From the IMG/VR virus record IMGVR_UViG_3300020045_001604, positions 1 to 64,000 of that record: DNA of 64,000 nucleotides; one strand, 5' to 3'. The stretch is from a virus (taxonomy: Duplodnaviria; Caudoviricetes). Below, one piece after another: positions 1-64,000 of this stretch. Each line of letters starts with the position of its first letter. Position 1 is the stretch's first letter. The notes beneath the pieces were generated by a model that was given only the letters and a program-made list of their open reading frames with translations, searched no databases and was not told where the DNA came from. The translations under genes and the position numbers were made by a program.

Positions 1-217
1 CTGTCCATTTGATCAAATCAGATGTAGAAGGGATTTCAGCAGACATTTGACGTAAGAAAGACGGAATAGAGCGATCTCCATAACGTGCAAATTCTTGCTC
101 GTAAGTGTCTGGTAAGTATTGACTTAAAAAGTCAAAATTTGTCAAGTAGTTGCTTTGCAATACTGACTTTGTTGAACTTGGAGTCAAATTGAATGACCCA
201 CCGATTGTACCTGCCAT
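1..217 (-). CDS. Major capsid protein, copy 1 (N-terminal 72 aa; runs off window start; not in ORF track)
   Basis: ATG at 217 translates to MAGTIGGSFNLTPSSTKSVLQSNYLTNFDFLSQYLPDTYEQEFARYGDRSIPSFLRQMSAEIPSTSDLIKWT. Hand alignment gives about 46/74 identities to the N-terminus of ORF 61834..63234. It lies directly downstream of scaffold and portal. Confidence 0.85.
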   Translation of the reverse strand, partial: MAGTIGGSFNLTPSSTKSVLQSNYLTNFDFLSQYLPDTYEQEFARYGDRSIPSFLRQMSAEIPSTSDLIKWT

Positions 218-238
218 TTTTGTTTAGGTGTTTGGTTA

Positions 239-1330
239 TTATTGCTTTTTACTTTTTATCTTGTATGAAGCCTCGTTACCTGCGTCTACTGATCTGACAG
301 TTATTCCATCCTTTCGAACTCCTTCTGGTTGAGACTTAACTCTTCCCATGTCGATGTTCTTGGAATCCTTTGAGATGTCTGCTACTCCAGCGGCTTTGCC
401 TTGGTTATAAGCAAACTCAAAAAACTTGTCAATGTCAGCAGCTGCTGCTAATGTTTTGTGATACTTCTCAGCGTCTTTGATTAAGCCATTTTCATCCACG
501 AATTGATTTAAGAAATTCTCAACGTTGGACTGTTTTTCTCTTAATGTCTTACCATCTGCTGGTTTAAACGTAACTTTTTCTTCGCCTAATGTAAAATTGA
601 AACCTTCAAAATTGTCAGACAATACTTCGTTCGTTTTTTCAGCAAAATAAGCAGAACGCTTTTGAACGTCACTAGCACTTGCTTGGCTCGATTCTTTATA
701 CTTCTTATAAGCCTCGTAGCTTTCTTTGTCTTCCTTAGAAACAAAATCCCCATTTGACACAAGTGGAGCTTTATACTGTTCCTTTAGAGACTCAAAATGC
801 TTTGTTGCTTTGTTAAGCTCTTGTTTTAGTTCGAGTTGTTTTTCGATTACTTCGTCCTCATCATCGATTTCCTCATCATAATTGAATTTCTTCATTTTGA
901 ATTCAATTTCTTTGTCAGATAAGGTTGGGTCTGATTCCTTGTAAAATTCTCTGATTAATTTCTTTGGGTCAACTGCTGTAAAGTCACGTTGTAACTTTTG
1001 GTAGTCATCCCATCCACGTCCTGTTTCATCTTTGTATTTTAAGAATGCTGCCACATCCTCTGGTACTTCTACTTTTGGTTGGCTCAACAGTTCGTTAAAT
1101 TCATCAAGAGATTTAACTTCTCTATTTGTTTTTGTTTTAATAAAAGAAAGAACTTCATCTTCAGTCAATTCTGCCTTAGTCACAACTGGGTCGATCACTG
1201 GATCTGCTGGTGGTACTACTGGTGGAATGTCTGCTTTAATTTCGTCTTCGTGCTTTTGGACCAATTCTTTCTCTACTTCCACAGCAGATCTAGACTCTCC
1301 GTCAGTCACTTTTACTCCTTTGATTTCCAT
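239..1330 (-). CDS. Capsid scaffolding protein, copy 1 (363 aa)
   Basis: Acidic, coiled-coil-rich protein between portal and MCP; homologous to 63248..64000 (shared GF.F.(L/V)G, NF..DENGLI and KNIDM motifs). Confidence 0.75.
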   Translation of the reverse strand: MEIKGVKVTDGESRSAVEVEKELVQKHEDEIKADIPPVVPPADPVIDPVVTKAELTEDEVLSFIKTKTNREVKSLDEFNELLSQPKVEVPEDVAAFLKYKDETGRGWDDYQKLQRDFTAVDPKKLIREFYKESDPTLSDKEIEFKMKKFNYDEEIDDEDEVIEKQLELKQELNKATKHFESLKEQYKAPLVSNGDFVSKEDKESYEAYKKYKESSQASASDVQKRSAYFAEKTNEVLSDNFEGFNFTLGEEKVTFKPADGKTLREKQSNVENFLNQFVDENGLIKDAEKYHKTLAAAADIDKFFEFAYNQGKAAGVADISKDSKNIDMGRVKSQPEGVRKDGITVRSVDAGNEASYKIKSKKQ

Positions 1331-1352
1331 TTATATTTGATTTAAATTGTTA

Positions 1353-1360
1353 CAAATTTA
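1353..1360 (-). promoter_or_regulatory. Bacteroidota-type -7 promoter box for scaffold/MCP copy 1
   Basis: TAAATTTG on the minus strand (consensus TAnnTTTG), about 22 nt upstream of the ATG at 1330. Confidence 0.55.
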
Positions 1361-1394
1361 ACAAAAAGTTTAATACGAGTGTTTTTTGTTAAAA

Positions 1395-3830
1395 TTACTT
1401 AGGTCCAAATGCTGAGAAGTCGAATGCATCAAAATTGTCATTTGTGCTTTCAAAGCTCTTTGCTGGAAGATTGTTTTGTCGTTGTTCAATCAAATCAGAC
1501 TGACGTGTAGCTTCTAGGTCCACTCGCTTATCCTTTCTATCTTCCTTTTCTTTTTCCTTTTTATTTATGCCCTCAACCTCCATTCCTTTCAGTTGCATGT
1601 TATAGTTAAATTCTTGCTCCATTAATTGACGCTTGTATTCAACCTCGGCACCCATTCGCTGAATATCCAATGCAACTTCATTTTGTTTTACTTGCATTTT
1701 TGCTTCAGCTTCCATTTGGATTTGCTCCTTTTTGGCTGATGTGGCTGCTTGTTGAGATTGTGCGTTAATTTCTGCTTGTTGAGCTGCTTGTTGATCTTCA
1801 CGCGCTCTTGAGTCCTCCATTTTACGTCGTCTCTTGAGCTTCAATACTTCATTAGCAAGCTTAATGTTCTTTACTCCTCTAATATCAATTGCATCCTCAA
1901 GGAAGATTTGATCTCTTTGAAGTGAAATCTGAATGTCTCGCTCTAGGGCATCTTTTTGTTCTTGATCTGGCTCAAGGTCGATAGATATACCAAAATCATG
2001 TAGATATAAATTCTTAATGTCTTCAAGGATTGCGATGTTGTATTTGCCTATTTGCATAGCAAACTGTTCTTTAAAGCTCGCGTATTCAAGTATGTCAGCA
2101 ATCCTCAATGAAAGACATAATGCCAATCTTCGAACTGTCATTAGTCTACCGTCAAGTACATGCTTGGTAGCAGTATTACTGTTCAATGCGGCAAGCTTCT
2201 GAAGCCCTACCAATGAATCCTCATTTGGCATTGACCCATCACGTGCTTCATTAAGTCCAGTCACGTCACGAATCATGTTCAAGTTAAAGTCGTATGAGGC
2301 AATAAGACCTTGTATCTTACTTTGTCCCCCGCTACTATTTAATTCTTGAATTGGTACGCGTCCGTTATTAAATCCACCCTCCTCAGTGTAAGATCTACCA
2401 ACTACCGATCCAGTCTGAAAGTACAACTTTAATGCATCCTCTGGATTATATGCGGCTCCACTTCCTAAATCTACCTCATTAATACCGTCAGCATCAATAA
2501 ATACACCATCTGGAACAATTCTGGCTTTGATTTGTTGTAGCTTCAAGTGATCCAATTGGATGCTATCGGCAAAAGGAATCATTCTCTTAACAAGAGACTC
2601 TATATTTCCTTTATACATTCTTGGAGCAACTGCTACGTAATTAGGTATAGCGTGTTGTGAAGCTGATTTAGGTCTAACCATGTTACGAGATAACTCCCAC
2701 TTCAACATGATATTAGTACCCATAACCATAACACCGTCATACCAAACATCAATAGTCTTTTCTATTTTTTCGAAACGACCTTCATCCATCATCTCTTGTG
2801 GAGGATTGAACGTGTCGTCTTTTTCTATCATTTTAAAACTTCCGTCTTCAAGTATCTTTTTCTTGTATACTATCTTCTTGGTTGTTTTATAGTTTACATA
2901 TAATAAAGTAGCCGTGTCATTACTGAATAAGCTATTATTATAAAATTGAGCTGAGTTGTAATAATCATACCATGACTGACTGTACTTAGAAATTTCTTCT
3001 AAATCTTCGTTGGTAAGTGTAGGATCTATTTTAACAAGCTCTGTAATTGGAACAGTCTTAATTTCTCCCCAATAAAAACAATCTTTAAAGTAAGGATCCT
3101 CTGTGTAGCTATATACTACATTAGCAGGATCTACATACTCTATTCTTACTCCGTCACCAGGAAGGAACATATGCTTAGCCATGCCGATACCAATTGTAGC
3201 GATATCGTAGTCTACTCTCTTTCTAGTTTCGTTATATTTATTTTCGTCAAGTACAGTGTTAATAGCTTCTTCTTCAGCTATCTCAATAGCAGGCTTATAC
3301 TTAAGCTGCATATATAACGAAAGCTCTTCGTCATTCTCAGGTAAGTCATCAGGATTAGTATCAAACGCATTAACACCAAACTGCTCCTTAACTTGAAGCA
3401 ACAGGTCTTTTGAAACCATGTCTGCTTGTATCATATCCTGATACTTAGATCTCTTATCCATAGACATAGCGTCCTGAGCATAAGCCTTAGGCTTGAATAA
3501 TCTATCGTTCATTCCGTTAACAACGATGTCAACGAACTTAGGTATAATAGGTACCGGAGTAAAGTCAAGGTTAGTATGAGACAAGTCACCATCAACGGCT
3601 ATCTGGTCCTTATACTTACCTATAGACTGCTCACCCCTTGCGTATAATCTTAGCTTATGGAAGTTACCCCACTGATCGTAGAATCTTGAGTTATTACCAT
3701 CTTTTCTAAACCACTCGTACTGAATACTTTGTGATATCTGCAATCCATACTCAAAAGTTTCCTTTTCCCTGTCTGAAGCAAACTGGTTTGGAAAAGCAGT
3801 TGCGGGTATATTTATTTTTACGTCTTTCAT
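1395..3830 (-). CDS. Portal protein (811 aa)
   Basis: Size and position between terminase and scaffold; PIIPKFVDIVVNG motif and Gln-rich C-terminal coiled coil typical of the large portals of Bacteroidota podoviruses. Confidence 0.85.
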   Translation of the reverse strand: MKDVKINIPATAFPNQFASDREKETFEYGLQISQSIQYEWFRKDGNNSRFYDQWGNFHKLRLYARGEQSIGKYKDQIAVDGDLSHTNLDFTPVPIIPKFVDIVVNGMNDRLFKPKAYAQDAMSMDKRSKYQDMIQADMVSKDLLLQVKEQFGVNAFDTNPDDLPENDEELSLYMQLKYKPAIEIAEEEAINTVLDENKYNETRKRVDYDIATIGIGMAKHMFLPGDGVRIEYVDPANVVYSYTEDPYFKDCFYWGEIKTVPITELVKIDPTLTNEDLEEISKYSQSWYDYYNSAQFYNNSLFSNDTATLLYVNYKTTKKIVYKKKILEDGSFKMIEKDDTFNPPQEMMDEGRFEKIEKTIDVWYDGVMVMGTNIMLKWELSRNMVRPKSASQHAIPNYVAVAPRMYKGNIESLVKRMIPFADSIQLDHLKLQQIKARIVPDGVFIDADGINEVDLGSGAAYNPEDALKLYFQTGSVVGRSYTEEGGFNNGRVPIQELNSSGGQSKIQGLIASYDFNLNMIRDVTGLNEARDGSMPNEDSLVGLQKLAALNSNTATKHVLDGRLMTVRRLALCLSLRIADILEYASFKEQFAMQIGKYNIAILEDIKNLYLHDFGISIDLEPDQEQKDALERDIQISLQRDQIFLEDAIDIRGVKNIKLANEVLKLKRRRKMEDSRAREDQQAAQQAEINAQSQQAATSAKKEQIQMEAEAKMQVKQNEVALDIQRMGAEVEYKRQLMEQEFNYNMQLKGMEVEGINKKEKEKEDRKDKRVDLEATRQSDLIEQRQNNLPAKSFESTNDNFDAFDFSAFGPK

Positions 3831-6077
3831 TTATCTAATAAGTTCACTTCTAGTTCCTGAGTTATTATACTTTGCAAAATTAACACTTATTTTCGACTCT
3901 TTCTTTGCCGCTAAGTATATGTTCTTCTGATTAGCCATAATAGCTAGTCCTGAACTGATTGCAGCATCAAATTTAGTTCTATTGTTTATATCAAATTTAG
4001 CCCACTCCTCTATAGTTCTAGTGAAATACATGTCGCCCATCTCATCAGAATCTCTATAAGTTCCTTCAGTATCCATTCCAACATACTTTTCTATATAAGA
4101 TTGAATAGCGGCCGCGTGCGATTGTTTCACATCTTCAGACGAGTTAGGTATACCTCCAAGCTCTCTTTCTGTTTTTGATAGATTCGTGAAGTGCTTATCC
4201 GGTCTGTTCATTGAAAACCCTCTGTATCCTCTATTCTTAAAGTGATATAGTAGTCTAGGTTTATTATTCTCCACTAGAATTGGCATACCATAAAATACAC
4301 AAGCCATAAGAACCTCCTCAAAAAATATCTCTGCCGTCTGAGGACGAGCTATATACTCAAGGAAGAAATGGTTACTAGGAGCATTATCCATATTAAACTT
4401 AGTAAGTCCGTGTAGAGATCCATTTGATCCTCCTCCTCCGACAGTTCCGGATATATCGTAAGGGTCACAGCCAAAAGCACCAATGTGCTCATTACCAGGG
4501 TACTTGTTTCCATTCTTATAAACTACTTGGTTCTGCATTGCTGAATTAGGAATCCATGAAACAAGGAATCTACCCCTTGGATCTGGAGTCCAAATAACCT
4601 GAGTGTCCTTCTCTCCGTTCTTCCAGTGAAACGATCCTCTAGTTAGTATTTGATCTCTTATTAGAGAGTCATTATAGTCTATCTGTTGATAGATCTTTGT
4701 TAAGTTAAACAAAGACGCCTTGCTCTCATCTCTAAACGCGTGAGACTCTGTTCTGGAGAACTGTCTATAAAACTCGTTCAATGCATCTGCATCATTCTTT
4801 AAAGACGCAACCTCATTCTCCCAATAATCTATAGCTCCGTTTGTTATTAGTCTACCGTCTATCCCAGTTACTGGAGTTTCTGGCTTTCTAAATACAGGCA
4901 TTCCGTATCTATCAATATAACCCTCGAAGTTCCACTCCATTGGAATGTAAAGAGAGTACATACCTGATTTTGTCTGGCCGTTCTCGTTACGTGTTTTTAT
5001 ATTTGAATCCTCGTATAGCTTCTTAAAGTTAGATCCACCCTTAGCAAGCGCGTTAGGAGTTGAACCCATCATACATTTACCGATAATTCTACTACCTAAA
5101 CGAAGACAAGTCTTTCTAACTCGCCATCCGTTAAGGATATTGTTAGGAGCTTCTAGCTTACCAGACTCGTCCTCAACAAGATATACTAATTTCTCCCCGT
5201 CATAACTGTTATCAGCCGTGTTCTTCCAGTCAATAGACGTATCTAATCCTTCTAGTTCAGCTTCTGAACTGTCGTACATATTCTTCTTTGTAATCTTAGA
5301 TGCAGGAACCCTGAAGGCAAGTTCAGTCTTAGGTTTGTCCATACCATCCATGATCGGTTTAAAGAAGAATGGTAGATTGCTAGATATAGGAACAACCTTA
5401 TTAGTAAACATAGTCTTAGCGTCACCCCCTGTCTTAGACTGGATACCAATCCTAGCGTCTTTCGCTAATGTAGCTATATTTACAGCCTCCGATGAAGCCA
5501 TAAAAGAAAATCCAGAACGTCTAATCTTTAAGTAAACCATACCGAAGCATCTGTCATCTGCGCGACATGCCTCCCAGTAAATAAAGAATATTCTATTAGC
5601 CTCACGAAAGTCAGGAAGTCCGACGTCAATCTTTGTCCATTGACAGTACATGTAGTGAGATCCAGTCATATAAGTCTCCACTCCATTATTCATGAAGAAG
5701 AATCCGTTCTCTCTTCTGTCGAACTCAGTCTCTATATAGTCAACCCACTTAGACTTGAAATCATTAGGCATATCATGCCAATGAAATATAGACTTTATTT
5801 TATCTAACTCCTTAGGATATTCAAATGGTTGCCAGTATTGATTTTCTTTTTTCTTATCTCTAGAGTATACTACATCTGGAGTTTTAGGCAGAGCTATAAG
5901 AAGTCCGTTTATATTATAAACTTCACCTATGGTTCCGTTCTTAGATATAACAATCATGTCATACTTCTCGTCGTATCCGTACTGCCAAGACTTTTTATTA
6001 TTCTTGTTAGCTAGAACAGTTGGAGGAATATGATTCTTTACAACCGAGTATAAATTATTTTGATCGTTTTTCTGCAA
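3831..6077 (-). CDS. terL: Terminase large subunit (748 aa)
   Basis: N-terminal ATPase motifs (LKIRRSGFSF; LVEDESGK) and C-terminal RNase H-like nuclease motif (GCDPYD); adjacent to the portal. Confidence 0.9.
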   Translation of the reverse strand: MQKNDQNNLYSVVKNHIPPTVLANKNNKKSWQYGYDEKYDMIVISKNGTIGEVYNINGLLIALPKTPDVVYSRDKKKENQYWQPFEYPKELDKIKSIFHWHDMPNDFKSKWVDYIETEFDRRENGFFFMNNGVETYMTGSHYMYCQWTKIDVGLPDFREANRIFFIYWEACRADDRCFGMVYLKIRRSGFSFMASSEAVNIATLAKDARIGIQSKTGGDAKTMFTNKVVPISSNLPFFFKPIMDGMDKPKTELAFRVPASKITKKNMYDSSEAELEGLDTSIDWKNTADNSYDGEKLVYLVEDESGKLEAPNNILNGWRVRKTCLRLGSRIIGKCMMGSTPNALAKGGSNFKKLYEDSNIKTRNENGQTKSGMYSLYIPMEWNFEGYIDRYGMPVFRKPETPVTGIDGRLITNGAIDYWENEVASLKNDADALNEFYRQFSRTESHAFRDESKASLFNLTKIYQQIDYNDSLIRDQILTRGSFHWKNGEKDTQVIWTPDPRGRFLVSWIPNSAMQNQVVYKNGNKYPGNEHIGAFGCDPYDISGTVGGGGSNGSLHGLTKFNMDNAPSNHFFLEYIARPQTAEIFFEEVLMACVFYGMPILVENNKPRLLYHFKNRGYRGFSMNRPDKHFTNLSKTERELGGIPNSSEDVKQSHAAAIQSYIEKYVGMDTEGTYRDSDEMGDMYFTRTIEEWAKFDINNRTKFDAAISSGLAIMANQKNIYLAAKKESKISVNFAKYNNSGTRSELIR

Positions 6078-6342
6078 ATCCTTGTATTTTAGGTTCTGGC
6101 TTAGCTACTTCTTTAGGATCCTCATTTAGTTTTTCTCTTTCGGATTCTATTCTGTTTAAAATTTCAAACGCATCGAATATAGCTAATTTCTTTGCTGATG
6201 CTGCATTCTTTAGTTTGTCAGCAGCTAAATCAGTACCGTCGTCGATAGGTTTCAATATCTGATCTGATGCAACTTTAATTAGTTCCATTACAGCCTTTTC
6301 TCCAGCTTCAATTATTTGTAATTTAATTTCTTTTAATTCCAT
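6055..6342 (-). CDS. Possible terminase small subunit (95 aa)
   Basis: Small helical protein immediately upstream of and overlapping terL; positional inference only. Confidence 0.4.
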   Translation of the reverse strand: MELKEIKLQIIEAGEKAVMELIKVASDQILKPIDDGTDLAADKLKNAASAKKLAIFDAFEILNRIESEREKLNEDPKEVAKPEPKIQGFAEKRSK

Positions 6343-6899
6343 TTAAGTGTGATGTTATTAGTAAACATCCTGTATAGTTTTTGATCTTCTATAGTAAAAG
6401 GATATTCACTATTTGGTTCAAATGCAATTTCATCTCCGACATTAAGTCCTAGAGATAGTAGTTCGTTATTTATATAAGCAATAGTTCCTATAAGAGGTTC
6501 TTCCTTACAGTTCTTTTTAATTATTGATTCTTTTGATTCTGTAGGTTTAATAAAACAGTACTTAGAGTGAGCCTTCCATACATCATTATGTTTGTACATA
6601 AAGAATTGTTCTTGGTCAACAAAGAATAAGTCGTCCTTAAAGTAACTGGCACCGCTCTTCTGTCTACCCTTCATATCGTAATAAAACTTAAATACGTTGT
6701 GGTGTACTAGTAGTATATCTCCAGGAGTTATTTCGCCAACATATCCAATTGGAGTCTCAACAACCTCAGCATATCTATTAGAGACCGTATGGTCTTCTTG
6801 AGATACGCTTGTAATTAAATCAAGTCCTCCTATCTCTTTGATATTGTCGTATCGCCTACCATTTAACGGTCTAACGATAAATAGGTTAGGAGACTTCAT
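6333..6899 (-). CDS. Tandem GroES-like fold protein (188 aa)
   Basis: Two halves resemble Cpn10 motifs: FIVRP..EIGGLDLI..AEVVETP..ITPGDILL and CFIKP..GTIAY..LNVGDEIAF..FTIEDQKLYRM. Confidence 0.5.
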   Translation of the reverse strand: MKSPNLFIVRPLNGRRYDNIKEIGGLDLITSVSQEDHTVSNRYAEVVETPIGYVGEITPGDILLVHHNVFKFYYDMKGRQKSGASYFKDDLFFVDQEQFFMYKHNDVWKAHSKYCFIKPTESKESIIKKNCKEEPLIGTIAYINNELLSLGLNVGDEIAFEPNSEYPFTIEDQKLYRMFTNNITLKWN

Positions 6900-7371
6900 T
6901 AGAAGTTGATATTATATTCTATAGATATCGGCATGTTAGAATTAAACTCCTTCCAAAGAAATACTTCGTCTTCCTTCTCTATCCAGATTTTTATTCCTCC
7001 AGTATTCTCATCAACTCGCATTAAGTGAATTGTATAAGACTTATCGAGTATTGGTTGCCCCACAATATAGTGCATTCCATTGCTTTTGTAGTCAGCGCCT
7101 ATGGTTATTTTTCGGATATCAAACATTACTGTACATTTAAGTTTGTAATGTTTCCACTCTCAGTATTTATAGATACATCTGATCCATAAATCTTAATAAG
7201 CTCCTTCTTGAATTCTTCTCTTCCAATATACTTATCATTGATTTGTCTAAGTATATCAGATTTTTTAAATTCAAACTCAGATGTTAGTTCTCCTAGAGTC
7301 TCGTTTGCTTTTTTAAAGAAATGCTCAAAGCCCTGAAGCTTTTTTAATTCTTCGTCTTTTATTTTGTTCAT
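6899..7371 (-). CDS. Two small hypothetical proteins (6899..7126, 75 aa; 7126..7371, 81 aa)
   Basis: Abutting ORFs with start/stop overlap in the packaging operon. Confidence 0.6.
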
Positions 7372-7393
7372 TTTATTTGATTATATTTTTTTA

Positions 7394-7657
7394 TTAGTGT
7401 ACTATCTTAAGTACATCTCCGGTTCTATAAACCTTTCCTACTGCTAAACCAGCTGTTACGGCTGCTGCATTATCTGCATATTCTAATACACCTGTAAATG
7501 ATGGTGTATTCATTATAAGTAAGTTTTGCTGTAAAAAGCTAATAACGTCTGCGAATGTAAAGTTTTTAGTCTCTAAACTATTCTCGGCATCTGTTCCTAC
7601 TAACTTATCTTCTAATGTTATCTCTGTGTCGTCTGGATATTGACTTATTTTGGTCAT
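7394..7657 (-). CDS. Short virion protein sharing the tail-fibre N-terminal domain (87 aa)
   Basis: MTKISQYPDD..DKLVGTD..TKNFT aligns with MTKISTYTLD..DKWIGSD..TKNFT of 11520..14627. Confidence 0.55.
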   Translation of the reverse strand: MTKISQYPDDTEITLEDKLVGTDAENSLETKNFTFADVISFLQQNLLIMNTPSFTGVLEYADNAAAVTAGLAVGKVYRTGDVLKIVH

Positions 7658-7682
7658 AATACTTTTTATTTCAATTCATTGG

Positions 7683-7725
7683 CAAATATACGAATATTTT
7701 TTTTAAGTTAAATTTCATACCTTTG
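7683..7725. promoter_or_regulatory. Divergent Bacteroidota -7 promoter boxes
   Basis: TATATTTG on minus (7683-7690) before ORF 7657 and TACCTTTG on plus (7718-7725) before ORF 7745. Confidence 0.6.
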
Positions 7726-7744
7726 ACGACAAATTTAATTAAAT

Positions 7745-9829
7745 ATGAAAATACTATACCTAGCGCCTCATTTATCTACAGGAGGAATGCCGGCTTTTCT
7801 ATTGAAGACAATAGAAACACTTAAAGACTATGTTGAAATATGCGTTGTAGAATATGCATGTCACAGTCTTGATTATGTTGTACAACGTAATGCTATTATG
7901 GATCTTGTGCCTGTACACACGCTGCATGAAGATAAGATGGAACTCTTTAATGTAATAGACCAATTTAATCCGGATGTCATTCATATACATGAGCCATCAG
8001 AAAGATTTGATAGAGCAATGATTACTAAGTTGTATGACAACGATAGAACGTATCGTATTATAGAAACATGTCACGATGTATCATTTAAACCAGATGAAGA
8101 GAAGATCTTTCATCCAGACTATTATGCATTCTGTACTCCTTATCATGTAGATACATTTGGTAATATGCCATCTATGTATAGTATTGTAGAGTTTCCTATT
8201 GATAATAATTCAATATCAAAGCAAGAGTGTCATGAAGCTAAGATGTATCTTGGTATGGATGTTAATACGAAACACGTTGTTAATGTTGGCCTATGGACTC
8301 CTGGTAAAAATCAAGGTGAGATGTTAGAGTTAGCTAAGCAAATGCCAGACGTAGTATTTCATTTTGTAGGTAATCAAGCTATAAACTTCAAACACTACTG
8401 GGGTCCACTTGTAAAAGATGGGGTTCCGGATAATGTAAAGATATGGGGAGAAAGAGATGACGTCGATATGTTCTTAGATGCTGCGGATGTATTTATGTTT
8501 AATAGTACGTGGGAATGTAACCCACTTGTTGTTAGAGAAGCTATATCAAAAGGCAAGAAGATAATTGCTAGAAACCTTCCTCAGTACAAGAACATGTTTA
8601 CTAGATACATTGTAAATCTAGATATAAGAAAGTTAAAGAATCAGCTATCAGATCTTATTGACGATAAAACTACATACGATATACTTGAAAACAACACAAC
8701 AGCTAATTTTAAAAATAAGCTACTATCACTTTATAAATCAGCCATTAAATTTAATATAATGAAGAACGACGTTAAAGATTATAATATTACGCAGCACTTT
8801 GTTGGACAGCCTTTTTTAGAGATTACAGGTACTAGCGATAGTGATTTTACTGTAGAATTTTATGACGAAGAAGATAATTTATTTTATAGAAATACAATAA
8901 AAGTAAATCACTGGGTCAGACTAAGTAAGGAGTACTTCGTTAAATGGACTACCAAGGTGTACAAAGATGATGAACTAGTCTATACTAATGTATTAGACTA
9001 TACAAATAAGAGAGTTTATATTGCTTTTGATAGTTCTTCATTAGGAGATAATATCGCTTGGATGCCTTATGTAGAAGAGTTCAGAAAGAAACACAACTGC
9101 AAGATGATTGTATCTACATTTAAAAACTTCTTGTTTGAGTCTAAGTACCAAGATATTGAATTTGTTGATCCAGGATCTGTCGTTCCTAATTTATATGGAA
9201 TGTATAAGATTGGTTGGTTCTATGACGTCAATAAAGAACCCGTATTACCAAACACTATACCGTTACAAATGGCAGCTACAAACATCCTGGGTCTTGAGTA
9301 TACAGAGATAAGACCTGAGATTGTAAATAGTAGAACGCATCTTGCATTAAAACACGTTACAATAGCCACTAACAGTACGGCAGGATGTAAGTTCTGGACT
9401 AGAGAAGGCTGGCAAGAAGTAATCAACTATTTACATGGAGAAGGATATTTAGTAATAAATACATCTAAAGAATCTAATCCTTTCGATAATTGTCAACCAT
9501 TAGTTGATACAAGCATGACATCTACGATGACTGCAATATATAATAGCAAGTTCTTTATTGGACTATCTAGTGGATTATCATGGCTGGCTTGGGCATTAGA
9601 AACTCCTGTTGTTATGATATCTAACTTCACAGAGGAAAATCATGAGTTTAGTTGTCATAGGGTAACAAATACTAATGTATGTCATGGATGCTGGAATGAT
9701 CCGAAATTTAAGTTTGATCGTGGAAATTGGACTTGGTGTCCCATCAACGAAGGTACTAAGGATCAATTTATTTGTCATACAAGCATTACATCTGAAATGG
9801 TTATAAATGAAATTAAAAAACTATTATAA
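7745..9829 (+). CDS. Bifunctional glycosyltransferase: GT4-like GT-B domain fused to a TibC/BAHT-like autotransporter heptosyltransferase domain (694 aa)
   Basis: N-part has STGGMP, KNQGE and FNSTWECNPLVVREA (GT4-like E-x7-E). C-part has SSSLGDNIAW, FFIGLSSGLSWLAWA and a Cys cluster CHGCWN..WCP..C like the Fe-binding motif of TibC/AAH. Confidence 0.75.
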   Translation: MKILYLAPHLSTGGMPAFLLKTIETLKDYVEICVVEYACHSLDYVVQRNAIMDLVPVHTLHEDKMELFNVIDQFNPDVIHIHEPSERFDRAMITKLYDNDRTYRIIETCHDVSFKPDEEKIFHPDYYAFCTPYHVDTFGNMPSMYSIVEFPIDNNSISKQECHEAKMYLGMDVNTKHVVNVGLWTPGKNQGEMLELAKQMPDVVFHFVGNQAINFKHYWGPLVKDGVPDNVKIWGERDDVDMFLDAADVFMFNSTWECNPLVVREAISKGKKIIARNLPQYKNMFTRYIVNLDIRKLKNQLSDLIDDKTTYDILENNTTANFKNKLLSLYKSAIKFNIMKNDVKDYNITQHFVGQPFLEITGTSDSDFTVEFYDEEDNLFYRNTIKVNHWVRLSKEYFVKWTTKVYKDDELVYTNVLDYTNKRVYIAFDSSSLGDNIAWMPYVEEFRKKHNCKMIVSTFKNFLFESKYQDIEFVDPGSVVPNLYGMYKIGWFYDVNKEPVLPNTIPLQMAATNILGLEYTEIRPEIVNSRTHLALKHVTIATNSTAGCKFWTREGWQEVINYLHGEGYLVINTSKESNPFDNCQPLVDTSMTSTMTAIYNSKFFIGLSSGLSWLAWALETPVVMISNFTEENHEFSCHRVTNTNVCHGCWNDPKFKFDRGNWTWCPINEGTKDQFICHTSITSEMVINEIKKLL

Positions 9830-10461
9830 TGGCTTTTGTGTATAGACATATTAGATTAGATAATGGAAATCCATTCTATATAGGAATAGGAAAAAGTGAA
9901 GCAAGAGCATATTCAACAAAAGGTAGAAGTAAGTTCTGGCAAAGAATAGTAGACAAATGTGGATATGAAGTTGAGATATTATTTGATAATTTAGATTATG
10001 AACAAGCTAAATTAAAAGAACAAGAGTTTATATCTCTTTACGGTAGAGCAAATACTTGCAATGGACTCTTATGTAACCTAACTGATGGAGGAGATGGTAG
10101 TTTAGGCTATAAACCTACAGAAGAAGCATTATTAAAAATAAGTAATACTAGTAAAGGTAGAGTAAAAAGTGTAGAGCAAATAGAAAAATGGAAAAGTAAA
10201 ATGAATTTTACTAAATCTGATGAGACTAAGGAAAAAATAAGACAGAGTTTATTAAATAAACCTCACACAGAAGAAAGAAAAACAAATCAAAGTAAAGCTC
10301 ATATAGGTAAAAAGTTATCAGATGCTGCAAAATTAAAATTAAGTATCTATTGGAAAGGTAAAAAGAAAAAACCTATATCAGAAGAAACTAGAAAAAAGAT
10401 GTCAGAGTCTAGGAATAAATACGTATTAAAACAACAAGAAATAATAAAGCTCCTTAATTAG
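9829..10461 (+). CDS. GIY-YIG homing endonuclease with NUMOD3-like repeats (210 aa)
   Basis: VY-x10-YIG N-terminus (FVYRHIRLDNGNPFYIGIG), NLTDGGDG, and Lys-rich repeats (KSDETKEKIRQS, HTEERKTNQSKA, ISEETRKKMSES). Confidence 0.8.
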   Translation: MAFVYRHIRLDNGNPFYIGIGKSEARAYSTKGRSKFWQRIVDKCGYEVEILFDNLDYEQAKLKEQEFISLYGRANTCNGLLCNLTDGGDGSLGYKPTEEALLKISNTSKGRVKSVEQIEKWKSKMNFTKSDETKEKIRQSLLNKPHTEERKTNQSKAHIGKKLSDAAKLKLSIYWKGKKKKPISEETRKKMSESRNKYVLKQQEIIKLLN

Positions 10462-10471
10462 GAGCTTTATT
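10443..10471. terminator. Bidirectional terminator-like hairpin at convergent gene junction
   Basis: ATAAAGCTCCT-TAATT-AGGAGCTTTAT with A/T tails on both sides. Confidence 0.6.
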
Positions 10472-10472
10472 T

Positions 10473-10655
10473 TTATGGTTTCACAACATTCTTTTTCATA
10501 GGACCTTCTGGTCTTTGATCTGGTGGTGTTGAGATTACCTCGATAGCCTTAGCGATTGCAACAGCCTGTTGTAGCGTGAATGCTCCTTTTAGTTGAGCGT
10601 CGTTAGCAGCTTGGACAAGTATTCCTAATGCTTGATTTACATCCATGTTCTCCAT
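10473..10655 (-). CDS. Hypothetical protein (60 aa)
   Basis: ORF preceded by a TATATTTG box at 10676-10683 (minus). Confidence 0.6.
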   Translation of the reverse strand: MENMDVNQALGILVQAANDAQLKGAFTLQQAVAIAKAIEVISTPPDQRPEGPMKKNVVKP

Positions 10656-10694
10656 AATATATTTGATTTTATTTGCAAATATAGTGAAATTATT

Positions 10695-11153
10695 TTATTG
10701 TGTAAATATTATTTGACCTATCCCTGTAGCGGTACCTGCTGGAGAAACATTACAGCTAAAAGTATAACTATAAGTTCCAGCAGATAAAGTAAATGTTGTT
10801 GAGTTTAAAGTTCCAGGACCTAACTGCCTAGCTCTTCTAGCGTTTCCATTTATATTGATATTGGTATCTGTAGTAACAAATCCTGTTGAAGTTGATCTAG
10901 CATTAAAAGTAGCAGCTGAACCTACTATAGTAACTGTTCCACTATAACTACCAAAACCCGTACCTGTGTAAGAATACGAACTGCTAAACGTAACTGAATT
11001 AACTGGAGCAGGACTGTATCCGTAAAAATCAGATATTCTGTCGGGCGTATTAAAATCAGCTATGTCGCTTAATACTCTAAGAGAACCACTAGAAGTTCCT
11101 AATTCGTTTCGAATCATATTTATAGATAAGGTCCCTGAAGGTGGTAATGCCAT
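10695..11153 (-). CDS. Tail-fibre-associated virion protein (152 aa)
   Basis: MALPPSGTLSINMIRNELG N-terminus, commonly seen downstream of phage fibres, followed by a Thr/Ser/Gly-rich beta domain. Confidence 0.5.
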   Translation of the reverse strand: MALPPSGTLSINMIRNELGTSSGSLRVLSDIADFNTPDRISDFYGYSPAPVNSVTFSSSYSYTGTGFGSYSGTVTIVGSAATFNARSTSTGFVTTDTNININGNARRARQLGPGTLNSTTFTLSAGTYSYTFSCNVSPAGTATGIGQIIFTQ

Positions 11154-11160
11154 AACTTAT

Positions 11161-11520
11161 TTATATTGTCGGTACTTCTGGAGTTGGTTGTGCCCAAGGA
11201 GAAGGTACAGGTTCGTATTTAGGATTTATCTTAGCTTCAATTTGTTTTACAATACGCTCCTGCATATGCGCAACATCAGCGGTAGCTTCCAACCAAGCTA
11301 CAATATTATCTGGTTGTAATTGTGAAAAAGGAATATAGTTTTGCGTATCTTCTGGTAAAGGCATAGGAGTTGCTCCTGCAAATATTCCTTCTACACCATT
11401 TTCGTCTACACCAACATAGTTGTATCTAACTCTTGTTACTACGTCTGTTAAATCCCCTAACACTGGAGCTATCTCCAGTTTCATTGTGTCATCTGTTAAG
11501 AATGTGAATGTGATTGCCAT
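11161..11520 (-). CDS. Putative tail fibre assembly/accessory protein (119 aa)
   Basis: Directly follows the fibre; YIPFSQL..IVAWLE..P.PW motif typical of fibre accessory proteins. Confidence 0.5.
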   Translation of the reverse strand: MAITFTFLTDDTMKLEIAPVLGDLTDVVTRVRYNYVGVDENGVEGIFAGATPMPLPEDTQNYIPFSQLQPDNIVAWLEATADVAHMQERIVKQIEAKINPKYEPVPSPWAQPTPEVPTI

Positions 11521-14500
11521 TATTTTTTTATTAATTGATTAACCAATTGTTTTAATTCTTCTATTTGTGTTTGTTGTTCTTTTATTGCTTCAATAAGTAA
11601 AGGTGTTAATTTACCATAATCAAGAGTCTTATATCCGTGCCCAATAGGAGCATCTTTAATTATTTCTGGAAGTATAGCTTCAACTTCTTGAGCAGAGACA
11701 CCAACTTCCTCCTTGTATTTATATCCTAATTTTTGAGCTTTAGCATTAGGTGTATAGTAAAATCCATTCAAAGATAAAACTTTTTCTAATGCGTTTTGAA
11801 TGTTTCCTTTTTTATCTTTAAGTCTTTCATCTGAATAGTATGCAACAACATCCCCCGCAACTCTAATTGAGTCCCCTGTTGAAGAACCATCAAAATAGTA
11901 AGATGTATTATTATAATCATAAAAAACAGTTCCGTAAACAGCTCCGCTAAAATTAGAATATGAAGAATAATTTCCAGTATGTAATAATGTTTGCCAAGCA
12001 TACCAACTTCCTGATTGTTGTCTTCTAATACGAACATCATCACCCCAAAACGAGTATGCCATTTGCCATCTATATCCATCAGATCCACTCCAGCTATTAC
12101 CAGCTACAGTAAGCCAGTTCCACCAATCTGTACTAGGCATTCCTGTTACACCGCTTCCGAAATAGAACCCTGATGAGTTAGAAGAATCCGAAGTGTTGGC
12201 ATTTGTATTATTTTTTGACCTACCGTTTGCTCCATCACCATACACAACATTGTTTGCTCCTGAAAATGTACCTGCTACTGCAAGGTTATTTATGTTAGAC
12301 GTAGATGTAGGATCTACATAATATCCTGTATTATCACTATCGTAGAAGATAGGTGCTCTAAAATCCCCAGTTGCAGATATTGTACTATCTCCATCAGTCC
12401 AAAGCCTTTTCCAGGAGTTATATACACCAGCGTCACCATTTCTCGTTCTTATAAAAAAAGCATTTCCTCCACCTCCATATCCACCTCCTAACCATAAATC
12501 ATATCCACCACCAGTGCTAAACCTAGCAATTGGACCATAAAAGGGGGCATTATTAGCATAAGTAAATCCAGATGCATTAGAGTCCATTGTATTAGCATCA
12601 AGAGTAAATCCTTGATAATAAAATATATTACTAGGTTTACTAGTTACATTACTCCAAGGAACACTTGTTGGTGTTACACCACTAGTACCACTAGTACCAC
12701 TAGCTCCTGATCCAGAAGTTCCACTTGTACCATTAACACCAGAGGTGCCGTTAACACCTGATGTCCCGCTAACTCCGGATGTACCTGATGTTCCATTAAC
12801 ACCACTTGTACCATTAACACCAGACGTACCTGAGGTTCCATCTACTCCGCTAGATCCTGAACTTCCTGACGTTCCTGTAGTACCTGACGTACCGTCAATT
12901 GCACTAGTTCCACTAGAGCCGGACGTTCCTGTAGTTCCAGAACTACCCGAAGTTCCAGTTGTTCCAGAAGATCCGCTAGTACCAGTTGACCCAGAAGTAC
13001 CTGATGTACCTGATTCAGCTGCAATAGATGTTGTTACATAAGAATACTCTCCATCCTCCGTATACCAAGATACTATTTTTGATGTGCTTTGATTATTACT
13101 AACGTATATCTTAACAATCATTCTGTCTGTTGCAGATATAGCTGTATGTGGGAACACGAAGTCTACATTAGCCTCGGCAGGAATTCCAGTTCCGTTCCAA
13201 GGTATATTTATAGCTGCTGAAGTTGCTGGAGATCCATAAGGCACTCCTGATGAATTAGCAAGCTGTAATGTTACATAAAGTAATATTATATCGTTTGACT
13301 GCTCCTTAAGAGCATGAAAATGAAATCTCTGAACTCCAGAAGGTATAATTGTAAATCCTAGTTGATTAGTCATGAACTCTTGAACAAGAGCGTCCTGTTG
13401 ATTACCGGCTAGATTTAGTGTTATTGTTTGTAGTGCTGCTAATGTAGGAGTTGTACTTAGTAATTTATATGGAGATACAGAAGAATTTTCGCTATTATTA
13501 AAATAATATACTCTACCTCCACTAACTCCATCTATACCGGATGTTCCTCCAGTTCCTGAAGTCCCAGTTGTACCGCTTGTACCACTTGATCCAGAGCTTC
13601 CAGAAGTACCCGTTGTACCAGAAGTACCGTTACTACCATCTGTACCAGAAGTACCTGTAGTTCCCGATGTTCCCGATGTTCCCCCCGTACCATCAGTTCC
13701 ACTAGATCCGGATGTTCCGCTACTACCTCCTGTACCATCAGTACCTGATGTTCCTGAACTACCAGATGTTCCATTACTTCCGTCTGTTCCTGAGCTTCCG
13801 CTTGATCCGCTAGTTCCGTCTATACCTGATGTTCCGTCTATACCAGACGTTCCGTTTGTTCCGTTTGTTCCGCTACTTCCTGAGCTACCTGACGTACCAG
13901 AAGATCCTCCTGTACCGTCTGTTGCAGATGTACCGCTACTACCACTGGTTGCTGATGTACCGCTCGTTCCGTTACTTCCGTCAGTGCCTGAAGTGCCACT
14001 GCTACCGCTTGAGCCTGATGTACCTCCTGTTCCGTCTGTACCGCTTGATCCACTAGTCCCAGAACTTCCTGATGACCCGCTAGAGCCTGAAGTTCCACTA
14101 GTACCATCGACCGGTGAATAAGCACTAAGAAGAGATACCATGTAGTCCTCATCCTCCTCCATGTATCCGTTTCCTTCTCTATACTCTACGGTTACTAAGA
14201 AAAAATTAGGCTCTTCATCGTATATTACAACATCCGTTACCTTATAGTAACCAAATGAATTTATGTCTTTTGATTTAAATAATAGTATCTCAGTTCCATT
14301 TAAAAAATTTAAATACTCAGATACATCATTTTGTTTTGTTGTGTACTTACTAAGTAAAAATGTGGTTATAGCAGAAAAATTAACCGTCGGTCCAATCTCT
14401 GGATTAAAGGTTAATGTTCCATTTGGTCTTTGCTCTAACGGATCTAAAGTATAGTACTTATACTGTATTGGAACCCCTATATTTATTACCTGATTATCAT

Positions 14501-14627
14501 TAAAGTACTCAGCTAATTTTTTAGGTGTAAAGTTCTTAGTTCTATTCTGATTATTAACATCAGATCCAATCCACTTATCAAGTGCGGTTATCTTTTCGTC
14601 TAATGTATATGTACTTATTTTTGTCAT
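11520..14627 (-). CDS. Tail fibre / receptor-binding protein with GTSG repeats and C-terminal Peptidase S74 chaperone (1035 aa)
   Basis: Two long Gly-Thr-Ser repeat blocks; C-terminal YSDERLK..L.GFYY..GVSAQEVE.ILPE..LIEAIKE intramolecular chaperone signature. Confidence 0.85.
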   Translation of the reverse strand: MTKISTYTLDEKITALDKWIGSDVNNQNRTKNFTPKKLAEYFNDNQVINIGVPIQYKYYTLDPLEQRPNGTLTFNPEIGPTVNFSAITTFLLSKYTTKQNDVSEYLNFLNGTEILLFKSKDINSFGYYKVTDVVIYDEEPNFFLVTVEYREGNGYMEEDEDYMVSLLSAYSPVDGTSGTSGSSGSSGSSGTSGSSGTDGTGGTSGSSGSSGTSGTDGSNGTSGTSATSGSSGTSATDGTGGSSGTSGSSGSSGTNGTNGTSGIDGTSGIDGTSGSSGSSGTDGSNGTSGSSGTSGTDGTGGSSGTSGSSGTDGTGGTSGTSGTTGTSGTDGSNGTSGTTGTSGSSGSSGTSGTTGTSGTGGTSGIDGVSGGRVYYFNNSENSSVSPYKLLSTTPTLAALQTITLNLAGNQQDALVQEFMTNQLGFTIIPSGVQRFHFHALKEQSNDIILLYVTLQLANSSGVPYGSPATSAAINIPWNGTGIPAEANVDFVFPHTAISATDRMIVKIYVSNNQSTSKIVSWYTEDGEYSYVTTSIAAESGTSGTSGSTGTSGSSGTTGTSGSSGTTGTSGSSGTSAIDGTSGTTGTSGSSGSSGVDGTSGTSGVNGTSGVNGTSGTSGVSGTSGVNGTSGVNGTSGTSGSGASGTSGTSGVTPTSVPWSNVTSKPSNIFYYQGFTLDANTMDSNASGFTYANNAPFYGPIARFSTGGGYDLWLGGGYGGGGNAFFIRTRNGDAGVYNSWKRLWTDGDSTISATGDFRAPIFYDSDNTGYYVDPTSTSNINNLAVAGTFSGANNVVYGDGANGRSKNNTNANTSDSSNSSGFYFGSGVTGMPSTDWWNWLTVAGNSWSGSDGYRWQMAYSFWGDDVRIRRQQSGSWYAWQTLLHTGNYSSYSNFSGAVYGTVFYDYNNTSYYFDGSSTGDSIRVAGDVVAYYSDERLKDKKGNIQNALEKVLSLNGFYYTPNAKAQKLGYKYKEEVGVSAQEVEAILPEIIKDAPIGHGYKTLDYGKLTPLLIEAIKEQQTQIEELKQLVNQLIKK
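12675..13015 (-). repeat. Coding GTS/GSS/GTT tripeptide repeat, block 2
   Basis: About 110 aa of GTSGSTGTSGSS..GVNGTS repeats, imperfect at the DNA level. Confidence 0.9.
13520..14108 (-). repeat. Coding GTS/GSS/GTD tripeptide repeat, block 1
   Basis: About 195 aa of DGTSGTSGSSGSSG..GTDG repeats, imperfect at the DNA level. Confidence 0.9.
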
Positions 14628-14628
14628 A

Positions 14629-14763
14629 TTACTTTCCTTGACCGCGATTTTTCTTCACGTAATTTTTACTTGACTTTAGTTTTGAAGTTTTTGACTTGGC
14701 ATGAACTCCAGGCCTGTTAATCTTCTTAGACTCCTTCTTGTTTGATTCTGTCTGCTTAGCCAT
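14629..14763 (-). CDS. Small Lys-rich protein (44 aa; not in ORF track)
   Basis: MAKQTESNKKESKKINRPGVHAKSKTSKLKSSKNYVKKNRGQGK, filling the gap between flanking genes. Confidence 0.65.
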   Translation of the reverse strand: MAKQTESNKKESKKINRPGVHAKSKTSKLKSSKNYVKKNRGQGK

Positions 14764-15227
14764 TATAAGAATATTTTGTTTTTGATCTGTCTATAAACAT
14801 ACATTCCGACAGGTATGAGTAATAACCATAAATAAACAAAATTGTTTACTTTTTTGTCTACCTTTTTTTCGAAAGTTTTTTTAATACCTTCTCTTTTTAC
14901 ATTTAACTTTTTTACAGAAGATACTTTTGAAATTTCTTTTGTTTTATCTATGGTTTCTTTTTTTGATTTCTTGCTTTTTATAACTACGTTTTTAAAAACC
15001 TTTCCGTCAATTTCCATTGGCTTTGAGGTGTCCTTTGCTGTATACTCAACCTCATCTGTAGACTCTATTACAACTACGTTATTATCTTTAACGTACGTTC
15101 CGTCTACCTTTACTTCAGACATACTATCAACCTTAGTCTCCACAGTCACCTTAGATACATCTACTTTTCTAGACGCACAAGAATGAAGTAGTAGTACACT
15201 AATAAATAGTATAAGCAGTCTTACCAT
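14763..15227 (-). CDS. Lipoprotein, candidate unimolecular spanin (154 aa)
   Basis: Signal peptide with lipobox LLHSC plus a C-terminal hydrophobic helix (FVYLWLLLIPVGMYVY); directly after the endolysin. Confidence 0.55.
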   Translation of the reverse strand: MVRLLILFISVLLLHSCASRKVDVSKVTVETKVDSMSEVKVDGTYVKDNNVVVIESTDEVEYTAKDTSKPMEIDGKVFKNVVIKSKKSKKETIDKTKEISKVSSVKKLNVKREGIKKTFEKKVDKKVNNFVYLWLLLIPVGMYVYRQIKNKIFL

Positions 15228-15657
15228 TTTTTTTTATTGCTTTAAGTATTTGTTTTCTTTGCTTTCCTTTTGATTCGTAAGAGACGTGTACCCAGTCAGG
15301 GTTTTTATCTGTGCCGAACTCCCATATTAACTGATCAAAAACTAGGTTGTCTTTAATGTAATTGAATATTTTAGCATTTGTAATATCTGTTCCGTCCATG
15401 TCTATATCCATAGCCTCACCAGAACAGTGTTGACTTGATAATGATCCTTTTATAGCTTTATTTAAAGCTAAACTTCTATATCCGGAACTTATATGTATCG
15501 GAGTGTTAAAGTGATCTCTAATGGGCTGAAAAACGTTTTTAGCTAGCTTTTTCATATTATCTAAGTGCTCTGCTGTAGGTTCGTTTTTTATTCCGTTCCT
15601 TTTAGCAGATTCGCTACTAATCATTTCGGCCAGTGACAGGTTCTTAGATAGATTCAT
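15199..15657 (-). CDS. Endolysin, peptidase M15A family (152 aa)
   Basis: SGYRS..N..SQH..GEAMDID..WVHVSY zinc-peptidase motifs. Confidence 0.85.
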   Translation of the reverse strand: MNLSKNLSLAEMISSESAKRNGIKNEPTAEHLDNMKKLAKNVFQPIRDHFNTPIHISSGYRSLALNKAIKGSLSSQHCSGEAMDIDMDGTDITNAKIFNYIKDNLVFDQLIWEFGTDKNPDWVHVSYESKGKQRKQILKAIKKNGKTAYTIY

Positions 15658-15950
15658 GATTTTGAAAATATTTTAACCAATATTGTAGCTAGAGATCCTA
15701 GTATAATAACTATTACAACTTTGAACTGGTTTACGTATACTGACACTTCATTCTTAAATGTCTCAAGATCCTCAACGCGGTCCTCTATTTCGTTTATCTT
15801 GAATAGCATCCCGTGGTTGTTGTTTAGTTCGTTTCCAACAATAGCGTTCTTAATGTCTCTAATGTTTTCACCAACTATAGCTAGATCTTCAACAAGTTCT
15901 TGCTGTTTTTTTTCAAGTCTGTCCAATCTCTCTATCTCTAAATTACTCAT
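15654..15950 (-). CDS. Membrane-anchored coiled-coil protein, lysis-associated (98 aa)
   Basis: Coiled coil plus a C-terminal TM helix (VVIVIILGSLATILV); between holin candidate and endolysin. Confidence 0.45.
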   Translation of the reverse strand: MSNLEIERLDRLEKKQQELVEDLAIVGENIRDIKNAIVGNELNNNHGMLFKINEIEDRVEDLETFKNEVSVYVNQFKVVIVIILGSLATILVKIFSKS

Positions 15951-16134
15951 TTTTCTTTATGGATAATTTTTCGACAATATCTGTAACTCCTTGAATACTA
16001 ATATATGCAGTAGCTATAATTACCCAATCAGAGGAGGTTAGTGTTCCTGAAAATAATCCAGCACAACCTATAAGAAAAACAAAAAGCTTTCTACTTATCC
16101 ATCTGTTTATTATTGTATCAAGGTTCTTACGCAT
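15943..16134 (-). CDS. Putative holin (63 aa)
   Basis: Two short hydrophobic segments, basic N-terminus (WISRKLFV), lysis-cluster position. Confidence 0.55.
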   Translation of the reverse strand: MRKNLDTIINRWISRKLFVFLIGCAGLFSGTLTSSDWVIIATAYISIQGVTDIVEKLSIKKNE

Positions 16135-16135
16135 A

Positions 16136-16396
16136 CTACCAAAGAGCTACTATTCCTGTAGCTGTTGTTGTTGTTGAGAATACGCGAACTACTTGGATTG
16201 GTAATACTACTCCTGCTGGAACAGCATTTAATGTAATGTCATCACCTCCTGCGGTAAGAACTCTAATAATTCCTCCTGATCCTGTATACAATACGCAAGG
16301 ATCTGCTTGAGCAGCTCCATTAACTGAAGGAATATTTTCTGTATCTGATTTAACTACTGCTAAACCTCTACTCTGTTGTAATTTTTGATAAGCCAT
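16136..16396 (-). CDS. Putative head spike-base/decoration protein (86 aa)
   Basis: LYTGSGG.IRV..GGD.ITL..VPAG.VLPIQVVRV..T.TTATGIVALW resembles the RcGTA Rcc01079 spike-base family, from recall. Confidence 0.55.
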   Translation of the reverse strand: MAYQKLQQSRGLAVVKSDTENIPSVNGAAQADPCVLYTGSGGIIRVLTAGGDDITLNAVPAGVVLPIQVVRVFSTTTTATGIVALW

Positions 16397-16612
16397 TTAT
16401 TTTAATACTTTGTTTATTAGTAAATTAGGATTGTTTAGTTTTGCCTTTCTAGCAGCACATCCACAGTCCTTTCCTGTTTTTTCTGATATGGTATCTACTA
16501 CTTTTTTTATTCCTGTCTTAGTAGTAACTAACTCAATTGCGTTTCCTAGTAACATATTATTTATTTTTTTTACCTCTTGCTCTTTTGTCTCCAGGCATGT
16601 CATTAGTATCAC
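16397..16612 (-). CDS. Hypothetical protein with DCGC motif
   Basis: TGIKKVVD..KDCGCAARKAKLN; the true start is probably internal (MLLGNAI). Confidence 0.55.
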   Translation of the reverse strand: MILMTCLETKEQEVKKINNMLLGNAIELVTTKTGIKKVVDTISEKTGKDCGCAARKAKLNNPNLLINKVLK

Positions 16613-16832
16613 CTCTGTTAACTGATGCCTTCTTCATTACGTACCCCTTCTTCGTGTGTGCTAGGTCCATACCGTTCTTATCTCCGTATGTTCCTCTTTT
16701 ACGATTCTCTCGGTTAAGCTCTACTCGTTTAGCTACTTGTTTATCAGATTTATTATATTCCTTCTGATACTCGTTACGCTTTTTTCTAGCTTCTGGATTC
16801 TCTTTGTAATATGTAGCAGTTTTACCTGGCAT
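16557..16832 (-). CDS. Small basic protein (91 aa), possible degenerate HNH-like domain
   Basis: Arg/Lys-rich; GDKNGMDLAH..SVNRG resembles an HNH-like remnant. Confidence 0.5.
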   Translation of the reverse strand: MPGKTATYYKENPEARKKRNEYQKEYNKSDKQVAKRVELNRENRKRGTYGDKNGMDLAHTKKGYVMKKASVNRGDTNDMPGDKRARGKKNK

Positions 16833-17490
16833 TATTTCTTCTTTTTTATCTTTTTTTCTTGTTTAAGCATCTCCTTAGTTGGAGCCTTTCCACTTCCAGC
16901 ATTAGCTCTAATGTTATCCCAAAGTCCTCTTTTAGATACTGATCCGTCTTTTCTTTTTATCATCTTCATACTACCATTTTACTTTATCAGCCCAGTACGC
17001 TGCACTTGACTTACCCTTAGATATATTCTTGCCGTGTCTTGCTTTAAATGAAGCTCTCTTTGCTTTCATTGCATCGCTTTCTCCTGCCTTTGGTTTTCCT
17101 GCTGTCTTAGCTCCCTGCTCTCCGAATCGGATTATCTTTTCCTTTCCATTAGTGCATGCCTTTACAACATGAGATTTTGTTGGATGGCTAGGCGTTCTCT
17201 TAGGAGCATTGCATTTCATTGACTTTTTATCAACCATACTACTTCTTTTTAGACTTTCCCGCCTTTGACAATGCGATAGCAATAGCCTGCTTTTGAGGCT
17301 TACCGTGCTTCATCTCTGTTCTTATATTAGCGCTAATTGTTTTAGTACTCTTTCCTGACTTTAGCGGCATAACTTATTTCTTTACGTTACCCTTTAAATA
17401 ACTCATTTTACCATTAAGAGACTTTTTTGACTCGTACTGAGCTGCTTTTTTCTTTCCAGCAGCCATGCTAGGTGCACATTTTTTCTTCAT
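16832..17490 (-). CDS. Cluster of four Lys-rich microproteins (16832..16969, 45 aa; 16971..17237, 88 aa; 17239..17370, 43 aa; 17374..17490, 38 aa)
   Basis: Hand translation: [20 protein letters not shown]..; [21 protein letters not shown]; [21 protein letters not shown]; [15 protein letters not shown]... The ORFs are tightly packed. Confidence 0.7.
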
Positions 17491-17504
17491 AGCTATAAAT
17501 TATT

Positions 17505-17520
17505 TATCTTTGCAAAGATA
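17505..17520. promoter_or_regulatory. Palindromic bidirectional -7 promoter
   Basis: TATCTTTGCAAAGATA is a perfect 16-bp palindrome giving TATCTTTG on both strands, between divergent ATGs at 17490 and 17536. Confidence 0.65.
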
Positions 17521-17535
17521 TTAAATTTAATTCAA

Positions 17536-18129
17536 ATGAAATTTACTAAAATAATCAAGAAAACCTACACAAGGGTCGAACCAAAGTCAGATTATCTTAA
17601 ATACTGGCGCATTGTTCGTATATGGGCAAGAGAAAAACACGGCCTAAGCTACTCAGACCTAGAGATGCTACTATTTTTACACAGCGAGAGGCTTTTTAAC
17701 AAGTCAAAGTTCGTAGAATTCAACAAGATGATGTCGTGGGACAATGTAAGATTCGCTAGACTGTACCGTGACGGATGGATTAGCAAGTGGAGGGACCGTA
17801 TCGGGAATGAGGCAACGCTATATGAGGTGTCGTTGAAGGGTAGAAATCTTATAAAGGCTATCTACAAGAAGCTAGAAGGCGAGCAGACTATATCAGAATC
17901 ACCTAGCGCCAACCCGATGTTTCAAAAAAGAAACAGTGGGTACGCTATGGACCGTGATAAGACTATAATTCGTAAGATGAATCGTACAAGAAAAGAAAAA
18001 AAGAGGCTGTCTGACCTTGCTGAGCAAGAGTACCAGAAGCAGCCTCATGTTATTAAGAGAAGAAAGGAGATAACTCCTTATTTAGAGTACAAAAAGAGTC
18101 TAAAGGACAACGACAACGTCACGCTCTAG
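17536..18129 (+). CDS. Putative winged-helix (MarR-like) DNA-binding protein (197 aa)
   Basis: LS..DLEMLLFL..F..L.RDGWI....LYEVSLKGR.LI pattern; lone plus-strand gene in this minus-strand block. Confidence 0.5.
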   Translation: MKFTKIIKKTYTRVEPKSDYLKYWRIVRIWAREKHGLSYSDLEMLLFLHSERLFNKSKFVEFNKMMSWDNVRFARLYRDGWISKWRDRIGNEATLYEVSLKGRNLIKAIYKKLEGEQTISESPSANPMFQKRNSGYAMDRDKTIIRKMNRTRKEKKRLSDLAEQEYQKQPHVIKRRKEITPYLEYKKSLKDNDNVTL

Positions 18130-18399
18130 TATGATCGTGTACGGAATATCGTTGATTAGCATTGTGTAACCGGCTCCCTTATCATAATATATAAAGTCCC
18201 CTTCTTTTACACAGTCTACATTGGTGCCAGGTCGAATGACCTGGCCTTTTTTGTAGCGAAACTTTTCGTTATCACTTCCTGACAGCAGCAGTCCAGAGTC
18301 TGTCTGGATCTGCTCGTCAATCGCGTTTATTACTATGTACTTATTTATTGGTTGAAATTTACTCATTTTGTTTTCTGATGTGTTATTAGCTGTCCACAT
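18100..18399 (-). CDS. groS: Co-chaperonin GroES (probable start at MSKFQP)
   Basis: QPINKYIVI..TDSGLLL..GQVIRPG..VKEGDFIYY..IILERDVVVV is the Cpn10 signature. Confidence 0.85.
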   Translation of the reverse strand: MWTANNTSENKMSKFQPINKYIVINAIDEQIQTDSGLLLSGSDNEKFRYKKGQVIRPGTNVDCVKEGDFIYYDKGAGYTMLINDIPYTIILERDVVVVL

Positions 18400-18400
18400 G

Positions 18401-20005
18401 TTATGCTCTTGCCATTGTTATAATTGCGTTAGTACTAAGCACTGTTGTCGATACTGATACGGCATTCTTCAGCGCGTTCTTTGTTACCTTTAATGGATCG
18501 ATTACTCCCATCTTGTACATGTCGCCGGTTGTCATGTTCTTGATATCGAATCCGACAGTGTATCCTTGACATCCTTCCATCAACTCGTATCCGTCTAGTC
18601 CTGCATTCTCGAATATCTGTAGTAGTGGTGCCTGAATGGCTCTTGCCACAATATGCATTGCCGCGTACTGCTCGGCGCTGATGTCTTCGATCATGTCGTC
18701 TGCATCTGCAATGATCGCGTACGACTCGTTGAACAGCGCTACTCCACCACCAGGTAAGATGCCCTCCTCCAGTGCAGATCGTACCGCGCATACTGCGTCG
18801 TCTACCCTGTCCTTGCGTTCTTTCTGTTCTAGGTCAGAGTTTCCTCCGACGTGAATCACGGCAATTCCACCTGTCAAGCTGGCGATACGCTCCTTGATAA
18901 AGTCCTGGTCATTCTTTTTATTACTCAAGTCGTGAGCCTGCCATAACTGAGCTACTCTTTCTTCTACCACGTCAGTGGTCGATTCTGATTTTATAATTGA
19001 CGCCGATTCCCTTCCAACGATTACACGCTTAGCCTTACCAAGTGACTCGATTGTCATAAGGCTCAGGTCGTCTCCAGTCTGTTCTGAGAAGTACTTAGCA
19101 CCTACTGCCAACGCGATGTCGTTCATCAGTTCGTTTCTCTTGTAACCAAACTCAGGCGGTGTGATGTTACAGAACTTAAGTCCTTTCTGCACTACGTTGA
19201 TTGCCAGTGTGTTAATTACGTTTTGACTGCACGGACCGATGATCAATAGTTTTTTTCCTGTTTGGATTACGTCTCTAAGTACATTCTCGATCGATAGGAT
19301 GTTGTTGATCTCCTGATCCGTAACCAGAATGTGTACGTCCTCTAGTATGCACTCGTCCTTTCTGTGGTCGTTAACGAATAGTTGTGACGTGTATCCTCTG
19401 TTTACTTTGATACCGTTGGTGTACTCGCAGTAGGTCTCGGCCGTCTGTGAGTTTTCAACCGTTACGATACCGGTCTTGCCCACCTTGTCGTACGCTTCAG
19501 AGATCAAGTTACCAATCTCAGAGTCGTTGTTGGCAGATATCGACGCCACGTTGTTCAACGTCTTGCCCGTTACCTTTTTTGAGCGCTTCTCTAGTCGACT
19601 GATTAACTTGTTTGTTGTGTCGTTGATCTGTCTGATCACCTCTGTTGTGTTCAGGTTACTAGTGATCATGTCCTGACCGTGCTTTACCAGTGCCTCTGTT
19701 AGTACGATAGCCGTTGTGGTACCGTCACCAGCGCTTGTCGCGGTGCGGTCGGCCGCCTCTTTCATCATCTTTACTGCCAGGTTCTCTACCGGGTCTAGTA
19801 GGTCAATTGATTTAGCAACTGTTACGCCGTCCTTAGTTACTGTAATACCGTGCGTGTGGTTTATCGACTCGATTAGTACGGTCTTTCCGCGCGGTCCTAG
19901 TGTGCTCTTTACTGCCTTGGCAATCGTGGTGATGCCGTTGATTAGTTTTTCTCGTCCTTCTTGTTCAAAGTCTAGAACTTTTGGACTGTATCCGAAGTTT
20001 GTCAT
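18401..20005 (-). CDS. groL: Chaperonin GroEL (534 aa)
   Basis: TLGPRGKTV, TKDGVTVAK, AGDGTTTA, RIASLTGGIAVI, GILPGGG and GVIDP.KV motifs. Confidence 0.97.
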   Translation of the reverse strand: MTNFGYSPKVLDFEQEGREKLINGITTIAKAVKSTLGPRGKTVLIESINHTHGITVTKDGVTVAKSIDLLDPVENLAVKMMKEAADRTATSAGDGTTTAIVLTEALVKHGQDMITSNLNTTEVIRQINDTTNKLISRLEKRSKKVTGKTLNNVASISANNDSEIGNLISEAYDKVGKTGIVTVENSQTAETYCEYTNGIKVNRGYTSQLFVNDHRKDECILEDVHILVTDQEINNILSIENVLRDVIQTGKKLLIIGPCSQNVINTLAINVVQKGLKFCNITPPEFGYKRNELMNDIALAVGAKYFSEQTGDDLSLMTIESLGKAKRVIVGRESASIIKSESTTDVVEERVAQLWQAHDLSNKKNDQDFIKERIASLTGGIAVIHVGGNSDLEQKERKDRVDDAVCAVRSALEEGILPGGGVALFNESYAIIADADDMIEDISAEQYAAMHIVARAIQAPLLQIFENAGLDGYELMEGCQGYTVGFDIKNMTTGDMYKMGVIDPLKVTKNALKNAVSVSTTVLSTNAIITMARA

Positions 20006-20028
20006 TATGTATTAGATTTAATTCTCGA

Positions 20029-20036
20029 CAAATATA
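20029..20036 (-). promoter_or_regulatory. -7 promoter box for groL-groS
   Basis: TATATTTG on minus, 23 nt upstream of the groL ATG. A hairpin AGCACCC-GTTA-GGGTGCT near 20059-20076 would terminate the upstream genes. Confidence 0.6.
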
Positions 20037-20114
20037 CATATTATTTATTAAAAACAAAAGCACCCGTTAGGGTGCTCGTTCTAAACAAAAATGTTTAGGC
20101 AAAGAATGGATTTT

Positions 20115-20431
20115 CTATTTCTTTTTCCTGAATGACATTGTCGGCATAGTCTTAGCTAGGTTAATGGCGTTAGCCATCGTCATAGATTTTTCCATCATCT
20201 CTTTAGCCTCGTGCATGGTCTTTTTAGCCTTGGCCATTCTGTACAATCCGATCTCCTGTGTTGGCATCGGCTTGTTGTTGTTTTCTAGTTTTATTCCCAT
20301 CTTATGTGTATACTTATAAATGTTAGATATATTATTAACTCTCCGTAGTCGAACTCCTCGTCCTTACCGTAATATCCCCATCCAATTGCTGGACCGATAT
20401 TGAATCTTGATTGAATTTCTATTTCTGTCAT
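20115..20431 (-). CDS. Two small hypothetical proteins (20115..20300, 61 aa; 20291..20431, 46 aa, not in track)
   Basis: Second ORF reads MTEIEIQSRFNIGPAIGWGYYGKDEEFDYGELIIYLTFISIHIRWE; TACCTTTG box at 20436-20443 (minus). Confidence 0.6.
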
Positions 20432-20696
20432 GCTACAAAGGTAATAAAATTATTTGATTGTTATTATACACAAAATGTCTAGGAATGTCTAGAATATCGA
20501 ACATTGTTCATTATATTTGAATGTTCATTGACAATGAACGCTGATTTTAAATGAACAGGTTACCCACCTGTATAATAACGGCAATTATCGCCGGTATTTG
20601 CCAACTTTATATGCGGTATAGTGCATTTATTGTTGGGAAAAGTACTCTCCTATATGTTATAGCATATAAAAATGTATTATATCGCATTATTATATG

Positions 20697-20740
20697 TAAA
20701 AGCATCGGCGCCCGGGACTGCCCAGGCCTAAACCGATGCC
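20697..20740 (-). terminator. Terminator-like hairpin closing the tRNA/ncRNA transcript
   Basis: Minus strand GCATCGG..GCCTGGG-CAGT-CCCGGGC..CCGATGC followed by TTTTAC. Confidence 0.5.
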
Positions 20741-20799
20741 TTAAATAAACGACCTTCGCTGGGACGCTGTTCTACGGGTAGCGTCGAAGGTACTGTTTG

Positions 20800-20873
20800 T
20801 GGTCCCACATGGGCTCGAACCATGGACATCCTGATTATGAGTCAGACGCTCTAACCAACTGAGCTATGGGACC
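20800..20873 (-). tRNA. tRNA with CAT anticodon, most likely tRNA-Ile2 (lysidine type)
   Basis: GGTCCCA/TGGGACC acceptor, AGCTCAGTTGGTTAGAGC D arm, TCTGA-CTCATAA-TCAGG anticodon arm, CATGG-TTCGAGC-CCATG T arm, discriminator A, CCA not encoded. The CTGACTCATAATCAG arm is Ile2-like; Met is not excluded. Confidence 0.9.
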
Positions 20874-20999
20874 GGTTGCCTTTTTGAACGACGTCGAGAA
20901 AGCTAACTCTATCTCCTATACGATGAGAACAACCTCTTGCGCACTGATCTTACGGGAAGTGTGTTGTGTTTTACGATCCCCTCGCGAGCGGGGCTTTTG

Positions 21000-21079
21000 T
21001 GATTGAGGTGAGATTCGAACTCACATATCACCAGTATATTTTTCAATACTGGCTGCCTAAACCGTTCAGCCACTCAATC
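21000..21079 (-). ncRNA. tRNA-like RNA with extended anticodon arm (Ser-TGA-like)
   Basis: GATTGAG/CTCAATC acceptor, GGCTGAACGGTTTAGGC D arm, GTGAG-TTCGAAT-CTCAC T arm. The anticodon region CCAGTAT-TGAAAAAT-ATACTGG has a 7-bp stem and 8-nt loop; no long variable arm. Confidence 0.7.
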
Positions 21080-21185
21080 TCCACTAAGGCAGCGGCGTCC
21101 TTAGTCGCACTTTTCAGGTGATCAGCCTGGAGGTTTTGTTTTAGCCCGGGTGTATTTAACCTCTTAAACCAGGATCCGCTTATCG

Positions 21186-21288
21186 AGACCGAGACAGGAT
21201 TCGAACCTGTAAGAGTTAATATCTCAACACAGTTGTGCTTACTTTACACCAATACTTTCTGCAATGTTTACCATTCCATCACTCGGTC
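21186..21288 (-). ncRNA. tRNA-like RNA (Leu-type scaffold) with 26-nt anticodon loop
   Basis: GACCGAG/CTCGGTC acceptor, GTGATGGAATGGTAAACAT D arm, ACAGG-TTCGAAT-CCTGT T arm, TGCAG/CTGTG stem around a 26-nt loop, small variable hairpin GAG/CTC. Confidence 0.7.
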
Positions 21289-21444
21289 ATTTGCGGTTCG
21301 TTGCCTCTTTATACTTGCACCGCTAGACAAGTCTCATAACCGTCGGACAACTACGTCGAGAGTTTAATATTCACTGCAACTCACAAGCGTTCCCTAACAT
21401 CAGAGACCAATCTTACAAGTTTAACGTGCATGTAAGAGCACTGT

Positions 21445-21666
21445 TTATTGTACAACTTTAATTACGTTACCGTTTTTACTGATGACTACGGTCAAGTCGA
21501 ACTGCTTGTCCAGGTAGTTCATTATCTCGTGAATGTCCCCGTTCATAAAGAACATGTGGAAGTGATTGAAGTGAATGTTCCTACCCGTCTTCTCTACAAA
21601 GTAACGATGGAACCAGCTGATCGGCATGTCGTCCTGCGTTCGTAACTTAATGTATTCGTATTTCAT
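21445..21666 (-). CDS. Hypothetical protein heading the ncRNA transcript (73 aa)
   Basis: ORF with a TATATTTG box at 21671-21678 immediately upstream. Confidence 0.6.
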   Translation of the reverse strand: MKYEYIKLRTQDDMPISWFHRYFVEKTGRNIHFNHFHMFFMNGDIHEIMNYLDKQFDLTVVISKNGNVIKVVQ

Positions 21667-21971
21667 TTGGCAAATATAAATATTATTTTCGATTGCCGCA
21701 AGACTTTTTTAAAAAATGTTAGATATGTGGGGGGTTTGGGTTATATATAGATATTGCGGATGGGATGCCAAAACGAAAACGACTTAAAAATCGATGGTGG
21801 GGGTGTGATTTCATTGGACTTGCCGAGAATTTTTGGCTTTTTCTGGACTGCCCTACCCCTACACGCAGGTGTCTACTATATCACGCGCATACACGTACTA
21901 CTATACGCGCACGTACACGTACCTATAGTTCACTTTTTTTACCGAGAGTAAACGATCTGATCCATACCAAA

Positions 21972-22271
21972 CTATTCCAGTCGTTTACGTTTCTGATATA
22001 ATCTATCTCTCTCGTTGATACGTTCTTTGTTATCAATCTTATACTGCTTATCATACTCTCTCTTTAATTCCTTGCGCGAGTCTCTGTATTGTTTTAATCG
22101 TTCCTTATTGTCAACACCAAAGTCTTTGAAATAACTTTTATCACACGTCTTGCAAATAGGTCTCAATCCGTCAACCTTACTTTTGTCCTTTCTGAAATTC
22201 GTAGCATCACTTTCAATACTACATTTTGTACATTTTTTCATACCATTTATTTTTGTGCAAAGATACAACAT
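21972..22271 (-). pseudogene. N-terminal Zn-finger fragment of an HNH-type endonuclease (probable start MKKCTKC, about 22241)
   Basis: CxxC..F.KDKS..DGL...CK.C followed by a helical linker, then a stop before any catalytic HNH domain. TATCTTTG box at 22258-22265. Confidence 0.5.
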
Positions 22272-22610
22272 ATGTCTATATGACGATTAAGCACCTAATC
22301 CATGACAAACTATGACGAAATATGACGCCAAATGACAAGATTTAAAATAATTGTCATGGCGCTAGGCCACGCCAGTAAAGGAAAGTTTACGAAATATGAC
22401 GCCATGACGTTTTTATTCCTATATAGGGCTATATACGTTTTTATATATATATTATTTTTTTTTTAAATGCATTTAGGATAGTAAAAATCGACATAACGTC
22501 ATAAAACGTTAATTATCAGTTAGTTAACGAAAAAAACTCGACATAAAATCGACATAAATTTCCAAAACTCGACATAATCCCAGTGTTTACGGGACTTCCC
22601 GCGTCATGAG
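22270..22610. repeat. Iteron-like inverted heptamer array around an AT-rich core; candidate replication origin
   Basis: (T/C/A)ATGAC(G/A) at 22279, 22301, 22311, 22321, 22331, 22395, 22403; opposite-orientation CG(A/T)CAT(A/G) at 22489, 22498, 22539, 22550, 22570, 22602; TATATATAT and T-run core at about 22420-22480. Confidence 0.6.
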
Positions 22611-22896
22611 ATTATTTGCGTGTGAATTGGTTTATGCGTAGATATACAGAGACTTGAAATAGCCCACGTCCAAACCTTCCCCACACAAATCCAATAGTAA
22701 GCAAATACAATCCGTAAAACACTGATAATCAATACATTAAACAAACTTCGTTATTTTTTGTTGAATAATTGTCAATATCAACACAAATCTGTTGCATTAT
22801 TCTCATCAAAATAATCAATTCACTGAGAATGTCATAAAAATTAGAACAAAATCAAAAATAATTAAACTTTTATTTTTTTATTCAAAACTAACGGCG

Positions 22897-22904
22897 TAGG
22901 TTTG
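22897..22904 (+). promoter_or_regulatory. -7 promoter box for the early transcript
   Basis: TAGGTTTG after a long AT-rich region and before a structured ~270-nt leader. Confidence 0.55.
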
Positions 22905-23107
22905 TCCTGTTCAAATGAGCGACTGGAGTTAACCAGTTATTAAATCGGGTGTTAGGCTTCCCTATTAGCAAGTAGCGAGACCACAGCGATAAAGTGGCGG
23001 GAGTCAAACAAGACTATAAAATTGGGTGTAGCTACTCTGGAATATGCGGTCAAAGTAATCCGCGAAGTCCGAAGCTACGATACTGCCAACTACATAGGCA
23101 AAGGTCG

Positions 23108-23164
23108 TTGACGTATATGGATGTGTTATCCATACTGATGAGTCGCAGAACGACGAAACGTTAA
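23108..23164 (+). ncRNA. Hammerhead ribozyme HH1, type III
   Basis: Stem III TTGACGT/ACGTTAA; cleavage triplet GUA (23113-23115); stem I TATGGAT-GTGTT-ATCCATA; core CTGATGA; stem II GTCG-CAGAA-CGAC; GAAA. Confidence 0.93.
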
Positions 23165-23173
23165 TTACTTATT

Positions 23174-23410
23174 ATGAAAGCAGAAATTTTAAAAGCAGTA
23201 GAAAACAATAAAAAAGTAATAGTATATGATTTAATTTTTACATCATTCAGAAATTGGAATGGAGAAAGAGAGTATAAAATGCAAAGTGATAGAAATAGAG
23301 ATAAATGGAAAACTTATGATTCAGAAAAAGAATATATAAAGGCAATAATGCAAAGAGTAAATTATTACATCAAAAGAGGATTTCCTAATGTAATAGAAAT
23401 TCAAGGTTAA
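23174..23410 (+). CDS. Early hypothetical protein between HH1 and HH2 (78 aa)
   Basis: ORF starts 9 nt after HH1; its TAA lies in the 5' strand of HH2 stem I. Confidence 0.7.
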   Translation: MKAEILKAVENNKKVIVYDLIFTSFRNWNGEREYKMQSDRNRDKWKTYDSEKEYIKAIMQRVNYYIKRGFPNVIEIQG

Positions 23411-23454
23411 CTGACGAGTCTTAAATAGACGAAACGCCGAGAGGCGTCTTAACC
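23405..23454 (+). ncRNA. Hammerhead ribozyme HH2, type I
   Basis: Stem I GGTTAA/TTAACC; core CTGACGA; stem II GTCT-TAAAT-AGAC; GAA; stem III ACGCC-GAGA-GGCGT; cleavage after GUC at 23448. Confidence 0.93.
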
Positions 23455-23470
23455 AATTAAATTAATTATT

Positions 23471-23722
23471 ATGAATTCAATATCAAAAACACATAGAGGA
23501 TGTACTTACTTTGGAAGTTCTGAAGAAGCGATAAATAAAACAATACAGGAAGCAGAATTTCAACGCTCAATTTTTTATAGAAGCAGCGTATATGCTTACT
23601 CTTGTTTTGCTAGATTATTAAATGACAACTCAGTAGAATTTACAGAATCTTTTAATAACGGAGAGCGTCGTAAAACATCTAACTTTAAAAGTAAAGATGA
23701 TTTTTGGAATAGCAAAGGTTAA
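23471..23722 (+). CDS. Early hypothetical protein between HH2 and HH3 (83 aa)
   Basis: ORF whose TAA lies in the 5' strand of HH3 stem I. Confidence 0.7.
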   Translation: MNSISKTHRGCTYFGSSEEAINKTIQEAEFQRSIFYRSSVYAYSCFARLLNDNSVEFTESFNNGERRKTSNFKSKDDFWNSKG

Positions 23723-23767
23723 CTGACGAGATCTAAATGATCGAAACGGGCACTGCCCGTCTTAACC
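23717..23767 (+). ncRNA. Hammerhead ribozyme HH3, type I
   Basis: Stem I GGTTAA/TTAACC; core CTGACGA; stem II GATC-TAAAT-GATC; GAA; stem III ACGGGC-ACT-GCCCGT; cleavage after GUC at 23761. Confidence 0.93.
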
Positions 23768-24105
23768 AATTTAATTATTTAACATCATGACAAAATCACA
23801 AAAGCAAGGTAGACTATACCTACAGGTAACAATCGTATTAGTAATAGTAATCTTTAATCTACTAGCATATGCAGTATCATAGCAACAACGAAATAGAACG
23901 TCTATACCTAGACTACGTAAACAACTGGCTAAGCGCAACAAACTGGGCAAGCCACCACGGACTAAACAAGCACCAATCAAATTACATCTTAAAAAAAGGC
24001 AAATCATTATGGCGACAAAAATCTACAACAAGATAAGCAAGTTCCTATTCGGAGACAACAAGGGCGTAACACAAAGACACTTTTAATAATCTAAATTAAT
24101 TAATC

Positions 24106-24656
24106 ATGAAAGCAACTTTAAACATCGGATTAAACAACAACCCATTGAGCCAAGAGGCAATCATCAACAAGTTAAGAGAGGACTACGACATCGACACGTA
24201 CAAGTTCGGCATCGGACGATACGAGGACGAGCACGAGCCGACTCTTATTGTAGAGCTAGAGAGTACATACGCTAGGACTAGCCACTTCATTAAGAAGATC
24301 GAAGAGTTGTCCACGATACTAACACAGAACTGCATCGCGGTAAGCACAGACCAGTTCGACCTACTAGTGTACGCACAGAACTACAACGGACAACGCTACA
24401 AGTTTGATAACCAATACTTTATACGATAATGACACTACAACTATACCGCAGACAACTATCTAACAACGCGCTGACTATCGACGATGGTGGTCAGCCGTTC
24501 TTTATCCCGAAGAGTTTCGAGCACACGATAGTTAACGACTACCTAGTAGTTGTAGACGTACCGAAGTGGTTCGAGGATAAGCACGAGGACACGCTAGAGA
24601 GAATTAAAACAAGCACCAACCTAACAATAAAAAGACTAGGTGACCATATATCATAA
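24106..24656 (+). CDS. Two early hypothetical proteins (24106..24429, 107 aa; 24429..24656, 75 aa)
   Basis: Abutting ORFs with A-rich initiation regions. Confidence 0.65.
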
Positions 24657-24788
24657 CTCCTTTCCAACTTTGAAATGTAGGCCGTGTTGTTGGTTGTATC
24701 GCTACGTTTGTATGGTCACTGAATTGGAAAGATTTGAATTCAAGACGTAAAACAACACATAAGTGACTGCTAGGAAAGACTAGCACAC

Positions 24789-24928
24789 GAAGAGGTGGCG
24801 GAAAAGGAAGACGCTAAATACTTAATATGATTTAACTTATGGAGTTAAGTATAAAAAATCCAATCATTGTAAATTCGTTTAAAATTTTGATAAAAATCAT
24901 AGTGCAGGTTCGAGTCCTGCCCTCTTCA
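24789..24928 (+). ncRNA. tRNA-like RNA (Leu-type scaffold) with 89-nt AT-rich insert replacing the anticodon/variable arms
   Basis: GAAGAGG/CCTCTTC-A acceptor; GTGGCGGAAAAGGAAGACGC D arm; GCAGG-TTCGAGT-CCTGC T arm; internal ATACTTAA/TTAAGTAT stem. Confidence 0.7.
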
Positions 24929-24951
24929 CTAACCTTAAATTAATTAATAAC

Positions 24952-25839
24952 ATGAGAGTAATTATCACACAAGGCGACTACGGATTCGGTCGCAACTGGA
25001 CGCTAGAGTACAACAAAAAACAATTCTTCCTAGGCCAAGACGTAAAGTTCTGTCAAAGGGTTTTAGGTATAGGGCCTAGAGTAATCATTGATGTAATTGG
25101 AACGGCAGAGATTGACAACAACACAATAGGCAACAAGAAACTGGCCAAGTTTATTGTAAGCCAACTGGGGTTGACGCGACAAAATGTAAAACAACTTAAT
25201 ACTTGGGAACTATGTGCACAATAGCAGACAACAACAAACTTATAGCCGAGTTTATCGGTTACCCATCAAAAAGCATAGACTCAATAGAAGCTACGCTAAT
25301 AGAGAACTCCTATCATTGGTACTCGGGACGGAAAAAATTCTACTATATAAGTGGAGACTATCACGCAGAAGACTACTTGCTATTCCATTTAGATTGGAAC
25401 TGGTTAATGAGTGTAGTAGATAGGATAGAGTCTATGTCTTATGCAAAGGGAAGACGATACTACCTATCAGTAGACAAGTCACACGTACAGATAAGGATAG
25501 ATAGAATGAACTACCAACCTTATAGCAAGTGGGGTTTAAGTAACGACAAATTAAAAGCAACATACAAAGCAGTAATCGAATTTATTAATTTTTATAACAG
25601 ACAACAAAATGAAAACTAAAAACCCAACGGCATTTCCATTAAAACACGCAGACGACAAGTTCAATCCAGGCATGACACTACGCGACTACTTCGCAGGTCA
25701 AGTACTAACTGGAATACTATTAGACCATGAGGCTTGGAGCATAGGAACAATATCAAATGATATAGCTATTAGAGCATATCAAATAGCCGAAGCAATGTTA
25801 AAAAGAAGAAAAGAATATGAGTCTGAAGATAACAGATAG
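24952..25839 (+). CDS. Three early hypothetical proteins (24952..25224; 25203..25619; 25609..25839)
   Basis: Overlapping ORFs. 25609 carries the common phage AFP..GMTLRDYFA motif and 25203 the FH.DWNWLM.VV..IE motif. Confidence 0.65.
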
Positions 25840-26059
25840 TTGCATTAACTGCGGACTATGCGAGTGGGAGTGTCCCAACAACGCAATATACGAACCAAGT
25901 ACACAATGGACGTACAAGAACGACAACGTAAAACAAGCGCCGTTATCTGACGATGTATACTACATCGTGGCAGAGAAGTGCACGGAATGTGTAGGCTTCC
26001 ACGACACGCCACAATGCGCAGTCGTATGTCCGTCCAATTGTTGTGTACCTAATAACTAA
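25817..26059 (+). CDS. 2[4Fe-4S] ferredoxin (YfhL-like, 80 aa)
   Basis: CINCGLCEWECP and CTECVGFHDTPQCAVVCP cluster-binding motifs. Confidence 0.88.
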   Translation: MSLKITDSCINCGLCEWECPNNAIYEPSTQWTYKNDNVKQAPLSDDVYYIVAEKCTECVGFHDTPQCAVVCPSNCCVPNN

Positions 26060-26152
26060 ACAAATGAAAAAACAGATAGCCTACGTGGTACTGCTATGGG
26101 CAGTATTCTTTACCATGATGGTAGTAGTAGTAAATAAATAAATAAAATAGAC

Positions 26153-28926
26153 ATGGAAAAAATAACACAAGACGGATTTGCGTGGCAGATCCTAGACAGA
26201 AACGATGCAATACAATACTTTCACGATGGCAAGACAATCTTTGCCCTTCGCGATGATGAGAGTGAATCACAGATAGTAACAAGACAAGACCTTGAAGACG
26301 CACTGGACTGGGATGACGTCCAGATTGGAGTAGAGATTGGATTTATAAAAACAAGCAAGATATGAGAACACCGATAAAACAAAACGAGGTTAGGCTGTAC
26401 CCTAACAGCACAACATGTCCGTACAGATTTAATGTGAGTATCAGTAACGACTGGTTCAATCAAGAATTTGTATACAAGGTATACGACAATAAGGTTGTAT
26501 TTAAGAGACCTACACTAGAATCAAAAAAGTTTCCAACTAGGGCAAGGAAGACTGGTAACTCATGGACATTCTTCCTAACCATACTAGACCAAGACAACCT
26601 AAGACTAGAGATACAAGACGAAGATATTAACGAAGACGAAGCAATACTATACCTATGAACGAACACCAAATAAAAGCCAGAGAGATTGTAATTAAGATGC
26701 AATTTCAACCGAATCCATTAGCATTTGAACAAGCGAGAATGTGCGCTTTAATAGCAGTTAATGAGATATTAGACGCTATTGATTGGCACAATTTTGAATT
26801 CCCAAATAAAGAATTTATATATTGGCAAGAAGTTAAACAAGAAATAGAAAAGTTATGAAACAAACAGCAGTAGAATGGTTACTTACTTATTTACCACAAA
26901 TAGATTATGGTAATGACCCATATTATAGAGATATAATTGAACAAGCCAAAGAAATGGAAAAGCAACAAATTATTGATGCGCACGGTTCAAAACAATATCA
27001 TAAATCAATTAATGGAGAACAATACTACAACGAAACATTTAACAAATAAAATTATGATACAGATACCACTAGCATTAGCCGTAGTAATTATTATAGCAAT
27101 ACACACAACACTAACACACTTAATGAATTGGGGAATACGAGAAGCGGAAAAGCAAGGAGATAACAATGCAATAGGGCTTTGTTTATTCTTTTCATTTTTA
27201 GAAATAACCTCAGTAATAGCACTACTATGCAACATGAAGCCAGTATAAAGATATCCTCTAAGTTAGAGTGTCTCAACAGAGAACTAAAGAGTCTATACAA
27301 CGACTTCTTTAACAACAACGGAATAATCGATTCCGATACGGTAGCGACAATGATAGTCAGCACAGAGCGTGAAATAGAAATTTATAAATACATTAATAAT
27401 TTAATAGATGAGAAGAAAAGTAAACATCAAGAACTATCTTGACAGAGAGCGCGAGTACAATAAAAAATTTGGGCAACTAGCTAAGTACGAGATGAAGGAT
27501 AACAATCTAAATTGGGAAGACGCTAAGAGACTAACAAGACAGAACATAATTTTTGCACTAATTAAATACGAAATACAGAATGGCAACATATAAAGAGGCA
27601 GTACAGAACAAGCTAGACACTTGGTACAAGACACTGGGACGACAAGAACTTTGTAAACTATACGGGGTAGACGATCCAGATCAGGAAATTATTAACTTAT
27701 GGTATAACATGTCGATCGATGACAAAATAACAATCTACGATGAAATCAACTAAACAAGAAACAATTGAACAAGCATCAGAATACCACGCACATAACTATT
27801 TTGATATGCACGAAACAAATAACTATAAAGCACTAAAACAGGGGTTTGAAGCAGGTGCTAAATGGCAGCAAGAACAATACAAGAAAAAGTTTAGTGAGGC
27901 AATTGATATTTTTGAATATATTTTAGAGTATGATGATGGAGTTGGTATTGCTTTAGGGTATAATTCAAGGGTAATGATTGAAAGATTTATAAATCAATTT
28001 AAAAACAAATAAGATATGTTAAAATTAAACACAAAAGTAAAAGTAGAAAATCAACAAACTTCTTTTACGGGTACTATTGAACGTATAATGAAATGGGAAA
28101 ACCCATTTAGTAGAAGCAAAGGTATTGATTATGTCGTAAGAGCAGATGACGACAACGAATTGTACAAATGTGCAGAAGAAGAAGTTTTAGAAATTTAAAA
28201 AAAAATAAGATATGACAGCAGTAGAATGGTATTCTCAACAACATTTAAAACTTTTAATCAAGTTAGAAAATAAAGAATTAAGTATCGGAGAATACGCAGT
28301 GCAACACCAAGAAATTTTGCACAAAGCCAAAGAAATGGAAAAGCAACAGATTATTGATGCTTTTAATGAAGGACAAGCCTTGAATGTAAGAGGTAAATTA
28401 ATTCAAGGTAAAGAATGGTTTGAACAATTTAAAAACAAATAAGATATGATACATTTACCTTGGATATTATTCTTAATTGGACATATAGGTTACACTTTAT
28501 ATGTAAAAGACGAAGCGTTTTGGTTTAGAAATACCAATAGTAGGATTAATGATGAATTAATGATGTTAATATTTGGCTTTGTGGCTTTTGTTGGTATTCT
28601 ATCGTCAGTTATGGTTTACGGAATAATGTTAATAGAATTAATTTAAAAACAAATAAGATATGGAAACAGAACAATCAAGATTACAAGAAATAAGAGTAAA
28701 ATTAGACAATTCAAATTCAAGGTTATATAATTTTTCAAATGACCTTTATTTACAAACTTCAAATTTATGTGGTGAATTTCCAAGACTTATAAATGAATTG
28801 CTGAATGAAGAAGTGAGTGATTTTTATGTAGATATTTTTAACGCTCAAATTAGATTTCAAAAACACATTACTGCTGATATTGAAAATACATTAAGTTATT
28901 TAAAATCAGCCACGAATAAGATATGA
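26153..28926 (+). CDS. Array of about 13 small hypothetical proteins, including recurrent phage families (TAVEWL..AKEMEKQQIIDA at 26855 and 28212; ALIAV.EIL..EVKQEIEKL at 26655)
   Basis: Tightly packed track ORFs 26153, 26362, 26655, 26855, 27179, 27408, 27740, 28016, 28212, 28446, 28660, plus small ORFs not in the track. Confidence 0.6.
26829..26858 (+). repeat. 30-nt dispersed direct repeat
   Basis: GAAGTTAAACAAGAAATAGAAAAGTTATGA, identical at 39248-39277 and with one mismatch at 39442-39471; includes stop and next start codons. Confidence 0.85.
27996..28662 (+). repeat. 23-nt gene-junction repeat, three copies
   Basis: AATTTAAAAACAAATAAGATATG at 27996-28018, 28426-28448 and 28640-28662, each ending in a start ATG. 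Confidence 0.85.
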
Positions 28927-29249
28927 GAAAAACCACAATAGATATACCAATATACTGTTGTAAGTTAAATATCATATTGGATAAAGACTTGTCTTATGTT
29001 GAAAAGAAATATAAGACAAAGCCTCTATCTAATTTTGGAGCAATTACAATGAGAGCGCCTGATAAATTTAGAGAGTATATTATAGCTTTTGAATATACTG
29101 ATGGAACTATAATAGCACACGAAATAGTACATTTAAAAAACTATATCTATCAAGACTGTTCAATGGAAGTAGATAGATATAACGATGAACCTGAGGCTTA
29201 TTTAACAGGTTGGCTATTTGACCAAATTAATAATTTTTTAAATAAATAA
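28923..29249 (+). CDS. Small zincin-like metalloprotease-motif protein (108 aa)
   Basis: IAHEIVHL (HExxH) followed by DEPEAYL (third ligand E). Confidence 0.6.
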   Translation: MRKTTIDIPIYCCKLNIILDKDLSYVEKKYKTKPLSNFGAITMRAPDKFREYIIAFEYTDGTIIAHEIVHLKNYIYQDCSMEVDRYNDEPEAYLTGWLFDQINNFLNK

Positions 29250-29252
29250 CAA

Positions 29253-29683
29253 ATGAAAAAAGTAGTATTGACATTAATAGGATACACATTAGGAGTAGTT
29301 CTTACAACTATTGGAATTAAAGGAATGATAGATAATTCAGGCAAACCAATATCATACCCTGAAGAAATACAAATAGCAAAACCAGGAGATACATTAATTG
29401 TATACGCTGTTAAGGATAGTATTTACATTGGATTTAAAAACAAATAATGAAAGTAATTAACGGAAGATGGGTAAACGATCAAGGAGAGACCTTGACTACT
29501 CCAGACGAGCACAACAAGTTTCAAGAGACATTGATGAGAGTGAAGAGTTTCTCACAAGGCAAACGACTAACTGAAAGAAAGGTTAACGTTCTCTTCAAGA
29601 TTTTAAGTACCAACGACGACATGGACAACGCGTTAACTAGCGTTCTATCTATGGATAATTCACAAATCAAAAGATTATTTTAA
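29253..29683 (+). CDS. Two hypothetical proteins (29253..29447, with N-terminal TM; 29447..29683)
   Basis: Abutting ORFs from the track. Confidence 0.6.
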
Positions 29684-29685
29684 TT

Positions 29686-30189
29686 ATGTCAAGAATAACA
29701 AAAGAAATAGCAACGCAGGTAGCAAGAGATTTGACTACTAAGAAAAGAGAAGAACTAAAAGTTTTAGACACTAAATTCCGTTCAGAACTTAAAAGGATGT
29801 ATGTTGAAGACGTACCTAATGAAATAAAAGAAATTTCAGTAAAATACCGTAAGTATTTTGACTTTAGGAGTAGAATATCATTAAATGGAGTGAATGGTTT
29901 TGGGTATGAATCGTACTCAATAGACGGAGAGGTTGTTGTGCCTAATAGCGGAGCCTATTACACTAATATATCTTCTGATAACGCAAAAATTTTAAAGAAA
30001 TTAGAAAATGAATTTCAAGATAAAAAGAAAGAGTTAAATGAATTGGTAAAAGACCTAGAGATTTTACTATATTCTCTACGTACTTACGCTAAGGTATCAG
30101 AACAATTTCCAGAGGCAATTCCTTTTTTACCTTTCAGAACCACAAGTGCTTTAGCTATTAACATCCAAGACTTAAGAAATAAATTATGA
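29686..30189 (+). CDS. Nmad5-like protein (167 aa)
   Basis: MSRITKEIA N-terminus and C-terminal T..KV.EQFPEA..FLP resemble nucleotide-modification-associated domain 5, from recall. Confidence 0.5.
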   Translation: MSRITKEIATQVARDLTTKKREELKVLDTKFRSELKRMYVEDVPNEIKEISVKYRKYFDFRSRISLNGVNGFGYESYSIDGEVVVPNSGAYYTNISSDNAKILKKLENEFQDKKKELNELVKDLEILLYSLRTYAKVSEQFPEAIPFLPFRTTSALAINIQDLRNKL

Positions 30190-30343
30190 CAGAAGAGCAA
30201 AGAGAAGTACTAAGAGACTTAGAAGTAGTAGTAGCAGTACTAGAGGTTAGAGACAACACGTACTGCATTAATAAATTAATGTCGATAAAAGAAAAACTTA
30301 AAAAAGAATGGGAAAAAAATTAGGAATTTATCTTTTATAATTA

Positions 30344-30351
30344 TACATTTG
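30344..30351 (+). promoter_or_regulatory. -7 promoter box for the recombination/replication operon
   Basis: TACATTTG just before the ATG at 30356. Confidence 0.55.
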
Positions 30352-30355
30352 CCAC

Positions 30356-30983
30356 ATGAAAGAAGAAATTTTTAATCAGGCAAAGATGGATTCACTAGCC
30401 AAGAGGTTAGTAACTCCAGTATCTGTATCGTATATCTACAAGGGTATAAAGATAGAGAATAGAGAGGGTCATATTGCGATATACAATACTAAAATCCCAG
30501 GTGACGAGTACACGGAGATCTCTGAAGATCAGTACGAGGTGTTCTATAACCACGGATTTAGAATGGGTGTATACAACCTATGTATATTCAACTACAACTG
30601 CTCACTAAATGGTATACAGAATAAAATCAGGACAGAGCTAACTAATCGTAACAATCAGAAGCACTACCACTCGATGAAGTCACACAGAACGTATATCATG
30701 AACAAGTACACAGAAATTTTAAAACTTAAATAACATGAAACTAGACGAAGAATACTCAATCAAGTCTGACGGAGTTGGCACCACGCTACAACTAGAGACT
30801 CCAAGACAGAGAGAAAAAGACGGAAAGACAGTAGACTTTATTTACACAGACAAGTGGTACTATCTTACTGTAGAACAGGCACTTAGAAAGTACCTCGACC
30901 TTAAGTTAGAGAACTGCGAGGACGTAAAGGACTGCCTTACAAGAATAGAAGAAGTGAAACAAATAATATCTAAAATAAAATGA
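30356..30983 (+). CDS. Two hypothetical proteins (30356..30733; 30735..30983)
   Basis: Track ORFs heading the recombination operon. Confidence 0.65.
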
Positions 30984-31504
30984 CAAACTGGAAAGACGCA
31001 TTCGACAGCCCATTCATGAGTTCATACGAACTAGACGGGCCAGTACAGCTCACCGTTGAAAGGGTAGAGCAGAAGATGGTACAACTAACCAAACAAGAGC
31101 TAAAAAACGTAGCCTACTTTAAAGAGGCCAAGCTACCATCTGGACGACCAACCAAGCCAATGATCTTAAACTCAGGTAACTGTAAAATGCTACACAACGC
31201 GGTTAAGTCTGGTAACGTTGATGCATGGAAGAATATTACAATTGAGTTAAGTGTTAAGCCTAACAAGGGACGTATCGGAGAGGCTCAGGGACTAGCGATT
31301 AATAGGATCATAGCGGTAGGAGAAGGATCCACGCCAGTAAATGCCAAGACGGAACTAACACCAGAGTCACCTAACTGGGCTGGAGTTATCGAGTACGTTA
31401 AGGCAAACAAGCAACTGGGTCTGGCTAATATTATTAACAACTTGCAGTCTAAGTACACCATCTCTACTGCTACTAAAAAAGAACTAGGAAATTATGTCGA
31501 CTAA
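30980..31504 (+). CDS. Putative ssDNA-binding/annealing protein (174 aa)
   Basis: Directly upstream of the exonuclease; KPMILN..N.K.L..W..I.L motif and a helical C-terminal domain. Confidence 0.45.
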   Translation: MTNWKDAFDSPFMSSYELDGPVQLTVERVEQKMVQLTKQELKNVAYFKEAKLPSGRPTKPMILNSGNCKMLHNAVKSGNVDAWKNITIELSVKPNKGRIGEAQGLAINRIIAVGEGSTPVNAKTELTPESPNWAGVIEYVKANKQLGLANIINNLQSKYTISTATKKELGNYVD

Positions 31505-32228
31505 CATCATTGAAAAATTACAGAACGATGCGGACTACTACGGTGATTTTGGTAAGCAGTTCTTATCTAACTCAGACATCGGAGACTTATTAAACAACCC
31601 GAAGAATTTTAAAAAGAACACCGAAACCACTAAGGCGATGATCGAGGGTAGCTACTTTCACACTGCCGTACTGGAGCCAGAGAAGTTAGGAAACTTTAAT
31701 ATCGTAGACGCGTCAAGCCGTAACACGAATATCTATAAGGACGCGGTTAAGGAGTCTGGATCCAACATCCTAATCCTTAGATCTGAAGTAGATGAGCTTA
31801 ACAACCTTGTCAATACAATGAAGGGTAACCTTCACTTTTACGACAACATCTATAAGGCTGGAAATCAGTTTGAGGTGCCAAACGTTAAGGAGATCTACGG
31901 AGCCATGTGGAAGGGCAAGGCTGACATTGTGACTGACGAGATGATCATTGACATTAAGACGACGTCAAAGATATCAGAGTTTAGATACAGCGCAAAGAAG
32001 TACAACTACGATAGTCAGGCGTACCTATACCAAGAGTTCTTTGGTAAGCCGTTAGTGTTCTATGTTATAGACAAGGAAACAGGTATGCTAGGAGAGTTTA
32101 CTTGTAGCGACGACTTCTTAGAGTCTGGACGAGTTAAGGTAATCTCGGCGATCGATCAGTACAATAAGTTCTTTGGTAAGGATGCGTGGGCTGACATAAA
32201 CAATTATATCATTGAAGAAGAATTATAA
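31494..32228 (+). CDS. PD-(D/E)XK exonuclease (RecE/DUF3799-like, 244 aa)
   Basis: LSNSDI, GSYFHTAVLEP, WKGKADIV..IIDIKTT, YNYDSQAYLY. Confidence 0.8.
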   Translation: MSTNIIEKLQNDADYYGDFGKQFLSNSDIGDLLNNPKNFKKNTETTKAMIEGSYFHTAVLEPEKLGNFNIVDASSRNTNIYKDAVKESGSNILILRSEVDELNNLVNTMKGNLHFYDNIYKAGNQFEVPNVKEIYGAMWKGKADIVTDEMIIDIKTTSKISEFRYSAKKYNYDSQAYLYQEFFGKPLVFYVIDKETGMLGEFTCSDDFLESGRVKVISAIDQYNKFFGKDAWADINNYIIEEEL

Positions 32229-32247
32229 ACAATTGAATTAAATCAAC

Positions 32248-32442
32248 ATGAGTACATTTTTAGAAAGATTAGAACAAGAAAAAAAAGACTTAATTGACAA
32301 ATCGGTTCTTTTAAATAAATTTATGAAAACAGAAGATTTTTATAATTTATCTGATGCAAACCAATATTTACTAAGAGAACAATTAGAGTTAATGTTAAGG
32401 TATTCAAGTATTTTAAACATTAGAATAGAATTAAATAAATAA
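32248..32442 (+). CDS. Hypothetical protein (64 aa)
   Basis: RL..EK.DL..L..F..L..Q..LM..Y..IL..RI motif, common in Bacteroidota phages. Confidence 0.6.
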   Translation: MSTFLERLEQEKKDLIDKSVLLNKFMKTEDFYNLSDANQYLLREQLELMLRYSSILNIRIELNK

Positions 32443-32457
32443 TTAAATTAAATAAAC

Positions 32458-32748
32458 ATGGAAGTAAAAGGAAAAATCAAGTTCATCGGATCAACACAAC
32501 AAGTATCTGAAAAGTTTTCAAAAAGAGAAATCGTAGTATCAACTGACGAGCAGTACCCACAACACATCAGCATAGAGTTCAATCAGGACAAGTGCGCGAT
32601 ACTAGACAAGTATAACGTTGGAGAGAATGTAGAGGTTGGCATCAACTTGCGCGGTAGAGAGTGGACTGATCCACAAGGATTAATTAAATACTTCAACAGC
32701 ATCCAAGGATGGAATATTAAGAAGGAAGCGACTAACGACATCCCTTAA
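32458..32748 (+). CDS. DUF3127-like OB-fold single-strand DNA-binding protein (96 aa)
   Basis: FSKREIVV..YPQHISIEFNQDK..V.VGINLRGREW..YFNSIQGWNI. Confidence 0.8.
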   Translation: MEVKGKIKFIGSTQQVSEKFSKREIVVSTDEQYPQHISIEFNQDKCAILDKYNVGENVEVGINLRGREWTDPQGLIKYFNSIQGWNIKKEATNDIP

Positions 32749-32767
32749 TTAGACGTATCACACTCAT

Positions 32768-32796
32768 CAGGCCTCGAGTGTTTCGGGGCCTTTTTA
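32768..32796 (+). terminator. Intrinsic terminator-like hairpin
   Basis: AGGCCTCGAG-TGT-TTCGGGGCCT followed by TTTT. Confidence 0.55.
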
Positions 32797-32812
32797 ATTT
32801 AAATTTTAATCA

Positions 32813-35230
32813 ATGGTAACAATATTTGCTAATATAAAACAAACTGAGACGCCATTCTTTCGACCAATCGAAAAGATACTAGAACGCACCAGAGATGGTC
32901 ACTCCAAGGAGCTAGTAGAAAAGATCCGAAAAGAAAAGGACAAGTCGCTCAGAAATATTATGAAGCAGTCACTACCAGCGATATGCTTCTCGGGTACATT
33001 TAATAAAAGACTCGACACCGCGCTAGTAGAACACAGTGGATATATATGCCTAGACTTTGATGGGTATGCTACAGCTAAGGAGATGAAGATGGAAAAGGAT
33101 ATATTATCTACAGACAACTATGTTTACTCTGTGTTTATATCCCCATCAGGAGACGGACTGAAGGTACTCGTTAAGATACCTAAGGATCCAGACAATCACA
33201 AGAACTACTTTAACGCACTAGAGAAGCACTTCGACTCTCCTCAGTTTGATAAGGCGTGTAAGAACATATCACGCGTTTGCTACGAGTCATATGATCCAGC
33301 AATATACATCAACGAGGATTCTGAAGAGTGGACAGAGATAGCTGAGCATGAGTACGTTGAGAAGGAGAAGTTCAACTCTCAGCCAACCATACCAATAACA
33401 AACGAGAATAAGATCGTTGACATCCTAATGAAGTGGTGGACTAAAAGATACGGACTGGTAGACGGAGAGCGTAACAACAATGTGTTTATATTGGCATCAG
33501 CGTTTAACGAGTACGGTATATCTCAGTCACTGGCCGAGTATGTTATGAGTCAGTTTCAGGCTAAGGACTTTCCTATGTCTGAGATTAACACAGCCATTCA
33601 GTCTGCATATAGAAACACGAGCAAGCACGGTACAAAGTTCTACGAGGACGACGACAAGCTGGCTCAGGTACGTCAAAAGATTAAGAGAGGAGTGTCCAAG
33701 AAGGATATCAAGTCTGAGCTTATGACTACAGCGCTAGACGAGAACACAATCGATACGGTGATTAGCACAATAGATCAGGACGAGTCGGCCAAGAAGTTCT
33801 GGACCAAGTCAGACAAGGGATCTATCAGTATAGTTCACTATCTATTCAAGGAGTTCTTAGAGGACAACGGGTTCTATAAGTTCACACCGTCTGGTAGTAA
33901 GAGTTCTATATTTGTAAGGGTAACCAACAACCTCATCAACCACACATCTGACGATGAGATCAAGGACTTTGTTTTGACGTATCTAGAAGGACTTGACGAC
34001 CTGTCAATCTATAACTACTTTGCTGATAAGACGCGCTTCTTTAAGGACGACTTCTTGTCACTACTTACATCAGTTGACGTATCGTTCATGGAAGACGATA
34101 AGGACAACGCGTACCTATACTATAGAAACTGCGCTGTAAATATCACTAAGGACAAGGTAAACATTATTGACTACCTAGACCTAGGCGGATACGTATGGAG
34201 CGATCAGGTTATCGATAGAGACTTTGATATATGTGAGGTTACGGACTGTGACTACAAGGTATTTATCTCTAACATATCTGGAGGAGACGAGAGTAGAATC
34301 AAGTCAATGGAGAGTACGATCGGATTCTTATTGCACGGGTACAAGAACTTCTCTTACTGCCCAGCTGTGATACTGAATGATGAGGTGATCACTGATAATC
34401 CAGAGGGTGGTACAGGTAAGGGATTGTTTGTTAATGCTGTGTCTAAGATGAAGAATACCGCTTCGATCGATGGTAAGCGTTTCAACTTTGATAGTTCGTT
34501 TCCGTACCAGACCATGTCGGTTGACACGCAGGTGCTGTCGTTTGATGACGTTAAGAAGCACTTTGACTTCGAGAGATTATTCTCTGTTATTACAGAGGGT
34601 ATTACAATTGAGAAGAAGAACAAGGACGCGATAAAGATACCATTCGATAAGTCTCCAAAGATTATCATCACAACCAACTATGCAATCAAGGGTAAGGGTA
34701 ACTCATTCGAGAGACGTAAATGGGAGCTAGAGTTTAAGCAGTTCTACACTAAGGAGTTTACGCCACAGGTTGAGTTCGGTAGGTTATTGTTTAGCGAGTG
34801 GGACGAGGATGAGTGGTGTCGATTCGATAACTACATGATCAACAACTTACAGGCCTACTTAACTACTGGACTAATCAAGAGTACGTTCGTTAACTTGAAG
34901 ATCAGAAAGTTATCAGCCGAGACGTGTCATGAGTTCATTGATTGGTGTGGACTTATTGATGGTAAGGCGCATAGTGATAAGTTGAAGACCAACACTGTAA
35001 TTTATAAGCAGGACCTTTACGTTGACTTTATTCAAGACAATCCAGACTTTGCCCCTAAGGCCAAGATGACTATCTCTAGAAACATGTTCTATAAGTGGCT
35101 AGACTCGTACGGGGTATTTATATCTGGGGTACAACCAATAGAGGGTAGAGACATGAACGGAAGATGGATAAAGTTTGTAGACAAACCGCAGACAGAAAAA
35201 CCAAAAGATGAACCACAACTCTTATTCTGA
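32813..35230 (+). CDS. Primase-helicase: VirE-N/BT4734-like primase domain, PriCT-like domain and P-loop helicase (805 aa)
   Basis: LPAICFSG..GYICLDFD..FISPSGDGLKVLV..D.ACK..SR.C..SYDP; GERNNNVFILA; Walker A GGTGKG; Walker B FDDV. Confidence 0.8.
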   Translation: MVTIFANIKQTETPFFRPIEKILERTRDGHSKELVEKIRKEKDKSLRNIMKQSLPAICFSGTFNKRLDTALVEHSGYICLDFDGYATAKEMKMEKDILSTDNYVYSVFISPSGDGLKVLVKIPKDPDNHKNYFNALEKHFDSPQFDKACKNISRVCYESYDPAIYINEDSEEWTEIAEHEYVEKEKFNSQPTIPITNENKIVDILMKWWTKRYGLVDGERNNNVFILASAFNEYGISQSLAEYVMSQFQAKDFPMSEINTAIQSAYRNTSKHGTKFYEDDDKLAQVRQKIKRGVSKKDIKSELMTTALDENTIDTVISTIDQDESAKKFWTKSDKGSISIVHYLFKEFLEDNGFYKFTPSGSKSSIFVRVTNNLINHTSDDEIKDFVLTYLEGLDDLSIYNYFADKTRFFKDDFLSLLTSVDVSFMEDDKDNAYLYYRNCAVNITKDKVNIIDYLDLGGYVWSDQVIDRDFDICEVTDCDYKVFISNISGGDESRIKSMESTIGFLLHGYKNFSYCPAVILNDEVITDNPEGGTGKGLFVNAVSKMKNTASIDGKRFNFDSSFPYQTMSVDTQVLSFDDVKKHFDFERLFSVITEGITIEKKNKDAIKIPFDKSPKIIITTNYAIKGKGNSFERRKWELEFKQFYTKEFTPQVEFGRLLFSEWDEDEWCRFDNYMINNLQAYLTTGLIKSTFVNLKIRKLSAETCHEFIDWCGLIDGKAHSDKLKTNTVIYKQDLYVDFIQDNPDFAPKAKMTISRNMFYKWLDSYGVFISGVQPIEGRDMNGRWIKFVDKPQTEKPKDEPQLLF

Positions 35231-37681
35231 TGCGAAGTGGTGCATTGAGAACGACTATCAGGTTTACATTAAACCAATTGATAGTCAGTTCTGCATCGCT
35301 ATAAGACGGGGCGGAATATCCTCGCACGGTAAGGACTGGCGTCAAGAGAAGGGTATAGAATATACCAGCTCAGAGGTGCTAGGTTCTATGAGATATAAGA
35401 CGGTAGAGAAGGCTACCGAGAAGATACCAGAAGTTTATAAGTACTTAAAAGAAAGACACAGATAACACTAAAAAAGAAGATTATGATTTTGATATTATTA
35501 TATTTAGCAATTACTATAATTGCCATTACAGTTTGCTATTTTGATGCTAAAGAATATCATTTTACCGTTAAAAATTTCTTAATTGAATGTTTACTTGTTG
35601 TAATTCTACCGCCGGTTACAGCAGTGTTTTTAGCAAGTAGATTAATTGAGTTTTTTAAAATTAAATTACCAAAATTTAAAATAAATACTGATTTTATAAA
35701 TGAGTTTTTAAATAAAAAATTATGACACTAAAAGAAAAATTTAAACTAATAGAAGGTAACTCTATAACTTGGAGTGCATTTTATGATACGCAAGTGCAAA
35801 TAGCAGACGATTACGCTATTGAGTTTGCAGAGTGGTGCGATGATAACTATTTTAAAAACGGAAAAGGTAATAGTAATTGGTCAGCTTCAATGGACTGGGA
35901 CGACAATGAAAAGTTTACAACAAAAGAATTATTAGAAATATTTAAAAAAGAAAAAGGATGGTAAGATTTTGGAGTGAAAGAGATAAGAATTCAAGAATGT
36001 ATTTTTATTACGACATAGTTTTAGGATTAGTTTATTATTCAGGAATATAAAAACAAAAGGAATTATGACAATAGATAATATATACAAGGTTCGATTTGAG
36101 AATCATTACGACAAGTATTTCGGATTCTTAAGAAACGAAAAGAAGTTTAGTCTTGGAGACGACGTATTTATTGGTTATGGAAAAGACAATATATTCAGAG
36201 GCATAATAAGAGGCATCGAACTTAGCGACAATTTAAATCCAGAGATATACTACAAGGTGGATATCCCAAAGGGATTAGTATTTAACTTTGAGGGTAATGA
36301 GGAAACCTCGTTAAGCTTAAATTGTAATTACATATTTAGCTCTTTAGATGATGCTAAAGAATCTAGGATCAGACAGCTAAATAAAATGCACAAACTAGAA
36401 CTTGAAAGTATAGAAAACTTTTTTAATCAGTTTAAAGATGAAGAGGTTTCTTAAGTACACCATAGTATGGATAGCAAGTAACCTAGCTATACCGTTCTGG
36501 GTAGTAGGTCACGTGCACTTATCTATTAATGTTTACGAGGATATACGAGAGATCATCGCTTCATTCGGCATGAATATTTTAGTACTAATAGGATTTTTAA
36601 TTCAGTATAAAGATGAAGACAGGAATTGAATTATCATTAACGCTACAGCTAGCACTGGAGTTAATGGACGAGATGAGGTTGAAAGGTAAAACAAAGAACC
36701 TAGCGAACTTACTCAAGAACGATATTGAAAAAGATGTTGTTAACAACTACAACACGATGTACAAGAACGGCCCGCAGATGGTAACAAACTTAATGAACTC
36801 TAGACACAGACTAATCAGTCAAATAGCAGAGTTTGATGAGCCTGATTTATTACTACTGTCACATATTATTAATCATGTGGTGGACAACATTGATAAGGCC
36901 AGAGAGAACAGGGTATTATTTTTAAATGAACTACTATGAAAGCACAAGAATTAAGAATTGGGAATTTAGTTGAATTTAAAGGTCAAATAGAAACTGCCTA
37001 TCAAATAAAAAATAGTGGTATTGATTTTTTAAGAGGAACAACTCAAAAAGGTATAATTTATCAATCTTATGTATGGGAAGCAATTAACCCAATTCCATTA
37101 AAAGGAGAATGGTTTTTAAAATTTGGATTTAATGAACACGCTATTGGATATTATAATAAAAACCAAAACATAGTTATAGGTTATGCAAATACAGGTATGT
37201 ATGAATATAGATTAAGAGAATTTGGAACAATTATAAAATATGTACACCAACTTCAAAACTTATACTTTGCGCTTACTGGAGAAGAATTAACATTAAAAGA
37301 ACAGCTATGACACTAAACTACAGAGAGGTAGCGTTTGTACTTAACAAACCTTCCGCAGAAATAAAGACTAAGTTTCAGGAGCTATTAAAGATAGATAAAG
37401 TATCTATCAAGGATGAGGTTCATATTGACGACCTATCATGGCAATTTGGAAGCATAAAGTCTGTTGATCAAAGGTACGATGGGCTACCGTTATTTCCTTT
37501 CTACTTGCGTGAATGTAAGAAGTCATTTAGGAATTATCTAAATGAAAAATCATGCATCAAGGCTAAGAAGTTTACCAGTGGACGCACTATATTTTATAAG
37601 ACATTGACACCGGAAGAAATTGAGTTTTGCAATAACAACTTAGCTTATAAATACAAAGAGGTATATGGAAAAAAAGCTTAG
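35208..37681 (+). CDS. Cluster of hypothetical proteins (35208, 35483, 35722, 36065, 36438, 36613, 36936 YopX-like, 37307)
   Basis: Tightly packed track ORFs. 36936 has ELRIGNLV..PI.L..EW..KFGF..YVHQLQNLYFAL. Confidence 0.6.
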
Positions 37682-38897
37682 AGATTATCAGGTAGACATA
37701 GCAAATAAGGCGGTGAAGATTTTAAAAGTAAACAAAATTGTTTATTTAGCAGCAGAGGTTCGTTGCGGCAAGACACTTATGGCTCTTGAAACTGCCAGGT
37801 TATTTGGAGCCAACAAAGTACTGTTCCTTACTAAGAAGAAAGCTATCAGTTCTATTGTTGGAGATTATAACGACTTCAACTACGCACAGTACTTCTCAAT
37901 AGAAGTGATGAATGATGAGTCCATGCACAAACTTGTAGGTGATTATGATCTTGTAGTGCACGACGAGAGTCATAGGTTCGGATCATTCCCTAAGCCAGGT
38001 GTTGGAGCTAAAACATTCAAGAAGATGTTCGCTGGTCTGCCAATGATATTTCTAAGTGGAACCATGAGCCCCGAGAGTTATAGTCAGTTGTACCATCAGT
38101 TCTGGGTTTCTAACGCGTCACCGTTCAGGAAGTATACTAACTTCTATAAGTGGGCTAACGACTTCGTTAAGATTAAGAAGAAGTACCTAGGATCACATGA
38201 GGTTAACGACTACTCCGATGCCGACAGAGAAAAAGTGATGAGTGTGATAAAAGACTACGTCATCACCTTTACGCAGGAGCAGGCCGGATTTAGCTCTGAA
38301 ATTGAGGAGGAGATACTTTATGTATTGATGAGTCCACTCACATACAGCATGTGTAGTCGATTAAAAAAGGATTTGGTAGTCGAAGGTAAAGAGGAGGTTA
38401 TTTTAGCCGACACACCGGTTAAATTACAGCAGAAATTACACCAGATGTACTCAGGTACGGTTAAGTTTGAGTCTGGTAACTCTATGGTATTTGACACATC
38501 TAAGGCTGGATTTATCAAGAATAGGTTTTATGGTAACAAGATAGGTATATTCTATAAGTTTAAGGCAGAGTTAGACGCGCTAAAGGAAGTGTTCAAGGAT
38601 AAATTGACAACCGACATCGACGAGTTTAACGAAACCGATAAGTCTATAGCGTTACAGATCGTATCTGGCCGTGAGGGTATTAGTCTTAGAAATGCTGATT
38701 ACTTAGTGTTCTACAATATTGACTTCTCTGCAACCAGCTACTGGCAGGCACGAGACAGGATGACTACTATGGACCGAAAGTTTAATAAAGTCTACTGGAT
38801 ATTTGCTCAGGGCGGTATAGAGTCGCACGTGTATAAACAAGTACTTAACAAAAAGAACTTTACGTTATCACATTTTAAGGCTGTAGCCTTAAAGTAA
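37665..38897 (+). CDS. Superfamily 2 (SNF2-like) helicase (410 aa)
   Basis: LRDYQ Q-motif, EVRCGKT Walker A, HDESH Walker B, LSGT motif III, SGREGISL and QARDR motifs V/VI. Confidence 0.85.
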   Translation: MEKKLRDYQVDIANKAVKILKVNKIVYLAAEVRCGKTLMALETARLFGANKVLFLTKKKAISSIVGDYNDFNYAQYFSIEVMNDESMHKLVGDYDLVVHDESHRFGSFPKPGVGAKTFKKMFAGLPMIFLSGTMSPESYSQLYHQFWVSNASPFRKYTNFYKWANDFVKIKKKYLGSHEVNDYSDADREKVMSVIKDYVITFTQEQAGFSSEIEEEILYVLMSPLTYSMCSRLKKDLVVEGKEEVILADTPVKLQQKLHQMYSGTVKFESGNSMVFDTSKAGFIKNRFYGNKIGIFYKFKAELDALKEVFKDKLTTDIDEFNETDKSIALQIVSGREGISLRNADYLVFYNIDFSATSYWQARDRMTTMDRKFNKVYWIFAQGGIESHVYKQVLNKKNFTLSHFKAVALK

Positions 38898-39079
38898 ATA
38901 CGGTAACGTAAGGTTATAACCTTAAAAATCATGACAGAAAAAGAAAAATATATAGGAGCTTTTTTAGATGGTTACTTTTCAGATAAACTTTTAAATTATG
39001 GATTTACTTATTTTAATGAAGTCGAAAATGCTACTAAGTTAGCAAAGAAGAAATGGAAACAATATAAAAAGCAAAGTTT

Positions 39080-39883
39080 ATGACAGCAAAAGAAAAAGCA
39101 AAAGAGTTATTTGATAAATTTGAAGACAAATTAATATCAAGCCATACTATATTTTTAGGAGAAGCTAAAAAACAATGTGCCTTAATAGCAATTGATGAGA
39201 TATTAAATTTACCTTTTGAATTTGAAGCAGAAAGAAAATATTGGCATGAAGTTAAACAAGAAATAGAAAAGTTATGAGGCCAAAAGAAAAAGCAAAAGAG
39301 TTAGTAGAATTGTATTGTCAATTGTTATCAATTAGAGACTACGAAAACAATGAAAAGGCAAAACAATGTGCTTTAATAGCGGTTGATGTTCTTATAAAAG
39401 AAAATTACCCAAGAGATATAAAAAGATGTGAATATTTTAATGAAGTTAAACGAGAAATAGAAAAGTTATGATATTTGAAATAGATTTTAATAGAACAAGT
39501 GACGATAAATTTTTAACTGAAAAATTAGGAGCTAATTATGTTGATGATTTTATATTAACTATAGACGTGAAAGACTTTGATCATTTAGAAAAAATTTTAG
39601 ATCTAGTTGACGAAGAGCTTGGTGATTTTTTCTCTGCTGTTATTTCATTTGATCCGCCAACAATTTACTTAGACAATAAGGTATGAGGCCACTACACAAA
39701 TTTAATAACTGCGACGGAGCCACTCTATGCAACAACTGTAGAGCGATAATTAATATAGGATTCACTGACACATTATACTGTAACAAATGTAAAGGATATG
39801 GCAAGCAAGCATCAAGCGAAGGTAAAGAAGAAGTACGAGAACGAGGGTTGGATAGTGATAAACACGATAAAGCTAAGCGTTAG
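39080..39883 (+). CDS. Small hypothetical proteins (39080 and 39274 are tandem paralogues of 26655; 39468; 39683 CxxC)
   Basis: Shared KEKAKEL..AKQCALIA.D..EVK.EIEKL motif. Confidence 0.65.
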
Positions 39884-40052
39884 TGGTTATCCAGACTTAT
39901 TCTGTTTCAAGGACGGAAGAACTATTTTTATAGAGTGCAAGGAGGGTGGAGACACGCTAAAGCCACTACAGAAATTTAGAATAGATGAATTAATTAAACA
40001 AGGTTTTGAGGCGTTCTGCCTACACGACACTAAAGGAAAGATATACCCATGA
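39798..40052 (+). CDS. VRR-NUC / Holliday-junction-resolvase-like nuclease (84 aa)
   Basis: GYPDLFC..IFIECK..LKPLQKFR..L..QGF. Confidence 0.8.
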   Translation: MASKHQAKVKKKYENEGWIVINTIKLSVSGYPDLFCFKDGRTIFIECKEGGDTLKPLQKFRIDELIKQGFEAFCLHDTKGKIYP

Positions 40053-40513
40053 CAAAGAAATTTAAAAGAGATGAAAAAGAACTAAAAGATATCTCAGATA
40101 AAGTAAAGGAATATATTAAGTATGAGATGGACGTAGACGTCAATAGAAATTGCAGAGAGCAAAAACAGATAGATGCCAGATGTATGTATTCAAAGATACT
40201 TTATGAATACTATTACTTTACATATCAGCAAATAGCAGATACTATCGGAAAGAATCATGGAACTATAATTAACTCATTAAGAATGTTTGATTATAATATA
40301 CGCCCATACAAAAGAATGTATGCGATGTATAGCAAGATATTGTTAGCTCTAGATATTACTACTGTAGAAAAAGAAAGATACTTAGAATTAACATATGGAA
40401 GATACGAAATAAACGATAAAGCAAAGAAGTTATTTGACTTGGTGAATAAAGTTCCTGACGACAAACTAGAGTTAACGTATAAATTGATAGAAACATTGTT
40501 AGAAACATATTGA
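40049..40513 (+). CDS. DnaA C-terminal-like HTH protein (154 aa)
   Basis: R.Q..DAR.MY..T.QQIA..IGKNHGTIINSLR mirrors the DnaA domain IV pattern R..AM..S...IG..F.RDHTTV. Confidence 0.6.
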   Translation: MTKKFKRDEKELKDISDKVKEYIKYEMDVDVNRNCREQKQIDARCMYSKILYEYYYFTYQQIADTIGKNHGTIINSLRMFDYNIRPYKRMYAMYSKILLALDITTVEKERYLELTYGRYEINDKAKKLFDLVNKVPDDKLELTYKLIETLLETY

Positions 40514-40708
40514 TTTTGTTAAAAACTTATTTACATGTTGATTGCTATATGCTTTAACTTTACAAACAAAAAACTATTATGGAAAATATTCAACAGATTA
40601 TCAAGGACATAAATGATCAGACCGATGCAATTTATGAGGGAATGTGTGATTCAGAAAAACAAGAGGTACTAGACGCTATAAACGAATTAAGAAAAATTTT
40701 AAAATATA

Positions 40709-41140
40709 TTGAAAATGAAATCAATTAAAAAGGGACAACAGTACAGATGTATTAAGGACTACATAATGAATGATGGTACGCTAGCGTATAAGTCCGGATG
40801 GACATATGAGGCCACTGGAAAAAATATACTACCTTCTTTGTTTGACCCTACGCATCAGATGGATAAGTCAGATGATTTTAAAGATCACTTTAAGAGAGTA
40901 AAAAATAACCCAGAGGCATATATACAGAACATTCCTGTTATATTTGAAACTGTAAAGACAGACTCTATTGTTGAGTCAGTAATCAAAAAGTTTAAGAGTA
41001 GATCTGATGTAGGAATCAAAAAGTATGGTACAACATTAGCAGGAAATGATAAGTTAACCACACTACAATGGATAGACGAGGCTCAAGCTGAAGCCATGGA
41101 TTTTTGCTTGTATTTAGAACGTCTTAAAAAAGAATTTTAA
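40709..41140 (+). CDS. Conserved phage protein with C-terminal all-alpha NTP-pyrophosphatase-like domain (143 aa)
   Basis: RSDVGIKKYGTTL..WIDEAQAEAMDFCLYLERLK. Confidence 0.5.
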   Translation: MKMKSIKKGQQYRCIKDYIMNDGTLAYKSGWTYEATGKNILPSLFDPTHQMDKSDDFKDHFKRVKNNPEAYIQNIPVIFETVKTDSIVESVIKKFKSRSDVGIKKYGTTLAGNDKLTTLQWIDEAQAEAMDFCLYLERLKKEF

Positions 41141-41165
41141 TGGGCAATAGTATAGAATTATTTTT

Positions 41166-41699
41166 TTGTATATTTGCATATACTATAAAATAATAATGTA
41201 TATGAGTAAAACAAGTATTACATGTAAAGGATGTAACAAGACTTATGAAGTTACAACTCAATCTGCTAAAAGAAATAAAACTGGATATTGTAGACAATGC
41301 CATTCAAAACATGTACAAACAGGAGTTAAAAGACCGCAATTTTCTGGAGAAAATAGTGGGCGATGGGGAGGTGGTGAATACATAAGTTCTGATGGATATA
41401 TAATGACCAAAATACCAGATAAATTTTTAGAATCAGGAAGACAACTTTATAAAAGAAAACATATAGTTATATATGAACAATATATAGGAAGAGAACTAAA
41501 AACGACAAAAGGTGGAGCTGGTGAACAGCTACATCATATTGATGGAGATAAACAAAACAATGTTATTGATAACTTACTATTATGTAAAAATGTATCAGAA
41601 CATAGGTTAATACATGACTCTCTTGAGAAAGTTGCTTTCGAACTATATAAACAAGGAGTTATAAAATTTAATAAAGAAGCAAAAATATATTATTTATGA
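41166..41699 (+). CDS. HNH homing endonuclease (probable start 41196 or 41202)
   Basis: N-terminal CxxC..CxxC; W.GG..GY; RKH..VYE; LHHIDGDKQNN..NL..H..IH. A TATATTTG box at 41169-41176 implies the later start. Confidence 0.8.
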   Translation: MYICIYYKIIMYMSKTSITCKGCNKTYEVTTQSAKRNKTGYCRQCHSKHVQTGVKRPQFSGENSGRWGGGEYISSDGYIMTKIPDKFLESGRQLYKRKHIVIYEQYIGRELKTTKGGAGEQLHHIDGDKQNNVIDNLLLCKNVSEHRLIHDSLEKVAFELYKQGVIKFNKEAKIYYL

Positions 41700-42343
41700 G
41701 CGTAGAATTAATTTCACATTACGGAGATGATGTAATGATTACAAATGTAGCCAGGGTTAGTTATGGTAAAGATGCTTCTAATTATACTGAAGAACAAAAC
41801 GGAAAACTAATCAATTATTTAGTAAATCATAAACACACTAGCCCTTTTAGACATCCTCAATTACAGTTTAGAATTAAATGCCCTATTTACGTAGAGCGTC
41901 AGTTACATAAACATCAAGTTGGGATTTCTGTAAATAGTATATCTGGTAGATATGTTGACTTCTCTGATTCATATTATAAGATTCCTTTTGGTGAATGGAG
42001 AAAACAATCAACATCAAGTAAACAAGGTAGCGAAGGATTTATTGAAAACCAAGAAGAATGTGATTATGTTCAAAATGAGGTATTATTTATTTGTAAAAAA
42101 GCATATCAACACTTACTCAGTTTAGGAGTTAGCAAAGAACAAGCTCGTTCAGTACTTCCTTTATCTTTAGAGACTGAGTTTATTTGGACAGGGAGTTTGC
42201 TTGCGTTCTTTCACATGTGTAATCTTAGGTTAAAAGATGATACTCAGAAAGAAACTAGAGACGTAGTATCGGACATGCTGGACTTAGTTAAGAACATAGA
42301 TGGAAATCCATTTGAACACACATTAAAAGCGTTTAAATTATGA
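41696..42343 (+). CDS. thyX: Flavin-dependent thymidylate synthase
   Basis: ARVSY, HTSPFRH, V.RQL.KH..S.NSISGRY, EQARSVLP, NLR...TQ.ETR. Confidence 0.92.
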   Translation: MSVELISHYGDDVMITNVARVSYGKDASNYTEEQNGKLINYLVNHKHTSPFRHPQLQFRIKCPIYVERQLHKHQVGISVNSISGRYVDFSDSYYKIPFGEWRKQSTSSKQGSEGFIENQEECDYVQNEVLFICKKAYQHLLSLGVSKEQARSVLPLSLETEFIWTGSLLAFFHMCNLRLKDDTQKETRDVVSDMLDLVKNIDGNPFEHTLKAFKL

Positions 42344-42564
42344 GATATAGAATAAAGCAAATAGCAGATGATATTTTCATACCGCAATGTAGGGAACATT
42401 TTTTTTTAACATGGGCTTCTATAGATAATATAAATAATTATGCATGGAATATAACTGAAAAATACTCTTATAATAAAACATATGACGAAGCATTTAAAGT
42501 AATTGAAAATCATAAAAAATATTTAAGAAAAAAAAATAAATACCCTAAATATTATAAAGTATGA
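42340..42564 (+). CDS. Hypothetical protein (74 aa)
   Basis: AT-rich ORF overlapping the thyX stop. Confidence 0.55.
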   Translation: MRYRIKQIADDIFIPQCREHFFLTWASIDNINNYAWNITEKYSYNKTYDEAFKVIENHKKYLRKKNKYPKYYKV

Positions 42565-42672
42565 AACAAAGCCCACTACAAAGAATATACAGAGTAATGA
42601 ACTACTACTACAAGATGGGTCATAACTCTGAGAGAGTAAACAAGGTATATAAAAACATTTTAAAACAAAGAT

Positions 42673-43872
42673 ATGGCAAAGAACAAGTATCCTAATGAAA
42701 TGATAGTCATGGTTAACGATCTAGTTACCGGAGGACTATCAGTTACTAAAGCAGTAAAGAGGGCATGTGCATCGTTCGGAATAGAGTTTACAGACGGAGT
42801 GAGACGTACGTTTCATGACGTGGTAAACAGGTCCGATACTAATCAGTACAAGAATGAGGTACAACTATCAGCGATGAAGTCTGACGGAACTATAATGAAT
42901 ATCGAGGAGTACTGCGTGTACTATGGTATACCATTTGAGCAGGCCAGAACGTATAAGCTAGTTACCCATACGGGAACTCCTTACTACAATATTGCTAGTA
43001 ACATTCTAAAGAATGATGACATTAATAAGTTCTTTGATGATCTACTTAAGGATCTATCAGAACTTCCTAACAAGCCTTCCACTATAGTAAGACAGCGTCC
43101 AGTAGATAATGAAACTTATTTATTAGTTGTTGATCCGGCTGACTGTCATATTGGCAAGTTGTCCATGAGTTTTGAGACTGGAGAGGATTATAATAATCAG
43201 ATCGCAGTCAAAAGAGTTAAGGAGGGAGTGGACGGAATTATAGAGAAGACTAAAGGATTTAATATCGATAAGGTATTATTTATCGGAGGTAACGACATAC
43301 TTCACATTGACACGCCAAAAAGAACAACAACATCAGGAACGCCTCAGGACACAGATGGAATGTGGTACAGTAACTTCTTAATTGCTAAGGAACTATACAT
43401 AGATGTTCTTACTAGATTAATTCAAGTAGCTGATGTTCACTTTGTTTTCAATCCTTCTAACCACGACTTTACTCACGGATTCTTTTTGGCTAATGTTATC
43501 GAGACGTACTTCAAAGACTGCAAGAACATTACATTCGACTGTGATATTAAGCATAGAAAGTACTTCAGGTACTACGATAACTTAATCGGAACAAGTCATG
43601 GTGACGGAGCTAAGACTCAAGACTTACCGCTACTTATGGCTCAGGAAAGTCCAGAATGGAGCAGTACTAAGCATAGATACATTTATACTCATCACGTGCA
43701 TCATAAAACATCTAAAGACTTTATTGGAGTAACTGTTGAGAGTATGAGAAGTCCAAGTAGCGCAGATGGTTGGCACTCTAGAAATGGGTACCAATATGCG
43801 CCAAAGGCTATTGAGGGATTCTTACATTCTAAAACTCACGGGCAGATTGCTCGTATAGTACACGTGTTCTAA
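42673..43872 (+). CDS. Calcineurin-like metallophosphoesterase with N-terminal extension (399 aa)
   Basis: D.HIGK, GNDILH.D, SNHD, SHGD, HH.HH motifs. Confidence 0.8.
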   Translation: MAKNKYPNEMIVMVNDLVTGGLSVTKAVKRACASFGIEFTDGVRRTFHDVVNRSDTNQYKNEVQLSAMKSDGTIMNIEEYCVYYGIPFEQARTYKLVTHTGTPYYNIASNILKNDDINKFFDDLLKDLSELPNKPSTIVRQRPVDNETYLLVVDPADCHIGKLSMSFETGEDYNNQIAVKRVKEGVDGIIEKTKGFNIDKVLFIGGNDILHIDTPKRTTTSGTPQDTDGMWYSNFLIAKELYIDVLTRLIQVADVHFVFNPSNHDFTHGFFLANVIETYFKDCKNITFDCDIKHRKYFRYYDNLIGTSHGDGAKTQDLPLLMAQESPEWSSTKHRYIYTHHVHHKTSKDFIGVTVESMRSPSSADGWHSRNGYQYAPKAIEGFLHSKTHGQIARIVHVF

Positions 43873-43873
43873 G

Positions 43874-44092
43874 ATGAAGACTAGTCTTAATAAAAAATTA
43901 AGAAAAAGATTTCTAGTAGACTACTTTGATGACAGGGTAGTCTTACTAGATCTCAATACATTTGAAGTACACTATGCAACATGTACAAGGGACGCGCTAT
44001 ACCTTATGTTAATTCAAACCAACGATAAGGAATCATTAAAAAAAATAATTAAGAAAAAGAACTGGACAGCCAGTCATCTAAGAAGAACATGA
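43874..44092 (+). CDS. Hypothetical protein (72 aa)
   Basis: Track ORF within the operon. Confidence 0.55.
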   Translation: MKTSLNKKLRKRFLVDYFDDRVVLLDLNTFEVHYATCTRDALYLMLIQTNDKESLKKIIKKKNWTASHLRRT

Positions 44093-44406
44093 AACAAACA
44101 TATAGATTACTAGAAACAAATGTAGAGGAATGGGCAGAGGATAAAGGAATATTCTCTAAAGGAAATCCAACCGCTCAGGCACTTAAGACGATAGAAGAGT
44201 CTAACGAATTGCTAGACGCTATAGACAAAGAGGATAGAGCAGAGATAGTAGATGCTCTAGGTGATATTCTAGTCACACTCATCATTCAGGCAAAAATGCA
44301 AAATTTAGATTTGCTTGAGTGCTTACAATCTGCATATGATGTAATTAGTAAGCGATCAGGAGTTATGAAAGACGGAATGTTTATAAAAGAGAAAGCCACT
44401 AATTAG
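44089..44406 (+). CDS. MazG-like nucleotide pyrophosphohydrolase (105 aa)
   Basis: KTIEESNEL..EIVDALGDILV acidic motif. Confidence 0.8.
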   Translation: MKQTYRLLETNVEEWAEDKGIFSKGNPTAQALKTIEESNELLDAIDKEDRAEIVDALGDILVTLIIQAKMQNLDLLECLQSAYDVISKRSGVMKDGMFIKEKATN

Positions 44407-44413
44407 TGGCTTT
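44392..44413. terminator. Perfect 22-bp palindrome at the convergence of the two genome arms
   Basis: AAAGCCACTAATTAGTGGCTTT contains the TAG stop of both convergent genes. Confidence 0.7.
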
Positions 44414-47400
44414 TCTCATTCTCATTCTCATTCTATAAGCCTCTGGATTTTTAATCTTAAGCTCTTCGTCACTTAAAGGAATTTGTTTTATTTTTATATC
44501 CTTAAAATTACCTGTGGCTATATTTCGAATTACATTTTTACCTACCTTAGATCTTCTCATTTCTGATCTAAGATCCTTAGGTAATGTTCCAAAGTACGTA
44601 GCAGCGTCGTAATCTTTTTTAAGATCTTTGTATAACTTCAATGTTTCTGAATTAGATTGCTCATAAGCCTTATCCATTTCTTCTTTAGTTATTTTCTTGT
44701 CTGAAAATTGACGTGCAGCTTTAGTGTAAATTTTTCTAGCTGAAAGTTCATTCTCTTTCATGTCGTATATCTTAAATGAAAACTGTTTTTTAAGATCAAC
44801 ATCTATAGCTTTATAACCTGTAAACTGTCCAGCCATCTCATTAAGCATGTCGTCCGATTCCGAAATTTTTCTAGCTGACGTTACGGATCCTGGTTCAAAT
44901 GTTTTATAAACCCTAGAAAGAATAGCTTCTGACTTCTTTTCAAAACTATCATTCTCGTTATACAGTTCATTTCCGTAAGCATCCTTATTTTCAGATATTT
45001 CAGTAAACATAGACTTAAGGATGTCAGGGTTAGTAAAAGGAGCCATAAGTTCCTTTAAACCATCTACAAATCCGTCTAGTAAATTATCTCCAGACATCAT
45101 AGCATTAAGTGGTTTAACAATTCCTCCAAATGGATCAGATGCGCTGATATCTATATAGCTAAACTTACCATCACCTTGATTCTTAACTATTATGTTAGAA
45201 TTTTTAGACCATGGGGCTACATATCTCTTAGCGTTCTCTTTTTCTTTATCCTCGTCATCTCCAGCAACAGCACCGCCAATCAAGTACATTACCCCGTACT
45301 TAACAGCCTGAGAGGCTATTATACCTGCTAGTCTTTGAGCCCCAATCTTTCTTATTTCTGGATTACTTGACTTTATCTCGTCTTTAGCTAGGTTAACAAT
45401 GTTGTACGCTGTTCTTAAGGCCTCAGATTGAAACGAAACAAACGTGCCAACAACAGGGAAGGCTTTAATTAACTTAACGGCTCCAGGAACCCTTCCGTAA
45501 TTTGGAAGGTTATTCTTTACTATCTCAGAAACCTTGTTAACTATTTCTTTTTGTTGGTTAGCATCTAACTCTGAAAAATCTTTCTTGTAAATAGCCTTTG
45601 CGTATCTATTTTTTTCTGTTTCGTATGCAACGATTTTAAAGTAGTCATCCTCGGCTTGATAAGCATTTTCAGCTAACGACATTCCTTTTTTACCGTAACG
45701 CTTAATAGTGTTCAATAACTTTTGTCCTTTGTTAAGGTTTTTATCAACCATCCTTCTATCAAAAGTTTTGTCAAAGTCAGGATCCTTAAACATATCCCTT
45801 AACTCACCAAGAACAGCACTCTGATCTACTATTCCAGCCTCAGTGTACTCCTTCATTTTTTCTCTAAGCTCTTTGTCTGACTTATTTAAAAAGTCATTAT
45901 AGATTACCTTAGCAGACTTTCTATACTCATCTGGTTTAAAATATCCGTTAGCTAACATAAAGGTTATGTTACCTGTTAAGTTTTTAAAGTGAGTACCTAC
46001 AGACGCTATAGTCTTTAACCATTTTACAGATCCAAGGGCCTTCATGTAGTATTCATAAACGTTCTTCACGGGTTTTGATATCTCAAAAGGAAGTGCTACG
46101 TCTATACTGTTTAACAGACCGGCAGACTCTTTTAAAGAAGCTGCTATTTCTTTAGTGGTGTACATTCCATTTAATGGGTTCATTGTTTCACTACCCTCAG
46201 CAGCTATTTGAGTGTCAAATTCTTTAGGTCTATTGATATCGTCCTTTTCAAATAAAAACACTCCGGTACCGTTTTCTTTGACAGTATTTAAAAACTTAGC
46301 GTTACTTATTAAGGAAGCTATTTTAAAAATAGTTCTTGAATAGTTCTGAGCAGGATCTGTATATTCCCCCATTAACGCCCTAATTTCTAACGGAATATCT
46401 GTTTTTTGTTTAAGTATAGACACATCTTTAGAACCAGTCTTACCAGCAGAAATAAAAGACTCGGCACCTTCTCTATCTATAAGGTCGTTTATAGCTAAAT
46501 CTACTTTATTCTCTAAGACAGAATCAACGTCTAATCCACTTTTATCAGCCTCCTTAATAGCTTCAGATAGTAACTGCTTTTTTAAGAAGTTTCTTGCTGC
46601 TTGAATAACTTCCTTGTCTACCTGTTCAGCCCAATCCTTTTTATCGAATACTTCGTATGAACGAGTCAAATACGATCCGATATTTTTTGTTATGTTATCA
46701 GCCTGATATTCATCAACAGCTCCAGACTTTATAAGCATTTCTGATAAGTTATCAATATGGTTCCTCATGTCAGAACCTATAAAAATAAACTCATCCGGCA
46801 ATTCAACTTCTTCTCCTCTGATAAACTTATCGAAGTCAGAGATTAATTTATCCTTATCTCCTTTATAATTCTTTAATGCATTGTCAAAGTCTTTTACTAA
46901 GTAAGCCGCTTGTTTAGATTGAGTTTTTATACCAGACTCAATTCCTTCTTTAGCTATAAAAACAGACTTAGGCAAGAACGCTCTAGCCGAAGTAAACCTT
47001 CTTTTTACTGAGTCTAAAAACGTAATAACATTGTTTCTGCCTTCTCTAGTAAAAACACCTTCTGCCTTTTGACCTTGAACAGCCTTATCTTTACTGTATT
47101 TTAATAACGCATCTGTAATTTGTTTTACGGTAAACCCTTTAGATTGCAGGTAAGTTGAAATAGCCTTATCAGTTTTACCAGCGTCCTTAGCTTTTTTTAT
47201 AGCGCTTAGTAATGGAGATTGAGTTTGTTTTCTTTTTGCTATCTCTCTGATAACACCTGTTTCAGCTGCAATTATTTTTGTTTGCTGAGATTTAGTTTTA
47301 TCTTCTCTACCCTCTACTAAGTCTTTATATTTAGCTTTTAATTCATCAGGCATTATATCCCATGAATTTATTTTTTTATCAGGCACCCCTATTACTTCTC

Positions 47401-50400
47401 CTAAAATAGAGGTTTCGTAAGTAGAGTGAATAGCTTTACCTCCTAGTCCTGTAGGCTTTCCAACCAACATAATATCATTTTGAGAGAAATTATTATCTTT
47501 ATAAAATCCATCTCTCAATTCATTGTAATCCACAAAAGCATTATATGAATTTAATAATTCTTTTAAAGAACCTTTAGGCATTGTCTTAGAGCTTCCGACT
47601 TTATTTATAGCAATTAAAAAAGGTTTTCTTTTAGAACTACTAGATAATTCGTCAAAAGAACTTACGCTATTTAACGCATCTTTTATTACCTTTAATTCAT
47701 TAGTCTCTTTACTAAATTTGTTTATAGATTTTTTAAATTCATCAAAACTAGAAGTGCTATTTATTCTAGAAGCAGTTAAATCTAAAACCCTTTTATTAAA
47801 TAGCTTTGCTTTCTCCGGAGATCCGCTTATAAAAAATATGTAGTCAGAATTATTTATTTGAGACTGAAGTGTTTTTTCCGACAAACCGCTAGCCCATAAT
47901 GCATTATTATCTCTGTTTGCAGGATCTAATGCAAACGAAGGTCCAGCATCTAAATAATGTTCTCCATCTATTACAGCATCGTAATAATTACCTCTACCAA
48001 GTTGGTCTGCCATCCAGAACCAGACTTTTTGTCCTTTATCTGATATTTCATTTATTAACTTATCTATGTCTATGATATCAGATTGTTTTACAAATGAAAG
48101 CTTATGTTCTCCTACTTTTACAGGAGATCCGGATTTAGACTGTCTAATTTCTGTAGGTTCTGATATATAAGTAGAAGCGCCATATTTTAAAGCTTTCACA
48201 TCAGTTTCAGTAATAACCTCCCCAGTAGAAACCTTACCAGAAATTGCGTTTAATAGATCAACAACTTCATTATCAGTAAATTGTTTTAGTCCAAATAATT
48301 TAGCTATCTCATCTAACCACTGCTTAATCAAGTTTTTGTTTGGTTTAGATAACGACTCGTAATTGTCGGCTAAGTATCCTACAAGTTCAGCTAACTTTTC
48401 TTCATTCCAAAGTTCTTTTTGGTCGTCATATCCATTCTCTACAAACTCCTGTAACTTAACTTTTAATTCAGGAGACACAGACTTCGTTACGGAGTTGATC
48501 ATATTTAACGTTACCTTAGCGGCGTTAATATCAGTCTTTACTGCGTTTAAAAGTATAGCATGGAACACCTCATGAGCCACGGTTCTACCGTTAGCTTTAC
48601 TAGGGTTTATATGTATTTTATTCCCTATAAACGCACCGTTACTTTTAACTTCGTTATCAATCTCACCTACAGACTCGGCATATAAATCTTCGTTGTCATA
48701 AAGTACCACGTCTACTTTAGGAAGTATTTTAGATAACGCTATTTTTGCTTTTGAAACCAGTGTAGGCATGTCTTTTGATATAGCAACATCTTCACTCTCA
48801 TCAAAAAATTTAGTTAAATCTTCAGAGTCTTTAACGTTTTGTTTTGCCTGGTCAACAAATGAATCTCTGTAAGCCATAGCTTCGTCATAATCATCAAATG
48901 TTTTTTCTTCAATATCCAACTCATTATTAGGATCGTAAACCATAGCAACTACATCAGGCGTCCCATGTTTTTCTTTATTCCATCCCTGTAAATCACCAGC
49001 ATACTCCTCGTTAAAAGGAACCCTAGAAACAATTTTAAAACCGGCCTTCTCGTATTGTTTAGTAAGGTATCCGTCAAAATTATCCAACTTAATACCACCT
49101 GCATCCACGGCTTTACTTAGTAAGTCCTGAGCGACTCCTTTAGTTTTAGACGTTAATTTCTTAAACAATCCAGCTATATCACCATCAGGTTTAACCAGTG
49201 CAGATCCATCTTCAGTGTCTATAATAGTTCCTTTAGCAGCATCCTCAGGAGATACCTCACTTACAGACCAATATGCTTCAGGATCAGACTCTTTTGTTTT
49301 AGTAAGTTCTTCAACGTACGCCTGTGGTGTAACTTCAGTAGTAGGCGATACTGTTTCTTCAACAGTAGTTTCTACCTCTGTAGCTTCAACAGGAGTAACT
49401 TCTTCTATTTTTTGCTTTTGTTCTGTAGTGACTCTATTTTCAACATAAGTTCCGTCTAATATAGAGTTTTTTAATTGAACATTCTCTATAGCTTGATTTT
49501 TTAAATCAGACAATAGTATAGACTTAGTTTCATCAGTTATATCTTCAGATTCATTTATTTCTTTAGCTTTAGACTTTAAAGAGTCTATAGTATTGGTAGC
49601 AGATATAAGTTTATCTTTTACCTCTGAGCTAAGAGAATCTATTTTAGAAATATCTTCCTGTACGTACTTTTCATTTTCAAGTACTAACTTCTCTATTTTA
49701 GAATTTATCTCTTGTTTTATTTCTGGAGATATATTTTGATTTTCTAACTGTGATTGAAGGTCAAATATGTTTTTTACATTTTCTTTTATTTTTTTTTGAT
49801 CCTGATAGTTTATAGTATTTTTTATACCTGTCAAACCAGTTCCAAAAACCGCACCTCCAAAAGTACCTCCTAAAAAAGCGTCAGATCCGCCTTCAAACAC
49901 GTTATAATCAATCGGTTTTACTCCAGTAGCAACATCAATTGAATTTTCAGCCACAAGGCTACTCCATTCTTCTATACCCTCACCTAATGTAGATGCAGTA
50001 AGCGGATTTTTTTCTAATGCAGATTTATAATATTTCTGTAACCCGTCTTTTAGTATTGATAAAGCTTTAGGCTTTCCTTCTCTAGCAACTAATGCTTTTG
50101 CTGCAGAACCAATACTTGCAGATCCTAAAGTTTCAGTCGCTGCCTGTGCAAAACCAGTTGCTAATGAATTGGCTACCCTAGCATTTGTAGATAACTCAGG
50201 ATGATCTTTTTTTAACTGTTCATTTTTATTTGCTCCAAATATCATTGTAGATGTAGCAAGTATTTGAGGAGCTTTAGCGTAAGCTCCACCAACCATTATA
50301 GCAGCTGTAGTGGGTAATGACTCTGCAAAACTAGATGTTAATTGATCAAATCCAGCTCCATAATTTCCATTAACAAAAGAATCGTATACTCCTTGAGAAT

Positions 50401-51079
50401 ATTGTTGATCTAATTCTTTAGATTTAGCGCTTAATTCAGAAACTTGAGACGAATAATAGTCTTTAACTGAGTTATGAATATTCATATTTTTTTTAAAAGA
50501 CTCTGAGTCGGCCTTTAAAGAAGGTATGTCAAATATGCTAGCAATAGCATTTTGAGGAGCAGCTGCTACTTCATAAATTAATTCAGGTACAGACGCTATG
50601 TCAACACCTAGTTGAGAAGATCCGGTAGCTATTTTATCTACTAGCTTAGATCCTATATTTCTATACTCTTTAGGTTTGAATTTAGCATTTTTTATTTTTG
50701 CTTGAATTTCTTTGTTTATTATAGGCTGTTTTTTTGGCGCCTGTTTTAACGCCTCCTCGGCAGTAATATCTACGCCAAGTGTGCGCATTTTAGGTTGCTC
50801 TCCATTTGAAATAACCGATTCCTGTTGAGGTATCTGTTGATCTATAACCAACGAAGTATACGCATCCTTTGGCTGTGAATTTGATCCCCACACTTCTTCT
50901 TGAGAAGTAGGTTGAGACGATTCTTTTTTTTTTTCTTCACCACTTGAACCGTATTTATCTTTAAAGTCTTCGACAACAAACTTAATGTTACTTTCTGATT
51001 CTTTATTGCTGATCATTTTTTGAACTATACCGTCTAGTTTAGCTCTGTCTTGTTGCGATAATATTTTGTTATCTGGCAT
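44399..51079 (-). CDS. Large ejected/polyvalent virion protein with GNAT-like and zincin (HExxH) domains (2226 aa)
   Basis: DIAGLFK..GVAQDLL..AV.AGG.KLDNFDGYL.K.YEKAGF (GNAT-like); AHEVFHAI..EEKLAE (zincin); long helical C-terminal region; last gene of the ejection-protein block. Confidence 0.7.
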   Translation of the reverse strand: MPDNKILSQQDRAKLDGIVQKMISNKESESNIKFVVEDFKDKYGSSGEEKKKESSQPTSQEEVWGSNSQPKDAYTSLVIDQQIPQQESVISNGEQPKMRTLGVDITAEEALKQAPKKQPIINKEIQAKIKNAKFKPKEYRNIGSKLVDKIATGSSQLGVDIASVPELIYEVAAAPQNAIASIFDIPSLKADSESFKKNMNIHNSVKDYYSSQVSELSAKSKELDQQYSQGVYDSFVNGNYGAGFDQLTSSFAESLPTTAAIMVGGAYAKAPQILATSTMIFGANKNEQLKKDHPELSTNARVANSLATGFAQAATETLGSASIGSAAKALVAREGKPKALSILKDGLQKYYKSALEKNPLTASTLGEGIEEWSSLVAENSIDVATGVKPIDYNVFEGGSDAFLGGTFGGAVFGTGLTGIKNTINYQDQKKIKENVKNIFDLQSQLENQNISPEIKQEINSKIEKLVLENEKYVQEDISKIDSLSSEVKDKLISATNTIDSLKSKAKEINESEDITDETKSILLSDLKNQAIENVQLKNSILDGTYVENRVTTEQKQKIEEVTPVEATEVETTVEETVSPTTEVTPQAYVEELTKTKESDPEAYWSVSEVSPEDAAKGTIIDTEDGSALVKPDGDIAGLFKKLTSKTKGVAQDLLSKAVDAGGIKLDNFDGYLTKQYEKAGFKIVSRVPFNEEYAGDLQGWNKEKHGTPDVVAMVYDPNNELDIEEKTFDDYDEAMAYRDSFVDQAKQNVKDSEDLTKFFDESEDVAISKDMPTLVSKAKIALSKILPKVDVVLYDNEDLYAESVGEIDNEVKSNGAFIGNKIHINPSKANGRTVAHEVFHAILLNAVKTDINAAKVTLNMINSVTKSVSPELKVKLQEFVENGYDDQKELWNEEKLAELVGYLADNYESLSKPNKNLIKQWLDEIAKLFGLKQFTDNEVVDLLNAISGKVSTGEVITETDVKALKYGASTYISEPTEIRQSKSGSPVKVGEHKLSFVKQSDIIDIDKLINEISDKGQKVWFWMADQLGRGNYYDAVIDGEHYLDAGPSFALDPANRDNNALWASGLSEKTLQSQINNSDYIFFISGSPEKAKLFNKRVLDLTASRINSTSSFDEFKKSINKFSKETNELKVIKDALNSVSSFDELSSSSKRKPFLIAINKVGSSKTMPKGSLKELLNSYNAFVDYNELRDGFYKDNNFSQNDIMLVGKPTGLGGKAIHSTYETSILGEVIGVPDKKINSWDIMPDELKAKYKDLVEGREDKTKSQQTKIIAAETGVIREIAKRKQTQSPLLSAIKKAKDAGKTDKAISTYLQSKGFTVKQITDALLKYSKDKAVQGQKAEGVFTREGRNNVITFLDSVKRRFTSARAFLPKSVFIAKEGIESGIKTQSKQAAYLVKDFDNALKNYKGDKDKLISDFDKFIRGEEVELPDEFIFIGSDMRNHIDNLSEMLIKSGAVDEYQADNITKNIGSYLTRSYEVFDKKDWAEQVDKEVIQAARNFLKKQLLSEAIKEADKSGLDVDSVLENKVDLAINDLIDREGAESFISAGKTGSKDVSILKQKTDIPLEIRALMGEYTDPAQNYSRTIFKIASLISNAKFLNTVKENGTGVFLFEKDDINRPKEFDTQIAAEGSETMNPLNGMYTTKEIAASLKESAGLLNSIDVALPFEISKPVKNVYEYYMKALGSVKWLKTIASVGTHFKNLTGNITFMLANGYFKPDEYRKSAKVIYNDFLNKSDKELREKMKEYTEAGIVDQSAVLGELRDMFKDPDFDKTFDRRMVDKNLNKGQKLLNTIKRYGKKGMSLAENAYQAEDDYFKIVAYETEKNRYAKAIYKKDFSELDANQQKEIVNKVSEIVKNNLPNYGRVPGAVKLIKAFPVVGTFVSFQSEALRTAYNIVNLAKDEIKSSNPEIRKIGAQRLAGIIASQAVKYGVMYLIGGAVAGDDEDKEKENAKRYVAPWSKNSNIIVKNQGDGKFSYIDISASDPFGGIVKPLNAMMSGDNLLDGFVDGLKELMAPFTNPDILKSMFTEISENKDAYGNELYNENDSFEKKSEAILSRVYKTFEPGSVTSARKISESDDMLNEMAGQFTGYKAIDVDLKKQFSFKIYDMKENELSARKIYTKAARQFSDKKITKEEMDKAYEQSNSETLKLYKDLKKDYDAATYFGTLPKDLRSEMRRSKVGKNVIRNIATGNFKDIKIKQIPLSDEELKIKNPEAYRMRMRMRKATN

Positions 51080-51082
51080 AAT

Positions 51083-52522
51083 TTAGTAATTATATTTAGA
51101 TCTAAGATTTTCTGTTGATGCAGTGCTTTTGCCTTTTGAAGGAGTAAATCCTAAAGTTTGTTTAGCTGATTCAATATTTTCAAACCCTCCACCAACAAAA
51201 CGAAGTCTTTCGTTAATATTATTCCTGTCTTTATCTTCATAAACAGTTACGGTTTCTTTATTTTTATAACTGGTTCTATTTCCAGAATCAAAGTCTTCAT
51301 ATCCGCTAGTTCCGTTATATTTAGTATACGTAACAAATAACTTACCGTTACTAATACCAACCCTATTAACTTGTTCTACCACTCCAGGAGCTCTTTTAAT
51401 AGTAACACCAGACACAGGTACAACCTTACCTATAGTCCTATCTTTTGTGTTTATATAAGACGGTTCTCCAATAAATGGAACCTTACTCATGTCTTTAGGT
51501 TTTCCACCGCCACTACTAGGAGCAAATCCATGCCAAGTCCCCTCTTGCTGTTTTAAGGTTTGATTTATCTTAGCAAGTATAGCATTTTTAACTATATTTT
51601 CAGACTCTTTCACTTGTTCTTCAGTAAGAACAGGTATATTAACACCTGTAGACAAATCCTTTTTAACAACTATACTGTCCTTATCTTTAGCATTAGGATC
51701 TGAAGTTAAGGTATAAGAACTGCCAGCTCTATCGCCTAGTATACTGGCCTGTTTAGTTGGATTTGACGCTATAGAAGCGGCAGTTTCATCTAAGAATTTT
51801 TTAAACTCAGGCTTAGATTGAATATTGTCAATTGTCCATATACCTCCAGCTGGTGGATTTTTAAGTATATACTCATACTTTCCTATATCCTTAGATCTCT
51901 TATCTGCCTCTGCTAGATAATCAAATTTTAACGGCATATCGGCCTGAGATAGCATCCATCTAGGACTGTCTAACTTTGACATATCAGCCTTACCGTTAGC
52001 GTCCATTGGAGCCACGTACATTAAACCTGTTGCTGGATCAACGTAAGGAATCTTATTTTTCAAGTCTAAAGAATTTCCTAGCTGACCCATATTGTAATCT
52101 GCTAAAAATGAAGTTTTACCTTCCTCAGATAACTTAGCGTACTCCTCTTGTATCTTAGCTACGCTTTTACCTAAGGCATCAAATTCACTAAATCCAGTAC
52201 TAATGTTTTGCTTTATAATGTTATACTGCTTTGCATTTATTTTACCAGAGGTGTATAACTTGTAAGCGTCATTATTTATCTCCTTAGCCTTATAAACGCT
52301 ATTAGTTAAAAACCCGTTAACATCTTGACTTCTACTTAAACTTATTTTGTTTAACTCCTTGTTAAGATCTGCGTTTTCCTTAGATTGTTTATCTCTAGCG
52401 GCTTGTCGTTGCTGTTCTTGTTGTATTATAGTATCCTGAACATCAGTAATAACAGAACCCCAATCAAGTGTTGGGTTAGCTTTTACATTGGCTGGATTTA
52501 CGTATCCTAAAAATTCCGGCAT
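51083..52522 (-). CDS. Putative ejection/internal virion protein (479 aa)
   Basis: Helical, Gln-rich N-terminus; position in the podovirus ejection block. Confidence 0.5.
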   Translation of the reverse strand: MPEFLGYVNPANVKANPTLDWGSVITDVQDTIIQQEQQRQAARDKQSKENADLNKELNKISLSRSQDVNGFLTNSVYKAKEINNDAYKLYTSGKINAKQYNIIKQNISTGFSEFDALGKSVAKIQEEYAKLSEEGKTSFLADYNMGQLGNSLDLKNKIPYVDPATGLMYVAPMDANGKADMSKLDSPRWMLSQADMPLKFDYLAEADKRSKDIGKYEYILKNPPAGGIWTIDNIQSKPEFKKFLDETAASIASNPTKQASILGDRAGSSYTLTSDPNAKDKDSIVVKKDLSTGVNIPVLTEEQVKESENIVKNAILAKINQTLKQQEGTWHGFAPSSGGGKPKDMSKVPFIGEPSYINTKDRTIGKVVPVSGVTIKRAPGVVEQVNRVGISNGKLFVTYTKYNGTSGYEDFDSGNRTSYKNKETVTVYEDKDRNNINERLRFVGGGFENIESAKQTLGFTPSKGKSTASTENLRSKYNY

Positions 52523-52547
52523 AATTTATTTATTTATTTATTTTTAA

Positions 52548-53384
52548 TTAACCAGGCATTCTAAAGCCAGCTAGAACATTATTAGTACTTCCTAATAATT
52601 GAGATTCCATGCTTGGATTTGCTAATGACCCCCAACTATATTGTTTATATAATGGATTTAAAGATCCAGATGTAGCCGATTGTAATTGAGATGCTACGTT
52701 AGGTCCTGAACTTACAATTCCAGAAGGTGTCAAAACGGTAGACATATCAGTATTGTTAGAATTTATATCTGTTTTAGAATACTCAGGTATCATTCCGGTA
52801 AGGCCGGTTAGTAATTTACCTCCAGCAGCTAATGCACCTTGCTGTTGCTGTAGTGCAGCGGCTCTTGCTGCTGCTGATGCTTGTTGTGCTCCAGCTAATC
52901 TTTGACCTTCAAGCGCTGCTAATTGATCAGCATTTTGCCCAGCCTCGTTTGCTTGTAACTTACCTAAATTAAATAAGTCTTGACCTAACGCCTCTCTTGT
53001 TTTAGCTTCCTGTTCTGCCGCTACAGCCTGAACTTTACCAACTCCACCAAGCAATAATCTAGGATCACCTTCTTGAAGAGCAGACATGGCTTGCTGTTGC
53101 TGAGCTGTAGTTTCTCTAAACTCTCTATCGTATGCTTGCATAGGAACCTGTAAAGCCTCGAAAAAGTTCTGGCCTAATAATCGTTCTTGTTCTGCCGCTG
53201 CTTTTTCAGCCTCTCTATCAGCTGCTCTTTGTAGTTCTTTTTGCTTACTAGCCTCAACTAGCCCAGTAGCTATATTCGCCGCTCCTAAACCAAGTGATAC
53301 CCAAGGCATCGCTGCACTTGCCGCTCCTGCCAAACCACCCCCTGCGCTTGCTACTCCTGTAGCTCCTGCTGCTGCTTGTCCCAT
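52548..53384 (-). CDS. Putative ejection protein (P22 gp7/T7 gp14-like role, 278 aa)
   Basis: Gly/Ala-rich hydrophobic N-terminus and Ala/Gln-rich coiled coil. Confidence 0.55.
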   Translation of the reverse strand: MGQAAAGATGVASAGGGLAGAASAAMPWVSLGLGAANIATGLVEASKQKELQRAADREAEKAAAEQERLLGQNFFEALQVPMQAYDREFRETTAQQQQAMSALQEGDPRLLLGGVGKVQAVAAEQEAKTREALGQDLFNLGKLQANEAGQNADQLAALEGQRLAGAQQASAAARAAALQQQQGALAAGGKLLTGLTGMIPEYSKTDINSNNTDMSTVLTPSGIVSSGPNVASQLQSATSGSLNPLYKQYSWGSLANPSMESQLLGSTNNVLAGFRMPG

Positions 53385-53386
53385 AA

Positions 53387-53782
53387 CTATATTTTTTTTA
53401 CGTATTCGTTAATATTTTCTCCTGACAATAAATAACCATTATCAGTAAATGTTTTCTTTAATATAGGAGTTCCGCTTACAGTCATTATAAACTTTCTGCC
53501 AGAATCCTTTAAGTATTGTTCTGTATAATTTAATAAAAACCCTAACGACCCAGAACGTAAGTTTTTGGTACTGTATCGGTTTCCAGTAATAAACCCTATC
53601 CAACATACATCAGAATCACTTAAATAAACAGGAACAGAATATAAATCAACTCCATCATTACTTACGACAAATATATTATTTGGTAGCATATCTATATTCA
53701 TTATTGGAAATTTCCAGTCCGTCCACCACTTACATAATGTGTCGTAAAAATCATGCTTATTCTCTATTCTACAGGAAAACAT
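53387..53782 (-). CDS. GNAT-fold virion assembly protein (T7 gp13-like position, 131 aa)
   Basis: Predicted acetyltransferase-like pattern (WIGFIT..LL...EQ.LK.SG.KFI.T..F..NGY) at the head of the ejection block; TATCTTTG box at 53791-53798. Confidence 0.5.
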   Translation of the reverse strand: MFSCRIENKHDFYDTLCKWWTDWKFPIMNIDMLPNNIFVVSNDGVDLYSVPVYLSDSDVCWIGFITGNRYSTKNLRSGSLGFLLNYTEQYLKDSGRKFIMTVSGTPILKKTFTDNGYLLSGENINEYVKKI

Positions 53783-53804
53783 TTTTTTTACAAAGATAAC
53801 AAAA

Positions 53805-54551
53805 TTATGGGTAACTTTTAAAAATACTACTCCCTACTGAAAACAATTCCACTCTTGATGTATTATCATTCTCTAGCTCAAATTGCATATAGTATCCTGT
53901 AGCGCCGTACGACTCCGCTGTGCTGTTTTTTATACACAATATATAGTCTGATACCGAAGGAATATTTCCACCTGTTACAGTAGTATTTATAGTAATTGAA
54001 TTTGCTGACAATGCTGTAATGGTACCTAACTTTAGTAATGATCCTGAGTTATTCTTGTATGCAATATCTCCAACACTTATAATACTTCCTATATTAAAAG
54101 GAAATGTAACTACAGTTGCAGAAGGAATCGAAGGGTTAACTAATGTAGTTCCTCCAATACCTTGGGCCGATCTCATTGATAAATCAATATCATTATCATA
54201 TCTTCTTATATGCGCAAAGTAGTCGCCTTCTTTTAAAGAAAAGTACGACTTATCTACAAATCCAGTTGCCATGTCTGTTATAACCTCACACTTCCAAGAG
54301 TCATCACTATTTAATGATATGGTCTTGAAGTTTTTAACTGATCCAGATTCTATATTAAATACACCTGTTATTTTTGAATTGTATTGAACTCCGTAGAAAT
54401 TATTTCTAAGTGAATTAGAGTTGTGTCTATATAAATTTCCATTCTTAAATGTATAGAAATAAGAATTCATACCAATCATTTTTTCAGGTATAAATGAAAA
54501 GAATGATGTCCATCCTTTTGAATCTTCGCTAAATGATAATGTATATTCCAT
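53805..54551 (-). CDS. Tail protein, resembling the C-terminal part of a muzzle/stabilisation protein (248 aa)
   Basis: TLSFSE..KGWTSFFSF.PE..YTFKNGNLYRHN..FKTISL..KEG.YFA. Confidence 0.55.
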   Translation of the reverse strand: MEYTLSFSEDSKGWTSFFSFIPEKMIGMNSYFYTFKNGNLYRHNSNSLRNNFYGVQYNSKITGVFNIESGSVKNFKTISLNSDDSWKCEVITDMATGFVDKSYFSLKEGDYFAHIRRYDNDIDLSMRSAQGIGGTTLVNPSIPSATVVTFPFNIGSIISVGDIAYKNNSGSLLKLGTITALSANSITINTTVTGGNIPSVSDYILCIKNSTAESYGATGYYMQFELENDNTSRVELFSVGSSIFKSYP

Positions 54552-54552
54552 A

Positions 54553-54939
54553 TTACGCTAAACAAGCACCTAAATTAGTTATTGAAGCTGATCCACAAGT
54601 TATTGTAGGGGTACTTTGAGCACATACATACTCAGTTACACTTGTTGAAAAACTAGCTCCAATTTGCAATATACCATTACAATCAGTGTATGAATAATTA
54701 ACGTATCCTTCACATCCCGGTCCGTCACTCATAGCTACCATTTCATAGTTGAAACAATCAACAGGAGGTGTAGAACATGCTTCAATAGGAAGTAGTAAAC
54801 CTTCAAATTGCTGTCTATAATTTCCTCCAAATGAATAATACCCATCAGGGGCTTTTGTTGTTAATGCAGTATCTGTCCATACAGCTGTAGCTGTTGAAAA
54901 ATCCGCTGTGTCTATGTAATATGTTCCGCTAGTCGCCAT
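54553..54939 (-). CDS. Cys-rich small virion protein (128 aa)
   Basis: MAT.GTYYID..F.TAT.V.TD..L...APDGYYS N-terminus; Cys-rich variable C-terminus. Confidence 0.5.
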   Translation of the reverse strand: MATSGTYYIDTADFSTATAVWTDTALTTKAPDGYYSFGGNYRQQFEGLLLPIEACSTPPVDCFNYEMVAMSDGPGCEGYVNYSYTDCNGILQIGASFSTSVTEYVCAQSTPTITCGSASITNLGACLA

Positions 54940-54963
54940 ATTTTTTTATTTTTTTTTATTTAT

Positions 54964-57900
54964 TTAAACATTACAGTCACATGCTAAAGCGCTATCCGTA
55001 GCGTCGTAACACAACTCAATAGCGTAATGAGGAACATCTCCACACAACTCGCATGCCGCAACTCTATCTGTAGCGTCGTAACATAGATCTACACTATAAG
55101 CATTTGTTAGATCCCAAACTAAATATAAGTACTGATATCCACTAGGGTTATTATAAACAAATGAAGCTTGGTACTTCCCTGTAACAGGATTAACTATTGG
55201 TGTAGCTTCTGTTAATAACGGTCTTAGTATGTCTATGTCTAAATCAGTATATAATGTATTAGAAACTAAATACTTAAATGAATTAGCTAAAGGATCAAAA
55301 TTAAATGTATCTGTAATGTATTTCTCAGATTGAACTTTTATCGTACTTCCTATAGCAGGAATAACTCCTACTGAAGGTTGATTGGTATTAGAATCGTACA
55401 ACGACAATCCGTCACTTTCTAGTAGTACAAGGTCGATATTAGTTGGACTTGTATATCCATCTAATGTCCAGTTATAGTTATTGTGAATAGTTTCTCCTTC
55501 GTTAGATGGAGAGTTTATTACCACTCTAATAACTGTTATAGGATCTGCTACAGTACAATTAGATATAAGAATATAAGTAGCCTCATCTGGAGTAATTGTA
55601 ACTGTTGCAAATGTAGGGTTTATTTTTGATTTATCAAATGTTAACGTTCCAGCTCCAGATACCACTTCGTTTATAACTACAATACCGTCATAAGATACCT
55701 CAACATTTGCTGATCCGTTTTCAAAGTTATAATCAAAAGAAGCCTCTCCAATTACGTTTCCAAATTCTAAATTAAATAATAATTCATTATTTGCAGTGTC
55801 CTGAGATATAGTAAATCCACACTCTAAAACATCTATAGGGGTTGGTAATTTGTTATCAGTTATAGACAACACGTACTCTTTTAAGTATGGATCATAACCT
55901 CCTAATTTTTGATAGTTTACTTTATCTTTAAATTCACTTCTAAACCAACCGTTCATTCCTAGTTTAGATATAGGAACTAACGCATCTGCCTGAGTAGATC
56001 CTCCTTTTAAATTTATTACAGATGTCCTCTTAGTATCAGTAAAATATATATCCTCTCCCCATGCAGCAAAACTAGCAGCGTCGCTACTTATTCCAAACTC
56101 TTCTATTCTAGATATTTGAGTACCTAAAACTTCAGGAACTGACGTTATAGCTCCACCTCCTGCAGCATCAGAAAGTAAATTCTTACCTGCTAATACATAT
56201 GATATCTTATCTTCCTGAAGAGTTAATACATCTGTTTTTCTTCCATGAAGTATATTGATTGGTCCAAATGATTTCTCACAGTCTTTAAAATTAGCTAGCG
56301 CTAAGTTAAATTCATTTAACTTATTAACGTTAGTTTCTTCATTGTATATTCCACTATATGTTATTCCGGCGTATCTGTGAGCTTCTTTAAAGTCTTCTTG
56401 AGACACAGCAGTAACTCTACTTCCAAGATAGAATGGAGCTCCAGTTAACGAGTCTCCTATCTTGTAACTTTCAACTCCATTACCAAATGTAAAACAGTCG
56501 AAAAAATTTAAATCTACAGTCGCAAAAGGACTAGATATAGACTGATTAATTACGTTACCTTGATGATATCCGTCAATAATATTGAATGATTCACTTCCTT
56601 CGAAGTAAGTCTCTCCGTTTGCTTCGGCAGCTTCAGTTTCGAATACCATTATAGATTCTGCTCTCTGAACTTGAATATGACAAAAAACTCTTGAAACTCT
56701 TCTGTCTACTCCGCCACAATTTGGAGTACCACTTTTCATTACAAAGAATAATCTACCATTAGTAGTGTCTTCTTGAAACTCATACTGATTGGTCCCTGGT
56801 ATAGCTGGTATATCTCCAGTATAAGGACTTGTTATGGTATCTTTAAAATAGTTTTCATTAACAGTAGTGTCACCTCCGGTTGAATTACCAGAAGTTAAGT
56901 CAATATGATCTCCAATTATAAATGCAAACAAACTCTCATAATCTTGAGAGGCTGTAAATGATTTATCAAAAGTGTATGTTCTTTCTCCACAATCACTTCC
57001 TCTAGAAGCTCTAGTAACTTTAAAGTTTATATTTATTAAACTTCCAGCAGGCACGTCATAAGGCATAAACTCTAACTCTCCAGGATCTCCAAATAAAGGA
57101 TTATCTATATAACATGGATAGGATAAGTTAGCGTAGCTTCCTCCTTCACTTACCTCTCCTTCGTCTATAAAAGAATTCTCAGTATAATTAGCAGAGAAGT
57201 TAGAAGGCTTAAGTTTCATATATAATCCAGCAGGCTCTATAATATCTTTCTCAGCCGCATTCTTGTTCCCTTCAATAAAATCTTTGCCTTTAGCTTCTAA
57301 TGCTAGAACCTTTGTTTTAACTAAATTTCTAAGGACACCATTTGAATCTGCCTTTACAATTAAAGTAGAATTTTCTTGAACCTTACTTCTATTGTCGCCT
57401 TCCAATTTAAACCAAGTAAATCCGGAGTCTTCTTGAAAATAAATATTAGAGTATACTACTTGGTACTGACTCTTAGATGGTTTTACTACAAACTTATATT
57501 TAGTAGCCCAGCTTGGAGCTAAACTATTTACATTTACTCTTATATAGTTCTTTTTATCTGAATTATACGCAGGTACAAAAACTGTGTTATTAGTATCGAC
57601 TAATGCCGTAGAGCTACGACCGTACTCGTCCATATATACAATTGCAACTTCATAATCTCTATTACTATGCAGACTTTGTTTTGCTCCTAATTCAGAAAAA
57701 CTAGATGATATTATTGCGCTTGAAAGATACTCGTAAGCATAAACAAATATTCCGGGTGAAGTTTCAAAACTAAACTTTAAAGCTGGTATTTGAATTCCTA
57801 TTACATCAGACCCAAGAGATGAAGATATGACAAATGAACCATCAATATTCAGTATTCCGCTTCCAACCTCATTCCATCCGGATTTAGTAATTATTTGACA

Positions 57901-59331
57901 ATTAAAAAAATCTGTTAATGAAGTTCCAGCACAGGCATTAGAATAAACTTCATGAGTAGATATAGCATCTATAAATTCCTGACTAGTGGCTAACTCATGA
58001 ACACTTCCATAATCTTTTTGTATATTAAAAACAAAATCATACTCAAAACTATTTTCAGGCGCATCAGTGTAAGAAGCGTCACCTGAATAAGAATCGTGTT
58101 GTAGATTTATATTTATTGAAATGTAAGATCCACTAGTTAATGATATACCTGATAGATCTATATTAAACTGAGAGTTATTAACTGTTTTAGGAGTTGATGA
58201 ATCTATAGTGTATACTGTTCCATCGGTTAAATCAACAGGTAACTCAACGAAACCTACGTCTTCAGATATTAAACTTAAGTCGTAATCAATATCTATTGCA
58301 TTTCCGTTGTTATCTTCTATATTATATCCGTCTACATAGTTACCATACATTAATCTATTACCCATTGTTGTCTGGGCTTTAGCTAATCTAGGAACATTAT
58401 CAAAAAGACGAAGCAATTCACTCTCTGTTAGAGTAGTGTATATTTTTTTATTGGTAAATGATATTTGTTGAATGGAATTATCAAACCATCCTTCTTGATT
58501 TTTATTATACTTTTCTACAACATTTATAATGTTAGAATCAGAAAATTTAAAGCAAATATCAATACCTACTACATTCTTACTACCAGTATTGAAATTAATA
58601 TTAACCGAATTGAATATATTTTCCATTCCGGCATTTTCAAATGTAGAATAATCTATACTAAAATTACCAGGTTCAAAGGCTATTTCACTAAACTGAGAAA
58701 GAGCGCTATACTCTCCATCCTTGTACTTATATCTATAAGCAAATGATATAAACTTATCAGTTATATAGTTCTCTTCGTCTGGAACAAATGCAAGTGTAAT
58801 ATCAGGAGCTGATGATGGAGGAGCAACTATCACAGATATATCACTCTCATCAATTTGATCTATTCCAGCTATTGGCTCGGGATAGTTTCTGGTTACATTT
58901 ATTTTTCTTGGAGGATTTAAATTATCAGTCCAAAACAATAAATTATCAATTAAGTTTATACCAGTAACCAAGTACTCTGAATCGAAGTTAAGCACATCCT
59001 CAGATACAACGTGATACTTTAATAATTTCTTATCAGTATTAAATGACACAACCATATCTACGGTAGGAGATGCTACAAGCCAGTATATGGTCTCGTTAGA
59101 CCCATCCTCATATGCTCCGATACAGGTAGCGTCTACAAGAGGAGATCCATTATACTGCAAGGTAGTTAATTTTATATTACCCTTAGTATTCTCTACAGCA
59201 CCTATACTATTGTTCTCAGTAGATCCTATTCTGATATTTAACGCATCAATGTACTCTCCAGCAGGGACTACACGCTCGTCAAAATCTTTATTCATTCTAC
59301 CGGCAATGAAATTTACATCAGCGTTTGCCAT
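54964..59331 (-). CDS. Tail stabilisation / muzzle protein (P22 gp10-like, 1455 aa)
   Basis: GRMNKD.DER..GEY.DALN, LLFWTDN.NPPRKIN, FAYRYKY.DGEYS..S, GNRLMYGNY, SNRDYEVAIVY.DEYGRS, ESY.I.D. Confidence 0.75.
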   Translation of the reverse strand: MANADVNFIAGRMNKDFDERVVPAGEYIDALNIRIGSTENNSIGAVENTKGNIKLTTLQYNGSPLVDATCIGAYEDGSNETIYWLVASPTVDMVVSFNTDKKLLKYHVVSEDVLNFDSEYLVTGINLIDNLLFWTDNLNPPRKINVTRNYPEPIAGIDQIDESDISVIVAPPSSAPDITLAFVPDEENYITDKFISFAYRYKYKDGEYSALSQFSEIAFEPGNFSIDYSTFENAGMENIFNSVNINFNTGSKNVVGIDICFKFSDSNIINVVEKYNKNQEGWFDNSIQQISFTNKKIYTTLTESELLRLFDNVPRLAKAQTTMGNRLMYGNYVDGYNIEDNNGNAIDIDYDLSLISEDVGFVELPVDLTDGTVYTIDSSTPKTVNNSQFNIDLSGISLTSGSYISININLQHDSYSGDASYTDAPENSFEYDFVFNIQKDYGSVHELATSQEFIDAISTHEVYSNACAGTSLTDFFNCQIITKSGWNEVGSGILNIDGSFVISSSLGSDVIGIQIPALKFSFETSPGIFVYAYEYLSSAIISSSFSELGAKQSLHSNRDYEVAIVYMDEYGRSSTALVDTNNTVFVPAYNSDKKNYIRVNVNSLAPSWATKYKFVVKPSKSQYQVVYSNIYFQEDSGFTWFKLEGDNRSKVQENSTLIVKADSNGVLRNLVKTKVLALEAKGKDFIEGNKNAAEKDIIEPAGLYMKLKPSNFSANYTENSFIDEGEVSEGGSYANLSYPCYIDNPLFGDPGELEFMPYDVPAGSLININFKVTRASRGSDCGERTYTFDKSFTASQDYESLFAFIIGDHIDLTSGNSTGGDTTVNENYFKDTITSPYTGDIPAIPGTNQYEFQEDTTNGRLFFVMKSGTPNCGGVDRRVSRVFCHIQVQRAESIMVFETEAAEANGETYFEGSESFNIIDGYHQGNVINQSISSPFATVDLNFFDCFTFGNGVESYKIGDSLTGAPFYLGSRVTAVSQEDFKEAHRYAGITYSGIYNEETNVNKLNEFNLALANFKDCEKSFGPINILHGRKTDVLTLQEDKISYVLAGKNLLSDAAGGGAITSVPEVLGTQISRIEEFGISSDAASFAAWGEDIYFTDTKRTSVINLKGGSTQADALVPISKLGMNGWFRSEFKDKVNYQKLGGYDPYLKEYVLSITDNKLPTPIDVLECGFTISQDTANNELLFNLEFGNVIGEASFDYNFENGSANVEVSYDGIVVINEVVSGAGTLTFDKSKINPTFATVTITPDEATYILISNCTVADPITVIRVVINSPSNEGETIHNNYNWTLDGYTSPTNIDLVLLESDGLSLYDSNTNQPSVGVIPAIGSTIKVQSEKYITDTFNFDPLANSFKYLVSNTLYTDLDIDILRPLLTEATPIVNPVTGKYQASFVYNNPSGYQYLYLVWDLTNAYSVDLCYDATDRVAACELCGDVPHYAIELCYDATDSALACDCNV

Positions 59332-59336
59332 ATATC

Positions 59337-60254
59337 TTACTTAATCCATTTATCACGACCTCTCATATTCATCAATAATCTACCTGGATGAATATTACTC
59401 AATCTTATTTTTGCATTTCTTAGAAGGGCTGTTTTATCCTTCTTAGCTCTGTTAACTACGTACTCTTGTACGCCAACTTTTGAGTTTAGTATAGCATACT
59501 TGATGTACGCATATATAAACTCTTCGGCAAGTTTATTTATACTAACCTTGGAGTCGTCACCATTCTGCATTCCGTCTGAAATGTATTCTAAAATACATAG
59601 CTCTCCGGCCATTCCAGAACCAAAATTAATAACACCTGAAGCTTTATCTATTCTATATGTTGGATTTATATTAGCTGTTTCGGTATTTAAACCATAGTTA
59701 GCTCCGATAGAATAGTCGAAGTACCAGTTCTGATCTATATTAATACCCTCTCTACCAGCGTATAAGCCACTACCAGGATACATAGTCTTTTGTTGATTAG
59801 TAACCCTGTCATAATCTAAAATAGAAGTACCCTCAAGTACATTTCCATCCTGATCAAATAATACTCTACAGTTATTATCCTGTAAGTAACTATTACTATA
59901 ATTTGTTTGAATATTTTCAGTAAGCGGTCGTAATACACCATCTTTATATAATGATATTCTAACGTAGTTTACGTAGTCGTTAGGTAATATAAACTTAAGG
60001 TCGTCACAGATACTGATTTCTAGAACCTTAATCTCCTTAAGAGCGTCGTAGTTTATTTCTTGAATTCCTCTTTTTGCGTGAAATAAAACATTATATCTCT
60101 GTACGTTGTTTATTAACTTGTCGTTACCAACATACATTAGCATAAAATTATTTACAATATCATCTAAAGATATGTACTGGTACGATCCCCAGTTTTCGTT
60201 TTCAGGTAAATTACCTGAATTCTCATAGTATTGATAACCAGTTAAGTATGCCAT
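59337..60254 (-). CDS. Tail tubular / ring protein (305 aa)
   Basis: Position before the muzzle; LP.DYVNY.R..; I.F.S..ILEY.SDG..I.KLAEE..YAYI. Confidence 0.65.
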   Translation of the reverse strand: MAYLTGYQYYENSGNLPENENWGSYQYISLDDIVNNFMLMYVGNDKLINNVQRYNVLFHAKRGIQEINYDALKEIKVLEISICDDLKFILPNDYVNYVRISLYKDGVLRPLTENIQTNYSNSYLQDNNCRVLFDQDGNVLEGTSILDYDRVTNQQKTMYPGSGLYAGREGINIDQNWYFDYSIGANYGLNTETANINPTYRIDKASGVINFGSGMAGELCILEYISDGMQNGDDSKVSINKLAEEFIYAYIKYAILNSKVGVQEYVVNRAKKDKTALLRNAKIRLSNIHPGRLLMNMRGRDKWIK

Positions 60255-60256
60255 TA

Positions 60257-61009
60257 TTATCCTTGAGTTTGTTGATTCTTAACTTCTTCACTTGTTCCGA
60301 AAGAGAAAACATCTCCCTCTCTAATAGATATACCAGCAAACTGAAGTATCTTAGCTGTTAGTAAAGGCTCGTCTGACAAAGGCAATTCGAAGTCCTGGTA
60401 GTCAGATGCCGATTGATTAAATAGCGGCTCTCCTCCTGATAACGAAGTATACGTCCACTTAGGATCTCTAGGGTATCTAATGTACTGAGTACTAACGTTT
60501 GATGCTATTGTTGTTGGATATACCTTAATACTATCCCCTTCTAAAACATACGCTGGATAAAGTATTGACGGAGCCGTTAAATTAGAAGAAAGTAGGTTTA
60601 GTATCTTATCTTGTGATACCCTATCCACCTCTTTTGATCCGTATCTTACAGTATTCAGATAGTAAAAGTCGCTTGGTAAATTAAATACCGGACTTGAAAA
60701 TGTTAGTGAAGCTGTTGAAGATAGGCTATCAATAACCTCTTCTACGTTCTTAACTATATCTGCATATCCACTTCCAGACTGTCTAGCGTTCTGCTTTAGT
60801 ATCCATGTATTGTACTGGTAGAAGTAGTCTTCAAATATGTCTAACTGCGCTTGCTTAGCGTACAAGTTAAAATCATCTGGAGTAATATACCCAAAATTAT
60901 TCTTGTTAGCTACAGACAATACAGTATTTCTTACTGAGTTTATCATTCTTAAAAACTTTTTACAAAGATAATAAAAAAAAGCGCCCTGTAAAAGAGCGCC
61001 TTTAAACAT
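60257..61009 (-). CDS. Head-tail adaptor / ring protein (probable start MINSVRN, about 60946)
   Basis: GYITP.DFN.YAKQAQL.IF..YIR.P.DPKW. A TATCTTTG box at 60963-60970 lies inside the annotated 5' extension. Confidence 0.65.
   Translation of the reverse strand: MFKGALLQGAFFYYLCKKFLRMINSVRNTVLSVANKNNFGYITPDDFNLYAKQAQLDIFEDYFYQYNTWILKQNARQSGSGYADIVKNVEEVIDSLSSTASLTFSSPVFNLPSDFYYLNTVRYGSKEVDRVSQDKILNLLSSNLTAPSILYPAYVLEGDSIKVYPTTIASNVSTQYIRYPRDPKWTYTSLSGGEPLFNQSASDYQDFELPLSDEPLLTAKILQFAGISIREGDVFSFGTSEEVKNQQTQG
60973..61005 (-). terminator. Intrinsic terminator
   Basis: Minus strand AGGCGCTCT-TTTAC-AGGGCGCT followed by a T-run. Confidence 0.6.
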
Positions 61010-61024
61010 AAAAAGAAAAGTAAT

Positions 61025-61765
61025 TTACTCGATTTTATTCTCAAGTAATCTTAACACTTCAATACCTTCATCTGTCTGTAGGTAAGAAGCTAATATATAA
61101 ATATGATTTTCCCCGAAAGGTACCGTCAATAATTTTTTCTTGTTTTGTGGAAGATTAAAGTAGATATCTCTACCTTTATTCTTTAACTTTAATAAGTCAT
61201 ACTCAAAGAATTTAGCACATGTGTTACGTAACTGTAACATTGGATCATTCAACATCTCTAAGAACGACATTGGATAATTTCTTGCATAAACAAATACGTC
61301 ACGTTTTAATTCAGCAGTAGACATTTTATCAATTTTAGATCCTAATAGAACTCTAGCTACAGCCTCTAAAGAGTCGATATCTAAATCTCTCGCTGCAATT
61401 TGAGCATCTAATTCACTTGTTAATTTTTCAATATCAGATGAAGCGTCCTTTTCAGTGTTTACTTCTTCAAATACTTGGCCATTACCAGGGTGTAGTTCTA
61501 AAAAATATTGTAGTACTGGATTTGTTTTTGATACTTTTAATGCACCGTCTACAAATACAATAGGTTCTAAAATAGCGTTACCATCCTGTTCGTCTTCGAA
61601 CGGGCTCTTTTGGTTAACTGCATATCTTAAAGGTCTGTTTGATTTTCCGTCGAAGTGTAGTAACGGAGATCTACGTGTGTTTCTTGATGCTAACATGTAA
61701 GATAGCGGAGTGTTTTTTTTCTTAAGTACGTACATCTTGTCTGTACTTGAAATTTGATTTGCCAT
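61025..61765 (-). CDS. Conserved protein downstream of MCP (246 aa), probably structural/assembly
   Basis: LRYA.NQKSPFEDEQ..I.F.DG.L.V..LQ.FL..HP.N..F.E. Confidence 0.6.
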   Translation of the reverse strand: MANQISSTDKMYVLKKKNTPLSYMLASRNTRRSPLLHFDGKSNRPLRYAVNQKSPFEDEQDGNAILEPIVFVDGALKVSKTNPVLQYFLELHPGNGQVFEEVNTEKDASSDIEKLTSELDAQIAARDLDIDSLEAVARVLLGSKIDKMSTAELKRDVFVYARNYPMSFLEMLNDPMLQLRNTCAKFFEYDLLKLKNKGRDIYFNLPQNKKKLLTVPFGENHIYILASYLQTDEGIEVLRLLENKIE

Positions 61766-61785
61766 TTGATAAGATTTTAAATTTA

Positions 61786-61820
61786 AAAAAAATAACCAGG
61801 GCTGTTACACCCTGGTATAT
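61786..61820 (-). terminator. Intrinsic terminator after MCP
   Basis: Minus strand ACCAGGG-TGTAACAGC-CCCTGGT followed by ATTTTTTT. Confidence 0.65.
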
Positions 61821-61833
61821 TGTTAACTATTTT

Positions 61834-63234
61834 CTAGTTCTCGAACAAGAAGAAGTTGTTAGCACCTAAAGTACATAAAGCTCTTTCTGACAAGAAGTGA
61901 ACTTCCATAGCATCTAAGCTAGAAGTTTGTGCTCCACCAGCAGAACCAGTAATCCAAGTTTTGTAACGTCTGTCTTCAGTTTCAGAAGCTCTATAACGAA
62001 CGTGTAAGAATGGACGTTTAGCGTTTTTACCAAGTACTTGATCGTAAACAGTAGTAGATCCAGCAGGAACTAATACACCATTGATAGCACCTCCAACAAC
62101 TCCACCTCTAAGTGTAGCGTCGTTTAAGTATTTCCAGTCAGTTTTGTAGAAATCGTAACCTCTACGGAATCCTGTAAATCCTAAGTTTAATGCCATTTCT
62201 TTATCGTTGTCGAACAATCCGTAAGATGTTCCACCAGCTCCGTAAGAGTTTTGAGCAGCCAACATATCGTCGATATCAAAAGAGAATTGACGGTTGATGA
62301 ACAATACGTTCTCTTCGATAGCTCCTTGCTTATCCAAACGTTGGATGATAGCATCAAAATCAGATAAAGCAGTTGGGTTACCACCTGACCATACGTTACC
62401 TCTTTGTCCTACAGCGTAGAATAAACCTTCTGATCCTTTGTTTCCAAAAGCAGTATTAGCTACAGCTCCAGAGTTAGCCTCAGCAGGAACAGCTTCGATC
62501 ATAGACATTTCTAAGTAATCTTCGAAACGCAAACGAGTTTCGTGCTCAGATTTAATGTACCATAAGTATCCAGTAGCACCATTTTCAGTAGTTACTTCAA
62601 CCCATCCGATTTGAGCCATGTCAGAACCAGAAACAGCGTATTTCTCTTTGATGATGATTGGGCTGTTTTCGAAGATATCGTCTTGAGCCTCTAAAGATTC
62701 AGTTTGACCTTCAGTTCCTTTTTTGAATTCAGAACCATAAACAAAAGCAGTAACAGTTGCAGTAGCAGCGAAAGACTGTCCAGCAGCTTCGTAGTAAGCT
62801 ACGTCAAAAGTACCAGCAGTATAATCAACAGAAGTGATGATTGCTTTGTTTGAGTTAGCAGCAGCAGCGTTATCTGATAAGAAAACTGTTTGCCCTGGTT
62901 TGAAAGCGATAGAACCTGTTAAAGCATCACTTACTGTAATTGTAGCAGTATCTCCACCTACAGCTGCGTCAGAAGCACAGTCAATGTATTTAGTGTGAAG
63001 ACGACCTTGCTCTGCCCATTTGATAAGGTCTGAGTTAGACGGCATTTCAGCTCCTACTGCTCTTAAGAAAGATGCAACAGAACGATTTCCGTAACGCTCG
63101 AATTCTTTCTCGTAAGTATCAGGAAGATACTGATTCAAGAAGTCGAAATTTGTAATGTAGTTAGTGCTTAAAGTTTGTCTTGTAGCACTTGGTTGTAATG
63201 CAAACCCTGGGGTTGCTTGTACTGATCCAGCCAT
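61834..63234 (-). CDS. Major capsid protein, copy 2 (466 aa)
   Basis: Follows the scaffold, has a strong terminator and biased codons; QYLPD.YE.E.ERYGNR, DLIKWAEQGRLH, FYKTDWKYLND, F.SER.LC..GANNF. Confidence 0.85.
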   Translation of the reverse strand: MAGSVQATPGFALQPSATRQTLSTNYITNFDFLNQYLPDTYEKEFERYGNRSVASFLRAVGAEMPSNSDLIKWAEQGRLHTKYIDCASDAAVGGDTATITVSDALTGSIAFKPGQTVFLSDNAAAANSNKAIITSVDYTAGTFDVAYYEAAGQSFAATATVTAFVYGSEFKKGTEGQTESLEAQDDIFENSPIIIKEKYAVSGSDMAQIGWVEVTTENGATGYLWYIKSEHETRLRFEDYLEMSMIEAVPAEANSGAVANTAFGNKGSEGLFYAVGQRGNVWSGGNPTALSDFDAIIQRLDKQGAIEENVLFINRQFSFDIDDMLAAQNSYGAGGTSYGLFDNDKEMALNLGFTGFRRGYDFYKTDWKYLNDATLRGGVVGGAINGVLVPAGSTTVYDQVLGKNAKRPFLHVRYRASETEDRRYKTWITGSAGGAQTSSLDAMEVHFLSERALCTLGANNFFLFEN

Positions 63235-63247
63235 TTTGTTTTAGTTT

Positions 63248-64000
63248 TTAATTGTTTCTATTACTTTTTATTTTTAGTCCTCTTCCGCTATCTCCATCAG
63301 ATGCGACAACTTTAAATCCAGACTGAGCAATTGATTGTGGAGAGTTTCTCATCTCCATATCTATATTCTTAATTCTTTTGGTGTTATCTAATAACGCCTC
63401 TGCTCTACCTTGTTCATAAAAGAACTTAGCAACTTTTTCTGGATTCATAGCGGCAGCTAATGAACGATGGTAACCAACATGGTCTGAAATTAATCCGTTT
63501 TCATCTAAATACTTAGATATAAAATTGGTAACGTCAGATTGTGCCTTCTTAATCTCTGCAACATCTCCGGGTAAAAACTTAATTGTCTTATCTCCTACAT
63601 TGAAATCAAAACCTTTGAATTCATCAGAGAAAAGTTCTTCAGTCTTCTTTTGGAAGTATTGAGACTTCTTAAGATTCTCTTCTTGTTGACTAGTGGAATC
63701 TTGAACATATTTCTTGTAAGCATTGTAAGTTTCCTTTTCGTCATCCGAAACCAATCCACCTTTTGACTCAAGAGGCGTCTTATAAGTTTCTTTGTACTCA
63801 TCAAAAAACTTCTTAGCTTTAGCAAGCTCTTTTTTCTTAGCGATTTCCTTTTTCTTGATATCCTTAGGATCATCAAACTCTTCATCGTAAGCAAACTTAT
63901 CTTCGATCATATATTGAATATCATCTCTGTCTAAGTCCTCTTCTGTTTGAGAGTAGTACTCAACTAATAAATCATCCGGATCCATATCATCAAAGTTTCT
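63248..64000 (-). CDS. Capsid scaffolding protein, copy 2 (5' end beyond the window)
   Basis: Frame is open to the window edge; homologous to 239..1330. Confidence 0.75.
   Translation of the reverse strand, partial: RNFDDMDPDDLLVEYYSQTEEDLDRDDIQYMIEDKFAYDEEFDDPKDIKKKEIAKKKELAKAKKFFDEYKETYKTPLESKGGLVSDDEKETYNAYKKYVQDSTSQQEENLKKSQYFQKKTEELFSDEFKGFDFNVGDKTIKFLPGDVAEIKKAQSDVTNFISKYLDENGLISDHVGYHRSLAAAMNPEKVAKFFYEQGRAEALLDNTKRIKNIDMEMRNSPQSIAQSGFKVVASDGDSGRGLKIKSNRNN

Follow-up and report, generated by a model that had tools for sequence, protein, structure and literature searches.

The sequence analysed here, referred to as the window, comprises bases 1-64,000 of the 73,787-bp IMG/VR record IMGVR_UViG_3300020045_001604, an entry with the topology class 'linear' and a CheckV completeness of 100%. 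At the left end of the window, all on the minus strand, lie the first 72 codons of a major capsid protein (MCP) gene truncated by the start of the record (2..217), a scaffold gene of 363 aa (239..1330), a portal gene of 811 aa (portal A; 1395..3830; PHROG portal, E 4.9e-135) and a terminase gene, TerL, of 748 aa (3831..6077; PHROG TerL, E 9.6e-170). At the right end, again on the minus strand, an MCP gene of 466 aa (61834..63234; PHROG 13704, head and packaging, E 8.4e-104) is accompanied by a scaffold gene of 367 aa (63248..64351) that is open at the window end at 64,000. Beyond the window, the record contains a second portal gene of 814 aa (portal B; 64394..66838) and a second TerL of 745 aa (TerL-B; 66835..69072). 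A Pfam search gave no match for the MCP, TerL or scaffold proteins, and a P22-portal match was found only below threshold. Both portal genes contain a word of 17 nt, GCAAAAGGAATCATTCT, that is translated as RMIPFA from the minus strand and is present as an exact repeat at 2569-2585 and 65568-65584, an offset of 62,999.

The two occurrences of this word delimit three segments. The left flank, X (1..2568, minus strand), consists of a portal C-terminal half, the scaffold and the 72 MCP codons, all from a second phage. The central segment, M (2569-65584), comprises one entire phage unit of 62,999 bp and, in addition, the repeated word; it has a single head module of which the cpn10-like gene, TerL and the portal N-half are at the left end and the portal C-half, scaffold, MCP and tail genes are at the right end. 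The right flank, Y (65585-73787), carries TerL-B, genes of 98, 183 and 86 aa, two GT2-like genes and an FkbM-type methyltransferase gene. The X and Y pieces, of 2.6 kb and 8.2 kb respectively, together provide 10.8 kb of sequence beside the 63-kb genome of M.

An earlier note, made from the window, had described scaffold and MCP pairs at its two ends; all of the coordinates hold, and the separation of 63,017 bp that it had given matches the distance between the MCP start codons, the portal and terminase genes being offset by 62,999 bp. Identity between the MCP N-termini, counted by hand as 46/74 or about 62%, is 63% by BLASTP (46/73, E 4e-32), and the scaffolds are indeed the more divergent pair at 40% (100/249, E 1e-54; 40.6% over the full length). 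Portal B shares 61% of its residues with portal A and TerL-B 64% with the first TerL, and the small paralogues of 98, 183 and 86 aa on the right are 43-50% identical to those of 95, 188 and 75 aa on the left. The homology between the copies covers seven genes, stopping near 7126 in the left copy and near 70163 in the right one. The record thus amounts to some 1.17 genome lengths, with a diverged second pass. The relatives have genomes as long as this spacing of 62,999-63,017 bp, and it could be proposed that the record represents a terminally redundant genome, or a circular one that was assembled beyond its starting point. The ends of such a genome would be identical or nearly so; self-BLAST gives no more than 65% DNA identity for the copies, which are 40-64% identical in protein, are without end overlap and lose their homology after seven genes. 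Because of this divergence in DNA the record is not a terminal repeat, nor is it a simple circular overlap, as had been stated previously, and this explanation can be given almost no credence.

The earlier note had also held that only the left pair follows a terminase and portal. This is correct inside the window but not for the record, in which the portal and terminase that the note had proposed to look for past 64,000 are both present, together with the three small paralogous genes. The note had regarded such a find as evidence against a double head cassette and, since the second portal and TerL do sit beyond 64,000, the double cassette is refuted in the terms in which it had been put forward.

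The arrangement of M was examined in close relatives, which were fetched from IMG/VR using both scaffolds and compared with the record by sliding identity and base-level alignment. Three contigs from three samples that are 96-100% identical to the record (L008, L010 and L012) match the right copy as far as 65567 and, starting at 2586, the left copy, and four others at 82-92% identity (L011, L014, L015 and L082) show the same switch from 65567 to 2586; in the alignment, the switch of every M-type relative falls inside the 17-nt word. IMG/VR and a metagenome collection (JGI metagenome contigs) were scanned for the junction with a degenerate 57-nt pattern to which any of the four flank combinations could match. 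This returned 8 contigs from IMG/VR and 3 from the metagenome collection, two of the latter being contigs already among the 8. All of the matches are M-type, giving 11 M-type junctions against 0 hybrid junctions, whether X/M or M/Y, in the contig collections scanned. The junction-bearing contigs near whole-genome length are G001 (IMGVR_UViG_3300036945_000174; 63,043 bp), G002 (IMGVR_UViG_3300020043_002236; 64,053 bp), JACCEB011561931.1 (64,593 bp), for which the comparison covers the M-type portal junction only, and a run contig of 62,391 nt.

G001 and G002, both rated 100% complete by CheckV, belong to the same phage lineage as M and have one MCP each, these two being the only near-full-length contigs searched for MCP; their single MCPs are 99% and 100% identical in amino acid sequence, respectively, to the M-type MCP. 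G002 is collinear with positions 2569-65567 of the record, its nucleotide identity to M being 95-98%, with 98.1% over 43870-66082 (22 kb). Its proteins are 100% identical to those of both ends of M, that is, to TerL and the 95-, 188- and 75-aa proteins of the left copy and to the scaffold and MCP of the right copy, whereas its portal is only 81% identical to each portal of the record. G001 and G002 differ from the record in that both flanks, and an island at 7666-14124, are absent from them.

The same closure was seen in public sequencing runs. In none of these does the fraction of sampled words from positions 1-6000 exceed 0.45, and 20 runs from 10 studies contain a part. In the Logan contigs of four runs, each from a different study, coverage sets in at 2565 with a depth of 13-117 and positions 1-2564 are uncovered except for a trace in one run; these runs are not the source sample, and the uncovered stretch says nothing about the source sample. 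In all four there is a contig with a loose end preceding 2565, and this end has the sequence of the right-copy flank (...CTTCAAGTGTGTCATCTGAATTAA). In every other data set examined, positions 2569-65584 of the record thus close on themselves as a 62,999-bp unit.

These observations bear on the possibility, raised in the earlier note, that one phage carries two head cassettes or that a head-module swap was caught with both copies present. Both gene sets are intact on a single IMG/VR record rated 100% complete, as would be expected of a real phage genome of at least 74 kb with two head/packaging cassettes and alternative or mixed capsids. However, the inner 63.0 kb closes on itself elsewhere with one head module, the outer pieces are assigned to other lineages, the avoidance of palindromes described below breaks sharply at the right join, and both ends of the record fall within the duplicated region. 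Furthermore, independent genomes give no example of both copies on one molecule: one MCP is present in G001, in G002, in the X-type genome G003 (IMGVR_UViG_3300046004_001044) and in each of 85 cultured relatives. The double cassette is consequently unsupported and must be considered highly improbable.

The foreign origin of the flanks can be seen in the portal genes. In protein alignments, portal A is 100% of the G002 (M) type up to RMIPFAD (residues 1-415) and 100% of the G003 (X) type thereafter (residues 416-811), and portal B, with a Y-type N-half and an M-type C-half, is approximately 100% of the type of P0122, a natural Y portal, up to RMIPFAD and then 100% of the G002 type. Natural portals are uniform along their length, at 806 aa for X (P0252, G003), 811 aa for M (G002) and 817 aa for Y (P0122-P0126). 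The only natural full-length portal with an X-type C-half is P0252, which is of the G003 type throughout and has an N-half 53% identical to that of M; G003 continues across the position of the join into its own portal N-half. The natural relatives of the N-half of portal B (P0122-P0126) are 99, 94, 89 and 87% identical to it and continue into their own C-halves, which are 61-64% identical to M and 54% to X. No other full-length protein reaches 90% identity to portal A among approximately 15 billion, portal B forms a singleton cluster, and the hybrid portals are found in this record only. In the cluster look-ups made to contrast the counts of natural and hybrid portals, short fragments serve as the cluster representatives, so that these counts carry no information on the contrast.

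Both joins are located in sequence that is common to the sources. The 17-nt word was found in 63 of the 271 family loci fetched; G003, as the proxy for X, and M have an exact 23-mer in common at the word; and M and Y have RMIPFADLIQ in common at the protein level, so that the DNA word shared by these two could reach approximately 30 nt. Between the two copies in the record, the exact match is limited to 17 nt, which is less than the smallest k of common metagenome assemblers. At the ends of the record itself no comparable word was seen: at the left end there is no branch-point word above 12 nt between G003 and M, and no shared word was found at the right end.

Outside the portal gene the two flanks are likewise foreign to M. 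Positions 1-2629 of the record are 96% identical in nucleotide sequence to G003 (55.5 kb), no other part of which is matched; the X scaffold is 98% identical to those of G003, L005 and L006, and the N-terminus of the X MCP is 100% identical to that of G003. G003 has its own single MCP (one 457-aa frame, 68% identical to the M-type MCP), its own TerL and its own tail genes. Members of the 90% cluster of the X-type scaffold are located on contigs of 45.9-118.7 kb. One of them, P0247, is on a contig of 118,689 nt, about twice the genome size of the family, and this may be an over-long or chimeric assembly. For the Y flank there are no close IMG/VR relatives, the best matches being 68% in amino acid sequence for TerL-B and 70% for a P0124-type portal. 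Of the other Y-flank genes, the FkbM-type methyltransferase (72279..72944) matches Pfam PF05050 (E 2.4e-11) and the two GT2-like proteins are encoded at 70975..72191.

The Y flank is further distinguished by its composition. GATC is absent from it (24.3 expected), as is CTAG (15.4 expected; 39.7 for both jointly), and it is also depleted in CCGG, AGCT, TCGA and GGCC. M, by comparison, has 207 GATC (223 expected) and 220 CTAG (232 expected), X has 12 (10.6 expected) and 4 (3.8 expected), and no avoidance of either word was seen in G001-G003. The strong avoidance of palindromes in Y is thus not shown by the related M and X. The tetranucleotide distance of Y to M, 0.263, exceeds the maximum of 0.237 among chunks of M of the same size, and this, together with the complete absence of GATC and CTAG, indicates that the evolutionary history of Y differs from that of M and X. 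The break in composition is restricted to the right join, none being seen at the left. A simpler model in which X and Y are the two ends of one phage, into which M was inserted by one crossover, was rejected for three reasons: first, the C-half of natural Y portals is only 54% identical to X; second, natural X portals possess their own N-half; and third, GATC and CTAG occur at normal counts in X and are missing from Y.

It is possible that the two hybrid portals are the products of natural recombination at the RMIPFAD word, one recombinant combining the packaging genes of M with the head genes of X (portal A) and another the packaging genes of Y with the head genes of M (portal B), and that these were merged by the assembler along a backbone of M or sequenced as a hetero-concatemer. 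Mosaic module exchange between phages is well known from Hendrix-type mosaicism, and the present case resembles it in that the border within the portal gene splits a packaging-side from a head-side module: the switch point makes sense as a border between modules, parting the TerL-side half of the portal from the half on the side of the scaffold and MCP. The ORFs of both hybrid portals are, moreover, full length and in frame, and an exact word of 17 nt is awkward for a purely k-mer-based join. Nevertheless, natural recombination is an unlikely explanation. Unlike in Hendrix-type mosaicism, the analysis found no natural genome in which such an exchange had occurred, the hybrid portals and junctions being confined to this record and absent from IMG/VR, the JGI metagenome contigs, the approximately 15 billion proteins and the four runs. 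It would also require two independent rare events at one word, both dominant in one sample, in addition to an assembly error, and the lack of GATC and CTAG in Y beside their normal counts in M shows no shared history. Were it correct, the podoviruses of this community would be swapping a packaging module (TerL and the portal N-half) against a head module (the portal C-half, scaffold and MCP).

The record is instead very probably a chimeric contig, and the duplicated head module an assembly artefact as opposed to a property of a phage with two head cassettes. M closes on itself in other data, its flanks are foreign, the hybrid portals are unique to this record and the composition breaks at the right join. 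The joins themselves would have arisen during assembly, or in chimeric library molecules, at a node of the graph common to members of the family. It is suggested that three related podoviruses of Flavobacteriia type, X, M and Y, were present together in one sample and that the conserved portal word, the codons for RMIPFA(D) common to these phages, provided the node. The assembly path may have entered M at this word from a G003-like X, made one full turn of the approximately 63.0-kb genome of M and then exited at the same word into Y. The result would be the order X, M, Y, with the head/packaging region represented twice, as X plus M and as M plus Y, and it is because such a path doubles this region that the record would contain two diverged pairs of scaffold and MCP genes and two hybrid portal genes. 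Inter-genome chimeric contigs arising where related viruses carry conserved sequences have been documented as artefacts of viral metagenome assembly (Vazquez-Castellanos et al. 2014, PMC3901335). The present record is like those chimeras in that segments of related viruses are joined at a conserved sequence, and differs in that the path also circles one circular-mapping genome completely. Owing to this full turn around M, the chimera mimics a duplicated head module and passes the completeness check at 100%. The earlier note had offered a tandem or chimeric join of two related phages as an alternative; the chimeric join of relatives stands, but the record does not consist of two concatenated genomes, being one complete 63.0-kb genome with a foreign piece at each end.

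This has consequences for the use of the record. With its rating of 100% complete it would be taken for a 74-kb phage in which the head genes are duplicated, and analyses of gene content, taxonomy, host prediction or palindrome avoidance would be misled by it; its two portal proteins, probably in-silico hybrids, are now in protein databases. As a by-product of the analysis, the natural lineages X, M and Y and the clean unit 2569-65584 are delimited.

M belongs with the podoviruses of Flavobacteriia, alongside Elemovirus, Maribacter phage Panino and the Cellulophaga podoviruses; the M-type MCP is only 50% identical in amino acid sequence to that of Elemovirus (55% to that of Panino). M shows the features of an Elemovirus-like phage, with homologous MCP, portal and TerL proteins (PHROG and tblastn), the head-gene order of MT497078 and, at 62,999 bp, a genome of about 60 kb. 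Homologous MCPs, at 50-68% amino acid identity, are found in Elemovirus (Flavobacterium phages vB_FspP_elemoA/E, ~60 kb), Panino (77 kb), the Cellulophaga podoviruses and Caudoviricetes sp. MW202828 (60.9 kb), and by tblastn each of the 85 cultured relatives, with genomes of 60-77 kb, has one MCP locus. The Elemovirus record examined (MT497078) has an order like that of M, namely a cpn10-like gene, TerL, portal, scaffold, MCP, and tail and large structural proteins, in one copy each. All of these phages are distant relatives, whereas M, X and Y represent uncultured freshwater or aquatic lineages.

Several other genes were noted in the course of the analysis. The 188-aa gene at 6333-6899, represented in the right copy by the 183-aa gene at 69365-69916, occupies the position immediately upstream of TerL at which one would expect a small terminase. 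Its PHROG match is a co-chaperonin GroES (E 1.2e-23), its Elemovirus counterpart is annotated 'chaperonin cpn10' and Pfam Cpn10 is matched below threshold. A relative of TerL-B from another metagenome, P0028, is 1087 aa long, approximately 340 aa longer, and Pfam PF05204 and PF05203, presumably homing-endonuclease or intein-type domains, lie over the insert; it is possible that P0028 is a terminase of this phage family that carries an intein.

The variable island at 7666-14124, which is inside M, contains, on the plus strand, a glycosyltransferase-like gene of 694 aa and, on the minus strand, a gene for a 1035-aa protein (11520-14627). Absent from G001 and G002, it is present in the M-type contigs of the sequencing runs labelled X1, X3 and X6, and local replacements are seen in run contigs at 9718-10437, 10696-11094 and 11619-12679. 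Conservation of the 1035-aa protein in G001 and G002 is confined to approximately 170 aa at one end (80-82%). The first 48 residues of an 87-aa ORF at 7394-7657 (minus strand) are 44% identical to the N-terminus of the 1035-aa protein, a similarity that looks like a duplicated N-terminal anchor domain. Elsewhere in M, three small paralogous ORFs of 65-67 aa (26655-26858, 39080-39277 and 39274-39471) are 44-56% identical and have near-identical ends of 30-40 nt (97% between 26819-26858 and 39238-39277), and a 37-nt repeat is present at 26943 and 28324.

Follow-up and report, generated by a model that had tools for sequence, protein, structure and literature searches.

What would three hammerhead ribozymes, crowded into 660 nt of a single strand, do at the head of an early phage operon? 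The array that raises this question lies in a stretch of 64,000 nucleotides (the window), which is part of a 73,787-bp IMG/VR virus record rated complete by CheckV and which has the gene content of a phage, with a P22-like portal, a collagen-repeat (collagen-like) fibre, a BT4734-type primase, a helicase and GroEL. Leftward genes end at 22271 and rightward genes begin at 23174, so that the array, beside the divergent control region, stands just within the start of a block of rightward genes, made up of small ORFs together with replication genes (Table 1). A preliminary description of this DNA, made from the letters alone, had proposed that the three ribozymes cut the earliest mRNA into single-gene units.

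Table 1. Features of the ribozyme array and its surroundings, in window coordinates.
Feature	Coordinates	Strand	Remarks
Candidate Bacteroidota-type -7 promoter element	22897..22904	+	TAGGTTTG; matches TAnnTTTG
Non-coding leader RNA	22905..23115	+	no conserved ORF; probable 5' cleavage product, end A23115
Structured leader core, family A, ~140 nt	22975-23115	+	covariance model R1
HH1, type III	23108-23164	+	core CUGAUGA/GAAA/GUA; predicted cut after A23115
ORF1, 78 aa	23174..23410	+	stop TAA within HH2 stem I
HH2, type I	23405-23454	+	core CUGACGA/GAAA/GUC; predicted cut after C23448
ORF2, 83 aa	23471..23722	+	ATG 23 nt past HH2 cut; stop TAA within HH3 stem I
HH3, type I	23717-23767	+	core CUGACGA/GAAA/GUC; predicted cut after C23761
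Hydrophobic 31-aa ORF	23787..23882	+	first gene of remaining transcript; ATG 26 nt past HH3 cut

The three motifs had been read as complete hammerheads of types III, I and I with intact cores, and this is borne out by the sequence itself, by alignment to the Rfam families and by folding. Each carries the core nucleotides that Perreault et al. (2011; PMC3088659) list for hammerheads, namely C3 U4 G5 A6 N7 G8 A9, G12 A13 A14, the A15.1-U16.1 pair and an H17 other than G, and the core-adjacent pairs 10.1-11.1, 1.1-2.1 and 15.1-16.1 are intact in all of them. Stems I, II and III measure 7-8, 4 and about 6-8 bp in HH1 and, according to a descriptor scan, 6, 4 and 5 bp in HH2 and 6, 4 and 6 bp in HH3. 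Both the minimum free energy and the centroid fold of every copy are the canonical hammerhead three-way junction. Stem I is identical in HH2 and HH3 (GGUUAA/UUAACC), and the compensatory differences between the two copies that had been remarked on earlier can be seen directly in stem II (GUCU/AGAC against GAUC/GAUC) and in stem III (CGCC/GGCG against CGGGC/GCCCG). Across the window the descriptor returned HH1-HH3 plus two poor hits on the - strand (cuts 52189 and 4188); we rejected the latter as chance, their stems being 4/4/4 bp and their loops ~60-100 nt long, with both lying inside large ORFs and missed by Rfam.

With the gathering thresholds of Rfam applied, cmscan returned no hammerhead. 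In E-value mode, a search with the Rfam covariance models of the kind suggested in the preliminary description recovered all three, with scores that lie 2-7 bits under gathering, a cut-off that is a curation choice and not a structural feature: HH1 scored 45.1 bits against Hammerhead_3 (RF00008; cut-off 48.5; E 5.8e-8), and HH2 and HH3 scored 31.9 and 27.3 bits against Hammerhead_1 (RF00163; cut-off 34; E 2.6e-5 and 8e-4), all E-values referring to a 3-kb search. A search of all 73,787 bp of the record gives them E-values of 3.4e-10, 1.5e-7 and 4.7e-6, respectively, and finds no other hammerhead. All three alignments are full-length, taking in every core nucleotide and all three helices. Scores under the gathering thresholds count in favour of the motifs being chance or decayed, inactive look-alikes, a reading that we regard as exceedingly improbable. 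In 100 dinucleotide shuffles of the window, the descriptor found a mean of 0.09 hits, and 0.01 of comparable quality; observed instead are three good hits within 660 nt of a single strand, with perfect cores and with a covariation and placement that are conserved in 47 loci.

Those loci come from a set of 80 related loci that we collected via the phage GroEL. They are loci of GroEL-encoding phages and hold 91 distinct homologous hammerheads (43 type I and 48 type III), where about two chance descriptor hits would be expected in the DNA of the related loci. Every one lies on the strand opposite GroEL, which corresponds to the + strand of the window and is the early-gene strand, and the arrays comprise one to four hammerheads per locus. 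The core columns are invariant in the alignments of both types. Because the homologue descriptor demanded paired stems, the pairing percentages are inflated, at 99.6% for type I (36 distinct sequences aligned with MAFFT; double changes in 12 of 14 pairs) and 99.5% for type III (40 distinct sequences, likewise aligned; double changes in 11 of 14 pairs), against 25-47% in controls in which the partners were slid. No such bias affects the double changes among the syntenic orthologues of HH1, found in phages with 87-100% identical GroEL: there stem II reads GUCG/CGAC, GAGG/CCUC, GCUA/UAGC or GCCA/UGGC, with the rest of the ribozyme identical. These are real ribozyme genes under selection. The loops are also conserved, type III copies having a UGUGUUA-like loop I and a CAGAA or CAAAAG loop II, and type I copies a UAAAU-like loop II; for the latter no partner was identified in a tertiary contact between loops or bulges of stems I and II, the contact on which fast cleavage at low Mg2+ depends, and stem I of type I is open and 6 bp only. 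Together these data show that HH1-HH3 are genuine hammerhead ribozymes under selection, for which self-cleavage is predicted.

We then asked what the ribozymes separate. The preliminary description had them alternating with two short ORFs. HH2, following ORF1, and HH3, following ORF2, do lie between ORFs, but HH1 does not, as it follows a non-coding leader. Within positions 22300-24500 of the window, the only match in the phage database is 22977-23179, that is, the leader core and HH1, with 82% identity to Flavobacterium phage elemoA; 68 Flavobacterium elemo phages match. The leader found no match in Rfam. A covariance model (R1), with a hand-defined structure and built on six short leader forms, matched 19 loci and scored 58.6 bits (E 6e-10) at the leader core of the window. 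The leader alignment fitted to it has 93% of its cells paired, with double changes at 18 of the 23 pairs. RNAalifold, run on a plain MAFFT alignment of the leaders, gave three short helices only, a poor yield that arises because the leader subgroups align out of register. In two related loci, L010 (GroEL 100% identical) and L013 (97%), a different structured leader, which we call family B, occupies the same place. HH1 thus divides a structured non-coding leader from ORF1, and does not divide one ORF from another.

The layout is one in which type III follows the leader and type I separates genes, and in the relatives the spacing to the neighboring reading frames is tight. In 95% of type I copies, an ATG-initiated ORF of 25 aa or more starts 19-35 nt beyond the cut, with a median of 23.5 nt, compared with 11% for random positions, and for type III the ATG lies at a median of 22 nt after A15.1. 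On the other side, in 40 of the 43 type I copies the last base of the upstream ORF's stop falls from -7 to +10 relative to the first base of the ribozyme; this stop is often the TAA of GGUUAA, which is the case for both type I copies of the window, or the UGA of the core. Since stop codon, type I ribozyme and short start region abut, the entire intercistronic gap consists of the ribozyme plus the start region. The open helix of the type I copies is 6 bp long in every case. Type III copies of distant relatives have a strong GC hairpin before them (median -16.7 kcal/mol, versus -4.5 kcal/mol for controls), so that each upstream product would end in a folded element, be it this hairpin, a hammerhead body or the 3' domain of the leader.

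Whether the ribozymes could act on one RNA depends on where transcription begins and ends. The putative promoter at 22897 (Table 1) was called from the motif TAnnTTTG, which we take to be the Bacteroidetes -7 promoter consensus and which next matches the + strand at 24703. At the homologous site relatives have either TATGTTTG or TATATTTG, with a conserved GUUCAAAUGA after it. A start of the early transcript at ~22909-22911 is what we infer from this. Neither a further TAnnTTTG nor a terminator-like site was found on the + strand from 22905 to the end of the array. The simplest reading is thus that one transcript spans the array, and the array would then belong to a single transcription unit heading the rightward operon. 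The host is probably Flavobacteriia/Bacteroidota-like, to judge by the similarity to Flavobacterium phage and by the style of promoter and leader. In public sequencing runs (Logan contigs, shares of at most 0.11) pieces from relatives cover the leader, the ribozymes HH1 and HH3 and the genes downstream, and an RNA library yielded two read-length pieces within the ORF2 unit, in contigs that carry no RNA ends, strand or level.

Given this arrangement, we propose that the hammerheads, which are of the active type and occupy the first ~850 nt of the early transcript, cut it co-transcriptionally and so insulate each early cassette, a reading to which we would give a probability of about 75% on the strength of sequence and anatomy. 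The host polymerase would transcribe from the Bacteroidota-type promoter near 22897, and each ribozyme would fold during transcription and cut itself after 23115, 23448 and 23761. Four products would result: a leader RNA of ~205 nt with a structured 3' domain; a 333-nt RNA (23116-23448) that begins with the HH1 body (5' end), continues with ORF1 and finishes with the HH2 body (3' end); a 313-nt RNA (23449-23761) with a free AU-rich leader of 22 nt, ORF2, and the HH3 body at its 3' end; and the remainder of the operon, starting 25 nt ahead of the 31-aa ORF. The two internal units, of one ORF each, had been delimited correctly in the preliminary description. Its broader proposal, that the mRNA is cut into single-gene units, agrees with the co-oriented ribozymes and with the one transcription unit predicted from the anatomy, but in relatives the distance from ribozyme to ribozyme ranges from 235 to 2302 nt and the units hold one to several ORFs.

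Because the open helix is short and AU-rich, with 6 bp in type I, the halves of the ribozyme should part once cut, and their parting would expose the stretch before each ATG. Such a free stretch would matter because the likely hosts initiate without a Shine-Dalgarno sequence and need unstructured leaders; two papers describe mRNA structure, in place of Shine-Dalgarno sequences, as what tunes translation in Bacteroidia (PMC6847099, PMC7797042). Upstream products would be left with a compact fold and a 2',3'-cyclic phosphate at the 3' end, and downstream products with a 5'-OH. The ribozymes could in this way serve as natural insulators, giving each cassette, coding or not, its own ends, stability and translation, regardless of its neighbors.

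The same cuts could also have the opposite effect, exposing the products to decay and thereby limiting the amount or lifetime of the early message. A role in shut-off or tuning of this kind would fit a review that counts "different stabilities or translation efficiencies" among the open possibilities for phage hammerheads (PMC6765202), but all products keep a structured 3' end (a hammerhead body, the leader domain or the dedicated hairpin) and for each the distance to the start region is short and fixed, so that they look built for use and not for disposal; we consider shut-off quite unlikely. Still less probable, and in our view very improbable, is an extension of the idea in the preliminary description that the units could be circularized, namely that the 313-nt unit (and the 333-nt unit) is ligated into circular translatable RNA, with either an RtcB-type ligase of the host or the hammerhead as the ligating agent. 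It is true that the identical stems I of HH2 and HH3 would let the 5' end of the 313-nt unit pair with its own HH3 body, bringing the 5'-OH next to the cyclic phosphate, and that RtcB is present in Bacteroides, as a control row of our domain search shows. However, no RtcB or RNA-ligase domain was found in the phage itself, the ends of the 333-nt unit lack this complementarity, and neighboring type I copies in the related loci L013, L015 and L018 differ in the sequence of stem I, so that the end-pairing property is not conserved. Moreover, Perreault et al. searched comparable arrays for circles and spliced products but could detect neither (PMC3088659). The suggestion of circularization is weak.

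Neither ORF1 nor ORF2 matched a family in Pfam or PHROG. Homologues of ORF1 with 59-88% identity occur in four other viral contigs, where neither the descriptor nor Rfam found a ribozyme beside them, and ORF1 is missing from the corresponding place in the closest relatives. ORF2 has six homologues (65-99% identity) with a conserved core in common, and a search of viral contigs with peptide patterns found no relatives of it. One of these homologues, in L104, stands in the first slot, with a type III ribozyme before it and a type I after it, and another, in L102, has no ribozyme and lies behind its own promoter-like site. Since homologues of both ORFs exist without a ribozyme, the ribozymes are not required for expressing ORF1 or ORF2. 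The ESM Atlas gave no usable match for ORF2, and an AF2 model of it (pLDDT 82) matched nothing in the PDB at E <=0.001; among the best PDB rows, which are weak (E >=0.085), are PUR-alpha/Whirly-like beta-beta-beta-beta-alpha repeats. Both proteins being without a known family and without a significant match in structure, the term "host-takeover genes" that had been applied is a guess. The 31-aa ORF also follows a type I hammerhead in L010, L015, L018 and L104.

It had been asked whether the ribozyme-ORF units vary among relatives, and they do so to the extent that ORFs are swapped: the 95 ORFs adjacent to hammerheads fall into 63 families, and families shift between type III and type I slots. 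The exchange is seen in the closest relatives, with GroEL 87-100% identical, in which homology to the window ends near 22920-22950 and is regained within the array only at HH1 (23111-23175/89), HH2 (23403-23493) and HH3 (from 23713 onward), the leader, ORF1 and ORF2 all being replaced. Between the swapped cassettes of these near-identical phages, conservation is thus confined to the ribozymes. The variants found in stem II and in stem III assort independently from one copy to the next, as in the copy at L015:2907-2956, which pairs the stem II of the window's HH3 with the stem III of its HH2. Inspection by eye revealed no simple link between the stem III variant and the family of the downstream ORF; at least three stem III variants precede the 31-aa ORF.

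These observations could mean that the hammerheads are mainly recombination borders, ~50 nt of conserved sequence that, with the shared AU-rich start region, supply homology for swapping, with cleavage secondary or merely tolerated. The pattern of homology in the closest relatives, the finding of one ORF family in different slots and the independent assortment of the stem variants all fit this reading. Mere recombination would nevertheless not call for an intact catalytic core, nor for compensatory changes throughout the three helices, in 91 copies, and the two roles are compatible, which makes exchange more of an added role than a rival to cleavage. As a substitute for cleavage, we judge it unlikely. 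A combination of the two, in addition to the insulation that we prefer, can be put forward tentatively, as less than an even bet: the hammerheads might be the fixed borders of a system of exchangeable cassettes, comprising protein genes as well as leader families A and B, in which they supply the homology for crossover and turn each incoming cassette into a separate RNA whose ends are defined and whose start region is free. On the same tentative footing, the ~205-nt leader released by HH1 might represent a new class of early phage small RNA, for example with an anti-defence or polymerase-directed role.

Arrays of hammerheads in phages are already known (Perreault et al., 2011), and the array in the window is therefore not new in kind. 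What is new here is the quantified geometry of stop codon, ribozyme and start region; the layout with type III after the leader and type I between genes; the covarying leader RNAs; and the position of the ribozymes as borders of swapped cassettes. Our literature search turned up nothing specific on hammerheads in Flavobacterium phages or at the start codons of phage genes, and a 2019 review describes the purpose of phage hammerheads as still undefined (PMC6765202). The clade offers an unusually clean natural data set for this question, with its 91 distinct ribozymes, a fixed stop/start geometry and hosts that presumably do without Shine-Dalgarno sequences. It also has cultured members, the elemo phages of Flavobacterium sp. 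BAL314, of which 68 are sequenced; they share the leader and HH1 and have a type I copy as well, with hammerheads at L001:2638-2692 and 4429-4486, which makes the insulator and processing hypothesis directly testable. If the reading as cassette borders is true, the ribozymes would join the few elements that organize gene exchange in the accessory regions of phages, and the leader RNAs would add new classes of phage non-coding RNA.

Among the closest known systems are the Rfam families RF00008 and RF00163 (clan CL00010), with which the copies of the window share the core and three helices, while differing from the seeds, which are mostly viroid, satellite and animal copies, in stem III or stem I and in the loops. 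RiboJ is a synthetic 5'-UTR insulator, engineered from a hammerhead. Like it, the ribozymes of the window would strip the upstream context by self-cleavage just before a start region and so give a defined 5' end; unlike RiboJ, which is not a family to which natural elements could be assigned, the natural array would also shape the 3' ends of the upstream RNAs. With the hammerhead-bounded circular RNAs (Avsunviroidae, satellite RNAs and retrozymes; PMC6765202) the array would share unit-length RNAs with 5'-OH and 2',3'-cyclic phosphate ends, which are predicted here, but the window holds an operon of a DNA phage, without RNA replication, reverse transcriptase or ligase.

The nearest precedent is provided by the prophage arrays of Perreault et al. 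(2011, PLoS Comput Biol; PMC3088659), in which multiple hammerheads border single genes or small groups of them and for which processing to single-gene mRNAs was proposed. Triple arrays were described from Agrobacterium tumefaciens, Azorhizobium caulinodans and Clostridium scindens, and the three cleave in vitro and one of them in E. coli. Both there and here, several hammerheads on the coding strand flank single small phage genes, within 1-2 kb in the published arrays and within 660 nt, with three ribozymes and two ORFs, in the window, and both have mixed hammerhead types and a variable gene content. The array in the window, whose cleavage is predicted, differs in that the host group is probably Bacteroidota-like, with starts that would lack a Shine-Dalgarno sequence; in that what precedes the first ribozyme is not a gene but a structured non-coding leader; in that the type I copies are packed exactly between stop codon and start region; and in that the array heads an early operon whose cassettes differ between near-identical phages.

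The RNA between the candidate early promoter and HH1, the type III hammerhead ribozyme at the head of the early operon, is a structured, covarying and uncatalogued leader, which we call family A. Its fold comprises helices P1-P6, with one hairpin bearing a conserved AAAUA loop, and it is common to the window and Flavobacterium elemo phages and absent from the closest relatives of the window. At the same position in relatives lies a second structured leader, family B, which is unrelated to family A. Its helices covary (for example GUAUGG/CCAUAC versus GAGUAG/CUACUC), a hairpin with an AAAUA loop is present here too, and the phages that carry it have a GroEL 77-100% identical to that of the window. 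Among the related loci, an elemo-like phage contig also holds a DUF805b RNA motif that scores 35.3 bits, slightly below the gathering score of 35.6 bits.

Positions of the RNA features (window, or position within a related phage locus, L)
Feature	Position	Strand	Remarks
Family A leader	window 22905-23115 (core 22975-23115)		
Family A leader, other copies	L001:2499-2644; L033:6916-7033		plus 16 further loci
Family B leader	L010:2690-2850; L013:4139-4300	-	also L016, L017, L021, L025
GC-rich hairpin	within the 45 nt 5' of type III hammerheads, L038-L089		conserved, 10-11 bp; e.g. L086, L089, L073
Hammerhead-like element	L097:6034-6090	+	after family A leader
DUF805b motif	L006:884-919	-	
tRNA-like element	window 24789-24928	+	7-bp acceptor stem, canonical T arm
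Odd tRNA	window 20999-21079	-	four-base anticodon (aaaa); ARAGORN call

The conserved GC-rich hairpin of L038-L089, with a core that is often GUGUCUUCAAAGACAC, adjoins stem III of the ribozyme on its 5' side; it is without a U-tract and is thus no intrinsic terminator. The hammerhead-like element of L097, with a U-U 10.1-11.1 pair and the core CUGAAGA, escaped our motif scan, which requires paired stems; it is perhaps a ribozyme that has decayed, or else a variant. In L013, L016 and L018 a conserved 107-aa ORF has an extra hammerhead of type I, with the stem I GUUAAA/UUUAAC, immediately in front of it, whereas window 24037-24105, before the window copy of this ORF (24106-24429), is without one, and this hammerhead is thus a presence/absence polymorphism.

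Outside the operon head, a GC-richer stretch (window 20700-21450) without convincing ORFs holds the odd tRNA and, 125 nt away, a normal tRNA-Met (20799-20873). Downstream, the tRNA-like element, in which an AU-rich insert of ∼88 nt replaces the anticodon region, could be a second processing point of the same operon, dependent on RNase P/Z. Upstream of it lies TACGTTTG (24703-24710), and on its 3' side an AU-rich leader of the same kind as in the hammerhead array is followed by an ATG at 24952. The homologous place is occupied in L104 by a tRNA-Leu(UAA), as called by ARAGORN, and in L018 and L013 by odd tRNA calls.
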